DNA of 59,887 bases, the filler included, from Platydemus manokwari (Eukaryota), in the NCBI GenBank assembly GCA_037951405.1. It is 4 parts of 4 records of this genome, joined end to end, with 100 filler letters (N's around TTAATTAATTAA, not from the genome) between each part and the next. Parts side by side here need not be neighbours in the genome. Positions count along the whole stretch, not along the records: positions 1 to 17,101 come from JBBMOY011121440.1; 3 more parts are not named here. One strand, written 5' to 3'. Within the stretch, counting starts at the first letter, position 1; the number at the start of each line of letters is the position of its first letter. The position numbers and the translations under genes were made by a program. The notes under the pieces are model-generated. The model had not been told where the DNA came from, ran no database searches, and was given only the letters and a program-made list of their open reading frames with translations. Below, piece by piece: positions 1-59,887 of the stretch.

Positions 1-1339
1 ATTATTTATTTTAATATCATGTTTATATCATCAACTTTTTACAAATCGTACATTGGTTCTTTGAACCTAAATTATAAATTATAAAATATAAATTTTTCAT
101 AGGCTTAGCAAAAATAACTGAATTCAATTATAAGCTTTACATAGAATATAAACACTGTGCGCGTATATGAGTATAAGGATAAACATATCAATAAGTTTCT
201 CGAAGAATGGTTAAATTTCATAGAAAATTCGAAAAAATTTAAAATCACAATGATGATTTACTTTTAGAAGAATGTAATACAAGCCAGAAAAAATAATATC
301 AGAACTTTAAGACTACTGTTCAGAATTACATTGGATGTTAAAATCAAAGATAATAATGTTGTAATAATAGGCATAATAAAATTAAATTTTTGTATAAATA
401 AAGTTGAATCAAGCGAAAGAAATTAAATCATAATGCAAATATTACGATCTAAGCCCAGGAAAAATAACAGTAGTGGAAACAGCATTAATTATTTATTTTT
501 TCGAAATAAATTTAAATTAAAATACTTTTGCTATTTTTATCATAACGAGTCAAGAATTGAGCAATTTCCATAAATTCTCAAATTTAAACTTAAAAATTTC
601 ATTTCAAAAAATTGTTTTAAAGAAAATTACTGGTGGTATAAATAAATAAAACTGGCCATTGTTTAATTAAAGTATACAGTAACGTTTTAAAATGGTGGAT
701 GATGTAAGCTTATCTTATTAAATTGATGTTATTTATATATTTTGTATTTTTTAATTAAAATTCAAAGCTATTAATTTTGTTTTTTCAATTATTGTAATTT
801 TGATAGTATTTAATATACGAACCTCATTTAAATTGACATTATAATTTCATAACACGAAATACATAACTGGGTATTATGTATACGTATTCTTTTTGTTAAA
901 CCCGTTTTTTGATTGTAATTTTCTAAAGGTTTTACAATTAAAATTTTCACAAATTGGAACTTTAGATTTTGATAAAAAATTTAGTAAACATTCTCAATTC
1001 ACATGTTTGTTAGTATAAAAGTAGCATCTATGGAGTGTTGGGGTTATCATTTTTTATTATTTCTATTATGGAAGTCCGATCTGTTCGAACTGCAGTGTCA
1101 ATCAAAGTTTGTTATAATCAGTATTGATACAATTAAATGAATTCAGTTATAATTTTAAACAAAGCACAAAGATGTACAGAATGTTTCTCTGTTGGCTACT
1201 AAATTCAAATCAACAAAAATTATTTTGATTTAAGCACATTATCAATTTTACTGTGAAATTATACTTTAATTAGAAAACTTAGAATATTTCCAAGATTTTC
1301 TAAAACACGCACATTTGAAAAAGATTTCCTGCGATGAAT

Positions 1340-1908
1340 GGTTCAAATTGATGCACTGGCATCATTTTCCGTTAGCCGATAACGATTCGGTAAAGAAATC
1401 GTTGCTTGTGTCCACGACTTGTGCGATGACGAGCAAGCACACCAAGGGATATTGTGTTTTCACAGCGTGTTGAATCCATTCTCCACAAATCTGAACCTTT
1501 TCCATTGAGTGAAGATGCCTCTATAGCAGTGTAGAAGCATTCCATTTTCGCCCAAAAGTTGGTTTCACCAAACACAACTTAACGATCAAAACGCGGTGCG
1601 TTTCTGAGATCAACATTTCCATTTTTGAATTTGACATACCAATCACGAGAGGTTCTCTCAGCTATTTCACTTTCTCCATACACAGTACAAATGTCTTGAG
1701 CAGCTATTGAGGCTTAAGAACCTTGATTAAAGTCTAAAACATAGCGAGAAGCTTATTTTTCTCAACTTTACACTCTATTTTAATGATCTGAAAATTAACA
1801 AAAATTAACTCTAATAGAATACAAAACATCGATTTAAGTAGAACAAAATATTATCTTTCAAATGATTTCAAATATGCCTTCTGAAACTTTTTTGCCAACT
1901 TGATATTA
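1340..1908 (-). mobile_element. Degenerate mariner (Tc1/mariner) transposon, 5' half
   Basis: Minus strand begins TA+TATCAAGTTGGCAAAAAAG (~1906-1885), a mariner-type TIR. Translation across stops and frameshifts gives DFNQGS*ASIAAQDICTVYGESEIAERTSRDWYVKFKNGNVDLRNAPRFDR (HTH and PRSGRP-like motif), GKVQICGEWIQH (WVPHEL-like linker) and LARHRTSRGHKQRFLYRIVIG (just before the first catalytic D, TGDEKW motif). 3' part and right TIR not seen. Confidence 0.9.
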
Positions 1909-3499
1909 TTTTTGAAATACGATATTATATATTTTCATTATAGATTTTATATACATTTTTGGATAATTATAAAATAAAACATTGAAAGATTTTTAATATA
2001 CTAAATCAAAATTTACAAAAATTGTTAATTATTTATAGATCAAATAAAAATAATTGTCAAAAGTTTAAAATAAAACATTCCAATAATAATTGTTAAGAAT
2101 CACAAAATCAATATTGTCTAAAATTTGGTTGAGTTGATTTTGTGGTTTGTATTGCTGAACTGGACCAACTTAATCTTGTGGATTGATTGGCCGAATTAGT
2201 CTGTTTTAGATTTTTGTCGACAAGGTATATATAATATGTATATTTTGTAAATGCAGATTACAAGTAATGATAGGATGTATGAGCACAAGGTCTTTAGTTT
2301 AATTTATTTGCTTTTAAAATTGCATCTTTTCTACTGTTTAGAAACAAAACTTGTCCGAATTATAAGGCAAAAATTTTATGGTGCAGTTGAGGGCTATTAA
2401 ATTATAAATAATATTTCTTTATATCTATGAAAACATACTACTTTTGTTTGAAACAAAAAAAATAATTAAAGAACTGATAATTTCATGTGATTTGTGACCA
2501 GACTTGCTTTGTTTATAACTATACGTGTCGACGAACAATTCTCTCTAAATGCATTGAAATTAGAAAAACTTAATATTATTTATCTGATATATAAGTTTAG
2601 ATTTTTAATTCAAAAATTTACATTAGTTCTTCGATTTTAAATGATTCCGCAATAACTTAGTTTTAACAGGTGAAATATATATATTTGCACAATAAATATT
2701 TTTTAAAAATGTTGAAGTTTATTAAGAATATTGGGTTTCCTTACGATAATTTATAAATAACTACTTTTAATTTAATAACACTTGGATTAAATTAAGTAAA
2801 TTATTTGACAAAAATGGTAAATCAAAAATTGATAATATTAATTCAATTAGTTAGACAATAAAATATCAAATATGATTAATGTGTTTTATTCCATTATTTT
2901 TAGCTCAATATCTCATCGTAACATATTTATCATCAACAACTTTCATATTTTTTGACAATGCAAGTTGCGTAAGCTTCTCATTAAAAATCATTCACTTGAT
3001 TCTTCTGGACAATATGAATTTTGTAATTTTTTTGGTTGATAGTTTTGGTTCTCATAATGTTATGTTCATTATCAATGTGAAAGTGTATAATTATATAATT
3101 CTTAAAAATTTTATTACTGTTTATGGTCTACTTTCACCAGACATTAAAATAAAAAATTCTTCAATTTTCATATAACTTCAGACACTATTAAGTGATGTAC
3201 CGAATCTCTAATTCTTATTCAATAAATACGTTTCCATAGTTCATTCTTCATCTTATGTGGATTGATTATTCATAGTTAGGAGTGTTTTTTATAAAATCAT
3301 AATAAAAATTTTCAAACTATAAAAATAATAACCAAATTTTTATTTAAATTTTAATTTGTCAGACATAATATAAAATAAAAAATCTTTAAATTTCCTAACA
3401 ACTTATACGGTTTATATACATGGTCATTAATTGTTTCATAGTTTTATTAGTTGTTGTTTATAATAATTTCAAATGTTGAATAGTTTCCGCGTCATCCTA

Positions 3500-3725
3500 C
3501 GTACTATGTATTCATTTTATGAATTCTATAATTCTTTTTGATTATTTTTTATGAAATTTTTACTAAGTATTGCTATTTAATGTTCAAAGTTCTATGAAAT
3601 ATTTTAACCCTAGTCTTCAGTTTGATGACTTTATGTTTATACCAACTATATCCAAGCAGTTCTTGTAAAATGTCATTATTATGGGGGGATTTGGTATCCA
3701 CTGGTGTAAATATATTTCTATATTA
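3500..3725 (-). mobile_element. Possible Ty3/Gypsy integrase core relic
   Basis: Minus translation MTFYKNCLDIVGINIKSSN*RLGLKYFI resembles the integrase core start PFxKIxLDIVGP...GxKYIL. Short and degraded. Confidence 0.35.
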
Positions 3726-4624
3726 TTAATTTCTACCTTGTTTCGTTAGAAAATAATTCCACAAATATATCCTTAATGTATTTAATTAGGTCAATCAAAC
3801 ATGATGATAATCATATCATTATAGAGCACAAATGGCAGATAAGAGAAAATTGGCTAAAGTGGATAATTTATTTTGTGACGATTCCTTAAATTAACCAGGA
3901 TTTTTCCAAATTAAGCAGTACTTCACTTATGTGAGTTGCCACTGAATACGAAAAGTCTGATGGTGTAGATTAAGACTACAATTTTTAATCGCACTATTAA
4001 ATATATCTTATTAAAATTATTATTTCTATGATATTGTAACAATATTTTATGCCATGCTGTGAATGAGGTATCCTTATGTTTATTTTATTTTATCCGCTTT
4101 TTTAACTCTTAAATCTTATCCCGTCGATAAAAAAAGATGGAAGGCAATGCTCGTGGAGTTTAGCATATGGACGCACGACGGGAATAAAAGATTATTATAA
4201 AAGGACATGGGCAGAAAAGTGACTGAATTTCGTTCGGATTGAAGACCTAATTAGGTCAAGACTTTCGATAGGGATTCTGTTATTTTATGTCGAAAAATTA
4301 AAATATCAGGATTCGATAGAAAAAATGGTAACAAATAATAAGGACTAAATAAATAAAGCAATAATAATGGCGGACATCCTATCACAAGTTAAAAGTGAAA
4401 GCCAATTTCTTTTGTATCGACAGAGAATCTTTAAGAAGCCAAACGTAAACTTTTATTTATATCAAAAAGAGAGAGTTATGATAAAGTTTACTGATACCAG
4501 ACTTCAAAAAGGAGAAAGAGAGAACGAAGTAAAAAAAAATGAGTATCATAATAAAATCTCACTCACCCGCAAAAACATCCCGCGTTAAGGGGCATCGCTA
4601 AATATCAATAATCAGTAGATGATA

Positions 4625-5085
4625 AACGACTATAATTATTAGCCTCAATATTAGTAATTATCAGTATTATTATAATTAATTATCATTATTATCAGTATCA
4701 ATATCATCATAATTATTATTTATTTTTATTGTTATTACATTATTATTGTTTACATTATTAGTATTTATTATTGCTGTTGATATTATTTTTGATGATATTA
4801 TTGTCATTATTATTATTAGTATTACTTCTTATGTTATTGTTATTATCATTGATTATAATTATTATCATCATTACTATTAGTATGGTAGTATTATTATCGT
4901 TAATATTGTTATTATTATTACTAATGAAATGATAAGAATTTTCGCTTAGACGAAAACACTTACTAAGGCAAATCATCTTCATTTATGGGGGCATAACTGA
5001 AAAGTAAAACATAAAATAAAATTACTGTTCATCGTTATTATTATTATTAATATTATAATTATAAATTTAATTATTGTTATTGTGA
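4625..5085. repeat. Degenerate (ATT/AAT)n microsatellite, low complexity
   Basis: Long imperfect ATT/TAT trinucleotide runs; they produce the spurious poly-N/I ORF 4758-4982. Confidence 0.9.
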
Positions 5086-6399
5086 TTACGTATCAGGGAG
5101 ACCAAAATAAATGGAAAATTTAGATTAAATTGTAAAAATAATCGATTAAATGTCTGTTTGATCCAGATGTTGGTCATCAGTAGTCTTTGTCTGGGGGGGA
5201 ACCTGAAAATAATTATCAATAAAATGGAAAATAATTTACAAAAACGTACTTCATTCGAGCTTCCTTACGAGTCGTTAGGCGAGTGGTCCCTTGGCTTGCA
5301 TTGGAGATGTATTCATTCGACTCTAAAACAAATAATATCAAAATTAATATATAAAAAATTACTTTTTTGGTCAGCAACTTTTGTGCTTAGCTTATGTGTG
5401 ATTTCAGTAATCATTCTTTTTTATTACTCTATTCTGTGTTTGACTTTCGGGTGCTGATCCCATCTTGAGTGATTTTTTTGTGAATTGCGTAAAGAATTGT
5501 TATTATTGAGATTCAGAGTATTATTTTGGTTAATATAGCTTTGTAGATTCAAATTGTTGTTCAATAACTCAACAATTAGGTTAAGAAAAAAAACTAAATC
5601 AACAAAATATTACGTAACCTGCGCAGTTAATCCTTAATGAGCTAATTGAATATTGAATAATATAGATATCTGTACACAATTTCCGGAAGTTCTTGGTTAA
5701 TAAGCTCCATAAGGGTGTAAAACCTTTAATAGAGAATGGGTCTTTCTCTGTATATACGAAGAATATACGGGATAGATAATTTATGGTATTTTACAAAATC
5801 ATATATCATTGATTCTTTAAATTTGGTGTGATTTGGTAGTATACATATATTATGGTAAGGGCCATGTTTACGATATGTTTAATCAAAATTTGCTTTAGAC
5901 TTCGTATTGTCAATAAAAAACTTTCAATTAAACTCGTGGTTTCACTATTTTATAATGAGCAAGGTCTAATATGTTAATGGCCTGTTTTCACTTTTCAATT
6001 TACGTAGGAATTATCAAATTGCATTTTATTAAAATTTTTAAAAGAATAGATATTTTAAATGTTTATTATTTAATATTTTATTTAAATAATAGCAATTTTC
6101 CTCGTTATTATTTTCCACGCGAGTTATGATGTTGGATTTTATTTATGATTCTATTTCTTTTCTTCGGATAAATTTTACGTGAGTTCTGAATATTTGGAGC
6201 TTATTGTCTTTATAAGAAATTCATATTTTTTATTATTTTCTTATTAATCATTTTTATCTTCCACTTTAAAAATTAAAAATTATTATTTTTATTATATTTA
6301 CGAAGAAGGCAATAAAATCAATAATAAATAAACAACACAATAAATATAAGTCATTGTTTCATACAAGCTTTCCCATTGGTTTTCTCCAATTTTATGTCA

Positions 6400-8350
6400 T
6401 TATAAACTTTTTTGAAAATCATTTTCCAAAATTCTTAAAAATGAATGTCCAAAAATAACCAATAATTTAGAAAATAAATTGATAACTGTCTCTAATTCTA
6501 GCAGAGGTTTTTGATAACTGCTGATTTTGTGTGATCTCATGACAAAAACAAATTGGCCGAAAAATAAGTATATAAACAGATTCAATTTAGTAAATTGATA
6601 CTGAAAAAACTTAACTGAGAAGGAAACAAGAACAGATAAATAAAATACTAAAAAGGCTGAAAGTGTCTTATTAATTCTTGATAATGAGAAGTTGTGATTA
6701 ATTTTTTGGTTTTTTACGGCAATTTAACAGCGTTAATTCACATTCCCTCTTTCTAAACGGATATTTATTCAATAATTATCAAAGAAAATGTTTATTGAAA
6801 TTAAAGTAAATTAAATTATTATTGGTAAAATTGTCAATGATTTGAAACAGGATGACTTGATCATAGTAAGTTGAAATAGATAGAGTATCGGCATCGTCGT
6901 GATCACAATGGCTATAACAAGGATACAGATACTTTAAATTTAATATATTTTGAGATTTTGATATAAACATGCCGATAGTTTGACTTTCCTTATGCATATT
7001 AGATATAAAAATACCGGAATTGTTTTTACTATTTGTTTCAAATAACTTCAGAGTTAATAAAAATTCAAATAATGCTTAACATTTTGTGATAGTTGATTTG
7101 GTAGTGGAGATTGTTTGGCAAGTATTGTCTGTCAATGCACAGATTAAATATTATTAGGATTAATTTATATTTCAATTATTGCACTATGCCTATTAAAATT
7201 ATATTTGGCAGCTAGATCTTTGTGTGCATGTTTCATGGTTCCTGAGGGTGTGAAAGGTAAGTGTGATGATTGTATTCTTGTTCTTTCTGGCTACAGGTTT
7301 TATTATTTCAAATGTTAAATATAGCAAAGTTGTATCTGACTGCATCATAAAAATAATGACCATTCTTTTTTACTAAAATAACGAATTTTTATAAGATTTA
7401 TTTATAAAAACATGATAAATTTGAAAGAATAACAAAAGGTACACAAGTAGATTAGCAATCAATCCGAAATGAATGAAGAATAGTTGTGAAGAATCTCATT
7501 GATTAAATATGGAATAATTAAAAATAATATAACTAATGCATTAATAGCCAAAGAAACAAACTATTTAATCTTAAATTTAAATAAACATTAACTATTTCGC
7601 TTACATCTTGATTTTTCTCTGCTTTAATGGTAAATAATATAATTTCTTAGTCTGAAATATACCTTTACGAATTAGTTATATAGCTTCTTATGACTGACAA
7701 TTTGACAAAGCCTTGACAAAAATATTTTTTAAAAACATTATCAAAGAATATTTCAAATTCAGATTTTTTACCTGAGGTACAAAATCAATTAACGAGCTAC
7801 TTATACTCAATTTTCTATGTTGGCTTGGGAGTCAACATATTTTCTCTAATATTCTGAACTTTATTTCTCATTTTTATCTGTGAACTCGGATTATTTATCA
7901 TTCATATTTATTGATTTATTTTCACTTTTAATCTTAAATTATTATTGTTTTCATATTTATTTATTTTTATCAATTTTAATTATATATTAATATTCATTTT
8001 CTCTCACAATTAAATAGTATATTCAATTAAACAGTGTATTCAAATTCAATTGTTCATCATTAAACATAATTGTTATCATTTTCTCATACTTATTCAATTA
8101 TTTGTAATTATATGGTTCGGTTTAATTTGATTAAATTCTGCAATTTTTCATCCAAACTTTGATATCATCATCTATATCCTTCCGTTGATACTTAGAGCCT
8201 ATCTTATTAAATATATCGGTAAACAAACCTTTTTATTATTATCAATCTGATCATGAATGATTGGTTTTCAATCGAACTTATTGAAAAACTTGTCTAAGAA
8301 CTCTTGCTACTATCAAATTGAATTAAAGGCAGATAAATTAATTTGCTGAA
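6400..8350 (-). mobile_element. Degraded, internally deleted Ty3/Gypsy element (gag and integrase relics)
   Basis: ~8330-8180 reads LDKFFNKFD*KPIIHDQIDNNKKVCLPIYLIR*AL (gag-like, similar to the LPxYLxGxA motif at ~45100). ~7270-7080 reads SGTMKHAHKDLAAKYNFNRHSAIIE...KQSPLPNQL, resembling the integrase HHCC region. Confidence 0.4.
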
Positions 8351-8499
8351 ATTATTGTTAGCATTTAAGCTTTCATTATTATATTATCGTATATATCTAT
8401 TATTTTTGCATTTTTCTTTTCATTATTATCTAAGATGTGATCATTAATATTTAAAATTTTGTTTCGGTGCTCTTATTGTGATTTATTTCATTATCTATT

Positions 8500-9250
8500 C
8501 TTGGTCATATTAAATTAATAAAATTTAGCCATTTTTCAAACTAGTTCCAATTTAGAAAAAAAAATTATTAAATTACAATTTGGTCATTTGAATTTTTTAT
8601 GATTATTAATATACTAATACCGAAATGGTGCCAGATTTTCCTGAAATTTAATTATACAATTTGACACTAAGCAAAGTTCTCAACTAATTAATAAACTTGT
8701 TTATAAATAGTTAAAATATAGCACAGTTAAACAATAAAAAATTAGCTATATAGACAACGCTTGACTTAGGTTAGATGTTGTATCAAAACGAAGGTTGGTT
8801 TAATAAATAAAATTTGAAAATCGAATATAAAACAAATGAAGGTTGTAATTTTAATCCAAACTTAATCTGATCTTTTCACAAAATTAGTTTTTCAATTGTA
8901 ATAAATGATATTTAAAATATAAATAATCAGATAACTAAAAAATTTTTGAAAATATGTAATGAAATTGATTGAGTTTCCTGAAAAATATTATTAATAAACG
9001 CAAATGCTCAATATATACAATGTGCTATTGTTTACTATTAGATGCTTCAGGTAAAGGATTCAAGTGTGTCCAACTAAGTGGGAAGACATAATTGTGAAAT
9101 AAGAGACAGATGTATTGACAGTCTTATCAATTTAGAATAACTACACATCTATAGAAATAGCTGTGAATGCATTAAATATTTTTTTCGGAAAATGTAATTG
9201 ATATATGGTATACAATTAAATTTTATAAATAACAATAGTGTTTCGCTTGG
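8500..9250 (+). mobile_element. Degraded Ty3/Gypsy pol relic (RT and RNase H)
   Basis: Motifs in canonical order: FGH.EF (~8580), RNGARF (~8622), ISYIDN (YxDD-like, ~8741), LLDASGKGFKCV (RNase H DAS..G, ~9035) and NYTSIEIA (~9139). Many stops and frameshifts. Confidence 0.6.
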
Positions 9251-11099
9251 AAAATAATTATTGATAATTCTTGTAACGAAAATTTTCTAATTTCATAATC
9301 ATAAATTTTTTCTAAGGTATTATTTACCATATTTATTTATAGTAACTTTTGTTGCTATTCTATTTTTAGACATGACGTAGCTTCTATTTATAGATTTAAG
9401 TTAAATTTTGTGTCCTTCGTCTAACATTGTGGGTCTAAACAAATGTTAAAAATAATTTGTTGTATTAAAACATTTTTAATTTTTTAATAAATTTTTTTGA
9501 GATGCTTCATTTATAAATTTTAATCTTTTAGATGCTTTTTGTGTTTTTATCTATTCATTAATGTTTAATCTTACTATTTATTTTATTGTTATCTATTTAG
9601 ACTTCTAAAAAAATTTTAAATATTATTTATTTTTACTTTCTAAATTAGTGTATCACTATGCCACTATATGCATTTGTATCTTATTTTTTGTCATAAATTG
9701 TTTGCCATGAATACTTATCGTATTTATGTGCCTTACTATGAAGTGTATGGACTTCACAAGGGTAATGATTAGTAAGTGCAATAAATGATATAATTATCAA
9801 TATTGAATTAATTTGATGAAAATCAAAATTATGATCAGATGGAAAAATAATATAAGCCAACTTTGTAGTGAAAGAAAAGCGAAGGAGTATAAAGTTTGAA
9901 ATATGTTAAATGTTTCGTACGAATTTTGACTAGTTTATGATAGGATAATAATTCATTTTATGGAAATATTACAACATTAATTACTATGAAAATATAATTA
10001 TTCATATTGGTATTATTCATCCGTGTTTTGAGTTTGCAGTGAATATTGTTTTTTCGTCGTTAAAGATTTATTCTTAAATAGTACATACTGTTGCGTTTAT
10101 TTGTGCGATTTTTTCCGATTTCGTGTCTGCTTTTATAGCATTTCTATGCATGCCTTGCTTATCTGTGATTGATAGGCTTTTTAAATAATAATTTATTAAT
10201 AATTAATTTATTTTTTAGTCTTGGCTACATATTGGTTACTAAGGTAGGCTGCCTAGTAGCCCCTCGTTACGTTAATTATCTTCCCATAAAACTAATTATT
10301 TGCAACAATTATTCTACTAGTATATGTGTTAAATAAATTTACTACCATTCTCAGATGTGAATGTTGCAAGTCGATTTCATAATGACTAATTTAAGTTTCT
10401 AGCTATCACCAAGCACAAAAATAATTTCTTGATTTTTATTGTTACCCTGTATATTAACTTCCAAAATGAATGCAAACAGAATTATTATTCACTCCATATG
10501 AATTATTTTATTTATTAATTACTATTATTATAGTTATATTATTAATATGTAAATGTTGTTTTATTTTAATCATCCTTTACTTATTATTATCCTTAATATT
10601 ATCCATTGTACTTTATTATTTTCCCCTGCATTTCCACAGCAATAACATGCATAAAAAATTAGACAAAAAGATTTATTAGGTGCTGAAATAAACAATGTAT
10701 AATGCCTGTTTGCAACCAACAAATTAAAGATAAAAATCATTTCAAATAAAATGTTAAATCTCAAAAATATTTATTAATTTATTGGAAATAATTAGGGTTT
10801 ATAATTTTAGCAACCGATTTTCTCTTTTTGGCGGAATTCTATATAAGAAATTTGAATCCTGAATTTGAAATGTTGGGTCACCTCTTAGCAGTATAACATA
10901 AAATAAAACTCATTATGCTTGAAATACAAATCTACAATGTGACTAAATGGAGGGATGTGACAGACTAAGTTTATTAGAATGCAATAATCCTTATTTTTGC
11001 AACCAGGTCTTCAATTTTGTTATAACTATGGTTTAAAAAATATTTATCATTAAGACAATATTTATTTATCAAATTTTTAACATCTTCATTTTCAAAATA

Positions 11100-11580
11100 T
11101 CAAAAATACTGAAAAAATGTGATTTAACACGTTGTAATGATGGTTATAATGGTCAAAAACTCCATCATATTCATTTTCAAACAATAATTGTTCTTGATTT
11201 CTATGTACATAAACGATTTTTCCATTATTGCTGGACAAACAGGCATTGTGAAATGCCAGGATGGCTATTGGGAGTATTACTGGCATTCTGCGCATTTGCA
11301 TTTTTGGTTGATTCTTGGTAGATATTTTCAAATTACGATTACCTTCTAATAATAATTTTAAATAATCAGCATTAGTTGGATCAAATATTATAACTTCACC
11401 AGCGGCAACATCTTTTTTACAAGGTCATCGAGTCTTAAAAATAAAGTCTTTCCGAAATTAGGTTCTCCATCGAAGATGATACTGTTGACAGGAATTTTAG
11501 GGATTTTCGCAAGAAATTTATTAGTGATCATATTCAACGACAGTGTACAATAAACTCATTATTATCAATAAACCAATTAA
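11100..11580 (-). pseudogene. NS1: Endogenous parvovirus/densovirus-like NS1 SF3 helicase relic (EVE)
   Basis: Minus translation KIPKIPVNSIIFDGEPNFGKTLF (Walker A, 11468-11445); then after a 1-nt frameshift DVAAGEVIIFDPTNADYLKLLLEGNRNLKISTKNQPKMQMRRMPVI (Walker B region, B' KLLLEG at 11358-11341, motif C), and a downstream WKNRL (Arg-finger-like). Order and residues fit parvoviral SF3 helicases. Confidence 0.8.
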
Positions 11581-11699
11581 CATAACTAACAAGTTTCTTA
11601 AACATAGCATCAATAGGAAGACATAACTAAGATTTATTATAATAAAAACTGATTAAATAATATAATAATAAGAACTGTTTAAATAAAGTTTCAATAGGT

Positions 11700-12750
11700 A
11701 CTCCATGCAATTCCTATTGGTCAATAATAATCATCCGGTTGGCGCTGTATTAAGTGGGACGGTTGGAAAATTACCATCCATACCCGTTGAAGCCTTTGTC
11801 GTATGGCATTTATTTTTCTGATATGCAGTTGGAGTGGCCATATTTATATTATCTTCCATCGTTGGACACACATGTTTTATTACAATCTTCTTTGCAGTCG
11901 AATCAAATTCATTTTACGTAGATCAGTTGTGCGTTTTCCAAGTAATTGTCCTTGAGCATTGTTCATGGTACTAACAGATGACTGGCCATTTACGATAGAA
12001 TTCAAATGAACATTTTATTTCCTAAGAAAATGTATATGTTAATTGAATTGGAAAACCATTAGCACCAACGTTTGTAATAGCTTTAAACAAAACATTGACA
12101 TGGGATTATGCTCACTAATATCGGACAATTGTAATAAATCATGAAAATCATGCCATTTAGATAAATAATCATAATCTACTTTATTGGCATTTGAATGCCA
12201 TCCAAATTTACCATCATTTCCATTTATGTACGTAAATTTGCAATTTGGCAATCATCTATAAAATCCCAATTATCATAGTAAGGCTTTGTACATCTAATTT
12301 TTGTAGGAAAAGGATGATAATTGCCTTTCAAATTATATATTCTGAAGCCATAAGGACCAGCTAAAACTGATCGAAAAGGCTTGAATCTCTTGTAATTAAA
12401 AAAATCAAATCTAAATAAATAAGAGTTAAATTTGTCTTAATAATATCGTATTGGTAAAAATCCGTTTCTTTGATTAACCATTTATCTAACTTTTCTTGTT
12501 AGTAAATAAAATTGACTAGTTTCCACTTCTAATCCTGTCATTACTATAGCACTTTTGATGTTTTTTTACAATTCAAAACTTACTGAATGATGTTTGATTC
12601 CAATAATTTTTCACATGTTTCCATAAAGATTTAGAATATACTTTATGATACATGTCCGCATGAACTGCATTTGATATTTCTAATAATCGTGTTAATATTA
12701 TTTTAAAGAATTTTCTTCAGTGAAGCATTGAAATGTGTTTATTATCTTGA
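11700..12750 (-). pseudogene. Probable parvovirus-like capsid (VP) relic adjoining the NS1 relic
   Basis: Frameshifted coding-like, GC-enriched segment: YHKVYSKSLWKHVKNYWNQ / IKSAIVMTGLEVETSQFYLLTRKV / ETDFYQYDIIKTNLTLIYLD / GPYGFRIYNLKGNYHPFPT / LPNCKFTYINGNDGKFGWH...HDLLQLSDISEHNPMSMF, followed by AATAAA (~11638-11633). Capsid identity is inferred from beta-strand pattern and adjacency to NS1. Confidence 0.45.
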
Positions 12751-15549
12751 AAATATTAATTACTATATGATATTTGAAAAGAATTTTCAAAAGATATTAC
12801 TCGTTATACTGATTTTTATTAAAATTGATAGTTAAAAATTTTGTAACCAAAAGGAATTTAATTTATTATTTCGAAACTGTTACATTAACTTTTTATCAGA
12901 ATTCTATTTTTAACGTTACAATTTTATCAGAAAATGTTGCTTTGATTCAATATTTAACTATTTTATGGTTATTGACAAGTACTTGCTACAGAAATAAACG
13001 ACAGATAAAAATATTGTTACATTATCTAAGTATACTAATATGCTACTGCACTATTTATAGCTTAAATCAACCTCTTGAGTTCTAATGGCCCTCCGGTAGT
13101 AATTTAGCTTTAATGTGATATTTATTCAACTCAACATTCAACTTATATGGAGACAACAAATATGATGTCAAATTTAACTTGGTACTTTCTTAATTCTACT
13201 GAATTTTAATAACAATTCAATTGCTTTAAGTTCAGCCTCTACTTTTATGGCACTTAAATATCAAATAAAAACGTAATGAATGATATATATTAATGCGTAT
13301 TCTTGAAATTGATGCGGAATATAATCGAATTCGTAGCTTCTTCTAAGTGCGAGATTGGTAATGATTTCTTAATGAGGTAAGGCTAAATTAATATTGTCTT
13401 CGTTTTTATCTTGCAATATAATAATTAATATTTATCAAATTATTGTGCTTTTATTAATAAAAATATTTTTGCACAAAATTATTATAATGTTCAATTTTAT
13501 TATTCATACTTTATTCTATTGGGTACATCATAAAAATAGGCAAACTACTTTGGAAATATGTTTTTTATCTTTGTCGCTGTTTAACTTTCAGGTGCTGATC
13601 CTGATATGTATTTATAACTCGTTTCCAGGACGTGATTGTTTGACGATTTAATTTTCTGTAAAATATTGTGATCATTAATTATAATTTTGACATTTAGCGT
13701 TAGTGAATATGTTGGCTTTGTATTTTATTAAATTAATAATATTTAATTTATAAATAGAATGCCAACAAATATATAAATAAAAGCGATATTTAACTCTAAT
13801 GAAAAATAATGAATAATATTTAATTAAAGATAACAATTAATATTACAATCCACATAGGCAAAAAAGCAATAATTAATGATTAGCTGAAACAATAACTAGG
13901 ATTTACGTAAGTTATATATGTGTCTGTTCCTATAATTAAATTTGAGTCTTCTGTGCTTTGACCTCAAAAGCCATTATTGATGAGTAACTTAATGAGGATT
14001 GGGTATATATGTACCAACAATTCCACTGAAATAGGTAAACGCAGTTAATTTAAGTTAAAAACATAAATTCATTAAGATAATATCAATTACATAAGTCATT
14101 TTAACAAACTTGAATCAGGTTAGATTAATATAAATGAACATAGGTGGCGTTGTATAGTGTTATATTTTCAATAGATTTGTTTTGTTTAAATATTACAATT
14201 CATTGTAATCGATTTATTTTCCTTGTAATTGGATTTCTTAGAATAATTTTCTTACGATTAACTAGATGTTTTAAACTAATTCTCTTTCGTCATGTCTGAA
14301 ATTTCCGTATCTGTTTTCGATCTCTCTTGCTATTTTTAGTGTTTTATCTCATCTTTCTATTTTAATATTTTAATAATTCTATTTTTAAAAAATTGCATTT
14401 ATTATTGTTTAATATTATTTCTGTCCAGGGTAGGCTTCTGATATTTAACAAATATCTTAACAATTCTACTCATTAAAATCAAAAATATTATTATTAAAAT
14501 TAAAAGTAACACAAATACGATATACATATTTCTCTATGTGTCAATTTATTGGTACTCCGTAAGAAATTGACTGTTTTAAGCAATTCTCAACAACAATCGT
14601 CTACGATTATTTAATGTTTCGAAAATTTTGAAGATGATAATAATCAAATTCAGTACAATATTTATTAAAAATTTTTGTGTTGGTTGATTTTACTAGTTTA
14701 CATTGGTCCTGGAGGTCTTCAGTAGCTCTTACAAGGACTAAGCTTCCGGAATACATACTGAAGTTATTTAAAAATTATTATTATTCAATTGATTGTTACA
14801 ACAGGGATTTGGATTAACAGTAATGTGTTGATTTGCATTGGGTTTTGGTAATTGAGGCTATAAGGCTTTGTGGCTTGCTGATTTCTGTGTTGCGCATTTA
14901 TAGGAATTGGTGAAGTGATTGTGGGTAAATTTGATTGGAATATTCAGAGAGATTGGAATTGTTTTTGGTGCTATCCTCAACAATAATACTTTATTAGAAC
15001 GTTATTTTAAACCAAACATTTTTTATTATTGTCAGTAATATTCGAAATCCGATAATGCTCTGGAATTCGTTCATCCAGGTGGATGATATGAGGAAAATTA
15101 AAATTTAAATAAATTTAAATGGAACAATTTGAAATAATTTTATAAATAAGCTATTTAAAAATCTTTTAATTTTCAATGTTTTAATAAATTGAAATTCTAA
15201 TTGATTATTTGAATATTGATTATGAAATAATTTTTGATATTTTTAATATTTATATTTTAATATTTATATTCCTGATTAAAGCTTTGTTGTAAATATTTGA
15301 ATTTGTTTAAAAATCTTTTTAAAATTAAATTTTTCGAAAAATTAAAAAAATTCTCCAAGATTAAGTATAATGAATTTCAAAATTTAATTGAAGCAGTTAC
15401 TACTAACAAAGTCAAATTATCTAATTGGAATTGTTCTGGAAGGAGTGAAATAACAAATCATATCAATTTTTGCAATATAATTGCAGATTAGGGTTAGTCA
15501 ATAATAAGAATCGATTTAAGTTCGACTTCTGGAAGATGTCAGCTAGAGT

Positions 15550-16250
15550 TGTGGTTGAATTGTTCCATATATTGTTTTATTTGTTTACCTGAATACTTAT
15601 AATAATATTTGGATTGAAGATCAATATTGATTTAAATATCTATCAAAATTAAAAAAAATATGTACAACACGCCATTTTTGTTTTATTAATACCACAAAGG
15701 AATGCCGTCCATCTTTAGCTATTTTATGTCTAAATATTTAACTTCCTTAAAATCACGAAATACATTACATAGATCACCTGGCTGTTATAATATCATTACA
15801 TCATTGAAACAATAAGTTATTAATAAAAAGTGACCATATTTTGCAATGTTTGATGATAATATTCCGTGAGTGCATTTAATCAATCATTTAAGGTATGTAT
15901 GATGTAAATTTATTCTGGACAGCTTAACGAGTTATTTAATTCTATAAAATATGCAAATTACTTAATATTTTTAATGATATTAGAAGTCAGTTGAAATTCA
16001 GCATCTATTGTCTTGATTATCAGAATGTGAAATACCATTAAATATCTTTTTATCCATCAAACCAATTCAGAAAAACTTTAAGATAATTGGTGAATCTTGT
16101 CGATTTTGTTCGTAAAATGTTGTTTATATTATAAGATTGGTAACGAAACCATAATAAAACTGAAATATCTTTATCAACTTGTTGAACCATATTTGTCTGT
16201 TATCTTTGCCTATACAACGGATTAAACATTTTGTTGTCAACTAAAGAACA
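15550..16250 (-). mobile_element. Degraded Ty3/Gypsy reverse transcriptase relic
   Basis: Minus strand CFNDVMIL (YxDD-like, ~15810) followed by C..FRDFKEVKYL(G)HKIAKDG-like (~15760-15710), typical of the RT C-terminal motifs. Confidence 0.5.
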
Positions 16251-16548
16251 ACTATGTTAATTTATTACAATTTCCAAAATGTTTTCATTCTAATACTTCA
16301 ATTATTATTTTCATTATAATAATAGTCATAATAAATATAAATATATATTTTGAAAACACTATCAAACTACTGAATATTAAAATAAGCGCTCACGTGACTA
16401 CATATATTCGTGTGTGTAATTTGTTAATGTTATTTTTATTTGTTGACTAGAAATTTTATTTGTTGATATTGAAATAATTTATTTTAGAATTTTAATATGA
16501 ATATGTAATCATCTACCATATAATTCTGATTTGTTTTTATACATTAAG

Positions 16549-16699
16549 GCGATTCTAGAAGTATTTTGATCAGAGATAGGTCAGTTTATTTCACTACTGA
16601 AGATCATAAACCTAAAAATCCAGATGAAAAAAATCGAATAGAAAGAGCTGGTGGTAGTGTTTTATCAGAACGAATCAATGGTTGCCTTGGAGTTTCGAG
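16549..16699 (+). CDS. Internal exon of a protein phosphatase 2C (PPM1A/B-like)
   Basis: AG/GT-bounded 151-bp exon encoding (G)[50 protein letters not shown], containing the PP2C GDSR, DHKP..E..RI..AGG and RING.L.VSR motifs. No other catalytic exons found in the window. Confidence 0.93.
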
Positions 16700-17101
16700 G
16701 TATGGAATAATTATTAAAAAAATCAGTTGTGATTTTATCAAATAAGAATGTCAAAATAAAGAAATATCTTTGAGATTAAAGGAAAACAGATATGATTTTA
16801 AGATTATATGAGTATAAATAAAAACTCGAATTATATTATATCGATATTTCATTTGTAGAAGTTACAAATATTCTGAGTAGTGTTCCATTATCCAGTACAT
16901 TTAAACAATGGATTATATGTTCGATATTATGTTTCTCAATGACTCATTAAAATTTAACGGTTTAACTTCTTTTAACATTTGAAAATCTAAAATCTTATAC
17001 GATTGCAATTAATTGTAGTAAATTAACCGTAAAAGTAAATATTTGATGTTTTGATAATAATGTAATTTAAAAAGAATATATAAGTATAATAATAACGAAT
17101 A

Positions 17102-17201
17102 NNNNNNNNNNNNNNNNNNNNNNNNNNNNNNNNNNNNNNNNNNNNTTAATTAATTAANNNNNNNNNNNNNNNNNNNNNNNNNNNNNNNNNNNNNNNNNNN
17201 N
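17102..17201. other. Assembly spacer N44-TTAATTAATTAA-N44
   Basis: The same 100-bp layout occurs three times; TTAATTAATTAA places stop codons in all six frames. Confidence 0.97.
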
Positions 17202-18298
17202 AGAAAGGGGAATGTGAAAATTTTTAAATAAATTAAATTTTTAAAGATTTAACTCGAATTTTATATAGAATTATATTAATTTGCTTATATAATTGTATTT
17301 AAATATAGAATTTGGAGTCGTGGGTGTTCAGTTCGTTTTCAATGCTTGTTTCATAAAATAGTATCGGCTTAGAATAATAATCCATATCGATTATATTTGA
17401 AAATAAATTAGGTCTTTCAATATAAACGCAAAACTTTCAACGATATAGTTAAAAATCAAAAGAATTTGACCCATATAACGATTTTATCGAAATTTTAAAA
17501 TAAATATATTGCATGTGCTTGGAATAAAAATTAATAAATTCATCGTGTATATAACATGGTTTTAATTTTTACATTTTTTCTTAGATGAATTGCAATTTGA
17601 ATAGAAAACTTATCAAATAGGAGATGTATCATCAGTTATTTCAATGACTAATAGAGATTATAAAGGATTATTGTGTTGAAATTACCTGCTAATTTTATAA
17701 TGAATTTCTAACTAAAATTTAACCTGTAAAAATAATCGAATGATGATAGAATTTATTCTGTATTTTACTTCAATTTTTTTGCATATCTAGTTATAGAATT
17801 TTCCATTAAGTAATTTAATAAAATTGGTTATTAGCTATTGAAGGATTATTTTTTGAATTTTCATGAATCTCATTTATTTTCAACATTGATTTTAATTGAA
17901 TGAGTAGTTTCGTAGCACACTAACTGTAGCTTATTTCATTGGTAGTTTATTTATTATGGATTTTGCTGAAGTCGATATCCACTTTCATATTTTTTTAAGT
18001 TTGTGTTCAACTGGTAAGTGCCGAAATCGAATCTGTGAATTTGGACTGGCAATTATTGCAAAACAGTTTCTTTTTGACATCTCAACTGTTTTTGTTAAAA
18101 TATAAAATATCATTATCTGTTTCTTATTCTAAATCTTCCATGTTAACAGGTTTCTTTAATTTTCTATGTCTATTTTATTCAATAAATTGAGATAGTCATG
18201 TTAAATAGGTATTCCTATAATAATTAAGTCACTAGTGTATAAAATTAATGATTTATTTATATTTGATTAAAACAACAAAAATAATTTTTAATAAATAG

Positions 18299-18671
18299 GC
18301 CTTCAAAGAATCATCAATTCAAGACGATTGTGATCTTTATAATGAAACGCTTCGACATGTTTTCATGCTTAATTTAGAGGACGTGAACCAAGTGTTTACT
18401 ATTATCCAAGCACAACATGAAAATGGCAGCATCGATTTGGGTATATTTTTCTTTATTATTATTTTTTTAAATTATTTTCAAATTCCTTTTATGTGACGAA
18501 AAATCTCTGTAACTGGATTTTATTTTAGAAACAATTGATGAAGTGATGAAAATCATTGTCGATCCTTTCAATATGTACAAAGATTATTTTTATCAATACA
18601 ATTTTTGCAAAAAATCCAGCAAGTGCAACACCAATTCAGAAATGTCTACTAGTAAACCAATAAATGTTTGA
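18299..18671 (+). CDS. Two terminal coding exons (18299-18440, 18529-18671), possibly the PP2C C-terminus
   Basis: Phase-compatible 88-bp GT-AG intron. Joined product AFKESSIQDDCDLYNETLRHVFMLNLEDVNQVFTIIQAQHENGSIDLETIDEVMKIIVDPFNMYKDYFYQYNFCKKSSKCNTNSEMSTSKPINV*. Same strand as the PP2C exon across the spacer; the link is inference. Confidence 0.55.
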
Positions 18672-21627
18672 TATTTTTGAAATGTTCACAACCCACCTTT
18701 TTTGTGTTATTCAAAATTATACTAGTGGTGTAATACGATTATTTTCTATTTTTTTCTTTTTAATTCGTTTGCATATGGATCTTATTATGTCAAACGTATT
18801 TTTTTTTATCACATTGATCAAAATTGGACGTTTCTTTTATTATAAATATTATTGTAACATATATATATTTATATATAATATTAATTGATTTTTCAATGGT
18901 GTCGCAATCGATTGGTTTAGTAAATATTTTGTGAGCTGTGAGCGTCTCGGGTGAATTATTTTAAATATCTCTTTTGTGAATATTGAATATATTTGAATTT
19001 CAATGATAATGTATGGTTTTGAATCGATTAATGTAAATGTGCTATTTATTTACTATTGATAAATGGGTGTACACATTGATTTCTATTTGATTAATCGCAT
19101 TTTAATGATTTCTGTTCTATTTGATTGGCCCACTATTTTTCGGGCTCAAGCTTTGATTTATTATTTGCAAATAAATAAATATATATATGCATTGATTGTG
19201 GAAATAATTAGTTTTTTGAAAACTAAAATTTGTTCAGAATTATCAACAAATATTCTTAGCTATAAATGATGCGTCGAGAAAAGGACTTTTTAGATGATTT
19301 TTAATATAATGATTGTATAAATAACTCTGTAAATATATTATTATTAATAAAAGCGAATGAATTTCAGTTTTGGACGAAATGTATAAATGGTGGATTGGAA
19401 GATTATCCATTTATCGGTGATTTAAGAAGTTTTAAAAATGTTCTTTTGATGATCTGGATGTTTTAATGCACAATTGTTTCATCAATATCAACTTATATGT
19501 CACTAATATTTTACTATTACTATATGCATTTTAATTTCCGTAATTTTATTTAAAATCTTTCTAGCTTTGGCTGATTCGAACTGACCGCAAATCAAAATTA
19601 AGCAAGAATTTCTCATTTGAAAAATCGGAGAGCTTTAGCTTGAGTTATTTGATTAGTTTTGTTCTGGTCGTGATTGATACTTTAGTTGAAATTTAAACTG
19701 AATTTACTGCAAAAAATATTCGTGGTTACAATGATTTTGTTACTTTATGATTATCTTGAACACAGTTATGCATTGCACATGTGATGGCGGTTTGGGTTAA
19801 TTTTATTTATTATTCCGAATTTGAGTCCAGATAATTGCTCTTGTTAACAATGTAATCACAATTTCCTTTTTAATCAAATTATCGCAGGGAATACTAATAT
19901 TCCCCTGTCAATGAAACTTTATATTAATTTACTTTATACACGATGACTAATAATATTTATTCTAATATAATGCTCGATAATTTACTTACCTAATAAGCTT
20001 GTTTTGCACTGGTTTGGTTTATTTTTTTTAGTGATAATTTGAAAAATTCTTATCAATAATCAAGCACTGTTATTATCAATTAGAATTAATAAAATCGGCA
20101 CTTTTATAACTTTAAATGTAAACTTACTAGTTTGAACTTTGTGTGACTTCAGTTTATTTTGTCGATTCTAATTTTATCTAATTTTTAGTTAATTACAATG
20201 TACCTATTGATTTGATTTTATTACTTTATCATCTCACATTGAGGACAAAATAAAGTATTTTATATAATTTTTTGAAACAAATTTAGATGGATCTTATGGT
20301 TTATCCTTGCAATCAATGTTTTATTACAGTAGTTGCTTATATCCTCTTTCATCTATTGTCATGTTTATGCTTTATTGTGATTGTTTCAATCTTTATGAAA
20401 ATGATTTAAACTACGGTTTTGTTTGGCCTGTATACTGACTTATTATCGTTTCATTTTTTATTACGAAAACAGTATATTATATTATATATTTGAACTTTTA
20501 CAAAACTGTATTTCTTTCTTAGTTTCTCAGATTCTTTTAGCATCGGTTTGTAATACAATGTTCGTTAGTCAAATTACAGTTGCTGTTTGAATTTTCATTT
20601 TTTTGTTTTTTTTCTAATTATCAATTTAATGTCAACTGATCTAAACATAACTTTGAATTCAAATTTCAATTATTCTAATGCACTTCAGCCAAATAAAATG
20701 TACACTTTACCATGAATTTTAAATTACCACATTTCTATATTTACATAGCTCATATCATTGCAGTAAAAATATTATTAATAATATCGAAAGTTTAACTTTG
20801 GTATTCTTTTACATTATGTGAAATACATAAATTTGTTTTAAATTAATAGTGTTTGGTTTTAAATTTGATTTGCCTTGGTAACAAATGTTTTTATCGGCTT
20901 TATAAGTTTTTAATTGAGATTTTAATTATTACCATAGTGTAATACATATTTTTAAGAATCAAATAGGAACCAGTTGGACCGACCAACTTAAAATCGTAAA
21001 ATAAAAATGAATATGAATGTATATATAAAAAGATTAATAAATATTGTAATAAAATGATAATGATAACTCATTATCTCACCGTCCATATCGAATAAATAGA
21101 AGAGTAAGATACGATATCAAATAGAAATGGATCGAATTTTCAAACAATCATTTTCAGGGGTGAAATTTAAGCATTATTTTAAACGTTATAATAAGGAACT
21201 GAATTTTTGAAACTTGTTATTGAAAATTCATCTTTGAAACTTATTGTTTTAAATTTCTAAATTATTAATTTGAGCTTAATAATTTGGAGATAATTAAGCG
21301 AAATTCATTCTTCGAAAATAGGATCATATTAATTATCTGTAATTCACCATTGAGTATAATATTATTTTTATGAAATATTAACGAAATTTTTCAAATCGAT
21401 TGTTTACCTAAAATTTATAATTATTGCTCAATTTCTTTATTTGTTGACTTCACCTATTTTAAAGGAACTGGAAACTTGTCATGTTTTATAATTTTTTACT
21501 ATTCATTCATGAGGCTGTGCTATATTTTATAGAAATATGATTAATATGTGAATTATCTTTGATGTTTTTAACAAATTGTACAAACATATACACGCACATA
21601 TACTTTCATCTTATTTTCGATTTTCAG

Positions 21628-21699
21628 GATGATCCAAGGTTTGAGGTTGACACTGATAAAAGGCCTCTGAAAGATGATAGAAAAGAAAAGATCGTGTAG
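21628..21699 (+). CDS. Candidate short terminal exon, unknown gene
   Basis: Strong acceptor TTTTCAG followed by DDPRFEVDTDKRPLKDDRKEKIV*; no recognisable homology. Confidence 0.3.
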   Translation, partial: DDPRFEVDTDKRPLKDDRKEKIV

Positions 21700-22140
21700 T
21701 GTTAATTCGAGTGATTTAAAAGTTTTCTTATACTACCAATCCAGCTATTTGAAAACAGAGTTAAAGTAGCTAATGACTAGTAGGCATAATGATATATTTA
21801 AATATTCAATGATTTCAACGAAATTTATTTAAAAATTATTTAAACTTTTATAAGATACTTAATTAAAATTTAACTGATAAAAAATATTGGACAAACTATT
21901 TTATATTTTTAGAAAAAAAAAGAAATTTTAGATTGAAAATCAGAAGCTAAATATTTTTCAACAGCATTCTTATATTATATTATGCAACGATTATATTCTG
22001 CTACATAGCGATTAAATTTTACAAAATTTATTGAAATTCGTACCCTGTTCGTAAAAATCAAATAAAATTTACTATGGTAAGAACCAAAATTACAAATTAT
22101 GAATGGTAAATTAAAAGTAGTCGCTGCAACAATAAGTTAA

Positions 22141-22445
22141 ATTGCAAGTAACATATGCGGAGTCATAAATATAGGTACAAATAATGTTGGGTAAGCAACA
22201 AAAGTAACAACAAAAATACTCCCGGAGAACATCGAAATAACTCTCAAATGGTTAACAAACACATTCAATAAGCGCATGTGCCAATAGCCAGTCAGATTCA
22301 CTCTATATATCAAACAATAATTAGAATTCAATAACAGACTGGCGGATACCAAAAAATGGCAACAAACATCGATATTCACCAGAGGCAAGAGAAATTGCTG
22401 ACAGATCGATTTTTGACCGTCTCTATCGAATGAAAAGCGAATTGA
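22141..22445 (+). pseudogene. Degraded SGNH/GDSL esterase-like fragment, probably from a retroelement ORF1
   Basis: Plus frame reads CGVINIGTNNVG*...ENIEITLKWLTNTFNK...PVRF...LEFNNRLAD (block III GxND-like motif and the conserved ..FN..L helix), with a DRLY near the end; several stops. Confidence 0.4.
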
Positions 22446-23529
22446 ACACACACAATGATCATATAAAAGGAGTCATATTTCACGAGCAAATGCCAGTCCT
22501 TTTGATCGGTAACTTTCTTTATTTGTGATTTTTTACATGAATTTTCAGACAACCAATCTTCGTGGTTGTCTTTTGTTTTGTATTCAACTTTCGGTTGCCG
22601 AAAGATGATCTTGAGCGATATCTATTGTTTGTTTATTGTGATTTCCAATTGTATTTTGTAACTAGTTAAATTTGTAGATCAATGTAATTCAAATTATAAT
22701 TTTCAGTATTCAGTGTCAGTTAATAATCTAACAATGCAGAAGAGAAAGAGGAGTAATGGTTACTCAGATTTTTATTCATTAAAATTCAAAGCAAAATTTA
22801 AATGCATATATCGTCGAAAAATTCAATCTTTCCTGAGTAATTTTGTTTCACATATAGTATACAAAATAAGTTGAATGGGATATATTCGTACCATCAGTTA
22901 GTTCACCTTGAAATATAACTGATAGGACATTCACTATATTAGTAAAATCGATTTATTCTTGAGACCTTTTTTGACGAGAGAGAATGGCACTTAGAACCGT
23001 CGCTGATGAAAATTATCTACTCCACTTAAGCTTTAAAATATGACAAGTAAATTTCATTAAAATTTAAATTACACAAAATTTGTATCCATTCATTATGAAA
23101 TATTTGCTGCACAAATTGTTGTTGCTCATTTAATCAGAATTTTTGCTCTTTTATTTTAAATTTTTATCGGCTTACTAAATATTTTTAATAATTAAAACAC
23201 AACCATTTTTGTTGCTCTGAGTGGGATATTGGTTGGATAAATCTCAAAATATATTAACTAATAGCAACAATAATTTAATTTAATATTATCATTAGATGGC
23301 ATCCTCGTGTGCAGAAGAATTAGGAAATATTTTTAATTTGAGTAATAAAATTTCACTCCACTACCATTTAGAGTACCATATACACCAAAAATCTCTTAAC
23401 TATTATTAATCACTGAAAATATAATTATGCGGAAAAAGATTTTTCAATGAGAATTTTTAACAACAAAATTTAATTATACAACGATTAATTTAATATTTAT
23501 ATATTGATTGAAGAAAATTTTTAAACCAA

Positions 23530-24567
23530 TCACAAATGTCTAAGTTCTCGTTCAAGACCATACATCATGGCTTTTAAATCTTTCAATTGAGCTGATAAAT
23601 GATTTGATTTTGTTGCAGTGTGTTTTACTTCACGAAGGATGGCAAGATCAAGATCTTGGGGCATGAGATTGGGCCCATTTGAAGAGATTTGGTCGCCAAG
23701 ACTTAAGGTTACCTGAATAAGATAAGTCCATTAAAGATCCAATGATAATGATTGACAAGTGACAAAAACGATATAACTAAACAAAACTCCACACAATACC
23801 TATGAAGATCTAGAAACCACCAATGCATCACCATGATGCATCTAAAGCGTATATTATAACAAAATCTTTTAAAAGCATGCAAAAGCAAATCATTTACAAA
23901 TTACCGTATATAATTGCTTTTCCAGAGTCTTCAATTTCTTTCTTAAATTTGCAATATCGGTTTGGAAACCTTGAACTTCAAGATTTCGTCGACGTTCGAG
24001 ATCTTTGTATCGTTGATTCATCATTTGTAATCGATTGTTGATTTTCATTGATCTATTTTTATAAATATCCTTAGTAGCATCGCCTTCTTCTCGAATTTGA
24101 GACAATTCATTCTCCATTTCAATAACCTTTTTATAAAGACACAATTCAATGGTGATGGAGAAATATGTTATTGGTTCATGATTACTTGTTCACGATACAT
24201 TTCAGACATTTTCTGTTGCTGTTCAAGCTGATATTCCAAATTATTAATTGTATTCTTATATTGGGCTTCTTTCTGTTCTTTCATTTGTCCAGTCCATTCA
24301 TTCCAAGCTTTACCTTGCAAACTTGTTGGATCAGTGATGATCAGTTTATTATTTGGATCTATTATTATTTAATAAGCTGATAATTGACAATAATTTAATA
24401 ATTCAATCAATCTACTGCCGCTTCCTATTGATGATTCTTTGACCTTTAATCTTCTAAACAATGAATCTTTCTCTGATATCCAATGTTTCTCATTTTCTCG
24501 ATATTTACTTCGTTGAGAAAGAAAATCTTTCGTATTTTCATATAGTAGTTCCTGGGTTCGTTTCAAT
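23530..24567 (-). CDS. CCDC77: Coiled-coil domain-containing protein 77, last four exons
   Basis: Exons 24567-24416, 24358-24186, 24126-23905 and 23712-23530 (TGA), all GT-AG and phase-compatible. Encodes TQELLYENTKDFL...EKHWISEKD...MSEMYREQVIEMENELSQIREEG...RYKDLERRRNLEVQGFQTDIANLRKKLK...DLAILREV...LKAMMYGLERELRHL*, closely matching the CCDC77 C-terminal half. 5' exons not found before the spacer at 29560. Confidence 0.93.
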
Positions 24568-26406
24568 CTGATTTAGACATAATTTAGGCATTATTATTAA
24601 TTTCATTAATAATTATTATTTATTTATTTACAACTTTAATAATATTTTCCTGTTAATTTAAAAAATTATTGAGTTAAGTTAATAAAACGGGTCCTTTGAT
24701 CTATTTTCGTAATGATAAATTTTCGCGCATGAGATAATTTTATAACTTCATTTTATATATAATTAAGGTGTTTGAGTTATTTGTATAAATCAGTTAATAT
24801 CTCACTTGTTAGGATGTCTAATAGCGACAAAACATGGCTTTAAAACCAAGTTCCTAATCTAAAATTGTAAAAATTGAGAATATCTCTCAATTTGCTTCTA
24901 ACGTTAAAAAAGCAGTCCTAACTAGTTTTCAATTAATTGCAATTCTACCTACTTTGATCCATTTATCTAATAATCAAATTTTAATAGATTTTTAAGCTCC
25001 AGTGTATTTAATATTTTATATCAAACAACTAAAACTCTTCTTAAGTACTTAAATAAAAAATTCAAAATATTTTTAAATAATATAATTTAATAAACTATAT
25101 AGATTTTTGCAATACACGCAACAAATTTAAAATTGTATTTTAGGACCTCTTTTCTTAACTTTAACCTGTAAATATTTCTAATAATTTAATAAGCTAAATC
25201 AATCGCCATCATAAATGATTTTACTAACTGAAATATTTAAACAAATATTTAACGAATACAAAAAATCATATGTATTATGAAAATAATTATAATAATGCGG
25301 ATTGAAAAATGGTTTTATCAGAAAGTAAATTGGTTTCCTTTATTAGAAAATAATAAATAATTGATGTTATTAACAAATGACGATATTGGAAATGCTCTAT
25401 TAATTAATTTTTTACGCAGCATTTTCTTTGACCAATTCCACTCATGTAAAAGCTTAAAAACACGATAAGAACACAGAAAAACAAATATCAAATCAAAATA
25501 TGATGCAACATGACACAAAAAATACAGACAGATCGCGACTTTAAAGATCGATATAGAGATGGACAAATGCTAGTTGAAAGCCAAGTTTGGGTTAAGATTT
25601 TGTAATTTGTGAAATTGATTAATACACCTTCGAATTGGGGTCAGTTGTTTATTGTTCATAAGTACTCAACACAAAATACTACTGCGAAACTACTGCATTT
25701 ATACTAAGCATTTCCAGACCTCTTGAACCCGCATGGAAGCAGATAAATCTAGAAGCTTCTGAACAAGTGCTGCTCAATAAATTATTGATTGTTTTGATTT
25801 CTTCGCAACGAATTTTGAAATCTAAAAATGTATATCACTAATAAGGCAGAAGAGATGTACTCTCGAGCACTACTGTCGAAGTGACTGAAATAATTGAAGT
25901 ATTGCTGAGAAATATCCTTAGTCAACAAGCAATCACATCACAACGAAAAAATTGCTAAACTGAAAACAACAACCAGTATATTATATTTCTACAATAACTC
26001 ATAATGATACACTTTATTGATCACCTATTTCCTGATAAATCTATAACATCAGCTACTCTTACTTTTCAACAATAAGTTTTACCGTATTTTATTCATTTTT
26101 TGTGTTACTACGTATTTGATCCGAATCTTCAATGAAGATTTTTCTAGTATTTCACCGCTCTTTTTATGAGTATTTAAATATTAATATAAAAATATTATTA
26201 TAATAAAAATATTGTTATTTAGTAGAACGTGTTCAGTTATATAATCATAAATTCATAAACTTTAATTACTTAAATCAGTGTTACTCTCTTAGTTCAGTTA
26301 TCGATTGTAATTACTCGCTTACAAACTAGTCAATGTCAATCGGTAATGGTTCAAGTTTATTATTAAGTGGATATAGATATTATAAAATTAATTTTCACTG
26401 CTGAAA

Positions 26407-26745
26407 ATGTGGAATAAACTATTAAATCTCTGCAGTCGTTTGCCATTCGTTAATAAAAGATGTTGTTTCAATTGTCTGATATGTTGTGGTCCATGTTGCT
26501 TCTGTTGTAAAAATCAGATTCTTTTTTCAGCAACTTTCGATGAAATTGTTCCTGGAAACACATTAATTGATAATTCGGAAGATGATTTTTATGTAATTTA
26601 CGAATCACCCAATGAGAAAAGTAATGATGATAGACAATTGGTTTTGAAAGTCAATCGTGCAATTGAAGCTGTTGAACAATCAGAAGACTCGTTTGATAGC
26701 GATGCCAGCGATGTTCCTCCGATTAATATTTCGAATTATGATTAA
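26407..26745 (+). CDS. Single-exon 112-aa ORF with N-terminal cysteine string and acidic tail
   Basis: AAAATG start context; 10 Cys in CSRLPFVNKRCCFNCLICCGPCCFCC, then a D/E/S-rich tail. Composition differs from the spurious I/F/L/N-rich ORFs elsewhere in the window. Confidence 0.55.
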   Translation: MWNKLLNLCSRLPFVNKRCCFNCLICCGPCCFCCKNQILFSATFDEIVPGNTLIDNSEDDFYVIYESPNEKSNDDRQLVLKVNRAIEAVEQSEDSFDSDASDVPPINISNYD

Positions 26746-29559
26746 ATGACGCTCAATCGGATGTATTGGTTTGTATCTGGTTTGTATGACTTATCATGGC
26801 ATCAACTAGAATTGTCAATTTGAATTCCCACTCATTATGCTCTTCTTTAATAATGAGACATGCAGTGTTGGATTTACAGCAACCTAATTTTAATGTTTTG
26901 ATTATTTCCAAGTAAAGTTATTAAATCATTTTGCGATTACATTTTAATTTACTTATTACTGGAAAAATTCTAAATTTAAAAATTATCTATCTAAGCATTC
27001 TTGAGAAGTGTTTATATATGGTGGCTATGTAAAATGTGGTGATCACCACCACCTCTAAATATATGAATATGCTGCACCAATGGATGATAAAAGATTTATG
27101 AAAAATAAAATAAGAAAATAAAACGATCATGGTTTTTCCAACTTTCTAGTCACAGTGACTCAAAATTACAGAATATTTTTGTACAATGCATTGAAATAAT
27201 TGTTATCATCTTTTTATCTTAAGTTATCATTACTGATCTTTATCGATTTATCAGAGTAAAGATCAAGTTAGTTAATTTGTGAGTGTCTTGTTTTTTCGAT
27301 TTGTAGAACGCTTTGTGAACAATTGAGAAATTATTTCTATGGATATAATTATTGTTAAGGCCATTATTAGCGTCTTTAATAATTGATTTCGTAGAGCTAG
27401 ATCGAATTTCAATAAATAAATATTTTGATGAAAAATTAATTAAGAACTATCAACACAGAGGTTTTTCATCTTGAAGCTAATCAGAAAATCAAATTCATCT
27501 TTAATAAATTATGCTATCTATTTTCTGAAAGGAGTCAGACTTGTTAAATATTCGATAACTATATTATAATACTAGAAATAGTACCACAATAAATTCCACT
27601 TATCTAACACTCTTACCTAACTAATTGCACTTTTACCCCTTTAAACTGATTTCTATGATAAGAATATTTTTAATCCTAATTATTCTCAATTGCAATTGAT
27701 AACAATGTCTTTCAAATTTAATCAAAATCTGTTAATTTATTACTATAGAGTGTGAAGCAAGAATACCATATAATCACAGTAGCCTCTATTTAAATGTGAT
27801 ATACAGGCTTACTTAAAATCATATTCAATTAACAAAAAACTCTAACCAAATCATCGCAACCATATAGTCATAATAAATTCATTGGTTTGAAAAACTCTAA
27901 ACGATCTTGGTATTGCATTAATCATAATGATTGCTGTATTACTGCATTTACGGCAATAAAATGCAAATGTCATCACTTAGCAATGGATTTTTTCAACTAT
28001 TAATCTGAAGTTTTTAACCTGATCTCTGAAATAATTTTCCTAATCCACATTTGAAATATTTATCGGGAAGTCACTCTGAAAACCAGGTTAGTGATGTTGA
28101 GGAGATCCCACCAACAAATTTCCAACAAATCCAACATCAGCAAATAACCCATAATTTCAATTTATACTATCAATAATCTCATCAATAAATTATCAATACA
28201 AATGATCACTAGACACAATTTACTCCATTAATTAATTCAACAATTTATCCTTCAATTCACAAAAAACCCTTAAACTGAATTCAATTTTTTCGTCCCTTCA
28301 TTTTTATAATTACTATATTTATTACCTTCTTTATTCAATTTCTATGTTTGTATTTTTTTAATTAAAGATATACTTTATATCTATTATTATGACTGCAATT
28401 TCAAAATTGAATTTAATAAATATAAAATAGAATAAGAATTGAATGAATAAATAAGTAATTGTCAATAAATAAGGAAAATTGATGATATATTGCGTATATA
28501 TCATAAATTAATTTATTATTTAGGGAATTTAAGGGTTTCACTTCAACAGGGATTTTCAGGTATTATTATTTTAGATATTTATATGTTGGTTATGGATTGG
28601 TTTTTGTAATTTCACGGTTGCGCTGTTGTTCTATAAGGGCTTCGATAGCGCGTATGAAGACAAAGCTATCGGAAAACTATGCTGAAATAGTCTAAAGATT
28701 AGAAAAGTAATTAGATTGATTGTTACAACAAGGAATTAATGGTTCCGTTGTAGCAACTGATTGGCACTATACGTATAAAATAATATGTTAATAGTTATAA
28801 TTATCGAAATTACAATTATTAAGAATGTGATGGTCTACTAATTATCGAAAATACGATGGTCAATTATAAAACTTTATTTGAGAAAAATGAAGAAAACAAC
28901 TAGCAATAAAACAAAAAGAAGATTTAATTAAACTATGCAACGCACTGTGCAAGTAGTTTGCTGGGGGATATCCTTAAACTGGATACAGGAAAAGCGACAA
29001 AGGGGAGTGACAACGAGTGTTAGTTATAAATTAATTAAATTAAAATTATTGAGATAATGCTTATGAACAAAGATAAAATAACCTACGATTGTGGTAGAAA
29101 TGATACTCGCAGAAAAATATCGAATTCGCAGATGATTCTTCTTCAGTAAATTTATCGTTGTGTGTTTTATTTTTTGTGTATTGTTCAAACTACTGTCTGC
29201 TCATATAGTCTTCGCTACTGGTGCCATTCTTGTGATGGCGCTATTTTTTATTATATGTTTAAAAATTATGATGTGTATATGTACGGCATAATGGTCGTTA
29301 CTATTTTTATTTTTCTATTGTTATCTGATCTGTTCATCTGACCTACTCCTTTTTTAGATCAGAATTTTTAATTTTATTCTTGTTTTAACCTGTTTCTTTT
29401 TTTCAATTTTTTCATAAATTGTACTTTTATTATTATTATTATTTTTTTCATGTTATTATTATTATCATATTTTATTTCTATATTATTGTTATATGAATTT
29501 TGCCATAATACATTTTATCTACAATCAATTTTTGCTTTTAGGACTCCAGTGCCGCAAGG

Positions 29560-29659
29560 NNNNNNNNNNNNNNNNNNNNNNNNNNNNNNNNNNNNNNNNN
29601 NNNTTAATTAATTAANNNNNNNNNNNNNNNNNNNNNNNNNNNNNNNNNNNNNNNNNNNN
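29560..29659. other. Assembly spacer N44-TTAATTAATTAA-N44
   Basis: Same artificial linker. Confidence 0.97.
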
Positions 29660-30896
29660 GCAAAACTCACGTGAAAATTGTTCACATTTCAAATTGAAAT
29701 TTAAGATAAAAATTGGAAAATATGAAATAAATTTCATATCCTAGGTTAGAAATATGAAATTTTAGAATTCTTGAATAAATGGGCGAAATTTAACTGAAAA
29801 ATGTTTGTATTTCAAATTCGAAATAAAACAAATTGGATAAAAATCAATAAATTTATATACTAAGCAAGATAACATGAAATTTTAGAACTCAGGGGAATAA
29901 TGGCAAAAGTCTACATGAAAACATTGGCAAAACTCACGTGAAATTTTTTCACATTTCAAATTGAAATTTAAGATAAAAATTGGAAAATATTAAATAAATT
30001 TCAAATCCTAGGCTAGAAATATGAAATTTTAGAATTTTTGAAAAAATGGGCAAAACTCACGTGAAAAATGTTCACATTTGAAATTGGAAAGAAAAAAAAT
30101 TGGATAAAAATCAATGAATTTCATATCCTCTGCTAGAAATATAAACTTTTAGAATTCATGAAAAGATGGGTAAAATTCACGTGAATAATGTTCACATTTC
30201 AAATTGAAATTTAAGATAAAAATTGGAAAATATTAAATAAATTTCATATCCTAGGTTAGAAATATGAAGTTTTAGAATTCTTCAATAAATGGGCAAAACT
30301 GAACTGAAAATATTTGTATTTCAAATTCGAAAGTAAAAAAATTGGATAAAAATCAATAAATTTATATACTTAGCAAGAAAACATGAAATTTTAAAATTCA
30401 TGAAATCATGGGCAAAACTCATGTGAAAATTGTTCACATTTCAAATTGAAATTTAAGATAAAAATTGGAAAATTTGAAATAAATTTCAAATCCTAGGCTA
30501 GAAATATGAAATTTTAGAATTCTTGAAAAAATTGGCCAAACTCAACTGAAAAATGTTCACATTTTAAATTCGAAAGAAAAAACGTGAAAAACCAATTAAT
30601 TTCATATCCTAGGCAAGAAAACATGAAATTTTAGAATTCATGAAAAAATGGGCAAAAGTCAGGTGAAAAATATCCACATTGCAAATTCAAATTTAAGATA
30701 ATAATTGGAAAATATGAAATAAATTTCATATCCTAGGCAATAACTTTTAGAATTCATGAAAAATTGTGCAAAACTCACTTGAAAAATGTTCACATTTGAA
30801 ATTCGAAAGAAAAAAAAGGAAAATATTAAATAAATTTCATATCCTAGGCTAGAAATATGAAATTTTAGAATTTTTGAGAAAATGGGCAAAACTCAA
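29660..30896. repeat. Tandem satellite, ~120-bp monomer with alternating A/B subtypes
   Basis: GGGCAAAACTCACGTGAAAA-like anchor recurs near 29660, 29782, 29901/29926, 30048, 30168, 30291, 30411, 30533, 30650, 30767 and 30884; the ATTTCATATCCTAGG...TGAAATTTTAGAATT core recurs in each unit. The array runs into the spacer. Confidence 0.95.
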
Positions 30897-32110
30897 TTCA
30901 AGTACTTTAAATTTAAGGTGCTCCAGCAGATTTCGCAAGTTGCCTGAAATTTCCAATTGAGAGAAATGGTGGTGACTCCGTTGTTTTTCTCGATTTTATG
31001 ATTAATTGTACATGTACTCTTCTGTATATGGATGGAAAAAACGAACGATGATACAACGATTACCTCTCTATTCAAAATTGGCACCCAGGGAGGCTTATAA
31101 CCAAGTTGACCGACGAAACATCATATAATTTATGCCAATTAAATATGTTCTATCTGAAAAACTCATTGGTGCAGACGTAAATAGAATTATTTTTTTACTG
31201 TTATCTTAATCAGCTAAAATAAACATCCTTATACAGTTATCATCAATGATAATTATCAGCTCCATATTATGCAAACCATTCTATCAGTAACATTATAAAT
31301 AAGCTTAAACTTATCCTTTTATCACTAACATTTTTCCATAATTCTTTTAAATAAAACAGAAAATTATGTTAATTTTAATATGACTTCGCAATGAAATTTA
31401 ATTGATTCAACATTTAATTTTGTAAAATTGATTACACGTATTCCAAAGCATTTGAATTTATTCCAAACAGTACATATATTGATTGTCTATGAATTTCTAA
31501 GTTGTTTTTTGAAATTATTTTTACATGATAATAACATTTAAAAAACTAATGTGGAATTAAATGAAGAGAAGACTGTGTTTCATAGTTAATTTTTAAGATT
31601 CCTCACTTCATATAAATGGAAATTTAACAGAAATAAAATTGATGTGGAAGACAATGAACACAAGATATAATGTCATTAAACTATAGAAAACAGTTCAATA
31701 ATAGATATTCGAGATAAATATCTCAATATCGTTTTTAATTAGTTCGAGTAGTTGATTTATAGACATTGCACACATTCATACAATTAGTATTCATTTTTGA
31801 GAATAACTTTAGAAATTGTATTAATGTTTATATGAAATAATTAAAGCAACATGAAACGGTGTGTAGACGGAAACTGCTGCTCAATGTTGAACTGGTACCA
31901 ACAAAATACATTTAAATAGAAATTAATTCACAAATAGCATCCCATCTTAGGATACATTGGTAGCTGATATAGAAAAGATTAAATTATATTATGTCGCATT
32001 GAAATGAATCAAAAATAAATCAAAGCAACCAAAATAAAATATCAGAATTTATTAAAAAAAATAATCAGCAAAACATCAATCAGGAAAATATAAAATATTA
32101 TTTAACAATA

Positions 32111-35100
32111 TCATCTAAATTTGTCTTCGTCTGATTCTATTCCATGCCCGTTGGCACGACCAGCTCTGATTTCGAGAATTTGTTTTTCAACGTATTTAAT
32201 TTTATCCTTTACATCGAGAAAATTAAAATGAGTTTGCCTGATAACGGATTCGAGGATCTTAAATTGTGAAACATAATCAATAAAGATAAATGTTATAAAT
32301 TTTATGCCATACTTTTACTCTTTCTTCAGGAGGTAACTTTTCCAGACCAACGGGAATAAGGGAAGGATGTAATCTTTGAAAGGGGCGACCGGAAGGTCTA
32401 TGAGTGCTATTGACAAAACTGAGATTATTATTATCTATTGCAGCTGATTGATTTATTGCCGGGTTATCAATATTAGGAACCATAATTGATCCTGCAGTTG
32501 TTTCACCATTGCTATCTTGATAGCCACCATCTGCGCTACTCGTACTCATGGAATTCCGATTTTTACGACGAGATTTAGGCCTCCTACCTTTGTGGCTATG
32601 TGAGGTCGGTGTACCCGTTGCTAATGGTATCATTGATGATGGTCGAATATCAATGGGTAATACAGTCGGTAATTGGAAAGCACTATCATCTTGTGATGTT
32701 TGTGAATCATCTTCGAATTGCATTGAATTATCATCAATGGTGTTCTGAAATAAATCAATTCTCACATAACTCTTTCATATGGCAAAAATCCAATGTACGC
32801 GATATGATATAATAGAATAATTTTTAAACCATAAATAACTTAAGAATGAGTGTGTTGCTTGAATAAAAGATGAAATAATGGGATAATTCATACCACAAAA
32901 CCTTAATATACCAACTTTTTTAAAATAAACAGGCAAAATTTAATTTATTGATTAAATATTTAGAACCAATGAAATCATAATCAAATAAAAAATTAATCCA
33001 TAAAGCATGACTTGAAATAGTGTTCCAAAAGACAAGTTTATCACCTTACCTGATCAGAAATAGTTCTCAACGACCTCGTCACCCGACGTCCGTGTGCAGA
33101 CCCACTATGTTGTGAAGAAGTGCTTTCAATTTCGATAATATCTGTTCGATTTTCTCTTTGCTTTGCATGTAGAGTTCCACCACTCGGTGGTTTTTTATCT
33201 GGTCGAAATAATGGTTTTCTACCTCGTTTATTTCCGGTTTTACCCGTGTTTGGTCTTACAACAGCTGGAGGCGATTTTTCTGAATCTTCATTGGGAGAAA
33301 TATAAAACAGGGATTGATCTTGTTCAGATCTGAATGGCAAAGTTGAAGCATCACTAAGAGAATCGTTTGAAAATGAAGGACTTCTGATTCCTAAAATCAT
33401 GTTAATAATATTTAAGTGACGTGCTTCGCTCACTTTCGGATTGAAAATAGTCATCTTTAATATCTTCACTTTCATCTTTCAACGTGATGTTTTCATTTTT
33501 CTGAATTATGGCGCAAGTATTGGGACAAAAATTAGAATCACTGGGTTGTTGATTGGAGGTTTCAACGGTTAACTCAAAACATGGGGATGAAATTTTTATT
33601 TCTTCTTTAAATTCCACTTCAAACATTTGTTGGGTTTTAATGGTCTCCTCGTGCTTTAAACGTTTAGGTGGCATGGACATCTAATTGATAAAAATAAAAT
33701 AATAAACAACCAGCCAAAAGGTAAATAATTCCATTCAATAACGTTTAAAGGTTAATAAAGTAATTTACAATTAATTAAGTTGACTGAATAGTTTAATAAT
33801 TACTTTCTATAATTCACACTCATACACTACCATCATTATATTTTGCGTAATCTTTTGCCTTGTTTATATAAACAAACGATAAAGCGCATAATTGAAGAAT
33901 TATTTATACATAATATAGAGTCATGCTTTATAGAGAAATAAATATAAAGAAATTATTTTTAAATAATATGTTTTTACATTATCATAATTAAATCAATCAA
34001 ATACCGTTTATTATTTTTTAAACGAATATATTCAAATTTTTTTATCAGTTTTCATTAAATAATTTCAAATAAATTCTCATTTGCAATTTTGAATATTGGT
34101 CTGATATAAACAATTTTTTTTAATTAATATTTTTACATTTGCATAATAAAAAGATAATTTATTTTAAACCCAAATAATATTTATATCAATGTTCCAGTAT
34201 TGTAATTGATGAATTAATACAACAAATAATAATCTTTCATAATAAATTCTCAGTTAATATAATTCAATCAATCATCGATGGTTGATATTTATTGATTTTA
34301 ATTCTTTTGTAAGATTAACAGTGATAATTTTGTGATTATTGATTATTGGAATCCGATCAATAAATAAAAATGATTTCATTGAATTTGATAAAATATAAAT
34401 GAAAATAATATTTATAAATTTGAGAAAATTTCCCATTATCAACGATGTAAATATTATATTTCCCATCTTTAGGGATTATCATCAAAAAACTATTAAACAA
34501 ATGTTATAATCATTAAATTTAAAATAATTATAAATATTTATCACAATTTACAAAGACAGATTGTAAGATAATCACCTTGTCACCGACTTTATACAAATTG
34601 AGAGAAGCAATGAATCTTGATTCAGGCAAAATTGGTAGCTTTTTTATTGAAGAATTTTCAATATCAGCGAAACAAACACTTTTTGATCGTCTTCGTTTGA
34701 GATTGGCTAAAAATGATCAACCAAATGTTCTGTATAAATTCAAATATAAAATTACTTGATTTGACAGATTTTATTTCTGAATGAACAACAGTCACAGGTT
34801 CTGGGTTTGGTTCAAGATTATTTTCATTAGTTTCCACTGATAATAATATATTCAATATATACACACATATAGATATATATATATATTGTTGATATCAATT
34901 AAATTAAATACATTAATTAATTAAAAATCAAATTGAAATAGAACTTATGATTGAGATTCTTGTCAAAACAATATCCCAATAAAGGCACATTTAACAATGA
35001 TTTTTCAAATATTATTAATAATTCAAATATAAATATGAATTATAATTAATATATTGTTGTTGTTAGAGGTCTAGGTTAGAATTAATTCGATCACAGATTA

Positions 35101-38100
35101 ATATTGGTATAATAATGAGGAATTAATCAGGATAGACATTAGAGACAAATTCAGAATTTAACTCAAAAATCATTCAACAGCCATTGATTTATGATAAATG
35201 TTTGAATATCAACATTAATTTTACACTGCACATTTTGACATATTGATTTATTGGAAAAATAAATGAAAAACAAAAGTATTGATAAATGATTGTGATTCAT
35301 TGAGCAGAGATATGAATGGGTTTATTAAATATGATTAAAATCAAATACAAATGAGTATTGAAATATGAATAAAAATGAAATAATCACTTGGTTCAATCAA
35401 GTTTTCCGATGGAATAATTGGATCCCGATTCTGACATTCCGAATGAGATGGTTCGATCGGTTCATTGACTGTCAGATCAGTAAATGATTCATTTGGATTA
35501 ATATTTATTATTTCTGATGTCTGTTCTGTATCAGAAATCGTCGGTTTCTGTCGACATGATGATGAACAAGTAGATTGATTATCCATTCCAGTGTCGGTAA
35601 TAATTCCAAGAATACGTTCAGGAGAAATAATTTCATCATGTCGACTATTCCAACCAATATAATGAACTTTATAAAATGTTGAACTATCGATTTCAGATTT
35701 CAAATCATTGTTGACACTGCTTGCCGAATCAGCATTTGATAATGTATCCAAACTCATTCTTTGATGTTTCGATGTGGTTTTCGAATCGATTGATTGGGAT
35801 TTTAAGGATTTATTTTCTGGGGAATGTTGTTGAATGATTTTAGCTTTATAAACCTTCTTGTCACCATAAGCAACAGATACAATAGTTCCCGGTGATAATC
35901 GATTAACAGAAGTTGTTACAATCGATTTACATTCACTATCTCCATCAACTGCTCGATCGAATACTGGTTTAGGACTACTGGAACATTGGCTAAGCTGTGA
36001 TGTGTCTTCAATGAGACTGTTTGTACCAATTTCATCACCACTAACACCAATATCTGTTGGCCTTTCACAGACTGATTGTGATGACACAGAATGTGCTTCG
36101 ATAGGTTTTCTGTTAAATTGTCTGACGTATTCCCTTCGTTCACGAGCTGAAAGAAGTGGTCTGGCTTTTTGATTAATATTTATCGGTTTGTCAGCGTGTT
36201 TCCTGTTTCTAGATTGTTCAAAAGTCCCAAGTTTCTTTTTCATGTCAACATACGGATAAATAAACCTAATAAATCATTAATTAACTGGTTAATATTTTTA
36301 TTAGTTTGTACCAAATTTTAGGAAAAAAATCTCACTTTTTATATAGAGTTTGCAATCTCTGATAATTATCACTGCTGCAATGGGGCAAATTCAACAAATA
36401 ATAAATGTGTGGCCATCGAACGCTAGTATTAACTTTCTGAAAGCCACCGAAATCTTTGACAAACTCATATAACTGATAGATGTCAACATCAGTTCCTTGA
36501 ATTTCTAAACCATGATTGATTGGACTACCTTTATCTTCCCAAAACCCATAAAATCTTGCTACCCATTCATCCTTGGCATTTTGATACTCTTGATCGGATG
36601 AATCTGATTTATCGTGATCAGGATTTCTTTCATCACATGATGATGAATCTAAGGAACTGAGACTATTAGTCAATGATGAATGCAATCGAGATTTAACAGA
36701 TTTCATATTTGTTCTATCGCTACTATCAAAAACTGGATATTCTGCACTGTAAAGTAATTTATCAGCATCCCAAAGATCAGGGAATATCTTTGCGTCGAGA
36801 AATAATAAGCATTTTTCCACATAAATATTCGACTCCGGATCTGATTCTTTATGCTTGATAAGCATATCCCTTTTAACAACCAAATCCAAATCCCTCTTAT
36901 ATGATACATACCTGTATGATATATTCCAGTGACTTATATTGATAATAAAAACAATCATTACCAAAAATTATCAACGAATGATTTCACAACACATTGTGTG
37001 CTTTTCACATCAGGATTGCTTTCGTCAATACATGATGACGGTGAGACAATAAGTCCCACAAATGGTTTACTTTTTCTATTTAATTTATCATTAGATAATG
37101 AAGCCAGTTTTCTAATAACTCTATTGACAATTACCAAACAACCAATATGATATTTTGTATTGGCATGTTTCTTAAATTTGGTCCTTAAATTATTAATAAT
37201 AATCAATCAAATTATTATCAGTTATATAATTAATTATAAACATATTTATAACATCAGGTTGGATATAAGGGAGAATACGATTGAAACTTAATGAAAAATC
37301 GCATTTTGATCATAAATTACAAAAAACAGGTTTCGACAAAACACCAGGTCAAATAATCTAGTTATAAATATCATAATGTATAGCAATCCATTAGATAAAT
37401 ATTCCCAATTATTAACTATAAACATATATCAATGTCAAATAAGAAAAATATTTCTTGTGTTGAAAGTGCAATGAAAAATCAAACAAAAATCCCAACAACA
37501 ACAATCAATGAACACTATTTGTTATTGATTTAAGGTCAATTATTAAATTAAAATCTACTAAATTGACACCAAATGTTCATGAATTTATGAAGTATTGGAA
37601 ATGAAATACTCCAGGACTGTCGAACCAAATGAATCCATATCAATTTGTCGATTTGAACTTTAAAAGGAAATTCTTGAATATTTTTAATTATAATTGCTTA
37701 TGGCAAATTATCATCGAAAAAGCTGCGATAATCATTGATATCACAAATATAAACTATAAATTATCGGTTATATTCAAACTATTTATTTGATTTTAAACAC
37801 ATTTAAATGAATTAAGATACTCCGAAAAATCAAATCCTCAAGTACTTGACACGTATTCCCGGATTAATTGAAAGAGAAACATCAACTGAAGCATTAGAAT
37901 ATTTACTTAGAAAATGTAATTTATTGTGATAAACATTATTTTCAGAAAAAACAAAACAATTATTCACAAATGAAATTTGAAAAGAAAATAATGAATTACT
38001 TAAATTATAAATGAAAATCTATTCATAAATTTAAAATTAAACTAAAACGATTAGAAAATTAAGAAAAATTACACTTTGTTGATGGGTGTTTTATTAACTT

Positions 38101-38850
38101 CATCTGATGTTTTCGCTGTCAGGCTACTACCAGCAGTTCCAACTGATGGGGACGATGTATGCGTTTGTTGTCTACGAGTCTTATTACTCGAGACTGTTGT
38201 TAAAGACTCTTCACTGCAAGACTTTTGATCATCATTATCGAATTCATCGTCTTCAGCACTACATACATAATATATAATATAAATAGATAATTTATGAGTA
38301 TAAATACTCGGATTTATCTTTTAATCGTTTGTCATAAATGACAGCTTTGGTAAAGTGCTCTGGATTAGTTAAAGGATGTTGATCTAAAGACTATTTAGAT
38401 GTAAACTTAAAAACGATGAATATATTGTCATTACTTCACTCTCTTTATAATGTCGGTCACCTTTCAATACTAATTGATTGCGACGTAACTTCCCAGTATC
38501 ACCATCATTAAAAACTTGTAAAAATCGTAATTTAATTTAAAATAAAATAATTACATACCGACGTGATAGATACTATTATCCATAATTTTTAAAATCACAC
38601 CGTTAAGAACATCATGATGTATTTTAACTTGAACTTTATTATTTGCAGAAATATTACCAATTATATCTTCGGCATTTACTTTGATTGTTTTTTTATTATT
38701 AACTAACTGAATCCGACATAAAATTATCTTATCAACACTATTAACTATAGCTTCACAAAAAGCACCGCGAAATTTAGCACTTACAGCTGTCCCCATAGGA
38801 ATACACAATTTATCAAGATTATCTTCTAAAACTAAGTCTCTAGCGCTCAT
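32111..38850 (-). CDS. ARID4: AT-rich interactive domain protein 4 (ARID4A/B, RBBP1-like), complete 13-exon gene, 1231 aa
   Basis: Exons 38850-38559, 38514-38435, 38390-38308, 38258-38073, 37183-36962, 36911-36336, 36265-35388, 34836-34756, 34706-34576, 33680-33434, 33390-33050, 32744-32313 and 32257-32111 sum to 3696 nt and stay in frame. Domains: Tudor (GTAVSAKFRGAFCEA...VFNDGD..KLRR..L.LKGDRHY..SESLDQHPLTNPEHF), RBB1NT/PWWP, ARID (FWEDKGSPIN...DIYQLYEFVKDFGGFQKV...W...LQTLYKKFIYPY), chromo-barrel (VHYIGWNSRHDE) and a C-terminal R2-like coil (PPEERVKILE...). A few acceptors could shift slightly. Confidence 0.95.
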
Positions 38851-39866
38851 AATTATTAAATAAATTAATCATAAAGAATTAATTTGTATTTTATATAACA
38901 ATAATTGCTTTTTAAAACAAATCCAGTATTCATTATACTTCTTTATTTAAATAAACTCATCTTTTATTTTTTTTAAATATTATAGAATTTTATTTATTAT
39001 TTTTATTTCAAAGTGTTAGCTTAAATAATAAAATATAAAATATATAAGCCTTTAAAAATTATGAACAAAGAAAATAATATCTATTTTAAGATTCTCAAAT
39101 TTGATTTTAATTATTGTTATGATTGACAAATTTTTAGAATTTTTTAAATCAGAATAAATATACAAATATAATAGTAATATAATCTAAAATAAATTATTTG
39201 GTATCATAGTTGATATTTCATTAAGTTACCCAGAGTGATAAATTTGTTCTTCTGTAAATTTTAAGATTATTATCGCCATATATGAAGAGATACATGTCAA
39301 GGTTTATTTTTAATATTTTTTAAAAAGCTTTTTGGAACTTATTTTAAGAGACTGGAATCAATTGAAAAATTGTATTACAAATAATGAAAGACTCTCACAA
39401 AGACACAAGTGAATACAGAGAGGAATATAAAAGTCGTTGATAATTCAAATTTTTTTATTAAGAATAACGTGAGCGATGTTAAATAGGCTCTCATCTTTGC
39501 TTGAGATTTGTTCTATCTCGGCTGTGATTGTTCATGAAAGCAGATTAATATCAGTTAATGATATGTATATCAAAAAGATTACGGGGATAAATATGTATAT
39601 TTTATCTTAATATTTTAAATATATTATTATTTGGCACTAAGAGAACGTGCTATCATTAGATGTGTTGATTTCTATTTCATAAGCTGCGTCATCTATACTT
39701 ATGTAAATTTACAGATATATGACAATTTACTGATACAATGATAGACTATTAGAACCCCTTTATAAATTATTAGTCCAGAAATAGTTTTTTAATTTTAATT
39801 TCATTAATTAGTGTTGATAGTTATCAATTCACAAATAGAATTGGTGCACATTTAGAATATGCAACG

Positions 39867-40864
39867 AACACCAAGATAAGCCAACGGCACCAGGGTTATA
39901 AAAGAACCAAGGCTTAAACGAGATGATTTCGGTGAAGAAAAATATAAAAAGACACAGAACAAAGGACAAACATACACGAAGAGTCTATAAAAGAAATTGC
40001 CTCTCGTGAGCAGCTACCAGTCTTTCATGGTCAGTAACTTTCAATATGTCTTATTCTTTTGTGTGATCATTCTAATGACCGACCTTTTATGCTCGTTGTT
40101 TCGGTGTCTGTCTCATCTTAAGGATGTTGATCTAATTGTGAATTGATTATTGACTTTGTTTTGGACGTCTGATTTTAGAATACCACTATTGACAAATAGA
40201 TTTTAAAGAGTAACTGGTGATTATATTTACATTTTGAATATTTAGTGATATTGGTTATCATACATTTGTATCATGGTGTATGGAATTGTATGTGGGTTTG
40301 CACAATAATAAATGAGAAAATCAATCCATTTGTTGGAAAGTGCATTTCAACTTATAGATTTTAAACTCATCTTTAAACATACTTATTTAATCTTCTTCAA
40401 TATTATTAAACTCATTTCAATCATAATGATAATGTTTAGTTCTGTTGTAATGATAAAATCCAGTTTAGTATAATAATATTTATATAATAATTATAATAAT
40501 TTTTAGTCTGAAACTTATGTAACGAATAATAATCGACTCTAAATACCGAAGTTAAAATTGAAGATAAAGATAACAATCATAAAGACTATTTGTCGAAAAA
40601 TCAAGTGAAATTCACACATAATCAAAGTTGCCTAACAAAAAGGTTTGTAGATACTCGTGAGATCCAACTTCCTTTATATGGTTATCACTTGCGCTCACTT
40701 AATGTCTCATGGTTTTACTTCTCGCGAGAGTCAAAATCTTTTATAGACTTCTCATGCATGTTTGTCTGTTGTCTTGTGTCTTTTTATAATTTTCTTCACC
40801 GAAACCATCTGGTTTACGCCTAGGTTCTTTTATAACCCTGGTGCCATTGGCTTGTCTTAGTGTT
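39867..40864. repeat. 144-bp inverted repeat pair (39867-40010 and 40721-40864) around a ~710-bp spacer
   Basis: Manual ungapped alignment of the left arm with the reverse complement of the right arm gives about 20 mismatches in 144 nt (~86%). No clear TSD. Confidence 0.9.
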
Positions 40865-41249
40865 TTTGTCTGTTCACATGTCGGTCTGTCGACAAATTTT
40901 GTATTATTGTATTACAGTTATTGTACATATCTATTTGTTTATTTGGTTATTTCCAGATATTTTTTCAAACGAATTTGGCATCATTAACTTGCACGAATTT
41001 TTTAAATGAATTTAGTAATAGATAGTTGTCAAAGTAATCTCTTTTACATTATTAAAAGTTTGATTAACTTGATAAAGATTTAAGCACTGCAGTCAATATT
41101 ATATTAATCAATCAAATTTATTTGTATAGTTTGAAGACTTAAAAATCAGTGAGATTTTCTCTTTGAGTTTTTGTGAAAGATAATATATTAAACATAATAA
41201 CTCTCCATTCACTTTGACCTCATGCAAGTAGTTGGATATCGAGGTGTAA

Positions 41250-43380
41250 GAATATTATAAATTTAGGTAATATTACTACCAAGGAGCCAATTAGAACTCA
41301 CACGAGACCGACAAGATGTGTATGGTGCCAAAATAAAATAAACTGACTAGGAAAAATAGTAATGAGTTTTGAAATTTAATGATAATTATCGGACAGAATG
41401 AAAAATCAGATTTTATAAAGTTGACATAATTAAAAGTTGTGATATAAAAATTTTGAATTGAAATCACATTGTATAATAACTACTATTTCAAAAATAGGTA
41501 CTAAAGGAAAATGTACAAGTTGAAAATAAAGCTGCTAATTGAATTGTGCATGATAAACTCGATATTGAATTTAAGATTGAAAGTATACACGAGAATTTGA
41601 CATTGAATTTAAGAAATATTAATTGAAAATTTAAGAGCATCAAACACTGAATTAGAAATTGAATTCAAATTTTATAATTTTAGAATATTGATTATCGAAC
41701 TAGAGTTGATGAAGAGAATTGAAATTTTAAATTAATATTACGAATTTGGTTACACATTTCGATAAATTGAAAGTTGGTAAATTAAAATCCATATTAATCC
41801 TAAAAGAACATGAATATTTAATAAAGTCAGAGAACTGATAAATTTAAGTATACCTCGATAAATTTAGGTTTGATAATAATTGAACTTTATCATTCAGGCA
41901 AAGGATCAAGTTTGCTTATGAGATACAGAGATAAAGCAAGGTTTGGAATTAAATAACGAATTGAAGTTGAATATTTCTACAAAGATTAAAGCCATTAACA
42001 GTATCGAGATTAACGCGATGAATAAACACAGTAGAAAGTAGCAATGATAACTTTTTATGAGTAGGAAAAGCTCAATATTAGACGTTTACGACATGAAATG
42101 GGAGACGACTTATTCGAACTGGCGAAAATAATTAAAAAAATATTTATAAGCTTAAAAGTAATGTAAGTTCACCATTAACCACATATAATAGTAAATAAGA
42201 GAAATTTCAATTTTTTCATGATTTAAATAGATTGACTAATTGGTTGTACGGTCGAGCAATAAGAAGGTCGCTTGTCATTATATTATATACGTTTTGCAAG
42301 TAAAAAATGATTAGACACAAGGAAAGCATCAGAATATATGAAAATAGCAAAAACATTAATAGATAAATTTTCAATAGCTAAAGATTCCCATTAGTATTGT
42401 GTGAAACAAGTTCACAACAGAGAAAATGGAAAATGAAAGTGTAAGTGTAAATACCCAAAATCATTATAATAATTAGATGTAAAAACTTATAGTCATTATT
42501 ATGTAACAAATGATGGAAGAGAGCAAATGATCATGTACCAATTTAAAATGGCATAGTACCTGCCGTAATAATCCAGTAGCTAAAGCGAATTATAAAAATT
42601 TAGAAGAACTGATACAAAAAGCAAAAAGAGTGACAATGATTTATGGGAGAATTACTCCCCAGCATATCATATACATATGTGCTATCCACTAGTTGATACA
42701 GAAATATTTAAAGATTATAAAAAGAGACATCTCCACCGATTGATTAAAAGGCGTTAAAGTCGAAATAATACGAAAAAATTTTAATTTAAATTTGCCGTTG
42801 TCACAATTGCAAGAAACACAGCTTCAACCTATGGACTGTGGTAATAATAAAAATAAGTTTGGTAATCAACAAAATACGGCTTATCATAACGGAAATTATT
42901 TCATTCATACATTGATGTACCTTTAGGAAAGAATATTATCTATAATATTGAGGATTAACATTGAATGGGAACAAGAGATAAACAGGAATACGTTAACTGA
43001 TATTAATCAAAATAGTATAACAGAAAAATCAAATAAAAAAGACTTTAATTTTACAGACAGTATTTGCCACCTTATGGTCTAATTCATCGCAAATGATACA
43101 ACGGAGAATGGAGAACGAGCAACTATTTAATATTATGTTGGATTATATTATTTGAATCTGAAAATCTATATTAACTAAAATAATACACTTAAAGTCTCAA
43201 TAATAATAATAAAAATTCTTTACGCAATTCACAAAGAAAATCATTCAAGATGGAATCAGTGTCAAGAAGTCAAAAAACAGAATGAATAGTAATAAAAAAG
43301 ACTGATTACTAAAATCACGCATAAGCTAAGCATTGAAATTACCGAACAAAAAGTCTGGCAAGAATTTATGAAATTTAACC
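41250..43380 (+). mobile_element. Highly degraded LTR-retrotransposon gag-like region
   Basis: A-rich, broken coding-like strand with coiled-coil-like stretches and FYRQYLPPY...IQRR..NE (~43050-43120), resembling the Retrotrans_gag F...FLP..Y...R.Q..GE pattern. Confidence 0.4.
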
Positions 43381-44399
43381 TTTTTATGGACTTATCGGGT
43401 GTGTCTGCTTGATCTGCATTTTCAATTCGCTAAATTTGTTTGTGGATCGATTTACTTGAGATTTTCCTTATATCTCTTATGCCATTGGCGGATATTTGAG
43501 CTTTCCGTTGTTTGTAGGCATGTGCCTGTCGATTCTTAGCTTCTAAATATGGATTAACATTAGAACGAATCTGATTGGTTAACTACACGTGTGCTTATCG
43601 GGTTTGTGCGTATTAACCCTTTATAGGGTTTTCCTTGGTTCTTTGAATCAATTTTACTAATTAGTGATATACCCAACAATTATATAGCAAATAACCTGTT
43701 TTTTGTCTTTGATCAAACAAGATTTTTTATCTTCAAATTTTTTTTATGAATTCGGTTGTCGGTCTTCATTCTTGGATGTCCCATAAATAAAAATATAAAC
43801 ATTAATCAAAGATTCAAAACAATTTTAATTTATAGGTAAAATTACGCAATAGTTTTTTCTGTTTATCAGCATTAAGATCATATAATTTATCATAGTACAA
43901 TTATAGGTATAAATGTTGAATATTAAGATTTATTATACATAAACGCAACAGTCTTCACTACATTTTGTAATCATTTTTTTAAAATTATACATTCGTAATA
44001 ATAATTCTCTTTTTTCATTCCAAAATTCTTATATTTATAATAATAATTCACATTTTTGTTTTTTCTTAATATTATATTACAGTAACGAATATATATTTAT
44101 TAAATCAGAATCACATTGAAATGTTATAAAATCAATATTATTACTTAAATGTTCCATTAAACACTTTTAAATGCTCTGAATCATGACTGACAAATTTAAA
44201 TATTGATAATTGTCTGTTAAGATTTTCTCAAGAGTGATATTACTTGTTAGTTGAGCTACTGCGCAGATTTTTCAGTGGGCATTTTTATTGATTGAAAGAT
44301 CTTTATCGGAGACTATTCTAATTTAGGTTTTTCAAATTTTCATTGATTAATTTCTTGCATAGTAAATTTTATTTTATTATTTTTAATATTGTTGATAAT

Positions 44400-47300
44400 T
44401 AAATCACAAAAAAGAAAAACGATTAAGAAGTTTGGAGCCCATATTTTCGGCCCTTTTATGCTTCACAACCATACAGGTATAACAACCAGCCAATCAGAGA
44501 GGACTTAAATGGAAGGTTCTTATTCAAAAAATGGATATAACTACACAGTAATACACATTGGGATTGGCCAAACCAAATCACACAATATCGATAAATCCAA
44601 TTGAAACTTGAGAATCAAACAATCAAATTAAAACGTGATACACAAATTGCACGCAAATCTCAAGTGTAAATATTGATGTAAAGACGACCAACTGCGAGTT
44701 GGAATCCGAGTATTATGACAACTTTTTTATTTGATGAATTTTGCAGTTGTTTATCAGTTGTTGTTTTGCAGTTATACTGATTATTAGTACGATTGAGTAA
44801 AATATATACTTCAACTTTCATTTCTCTGGACCCAACAATTAATTGCCGATATTACACAAAAACTAACCTGATGATCTTAGATTATCAAGAACCGAACAAC
44901 CGAATTCCCCAAGCTTAACAACAAGTTTTACTTTATATCAGAGTGATTTCCCAGGCAGACTTTGCTAGATGTTAGAAACTAACAGTCGATCAATAGGGAG
45001 GAGACCCAATGGATTTCGTTGACGTCATAAAAGATTATTTCACCTGTACCTCTGATTCTGAATGGGCTTAAAGAACAATGATCCAACGACAGTCACCCTA
45101 CTTAAAAGGTGCAGCGAGAGTAGCTTATAATCAAATTGACCAAAGAAATATCATCAATTAATGGACAATTATTAAAGACGCTCTATCGAAGAAATTGCCG
45201 CATCATTCGGAAAAAACTTTTCTTAAGATCTCAGAAAGCTGATGAAACAGCTGGATATTTTCCATATCACTTATCAACTCTAGGCAATAGACAAATGACC
45301 AGCCCAAACCCGAAAATGATAGAATATCAATTTCTAAAAAGAGTTTATTATTACATTAGTACAGCATTCAGTCTCACCGATTACGTCAACTTCAATGAAC
45401 TTATTAAATGGTGATGAGAATAGAAATGAATTCCACATCTATTATCCGCTACGTATTTGTTATCACGTATGCAACAGAAAAGGATATTGCTAAGATGGGT
45501 AAAATTGAAAGGCCATTTTATTCATAAAATTTATTGACGACAGTAAGTCGAAATCAACATTTTTATCTAATTGCGCTAATATTTAATGAATGATTCTCCA
45601 AAGAAACAGCAAATGTCATCACATGCTTCGAATGAAACAGAATTGGGCACTAAGTTAATAAGTGCAAATTCACATATTTGCAGATGGAAATCCTGTAAAA
45701 TCTCCAAGTAGCTTCACTTCTCCAATTCACAAAAGAAAAGATTCATCCATTCAGGACAATAGATCAGGCTTTACATGAGGCAAGCATGGTCATCTAGCTA
45801 GATATTGCAAAACTAGAATCTTTTATTTAGTCACCACTACGAAACACTGTTAACACTTAAGGCCATATTAAATGCTGAGGTCTGTGGTAATTTTTGGCAT
45901 TTTTCAAGGTCATATTTAATAAAAATAAGTAAATTCCAGTAATATTCTTAAATAAAGAAGGTGAGGTTTCAAGATGATCAATCTAGAGTCAATGCAACAC
46001 AATCTGAAAGTCAAGCTAAATGGAAATAAGTAATATCGGTCATGAAAGACAAGTTGGTACGATGGATTGAAAGAATAAGTGATTAAGTTAAAACTAATGA
46101 AGTAAATACACTTTTGAAATGGAAAAATAAAAGTACAGATATAATTTATATACAATGAGAATATTAATGATAATGAGTACTGAAAGCCGAAGCACCGAAG
46201 AATAAAAATTGAGATTTGTAAGGACTCATTTTGAAGAAATTTGGATAATAGTTTACAATACGGTGACGGAAAGCCTTACACATTTATAATATATAAACAA
46301 ATGAAAGTGAATTATGTTCAGTTATGTGATAACAGCTTTAAGGCCATTAATTCAATATTCATAAAAGTAATCACAGAAATGTTAGATTTTATAGTGACCA
46401 ACTATAAAGGAAGAGATTTTGAGATTTTTGTTGAAAATTAGGTGGTAGATTTGATTTTAGGTAAAGTTAAGAGCTCGAGATATTAGAAGTCAGATTACAG
46501 GAGGAGATGCTCCCGTTTTTAATTAGTTGTCCAGGATAATAAATCAATTTTTAGAAAGTTGGTTCAATTAATCAATTTTTTAGTATCGTATATAGAACGA
46601 TATTTACCTATTAATTCTAATTTTAGAAGTGTTTTAAAGTTTTATGTGAAAATGTAGAAAAAAGAATGTACCTCTATCCAAGATCAGTTTGATGAAATCA
46701 TTACTTTAAGTTGAAAACTTTAAATTGAGATTATATAATGAGAGAATCCATTGTGATTAGAATATCCGTAGATGCCTATGGAGAAGGCAAAGGCGAACTA
46801 TATAATTTTTCCGTACAAATCATTGATAAAACTGTAGAAATGGTTAAAATACAGCTGCTAATATGGATCAAGAAGTCATATTAAATAACTGCAAATTCAA
46901 AGCAGAAATTCTTCGAAATAGAATGGCAATTGAAAATGCAACTCATCTTAACCCAGCTATACAGAATAATACTCGATCAATGCATTGCACTACCAAATGG
47001 AAATATAATTAAATTCCAAGAGAAATTAGATCAAACTAAATTAAGATACTTAATAAATTTTACATCTTTAAATAATTTAGAAACTACTCAAAAGTACTCA
47101 CAAGAAGACTTGGGGGAGCTAAGACGTAACCTACTGTTTCTATCAAAAGGGAACGTATTAAACCAAGTTTAACGACACTGTTCTACTAGAGAGAAGCTGA
47201 CAAGCCAATTATGAGTACTTGTTGAACTCTGATCATTACAAAAAGGCGACGCTCTATATCATGAAATTTGAAAGTGGAAAGTTCACATTATTCTGACAAG

Positions 47301-47489
47301 CCTATGTCAGACTGATAAGGGTGTAAGTTTTGTTAACATTTAGAAAAGATCTATTAGCACACGTACTATCTATTAGGGTGAACCAAAAGTTCTTTCCGAT
47401 TTTCTACATCACTTTGTCCAATTGCTTTTTTACCAAATGAAGATGTTTTATATACATGTGTTATATATATTTTTAAAGCTCTTGAGCTG
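44400..47489 (+). mobile_element. Degraded Ty3/Gypsy LTR retrotransposon (5' leader, gag with two zinc knuckles, pol relics), cut off by the spacer
   Basis: gag EWA*RTMIQRQSPYLKGAARVAYNQI (~45060-45140); decayed CCHC knuckles CFE*NRIGH*VNKC (~45624-45665) and GFT*GKHGHLARYC (~45767-45808); RNase H-like RISVDAYGEGKG (~46760-46795). Confidence 0.7.
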
Positions 47490-47589
47490 NNNNNNNNNNN
47501 NNNNNNNNNNNNNNNNNNNNNNNNNNNNNNNNNTTAATTAATTAANNNNNNNNNNNNNNNNNNNNNNNNNNNNNNNNNNNNNNNNNNNN
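47490..47589. other. Assembly spacer N44-TTAATTAATTAA-N44
   Basis: Same artificial linker. Confidence 0.97.
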
Positions 47590-49794
47590 TACCAAAGTAG
47601 AATCTCCCAATTCATTCTCATCAAACAAAGGTTTCCCATCTCAAGGCCACAATCAGGCATTTTCTAGTCAGCAAGCTTATCGTGGTATACCTGGTCATTA
47701 TACTCCACCGGGATTAATACACCAGCAAAATATAGTCATGACCTCAAGTCAGTTAACAAGCAACTCCAACGAGAGGCAATTTTATCAAGGTAATTATCTA
47801 ATATGAGTGCATATGATTATTTCAATTTCCGAAGCAGTTCCTTTTCTGCATCATATGGGCCACAATCCTCTAAATGTCTTCACAAGCTCAGCTCCCAGAG
47901 TCAATGCCGCCTCGTCTGATTTCAATTCTATAAGTAATTTTTTGTTCATTTATGGGTCGGTCTATATGATTTTATAACTGGCATCGGAATGGATTGGCAT
48001 GATAACTTTTTGTAGATATTCCATCCCCAATATCTGGTTATAGTGATTTTACAAGTAGTCAGGCCACCGTGTTGTATGATACATCTACGGCTAAATCATC
48101 AGGTTATAGGAATGAAATTTTTGTTTAGTTTATATAATTTTAATGTATTTATCGGTGTATTTCTATTTTATAAATCTCATATTAAATACTTTTTCTCGAT
48201 TATTGTAAACAACTTATAAAAATGAGCTGGCAATAATATGAACGAGTTTCATAAGTGAATCCTTTTCTTTGAGATCCGGGCTGGGATAGAAACTGTGAGA
48301 ACAGCGACTGTCCATAGAGCGACTACACAATAGCGATTTTAATTAAACAGCGTCTGTCACAATAGTGAATGTAACAATGGCGACTTTATTATCAACCGGA
48401 CAACATGGCACATATGTGTGTGCTCGCAAGATCCAGGCTTATGTTTCAATTGCCTGTGTTTCAAAGTTGATATCTACGTATTTAGTTTTTGAGACCATTT
48501 TAAAATAAAATATACTCAATAGGTGGCATAAATTTTGTTAGATAGTTAATTTTTGCTTGTTCGTACTTATATGTTTGTGTTCACTTTGTGAGATAAGTTC
48601 AATAGAGTGCTTAACCTTTTTTTTCTAATTAACGTTGACGACACATTTTTTTCTCTCGCAAAACAGTACCAAGTCACATTCACATTGATATAATAGGTGT
48701 GTTTCTTATGTTTTCGTTTGACTCCCTGCAATATTTGTAGATACCTTATACAATGTCTTATACAATATTCAGAAACACCTATTTTATTGGCAATTTGTAT
48801 ATGACTAAAACCTTCACTTACTAATCTGGTCGGTTCACTTAAATCAAAATTTGTCAACATGTCGCTGTTATGACGATAGCTCTTATAATACAGTCACTAT
48901 CATGTGGTCGCTATTGTGACAGACTCTCTATTGACAGTCGCTATTTGGAATCCGAGCCCCTTTCTCTATGTATACCTTGAATGAGCAGTGATACTTAATT
49001 ATTAGAGAATATATAATGAAGATGAACAATTTTAATTAACAGTGTTTCAATGTTTCATATGGGATATTGTACTCGATCTTATAATGCTCCCTCTATGATT
49101 ATTATTTATGGATTTTTATAGAATAACTGGATTTGACATTGATAGAACGGGAATCATAATTATTCCCTTTCTACTGAAAATGGAAAAGAACTATTATGCA
49201 ATAAATCTTATCAAATTTTTTAAGAATTTAGAACAAGCATGAATTCCGCTAATACAAGTTGATTGGTTGATGTATTTTTCAAGTATCGAAATGTATTTTT
49301 AATCTGGGCGATTGAAAAAAAAATAATTATCTACATACATATATAAACTATTAATTTATATTAATAATACGGTCGATAATGACCCATTCTGCATGAGATC
49401 ACCAATAATGACACGATTTGTTTCCAAATTATAATTTCGAGGATCAATTTATTAAATTTTCACCATACAGGTGGAAAGTCAAGTCTCAGCGGATCGGGAT
49501 CATATAATAATGGATTGGGAAATAAGACCAGTTTAGTTAATGAACCGATTAGTGAAGGGTTTAATAGTCCTGAAATGAATAACGATTCAAAAACCACCAA
49601 ATCCAATGATGCCCAACATTTGATATCCGTTTGTTTTTCGATTATATTCACATTGTGATGAAATACATTTCATTATTATTTTCATTTTCTTGTAGAAAGC
49701 TTTCAGCAGTGAAGAACTGTCTCAAGAAATGGCCAATCTGGAAGGCTTGATGAAAGATCTTAATAGTATTACACAGAAGGAGTTTGAATGTTGA
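47590..49794 (+). CDS. DCC: Netrin receptor DCC/neogenin/frazzled family, last five exons (cytoplasmic tail)
   Basis: Exons <47590-47789, 47835-47933, 48016-48102, 49471-49628 and 49696-49794 join in phase through GT-AG introns. The last exon encodes KAFSSEELSQEMANLEGLMKDLNSITQKEFEC*, the P3 motif of DCC/neogenin/Frazzled with the Frazzled-type EFEC end. Confidence 0.92.
48290..48965 (-). mobile_element. Non-autonomous DNA element with repetitive inverted ends and an HTH relic, in a DCC intron
   Basis: Left end has tandem ~15-bp units like A(A/C)AGCGACTGTC(A/C)(C/A) (48300-48385); the right end has their reverse complements (48860-48945). Internal minus ORF 48860-48567 has an HTH-like LVSEGFSHIQIANKIGVSEYCIRHCI. 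Confidence 0.65.
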
Positions 49795-51659
49795 ACTAAC
49801 TAACACGAATATCAGTGTTGCATTTAAAGGCTTTTTTAAAACAAATTTGCATGCTCTTTTTATTTGTACTTTTTACTTCATACAATAAATTCCTTGTGAA
49901 AAAACGGTATTTTTTTCGTTATTTTCTGGTGAGAATTATCGATTTTTTGATTATTTATATATGTGGGCTTTGAAACTATCTTCCTATATTGATTTTGATT
50001 TTTTTTACCGTAATTGTGACGTTAAAAATCAATATTCCCATTGTTATTTGTTGAAACAATTCACATGATTTAACTTGTTTTCTCCTATATTAGTCATTAT
50101 TGACGGTTTCTTTCGGAATTACATCATCACACATGAGAATATACGAGACATAAAATTTGGAAATCATTCTCTAAAAAGGTAAATTTCCAAATGTGTCAAA
50201 CGAAGTGAGAGGGGGGGTACATTTCCCCTCTATAGAGATTGGCGGAAAAATACTTAATAATTTACACGTGATAGAGATTTTTTTTCGCCAGAATAAATAA
50301 AAGTCATTGTTGTCTGCGCTGTAAAGTTTTTCTAGACACTTATGAACTCATAAACCAATAAAATGACTTGAAAACTTTTTAGGTAACACACTGATGATTA
50401 CGTCAGTGAGTTTATTTTTTCAACTGATATTTGTTGCTCATATTTTTAAATACTATGATTTTTATGGTTTTAATCGCGATTACTGCTTTCGATATAATTA
50501 CGTACTGCTATCAAAATTGCTATTAATTATTACGATATCAGGAACATTTTAATTGATTACTATAATTAGCACTGTTAATGTAATTGCTATATTATTATAA
50601 TTAATCTTGTTTCTACAATCAAATATTAATTTTCATATCCTGTTTATTATTTTATCCTGCAGTGATTATTATTATTATTTATTACTATTATTAATCAGCC
50701 AACTATAGCTGCATTTTCTATGCACCGATAATTGCATAATTACAAATCATATTTTGTGCACCTAAACTTTCACACACCAACTAGACACACAAATACGCGA
50801 GCAGACATTCGTTTTTCTCTAAAGGAGCTTCTGAAGTTGTTATCTCAAAACAAAGATAACTTTTATTATTTATTTGTTTATTTTATTTTTCATTTTTATC
50901 TTCTTATTTGGGTTGGGTTACATTTCCCGTTTATTTTCTTATATCAATATTTTATAATCGAAAATAAATTCAATACGGCGGAGGCAGTAAAATTTCATGC
51001 TAAATATCTTCGTGAGAAATGTTAAGAATTTCTGTTAACAACAATTTAAACAAACGCCAATTATCATATAGAAATTATCCAATCAACATCAACCATTCTT
51101 TCATGAAATATTTAAGCGATAATATATTGATTACTGTCTTGTTTAATAAAACGTGAATTTTCCAAAATTACAAATAATTTTTCATGTTAAGGTATTTGTG
51201 AATTGGCAAGCTCCCCGTATGTACGACATTATTTATTTATACTGAACACAATTTTTGATGTTGATAAGCTCAAAAGTTTTCACAGAGCAATTCAATGGAT
51301 GGCAGTTGAAGCCAAAATAAGGCAAATATTTTTCTGTGCTTGAAACATTCAGCATTCTCTCTCACTTCAAGCATTATTGTAGATTATGCCAATAAGAGAC
51401 TGAAATCAAATAATTCTGTCCAGGATTTCCTTGATTTCTCAAATCACCGGATGCCACTCATCAATTTAAATACCCAACGAATTGTGATGAGTAGTATTTT
51501 ATGGTTTCTATGAAGGAATAAATAAAAATAATTATTGGAGAAATTGTTTTTTATACGGGATTTCAGTGGAATTTCCGAAACCGATTATTATCGAACGCAC
51601 AATATTAATGAGGTCGACCACCTTTACAATGTTGATTGTATCGATTTAAATTGGAAATT

Positions 51660-51995
51660 ACAATGATAATAAATATAATTAATAATAATATCAATGATAA
51701 TAAATATTATTAATAATGCTGTCAGTGATAATAAATATTATTAATAATACTGTCAATGATAATAAATATTATTAATAATAATATCAATGATAATAAATAT
51801 TATTAATAATATCGATGATAATAAATATTATTAATAATACTGTCAATTATAATAAATATTATTAATAATAATATCAATAATAATAAATATCGTTAATAAT
51901 AATATCAATCATAATAAATATTATTTATATCGATGATAATAAATATTATTAATAATACTGTCAATGATAATAAACATTATTAACAATAATATTAA
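51660..51995. repeat. AT-rich minisatellite, ~28-31-bp unit
   Basis: About 11 copies of AATGATAATAAATATTATTAATAAT(ACTGTC/AATATC). Confidence 0.92.
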
Positions 51996-54900
51996 TAAAA
52001 TTAATTCTGATAATTAAAACTAATATTTTATAAAATATAATCAATATTTTTTATATGTTTACATAATTATTTTTATTTAAATAAATATATTGATCGGAAA
52101 GTGTTTCCATTCAAAAATAACCTCATCATTCGTGCTAGCAGGTATTTTAATAATTTTTTTGGGATTGGAAATCAATTTATAAAAGCAGTTCTACGAGGAA
52201 AGTTTTGTGATGAAATCAATCAATGAGATGCATTATTTATTTTAATAAAAAAGAGCTTATAGAAATGCACAGGTCGATTTATTGAATATCAATTAAATAA
52301 AAGATCAAAACGATTCAATTAACTGGTTTTGAAAATTCAAATACCTTAACACATCAAATTGCTGGCCTTCAAGGGTCACGATTAAACATGAATGTCGGCA
52401 AAAATCAGCTTATTTAATCGTGTTTTAAATCATTTTTCTTTCAACTTGTGTGTTGACTGATGAATTTCAATGATTATGTCTTGACAACGGTTATTTATTT
52501 ATTTATAAACATATTATTGGTACGTTGTAAGAGATAATTTTCTTTAAGTTTTGGTATTTTTACCGACTTATTTCTCAGCAATCTATAGAATATATAAATC
52601 GTTAATTGAAATTTAATATATAATAATAGATATCATATCTTTATAATTCTTGAACATTTGATGGGAAATAAAATCGAAAATGTCTTGAATATGAAAGAAT
52701 ATTCTTAATTAACAATGTTGACAGTCATCAGATTTCTTTTATAGTAATCATAATAATGGAATCTTGAATATTGTGATGATAATCCACGCTTAATATTACA
52801 GGCGTCACTGTCAACATACATCAGATATGTCTCCATTTTTGTTTAAATTTTTATAATAACACGGAATGGGTTTGGTAATGAAATATATATATTTACTCAA
52901 AATACATCTGAGAGCCTTGAAAATGATTGGAAATACCTTGTACAACAATTGTTGTCCATCATTTTTTCATTAATCCATGGCATCTCAATGATTTGTCGTC
53001 ATCAAAACGTCAGTAATTTTTTTGTATTATTAATATTATGATCATCAGACGAAACTTTTAAATTAAGAAAATTGAGATTTAACTTTTTGCTAATACTTGT
53101 CAATTTCCTTCATATATTTCCTTTATCTCGCTGAGTGGATTGAGGATTATCAAACATCTCTTCAGATTAGACCTCGAAAAGAAATTGACACGCCAAAAAT
53201 TTTTCGATTGGACCGGTGTAAATTAGTAATATTAACATCGACAAGGGCGGTTATCTTTGGAATCGTTACATAACTGATTAGGGAGATAAATATGCCGATA
53301 TTTTCCTTTCATCGTTTCAAAATCATTGGAACAAGCTATTGCTTTGGAGATTTGGATTTCAATGACAAGAATCAAGAACCCTTTGGTGGCAGTATCTACT
53401 TAACATTGGATTAGGAAACACACATGATCAATATTCGACAGATTAAATTAATTTTTTACTTCATAATAATATTTTTTGCCAATCATAAAAAGAAATCGAG
53501 ATATTTTTTTACGCCATCTCACATATCAGAAATATTCTCGTCTGGAGCCAAGACTTGTAGATTCAATGTTAAACCATACACACACACACACATAATCCAT
53601 CACAGTGTCAAAGGCTGCTGTTACGTCAATTAAGTATGACTTATAAAATTTTATATTTCTCTATCATTCATGTATTACTGACATGATAGTCCATCCAGCT
53701 AAAAATCATGTTTCATCACACTTATCGATTAGGTTTTAACTTTTAAGCTAGCATTATTCCTGATCATTTAATTATAAAAGGTAGACATTTTAATGTCAGT
53801 TGTGATTGAAGTAGACAAGAAATTCTAGTATTTATCATATATTATGGGATCAAAGAATAATAATCGATTAATATCTTGATTAGTTGGATCATTTACACTT
53901 TACCGTTTAGTATTTCAGGGCTCACTGGATAGGGTTTTGTTGGGATTAGTTAATAAATCCATATGAAAATGTGTCATCGATCAATAATTAATAATGTGAC
54001 TGAATTTACTGATTTCAAATCTCATTGAGAAGAGGAATACCAGATTGATACTGTTTGCGTTGTCCATGTTCAGAAGGATCTTGGCTCGTTAGCGAATAAT
54101 TGGAGTTGTGAGCGGACGATTTTAAATATTACTAGTGTTTCCCACATTGTGAGTGACTCCAAAAGTGCAGTAAAGGAGATAGTGGTAATAAATTGAATAT
54201 AAATCGATAAAAATAAATTAGATACAGTAATATAATTTTCGAATCAAATAATGTAAAATTAATAACAATAAATAAATAATAATAATAACAAATAACCAGG
54301 TATTTAATAAGTTTTTAATTTCCAGTTATTGTTTTGTGTGGGATATTAAGAGATCCTTCTGCGGCGAGCTGCAGGTTCTTTTTGGTTGATTTGATAATAG
54401 TTGGGACCTACTAGGTGTAAGTCTCTATTAATTAGATTATTCATTAAAATGATCGTTAGAAACTTCATTTAAATTGCTAAAAGATAATAATTATAACGTT
54501 ACTTTATTATGGCCTCTTTTTGAAAATAAAATCCGACAATTTCTGTCGGTAATAAGGGACTTTATATAATCCACTTGATTTTTCTAGTAATAACAGTGTT
54601 AATTGCGGGCGTCTGACTATAAATAATTATGGACGTTGTCTGACTTGCCATGGTTTCTTTTATACTAAGTCTCTACTTCTTTATATAAGTAATTATCATT
54701 ATTATTATTTTCACATTTTATCTATACTATTTTTAGATTTTCAGTTTCTTTGTATTCTAATTTTAGTATCTTTTAATTATTTATTCTATTTTTAGTATCA
54801 ATAAACTTTATTCATTGATTAATGTATTATATCTATTTTCAGAGGACCTGGAACCTGATTATTTTAAAAATCTTATATTTTGTTTTAATTATTATTTATT

Positions 54901-55479
54901 TTAGGATATTTGGCACCCAAAAGTACAAATGATTAAAGAAGCTATTGAAATTGATTTGAATAGGATTCTATACTACCACACGTGGCACATACCGGGAGAT
55001 AAGTTAGTAATTGGATGCCAAACTAAATCATTATTTTAATACCATTGGTTTGATATGAGTACCAGTAACATTAATATTAAAAGCATATTCATTTATGGTT
55101 CATATAATAAAAATCAATGATAAACAATATATATTGCATGAAATGACGTCATCGTGTAATTCCAGTCGACTCCCACAATTGGAAATAAAATAAATATTAT
55201 TTCTGTTTCTCATGTGAAATACTGTTAGAAAATTATTTTGATGAGTAAAAATCATAAACAAAATCAAATTTTTAAAAAATCGTTTTAAAAATTCTTGAAA
55301 GTCAATGAATTTGATTTGTGAATGGGAAAATCTTGATTTCATATTATCTCAGTAAATTCTTCATTATCGCATGATATTATTAATTCGGGACGTTTTAATT
55401 AGCGCGCACTGATTTCATAAATTTTCTTTTACTTCGTTTATTGAAAGTATAAAAATAAAGTCGTATGTTTCGCTTTTCC

Positions 55480-55625
55480 ATAATAATAATATCAATTATT
55501 ATTATTATTATTATTATTAATATAAATATTATTATATTGAAAATTATAATCGCAACCCTAATGATCCTAATATTATTATTAATAATAATAGTAATATTAA
55601 AAATAATAATATCGATAATAATATT
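55480..55625. repeat. Degenerate (AAT/ATT)n microsatellite
   Basis: Trinucleotide runs; they explain the poly-Ile ORF 55395-55685. Confidence 0.85.
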
Positions 55626-56799
55626 GTAAAGATTATAACTTTTAGATAAATATATATAACAAAGAAATTGAATGCTAAAATTCATCTAGGAAAAATAGTT
55701 TATGATTCATTATGGTTTGAATAACAGAATTAAATTAAATTGCCGCTAAAATATAAGTGGATTTCCCTTGAGATAAGTTTGACGCATCGAAATCGGGTAT
55801 TTATTTAGTCTGTACTACATTTCCGTAACCATGGTTAATGTTATGAATGAGCCACGCAATGTGTTCGATGAGGGAGAATTTGATATTTTATTCTCATCCA
55901 GAAAACAAAGAAACGAAAAACCCGAAATCAAATTTCAATTCCTGAAGCCATGAAAGCATCATCATGGGAAAATATTCGTGAGAATTATAATAAATATCCC
56001 TATTCTCTCTCTGTTTTCCAAATCGCCCTCTACTTTTCATCGTCATTATTTTCGGTAGTTCAATTATTTAAATTTTTTCCTACACCGGTCCAGAAAATGA
56101 TCTTCCAACAGAAATGTTTATTTTGGCTGAATGTCGTTTCGAAATTTTAATTGTAATTCATGTTTCCAGTCGAAACTATACAATTGGCAATTCGGTTTTT
56201 TGTTCCGTTTAATAAATGGGGTAAATGATATCCATCTGGCAAATTGTAAATTAAAAAATTGGAACCAATAATCTTGTATAACAGGAAATTTGACATTCAA
56301 ATGAAATACATCTTTTTTTTCATGTATGGTCATGTGTTTAGAAAATTTATTTAAATAAATATTTTAAAAAGTTCTTTATTACTATTTTTATCAGTTGAAA
56401 TTAAATGAATTTAAGAATTAAATTTATAAATAAAGAACTACTAGCTCGAATTTCAATCATGAAACATTCAAAAAAGTAATTAATTACAAATTAAAATTAA
56501 GTTTAAAAAATATATTCAAAACGATATACTTTAATTTGAGATTATTTTTAAGTTGAAAAAGTAAGATTTTAAAATCAAGAAATTTTAAATTAGATTCTGA
56601 GTTGTAAGATTTTAAAACTAAAGTTGATTCTTTGATTTGAAATTTTACAAATCAAAAATTAAAAACGAAACACGTGTTATATCTTAAAATTAAAAAAGAC
56701 AAACGTTAATAATTTTGAATTCGAAAACTTTAGACATTTTCAAAAATTATCAACACAAAACAACAGATTCATTAAAACAAATTCCTCATAATGAATAGT

Positions 56800-58300
56800 A
56801 AAAACTAATTTACAACTTTTTATATCTGTCTGAAAATTCTTTTGTTTGACTCCGTGAGACGCAGTGTATCGATTTTGAGAAAGAAATTCATTGAAAACAA
56901 TTTGTTGTGAATAAACAATGTTTTCATATTGTTATTTATTGACACAACGTCTTTCAATTGCCGATTTATACATTGGATAAGTACAAGAAGATGTTTAATA
57001 CCTGAAAGATATATCTATCTAAAGCTATATAATTATAAATATATTTTAATAGCAGTTCTCATAGGAGCTTGATGACCACACAATTCGAATGAATGTATGA
57101 ACCTAATAGAATTTGGCGCCAATTCATCAGGCGCCAATGCCGGTATGCTTTGATTAGTCGATTTGCATTGTGTACATGAAAGTTACATCATCAATGTCGA
57201 TAGAATATCGCTTTCGAAGGTGTTGATTGAAACTGGAGAGATAGGAATTTTTCCAAATATACCCGATTGCTTTTGTTCAAAAATGGATGGTGATAAGCAC
57301 AACAACGATTTAATTTATTTATTGGAATGTATTTGAATTATGAAATTTTAATCAAACGCAAATCGTTTGTTGTTTTCAGTGTGGCTTTTAGCAGTCGCTC
57401 ACTCCAACCTGTTCTGTTATTTAATTTTGCATAATTATGTAGTAGGTTATTCGACTATCCCCAATGCATTGAAACGACCGCTTTGGTAAAGGCTGAATAT
57501 TTATTATTATCATTAATGAATAAATTACGCTTTTCAAGCCTAATGTGAGTCATTTTCAGCTCAATTGGATTGGATTATTTCTTAGAATTGCAATTTTGTA
57601 ATTCGTTTTGGAAATATTTTCGCCATTTATAGAGCTCGGATAACAAGTTACAATTTTATAATACGTCAATCGTGTTTTGGCAAAAATCACGATTTGCAAA
57701 ATGGTTTCAAGTGGACGCTTGAAATGATTTTGATTTCATTTTCATATAGCAATCAATAGAATTCACAAACGTAATTGAAATGACTATCAATTGCACCAAT
57801 AGCAGTTATAAGATACAATTAGTCTGTTACCGATTGTAGCGTAGTGCTGCTATATTGAGTCAGTTGTTCTAAATATGAGATTATCAAACTTCTTGTTTCA
57901 CTAATTACAGGAATGCTATTTTCAGAAGCATCATATACTCCAAATTCACTTGATTGTGATGAAGTCCAGAGAAGGAGTTAGACCCGCATATGATGCTTTT
58001 TCCAATGCTTCCTATCAGTAGAGTAGCTTGCGAATGCACTCCAAATTTGGTGGTAAACTTCATCTAAGGCTAAATACTTACGTGAGTTCGATAGTAAAGA
58101 AGTACCGTCAGAGAAAGTTGAAAAGAACTTTGAAGAGAAAGTTAAATAGTACCGCAATCGATGCAATCTCTGTTTGAAGCAAGATGGTGAAGATTTTGAA
58201 CAGTTGCTATGAAACTGCTTGTTATATACCTTTATTTGTTCTTACTGTTGTTTTATTTTAGTTTTAGAACGGAGACTTATGAATATATATGATTGGTTTA
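56800..58300 (-). pseudogene. Degraded coding region, possibly a retroelement env/fusion glycoprotein
   Basis: GC-enriched, stop-interrupted frame ...DRKHWKKHHMRV*LLLWTSSQSSEFGVYDASENSIPVISETRSLIISYLEQLTQYSSTTLQSVTD*LYLITAIGAIDSHFNYVCEFY..., with scattered Cys motifs downstream. Product assignment is speculative. Confidence 0.3.
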
Positions 58301-59819
58301 TTTCTGTATCAAATTCTCTAGACATTTATCTGTATTGAAACTTCTATGTTTATCTCTTTTATATCTTCACTAAATCTTCATTTCATATTTTTCTATATCT
58401 TCCTCCTTCTCATCAATATAATTTTATGAAGTGTGATAGCCATTCAAGCAGTTACTATTTTATGAAGCACGAATTGAAAATGTACTGAAAAGTCAAGAGA
58501 CAAAATTATATTTAAATAAAATTATTTTAACAACTTAATATATAAAATCATATTATAAAATCTTTTAAATTCACATTTTAGTAATCATCATCATCAAAAT
58601 TTGACAGTTCCAATAGATAGTTCTGTTTTGGGATATTTTCCAGCTCATCAGCTTAAAAAAGGAACTTGAATCCTGGTGGTTTAAATCACAAAATCGATCA
58701 GTCAAATGCAATCACAACTGTTGCTCATGACCAAATGATGAATGATAGAGAAACTGATTGATATGGCGTTGACTTAGAATCCACTAATTAGCAAATTATC
58801 GAACAGTTTAATTTGACATTAGAAACTTGATGCTTTTTTCGTGTTGAGAGAAATTATTTCATTTCATTTCAAGATTTAAAAAAAAGGAAATCTCATAAAA
58901 TCTTCAATATTTATTTTAAATGAAATAAAAAAATTTTTATCAATTTTTGTTCGAAAATAGCCTTAATATGGCATGTTTTTCATCTCCTATTCTTCCCTCA
59001 ATATATTCTTTTCGATGATTAAGTAGGCAATACATTACGTAATTTATTTATAAATATTATTTGATGTCCTAACTGTGAAATAAGTCGACTATCGACCAGT
59101 TTAGTAATGATTTTTTGTTAAGATTATAAAATTACAAGATAACAAGACTATATTGGACTTAGATACGGGAGATTAGTATGATAACAATGACATTATCGAC
59201 TAGAATATTAACAAATACTGTCAATGTACTTGAAGCATGATTGAATCATGTTGATGAGATTGAATAAAATTATAATGAATAAGGATCTCATGTCTTCTAG
59301 CCGATTATAAACAGGCTAAAACGTTTATTTAATCCAGTGTACCATTTAACCGATCTCATTTGGTTCCCGAATAACAATCAGAAATCATCTATCATACACT
59401 AACTACAACACCTATCCCAAATCAAATAATTAAAACAGTAATAATTCGTTTTGCATTTTATTGACAAAAAACGTTGCCACATTTTGCTAGGAACAGTTGT
59501 TTGAAAAAAATAAATAAATAAAAGCATTCATATAAAATTGGTGTTTTCGATAAAAAAGTAGATATTAAATGTCATTAAAATTCTTCTGAAATATTGTTGA
59601 AATTTTTTAATAAACTGTTAAAATTGTCTGATTTCTTAAATTACTCTCAACGGATTATTTGAAATTCTGGAATATTTGCAGCAATAGATAAATAATTAAT
59701 TATTCGGTCATATTGGAAAATAATGCATACAGTTTTTATCGTATTATTGGTGAGATTTTTGAACAAATTCATGAGCAATTCTGACAACTCTTTCAAAATG
59801 AAGATAACGATTTTAATTT

Positions 59820-59887
59820 TCTATTATTATTATTATTATTATTATTGTTTTCATTATTATTGTTCTTATTGTTATTCTTATCATTCT
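59820..59887. repeat. (ATT)n microsatellite
   Basis: TATTATTAT... run at the window end. Confidence 0.85.

Follow-up and report, generated by a model that had tools for sequence, protein, structure and literature searches.

The question raised by this locus is whether a minus-strand stretch at about positions 11,100 to 11,580 of the window (the whole stretch of DNA analysed, 59,887 nucleotides with filler included), which an earlier note had read as a hidden parvovirus-like NS1 helicase, holds the remains of a viral gene, to which group of viruses such remains belong, and whether anything in them could still work. Our reading, to which we give a probability of roughly 70%, is that a broken SF3 helicase fragment sits in an animal chromosome, that it likely stems from the NS1 gene of an invertebrate parvovirus with affinity to the brevi- and penstyl-type viruses (Penbrevirinae), and that it is predicted to be non-functional.

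Both peptides quoted in the earlier note are present on the minus strand where it had placed them, and they belong to an SF3 helicase fragment whose Walker A block and B'-C block lie in two different reading frames. The first piece (A, 11415-11555, minus strand) comprises a lead-in, a beta-strand and Walker A, lies in a frame running from stop to stop over 11391-11555, and scores 14.4 bits on a profile of 159 NS1-like sequences and 11.3 bits on a profile of 20; its GxxxxGKT at 11445-11468 agrees with the SF3 Walker A pattern GxxxxGK[ST]. The second piece (B, 11263-11412, minus strand; 26.8 and 21.3 bits on the same two profiles), in a frame running from stop to stop over 11095-11424, comprises a degenerate Walker B, the B' motif KLLLEG (11341-11358), the signature KNQP (11305-11316), which 6 of 375 references carry at the corresponding position, and the motif C region (11275-11292), the full B'-C block covering 11275-11358; the order B' then C is kept downstream of Walker A. 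The frames change at approximately 11412-11424, where the place of loss is ambiguous and where a contig of the public run X1 shows neither gaps nor differences; motifs, motif order and frame change are read directly from the DNA. The remainder of the open frame of piece B (11095-11262) shows weak continued NS1 similarity, and some tblastn alignments reach 11116-11200 at 25-29% identity, which is not significant alone. A tentative piece in the third frame (U, 11537-11626, minus strand) resembles by eye the helix preceding the helicase core; this likeness is not significant, the piece alone giving -2.0 and -0.4 bits on the 159- and 20-sequence profiles and raising the first domain's score on a brevi-type profile by 2.5 bits, and its best 13-mer ranking only within the top 3.4% of six-frame 13-mers. 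The G+C content is 0.30 in the helicase and 0.25 and 0.21 in its flanks. An AT-rich 26-base tandem duplication at 11635-11686 separates the helicase pieces from the stretch upstream.

The references with which the locus was compared were of several kinds. The 159 NS1-like proteins, with soybean thrips denso-like virus 1 among their named members alongside proteins from Fasciola, Echinostoma, Dicrocoelium and Hymenolepis, consist of 146 obtained by searching 1.84 billion representatives with a profile (1754 found at E<=0.001, 150 of them listed) and 13 from another search; the profile behind the 146 contained two rows from the window, and the set may be biased. Motif scans supplied a further 112, 59 and 18 usable frames, which on motifs and contig sizes we take to be papillomaviruses, Parvovirinae and Densovirinae, respectively, and thirty metagenomic and four further viral loci were added; L210, L216, L239, L241 and L242 are presumably of chaphama type. 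An IMG/VR motif scan yielded four small parvovirus genomes (L014-L017); Pfam scans of three of these confirm Parvo_NS1, with capsids of IHHNV type in L015 and AdSDV type in L014. For the NS1 proteins of all four, the best match in the window is this locus, at E 0.88 with L015 and 0.011-0.015 with the three genomes of brevi type. The layouts of some contigs deserve mention: in L219 (458-3830) a capsid-like ORF, recognised by eye and with no Pfam match, immediately precedes a short NS1 of the same orientation, reversing the usual order, and L211, L217, L225 and L230 are contigs of 4-6 kb encoding an NS1-like protein with its helicase near the N-terminus, the three longer ones also having two opposite-strand ORFs, one of them capsid-like by eye, with no Pfam family in those tested.

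Against this background the locus stands out clearly. At E<0.01, 33 of the 159 NS1-like proteins match it by tblastn and 0 of the 159 match elsewhere in the window, and a profile of the SF3 domains of these NS1-like proteins gives 17.2 and 3.4 bits at the locus, the best other place in six frames reaching -4.8. When the pieces were read through with X at the breaks and scored on family profiles, with 2000 shuffles as control, the read-through obtained 41.1 bits on the brevi/penstyl-type profile, 20.1 on Densovirinae, 14.3 on papillomavirus E1 and 1.5 on Parvovirinae, against shuffle maxima of 6.3-8.9 bits for the four profiles. On the 20-sequence profile, whose references were found without window rows in the query, though partly via B'-C motif patterns, the read-through scored 30.6-32.1 bits (shuffle maximum 8.4 in 2000) and the two core blocks 36.7, the same two blocks from eight intact proteins each reaching at most 26.1 bits in papillomaviruses, 21.6 in Densovirinae and 27.5 in Parvovirinae. 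On this sequence evidence the helicase relic is real and beyond chance.

The damage that it has suffered is equally plain. The distance between Walker A and B' is 28.67 codons at the locus and 50 codons in 118 of 124 pattern-matching references (159 examined), a directly measured net shortfall of 64 nt, or 21.3 codons; the deletion that the earlier note had put at about 25 codons thus exists at a smaller size. The Walker B which that note had read is not cleanly kept, the EEP of the family being absent and two alignment registers being about equally good, whereas Walker A, B' and C are in place. One additional residue follows B', a spacing found in 4 of the 159 references, 124 having the usual one, and about 58 alignable residues remain. 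Full-length NS1 profiles gave no match to the HUH nuclease region upstream of the helicase, which may be lost or too decayed; no hairpin-like pair attributable to a terminal hairpin or inverted repeats was found close to the locus, nor was a capsid gene or a polymerase found at it. Because Walker A and B'-C lie in separate frames and about 21 core residues are missing, no working helicase is possible, and the fragment is predicted to be dead and non-functional, most likely doing nothing.

A single X1 contig of 2455 bases, covering 10549-13000 and thus the whole locus with AT-rich flanks on both sides, has a depth of 10.2 and 0 differences across the locus, seven other listed pieces having depths of 7.0-10.0; X1 is one run and possibly the assembly's own source, so that its support is not independent, and the copy number was taken from X1 contigs at a likeness of 80%, a source that can reveal further copies yet not prove that there are none. 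Since one contig spans the locus at the depth of its neighbours and the window holds PP2C and ARID exons, the relic is integrated in host DNA, as the earlier note had held, and is apparently single-copy, its physical link to the flanking DNA being directly observed. High-copy interspersed repeats flank it at 9335-9601, 13607-13873 and 15209-15475 (summed depth 227-536). The PP2C phosphatase exon lies at 16548-16742 on the plus strand (Pfam E 6e-15); no upstream PP2C exons were found by motif, which leaves the viral piece either an intronic or an intergenic position. A multi-exon minus-strand gene with ARID and Tudor-knot/chromo domains by Pfam extends over 32277-38868 (ARID/Tudor at 35-37 kb); we take it to be ARID4-like, and it is 72% identical to record P0192, the one close match of a host gene, while other ARID matches fell in generic clusters. 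A coiled-coil exon at 23893-24189 (minus strand) presumably resembles CCDC77, and tandem arrays, repeating every 242-267 and 31 bases or so, lie at 29660-30895 and 51661-52005. An element of this kind would have arisen when an invertebrate parvovirus infected germline or stem cells and a piece of its genome was captured in a chromosome, probably through DNA break repair; the captured piece would then have been inherited and have decayed neutrally by deletion, frameshift and substitution.

As to which virus this was, the top pairwise matches among 348 references are P0033 and P0015 at about 29 bits (best 29.3), Densovirinae reaching 18.4 and E1 15.5, and the cluster to which P0033 belongs also contains soybean thrips denso-like virus 1, which is filed under Brevipenbrevirus (Penbrevirinae). 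Together with the 33 tblastn matches and the 41.1 bits of the read-through, these matches uphold the central claim of the earlier note, namely that a disrupted SF3 helicase of the parvoviral NS1 kind is present, most similar to the brevi/penstyl type. Trees are less decisive. Grafting the 58 residues on 181 edges puts the brevi-type clade at a weight of 0.96, its sister clade with KNQP at 0.04 and the chaphama type at 0.0; an AU test over 58 columns and 13 positions, with 2000 replicates only, rejects two positions, the Parvovirinae stem (p 0.034) and the base of the brevi/penstyl set (p 0.008), and keeps the papillomavirus E1 stem (0.16), Densovirinae (0.053), penstyl (0.20), the chaphama type (0.086), flatworm positions (0.085 and 0.27) and the L225 type (0.24). 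Relative to the best position the log-likelihood deficit is 11 units for the chaphama type, 9 for the L225 type and 8-9 for the fluke/tapeworm NS1 clade. A tree search with 175 of the 348 references, from which domains shorter than 170 aa were dropped and in which E1 and Parvovirinae were subsampled, left the locus at the base, unplaced; a second one, with 92 references, disagrees with the first and sets it within the KNQP clade on a branch of 1.93. The second search, the grafting and the AU test all used these 92 chosen references, which are 41 hand-picked P proteins and eight per outside family, omitting L215, L231 and L017, and the locus masked to 58 residues. The NS1 phylogeny that had been proposed as a check therefore favours the brevi type by weight, while 11 of 13 positions survive the AU test and the tree searches conflict. 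One reference, P0014, named 'Ambidensovirus sp.' in its record, groups tightly with brevi-type NS1 in the tree, which suggests a database mislabel.

The composition of the locus bears on this placement, its share of AT-rich residues being 0.41, that of brevi-type proteins 0.33-0.40 and that of fluke sequences 0.24; the similar share could add an attraction of the locus towards the brevi type. Brevipenbrevirus NS1, exemplified by the P0033 cluster, resembles the locus in the residues of Walker A, B' and C and in their succession, with 40-43% identity over 58 columns, whereas the locus is frameshifted, 64 nt short, devoid of EEP and one residue longer after B'. The metagenomic KNQP clade (P0095, P0136, P0084, L233) shares with the locus the KNQP before motif C, and LRL/FRL after Walker A is common to the locus and most members of the clade; a profile of its eight full-length members, however, gives the locus 16.7 bits, versus 27.3 for one of 17 brevi-type proteins. 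Brevipenbrevirus (Penbrevirinae) would be the nearest named relative, a placement that is only favoured, the fragment being too damaged for firm assignment. The subfamily criterion is NS1 homology extending past the SF3 domain (PMC13426907), and genera are judged by identity over the whole NS1; of the locus, about 58 residues can be aligned. The likeness to Hamaparvovirinae seen in the earlier note holds in so far as the brevi/penstyl type is favoured, and its label is outdated, since Penbrevirinae was split off in 2025 and the remainder became the vertebrate-only Hamavirinae (PMC13426907, NCBI taxonomy), the chaphama-type group having a weight of 0.0. The suggestion that the lineage may be undescribed gains little from the long branch, which decay would lead one to expect.

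The alternative that survives best, though we consider it unlikely, is that the relic derives from an SF3 virus that is parvo-like but belongs to none of the named subfamilies, of bidnavirus type, of the metagenomic L225/L219 type or akin to the planarian elements PIVE and PEVE, the locus being less decayed than it appears and its distance, which we hold to be improbable to the same degree, reflecting real divergence. On the 20-sequence profile, intact brevi/penstyl-type proteins score 58-64 bits, bidnavirus-type L240 33.9, the chaphama type at most 36.6 and the L225 group at most 47.3; because intact outsiders thus score 34-47 and the locus 36.7, this profile makes a decayed member and a distant outsider look alike, and the score pattern of the locus indeed resembles that of intact L240. 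The helicase of L225 has the same GEPN Walker A as the locus and, within the metagenomic set, gave the strongest tblastn match (E 5.6e-4); the capsid-like protein of L225 is also what the upstream stretch matches best, in two collinear spots, though not significantly; about two-thirds of the parvovirus-like matches in the data of PMC13426907 are bidnavirus-like; and planarian elements with parvovirus NS-like sequence have been described, PIVE from Schmidtea and PEVE from Girardia (PMC3198968). Yet identity in the core columns falls from 40-43% in the brevi/KNQP type to 33-34% in L225/L219 and 29% in L240, an L225-type placement costs the 9 log-likelihood units given above (AU p 0.24), and the polymerase B of L240, identified by Pfam in this one reference only, has no match at the locus, all of which argues against this alternative.

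The upstream stretch just mentioned (11734-12716, minus strand) has short same-strand frames and slightly raised G+C and is possibly a second decayed gene. On a profile of 23 capsids it scores 2.2 bits, a value equalled or exceeded by 12 of 500 shuffles, held-out intact capsids obtaining 12-126 bits; its best match among 423 targets is the L225 capsid-like protein (E 0.93), one strand of which a motif in the stretch resembles, and HHalign against capsids gives probabilities of at most 0.24%. A capsid identity was considered and set aside as unsupported, the profile and HHalign results being at chance level. The combined proposal that an undescribed parvo-like lineage, either sister to brevipenbrevirus or outside the named subfamilies, left its helicase in a host group with no recorded virus of the kind, and that this 1-kb stretch is its capsid gene in an L219-like order, strikes us as decidedly doubtful.

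Very improbable, in turn, is a non-parvoviral origin, from the SF3 helicase of a papillomavirus-like or some other small DNA virus. The Parvo_NS1 model (PF01057), named in the earlier note as a check, matched none of 12 separately scanned locus pieces at E<=10, the sole Pfam SF3 match is PPV_E1_C on the Walker A piece (E 0.24), the AU test retains the E1 stem at p 0.16, and the Hydra element DENSOV_HM sits at the papillomavirus base (PMC3198968); true penstyl- and brevi-type NS1, however, likewise match PPV_E1_C, the 112-sequence E1 profile gives 14.3 bits versus 41.1 for the brevi/penstyl type, and at least 15 bits are reached by 1 of 112 E1 proteins versus 51 of 159 NS1-like ones. The CRESS-virus Rep family has no Pfam match on the locus pieces. 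The refutation envisaged in the earlier note, better matches to cellular, CRESS or papillomavirus proteins or no SF3 match, thus did not materialise for the locus as a whole; it touches only the isolated Walker A piece, with its PPV_E1_C match and a best PDB match to mS29 (E 0.006), a cellular P-loop protein of the mitochondrial ribosome. Equally hard to credit is that the host retains the fragment as a source of antiviral small RNA or for some other co-opted use: EVE-derived immunity has been suggested for shrimp IHHNV elements (PMC11357303), but the broken frame and deleted core exclude a working protein. Searches with piece B alone gave two PDB matches and one IMG/VR locus (L001), judged to be chance, and IMG/VR scans with the motif spacing of the locus returned 12 and 11 loci, none with an NS1-like frame. 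That the locus arose by chance in AT-rich DNA or is what remains of a cellular P-loop gene, as the mS29 match of piece A and the failure of piece B alone to match any protein at E<=10 among 58 candidates or to give a usable Atlas match might hint, is scarcely credible, being refuted by the shuffle and whole-window controls, in which two collinear blocks in correct order score 31-41 bits versus shuffle maxima of 8.4-8.9 and the rest of the window shows nothing comparable.

A relic of an NS1 related to the brevi/penstyl type takes its place among known elements. As the earlier note had stated, densovirus-like integrations occur in flatworm genomes, namely in tapeworms, where they are most similar to the NS1 of IHHNV and Aedes densovirus (PMC6880638), and across 10 flatworm species (PMC13055364); flatworm sequences have been linked to penstyl- and brevi-type NS1 (PMC10433990), and parvovirus NS-like sequences occur in Schmidtea, Hydra and an acorn worm (PMC3198968). 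The fluke and tapeworm NS1 elements (EmuDNV and its relatives; P0129 from Fasciola, P0090 from Echinostoma, P0140 from Dicrocoelium, P0139 from Hymenolepis), which the literature ranks nearest to IHHNV and Aedes densoviruses (PMC6880638, PMC10433990, PMC13055364), are the same kind of element as the locus; they are often multicopy, near-intact and arranged in concatemers with capsid and terminal repeats, whereas the locus is single and decayed. The flatworm-infecting lineage proposed in the earlier note is disfavoured by the 8-9 log-likelihood units that separate the fluke/tapeworm clade from the best position, although the AU test keeps that clade. PIVE and PEVE, the NS-like helicases of the free-living flatworms Schmidtea and Girardia, are likened to the locus by their description (PMC3198968). 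A literature search that covered few subscription journals found no account of this locus or of brevi-type fossils in planarians.

Fossils of this type have been recorded before from numerous animals, and the locus adds one more. One short dead fragment by itself neither dates nor defines a lineage, and screens such as that of PMC13055364, which required ORFs of at least 700 nt, would overlook fragments like it. Should the host be a free-living flatworm, or some other invertebrate that has seen little sampling, brevi-type parvoviruses would once have had hosts beyond the arthropods, and if it is a free-living flatworm, the locus would suggest a second lineage in flatworms, separate from the one that left the fluke and tapeworm fossils.

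Follow-up and report, generated by a model that had tools for sequence, protein, structure and literature searches.

Classified monosense parvoviruses all carry the nonstructural gene (NS) on the left and the capsid gene (VP) on the right, as stated in PMC11357303. A first-pass annotation of a locus in the genome of Platydemus manokwari, which had given this same rule correctly, proposed that a capsid-like gene and a poly(A) signal lie upstream of a 5'-truncated NS1 on the same strand. This locus raises the question of whether the upstream gene represents a capsid gene and, if so, by which route the two genes came to stand in this arrangement: their shared sense agrees with the rule, whereas their order is reversed if the capsid call holds. 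We addressed this question in a stretch of 59,887 nucleotides (hereafter, the window), which consists of 4 parts of 4 records of assembly GCA_037951405.1, joined end to end with filler between them.

A decayed element in gene-poor host DNA

The window is AT-rich eukaryotic DNA with a GC content of 20–34% per kilobase. N gaps are located at 17102, 29560, and 47490, each of them 100 nt in length with a central TTAATTAATTAA spacer; the gap at 17102 is the nearest to the element studied here, with none in or near the element and none at a distance of less than 4 kb. The element is contiguous with host chromosomal DNA, as intron-bearing genes and transposon remnants are found in the same window, and its surroundings are gene-poor, with the element's own 2 segments being the only stop-free segments between 1.7 and 16.5 kb that pass the coding score.

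Among the host genes of the window, an ARID4-like gene (32277–38868, minus strand) was recognized by its ARID, Tudor-knot, and RBB1NT domains, and the relative of its ARID exon, P0004, is 72% identical. A PP2C phosphatase exon at 16548–16745 (plus strand, E = 6e-15) represents the identified host gene closest to the element, and 3 coiled-coil exons of a host gene are located at 23539–24359 (minus strand). Host introns are short (44–86 nt, with a GC content of 0.14–0.24, n = 7). Furthermore, the window contains a Mariner/Mos1-type transposase remnant (1399–1704, minus strand; HTH_48 with E = 7e-8 for 1582–1704); a satellite with subunits of approximately 120 nt (240–267 nt higher order) together with a 31-nt AT-rich minisatellite (29660–30895 and 51660–52005); a MITE-like inverted repeat of 147 nt (39867–40013 and 40718–40864, 86% complementary and 704 nt apart); and a dispersed repeat in inverted orientation (5364–5517 and 43195–43352, 79–87%). 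An ORF at 48570–48893 (minus strand) has, by eye, the look of a Tc1-type helix-turn-helix, with no Pfam match at E 0.05.

Within this animal-like host genome, a decayed, parvovirus-derived element extends over approximately 12760–10975 on the minus strand. Coding potential was assessed using a codon-likelihood frame-path model trained on host exons, with 200 dinucleotide shuffles serving as the null. The upstream kilobase (12760–11690), which had been described as about 1 kb of frameshifted coding-like sequence on the minus strand, bears out this description with a coding z-score of 3.69, reached by 0/200 shuffles, compared to −2.04 on the plus strand. The NS1 side (11630–10980, minus strand) yielded a z-score of 4.47 (0/200 shuffles), the flanks yielded 0.39 (13800–12770) and 0.76 (10900–9900), and 8 background tiles, taken on both strands, ranged from −1.39 to 1.76. 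The coding signal is, hence, limited to 12760–10980 on the minus strand, with the plus strand and the flanks being devoid of it.

The decay of the element is evident from 13 frame changes along the best path through 12800–10950 and from stops in every frame. Stop-poor frames persist at 12251–11883 (2 stops in 123 codons compared to 10.1 expected), 12586–12227 (3 in 120 codons, 10.9 expected), and 12105–11734 (4 in 124 codons, 8.8 expected). Today, the element functions neither as a virus nor as a protein. A search of the window for further copies of its parts was negative (best blastn E of 0.032; no tblastn match), no strong inverted repeat was found at the element, and no terminal hairpin was apparent, with none of the 80-nt windows at the junction or the ends being among the 6 most stable in 13200–10880.

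A direct repeat of 25 nt (80% identical, AT-rich), which is one of 38 chance-level families, has one copy at the 5' end of the element (12744–12768) and the other approximately 200 nt past its 3' end (10758–10782). This pair possibly reflects an old target-site duplication or an AT-rich chance similarity.

A brevidensovirus-like NS1 helicase remnant

The downstream gene is confirmed at the motif level as a brevidensovirus-like NS1 helicase that is devoid of its N-terminal half. It comprises the pre-helicase helices and Walker A (11468) at 11430–11626 (minus strand, in two frames), followed by motifs B' and C and an arginine-finger stretch at 11190–11424 (minus strand), in which a degenerate Walker B lies beside a deletion. 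A tentative, probable C-terminal remnant at 10975–11189 (minus strand) leads to a double stop overlapping an AATAAA (10975); this assignment follows from the frame path and the coding signal, with no homology shown for this stretch.

In all six frames of the window, the Walker A pattern and the B'-type pattern occur solely at 11468 and 11358, respectively, and the pair scores 52 compared to 21.2 ± 3.3 for shuffles, 0/500 of which reached this score. The B' site reads KLLLEG, identical at 6/6 positions to the NS1 of Aedes densoviruses, and is accompanied by the motifs F.[DE]NN..I[IV]H at 11572 and I[ML][EQ][KR]..[ML]YI at 11228. The overall order (11572 motif, Walker A, KLLLEG, motif C region, 11228 motif) was read against the Aedes densovirus and EmuDNV NS1 sequences printed in PMC6880638 (supplement 3), on which the reference spacings were counted by hand. 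The first of these motifs precedes the Walker A lysine by 122 nt, compared to 114 nt in Aedes densovirus NS1, whereas the lysine-to-lysine distance from Walker A to B' is 92 nt compared to 156 nt (52 codons) in the reference NS1, from which it follows that approximately 64 nt (about 21 codons) were lost between the two motifs.

The likeness to Aedes brevidensovirus NS1 (P27454 and Q90185; PMC6880638) thus concerns the pre-helicase motif, the spacing to Walker A, KLLLEG, motif C, and the arginine-finger region, whereas the element differs by the absence of the endonuclease half, the approximately 21 codons missing after Walker A, and a low overall identity. This resemblance begins at approximately 11626–11572, further upstream than Walker A; the initial view of a 5'-truncated NS1 is confirmed at the motif level. 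An HUH endonuclease N-terminal to the helicase was not found, with HUH chains not being significant; this absence is expected in a truncated fossil, and because of it the element is not classed as a virus genome.

Capsid-like motifs in the upstream gene

The upstream gene probably derives from a capsid gene, as judged from motif-level similarity. A decayed VP-like pseudogene of approximately 340 codons, with frames assigned by codon-position bias, occupies 11731–12760 (minus strand) and contains about 5 frame changes and several in-frame stops. Its 5' boundary is approximate, and its Thr/Pro-rich tail ends at a TGA (11733–11731). The length fits that of the VPs of EmuDNV from Echinococcus multilocularis (321 aa, PMC6880638) and AdSDV (377 aa, PMC10267136), the latter being reported to be the smallest and to resemble PstDV most closely (PMC10267136).

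Chapparvovirus and invertebrate endogenous VPs printed in the supplement of PMC6631224 served as the capsid reference. Nine capsid-like motifs follow the printed chapparvovirus order: I.NA (12677), TG..V...Q.Y (12538), L..W with the next strand (12489), IY.L (12340), WD...I..LR (12268), N...F.WH (12218), D.[LI].KW (12170), P...F.LK (12104), and K.I.....NG..I (12084). While 7 of the 9 are unique in six frames of the window, the patterns were written post hoc.

The strongest indication of a capsid is a match at 12200–12268 (minus strand), spanning one frame change, to the VP block that is most conserved among chapparvoviruses. In a frameshift-tolerant test, which was designed after the by-eye match, this site obtained a score of 34, reached by 0/500 and then 1/4000 shuffles as well as by 1/1000 scrambled motifs. 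No site on either strand of the window scores higher, although the runner-up, a chance site at +19455, reaches 33, and the result was weaker under stiffer penalties (4/1500 and 14/1500 shuffles). We take this block to correspond to strands F–G; likewise, the strand letters B to I on the capsid motifs are our own assignment, following the general fold. DISEHNP (12122), initially taken by eye as strand F, was dropped in favor of this block.

A chain of 4 capsid motifs was matched by 3/500 shuffles and 2/103 tiles, with motifs 1, 2, and the last being placed away from their by-eye positions. The first chain test, employing 3 short motifs without frameshifts, was negative (60/300 shuffles, 15/103 tiles). 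Capsid motifs fail on the NS1 part (140/500 and 174/500 shuffles), and helicase motifs fail on the upstream part; capsid and NS1 could not be told apart by amino-acid propensities.

A hairpin resembling strand H, the HI loop, and strand I is located at 11980–12107 (minus strand) and contains strands in the structural model with a pLDDT of 42. It is identical to the Latrodectus ChPV.3 VP at 9/36 positions in an ungapped hand count, which alone is not significant; the alignment in PMC6631224 marks the DE and HI loops. Compared to the printed capsids, the EF and GH loops would be considerably shorter here, owing either to deletion or to a capsid of the small penstyl/brevi type. In comparison with chapparvovirus/ichthamaparvovirus and spider endogenous VPs (PMC6631224), the motif order, some spacings, the small size of the capsid, and the Thr/Pro-rich tail are shared, whereas the similarity is confined to the motif level and the EF and GH loops differ in length.

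Neither gene was recovered by library searches. For the upstream pieces, no relevant match was obtained in Pfam, PDB sequences, a collection of 1.84 billion representatives, a set of 5.8 billion sequences, or the Atlas, and for the NS1 piece, no match above threshold was obtained in the same libraries. In Pfam, the best results for 12 pieces and frames were TMC (0.4), Adeno_knob (0.033), nSTAND_NTPase4 (0.0058), and, as a weak match to the 11430–11626 stretch of NS1, PPV_E1_C (E = 0.24), with none above threshold, and the six frames of 6001–17100 returned PP2C only. Among PDB sequences, the only similarity was that of a P-loop to mitoribosomal mS29 (E 0.006). Within the 5.8 billion set, 0/58 candidates for the NS1 piece matched and there was no candidate for the upstream piece; one frame (12105–11095) had 0 matches among the 1.84 billion representatives, and the exact look-up of ORFs returned 0/10. 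The phage collection and Rfam (9000–15000) yielded no relevant match. A degenerate NS1 pattern led to 2 loci in GTDB genomes, both of which were rejected as ordinary prokaryotic genes and provided no reference virus.

The first-pass annotation had named a single jelly-roll fold as the check on capsid identity. Ordered capsid-like motifs were found, against one negative motif test, and a profile or fold match was not: 2 single-sequence AlphaFold models were uninformative (pLDDT of 41.7 and 36.0), and for the first of them, neither Foldseek against viral and PDB structures (no E <0.001) nor VIA (no Z >5.0) returned a match. The best reading, and at the motif level a probable one, is a capsid-like gene that precedes a 5'-truncated NS1 on the same strand; the missing library match, the negative motif test, the design of the significant test after a by-eye match, the short EF and GH loops, and the uninformative models stand against it. 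On balance, the whole appears to be a non-functional endogenous parvoviral element of a hamaparvovirus-like virus, combining a brevidensovirus-like NS1 with a small chapparvovirus-like capsid.

The junction between the two genes

The exact VP/NS1 boundary lies between 11730 and 11627. The junction itself (11627–11730, minus strand) is AT-rich (GC content of 0.21) and holds a 26-nt tandem duplication at 11635–11686. An AATAAA, previously reported here as a poly(A) signal, is present at 11638, where it overlaps the end of this duplication, but its proposed role was rejected on the grounds of the duplication and of its chance-level occurrence: the minus strand of the window contains 195 copies (3.3 per kb), and the hexamer is found in 28% of 5915 tiles of 110 nt, in 40% of 1450 AT-rich tiles, and in 18% of 5000 shuffled junction sequences. 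The junction does not fold into a hairpin better than shuffles (z = 0.51). TATA boxes at 13059 and 11848 (minus strand) were rejected as chance occurrences.

Precedents for the gene order

This gene order is less exceptional than the first-pass annotation assumed, as precedents are described for EmuDNV and EllLut.1 (PMC6880638, PMC6232428). The EmuDNV loci are reported to be mostly head-to-tail concatemers, and in contig 0221, a VP (6665–7630) with an AATAAA (7629) is followed by an ITR (7668–7969) and a truncated NS1 (7969–8895), a pattern that recurs (PMC6880638). Similarly, the Platydemus element is chromosomal and, if the capsid call holds, consists of a capsid gene of approximately 1 kb followed on the same strand by a 5'-truncated, brevidensovirus/IHHNV-like NS1. 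However, EmuDNV keeps its ITR and forms arrays of young, near-intact units, whereas the Platydemus element occurs as one heavily decayed copy without a hairpin. Since there is neither a second copy nor a hairpin, the element is not an array, although it works like an EmuDNV junction if the capsid call holds; the single copy and the missing ITR set it apart from EmuDNV.

In EllLut.1, an amdoparvovirus-derived element of a mole vole, VP residues 59–600 lie upstream of NS (PMC6232428). While this is likewise a germ-line element with long capsid homology upstream of an NS ORF, it belongs to the vertebrate Parvovirinae, has VP also downstream of NS, and involves LINE/SINE sequences and an assembly gap. 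Chapparvovirus-type genomes are ordered NS-NP-VP (PMC6631224), and the available text of PMC13055364, PMC5013282, and PMC12287923 holds nothing further on gene order. Moreover, a bocavirus episome is described as head-to-tail circular DNA that keeps terminal sequence (PMC3125170), and circular copy DNA is known for IHHNV (PMC8507497). Such circles are a substrate whose opening would yield a permuted order, but, unlike the element, they are extrachromosomal.

Origin of the arrangement

A decayed NS1 helicase, a decayed coding sequence upstream of it on the same strand, the absence of a hairpin, and the presence of one copy per part are established here. As their best explanation, we moderately favor a hairpin-less, circularly permuted genome unit with a head-to-tail joint, which was integrated and subsequently decayed. 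During infection of a germ-line cell, a head-to-tail joint would have formed between the capsid end of the genome and a point inside NS1, at the cost of the two hairpins, the endonuclease, and the left promoter. The circle formed in this way, or a single unit cut from a dimer, would then have opened close to the natural NS1/VP boundary, and host end-joining would have inserted it into gene-poor DNA, after which neutral decay would have introduced stops, small indels, the 26-nt duplication, and the internal NS1 deletion. The VP start and the NS1 end, which form the two ends of the element, adjoin each other in a normal monosense genome, and it is for this reason that the element reads as a circular permutation; its ends would be normal neighbors because the circle was opened near the NS1/VP boundary. 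No ITR remnant or repeat unit recording the joint directly was found at the element. A concatemer or circularized intermediate with deleted hairpins and endonuclease had already been proposed; the absence of hairpins and endonuclease is borne out, whereas a tandem concatemer is not, each part being present once.

An origin from RNA, which we regard as unlikely, would have involved a host retrotransposon that copied NS1 mRNA from its 3' end, stopped early, switched to capsid mRNA, and integrated the chimera, or the co-insertion of two fragments or segments that had been copied separately. The absence of a hairpin at the junction and the ends fits such a course, as do the 5' truncation of NS1, which seems to reach its stop with the AATAAA at 10975, and a capsid part that seems complete to its own stop. 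Furthermore, an mRNA-derived parvoviral element, EllLut.2, has been described (PMC6232428), EmuDNV has separate NS and VP poly(A) signals (PMC6880638), chapparvoviruses have two poly(A) signals, and a bipartite brevihamaparvovirus exists (PMC10267136). However, neither signal is followed by a poly(A) tract, and a clear target-site duplication is missing, with just the 80%-identical, AT-rich 25-nt pair being present.

It is distinctly unlikely that the element has retained the normal order, with the upstream kilobase encoding the NS1 N-terminus (HUH domain and linker), possibly overlapping NS2, and the AT-rich stretch lying within NS1. An HUH-like HIHFL at 12038, located in a frame that contains 2 stops over 123 codons, at a place where two stop-poor frames overlap, would be compatible with this, and the distance to Walker A of approximately 415 codons is within the range reported for NS1. 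In addition, an LN..Y triplet at 11682 resembles Aedes NS1 just upstream of the helicase, so that NS1 may start at approximately 11700, in which case the AATAAA at 11638 would fall inside NS1. However, the window contains 11 instances of the HUH pattern, and the HIHFL lies in a different frame from the capsid-like one, disfavored by GC3 (0.33 compared to 0.16) and log-likelihood (−4.7 compared to 1.9). LN..Y has 36 copies in the window, and its frame at 11682 is likewise disfavored by codon-position bias. The HUH chain was not significant (60/300 and 120/500 shuffles) and scored higher on the wrong strand (40 compared to 35), whereas the capsid block is far above shuffles in the same segment. 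A match of the upstream segment to the HUH endonuclease, which the first-pass annotation had listed as refuting its proposal, was thus not obtained.

Quite improbable is an upstream kilobase unrelated to the NS1 piece, whether it be a pseudogene of the host, a host gene spliced at short introns, or the remains of a transposon. In favor of this, the databases gave the segment no identity whatsoever, introns of the host are as short as 44–86 nt, decayed transposons occur in the window, and a 40-nt candidate intron (GTAAGT...TAG) at 12583 coincides with a frame change. However, 12600–11400 contains no host-like intron (GT[AG][AT] donor, 35–99 nt, GC content ≤0.24), the 40-nt candidate being borderline with a GC content of 0.25; as the breaks in this region fit no other intron, a spliced host gene is unlikely. 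Further arguments against this explanation are the lack of a Pfam family, the strand shared with NS1, the similar decay, and the capsid motif result.

We consider it very improbable that the capsid-first order is native. The element would then be the fossil of an undescribed parvovirus-like lineage from a little-studied invertebrate host, with the gene for a very compact capsid of short EF and GH loops natively ahead of a helicase-only replication gene, the latter's own promoter near 11848, and possibly a circular or segmented genome. Each part being present once, the missing ITR, and outer ends that coincide with gene ends would agree with such an ancestor, as would the TATAAATAT box at 11848 (minus strand), which is the EmuDNV NS1 promoter motif, and the description of EmuDNV NS1 as being without a recognized N-terminal domain (PMC6880638). 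Yet this 9-mer occurs 21 times in the window, the described rearranged elements of ordinary viruses give the same order, and the rule for classified monosense parvoviruses (PMC11357303) speaks against it. In the literature searched, with most subscription journals outside its coverage, we found no such virus, no natively reversed order, and no rearranged hamaparvoviral elements. The first-pass suggestion of a virus-like element with a different genome architecture has nothing positive in its support.

Finally, an assembly artefact joining two loci at the tandem duplication is highly improbable: the assembly contains N gaps and there is a short tandem repeat at the junction, but there is no N within 4 kb, the window holds no other copy of either side, and both sides share one strand and a similar decay.

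Implications

As the sequence is dead, present in a single copy, and preceded by published examples of the gene order, the surprise that it holds is limited. Nevertheless, if the capsid call holds, the hairpin-less, circularly permuted unit favored here would document, in the germ line, a parvovirus joint of the head-to-tail type without hairpins, in the form of a single clean circular permutation, and would bear on whether endogenous parvoviruses originate from circles, concatemers, or retroposed mRNA. Moreover, the element points to a hamaparvovirus-like lineage whose divergence left both genes without a match among 1.84 billion representatives (one frame searched), and the capsid of this lineage may have unusually short loops.
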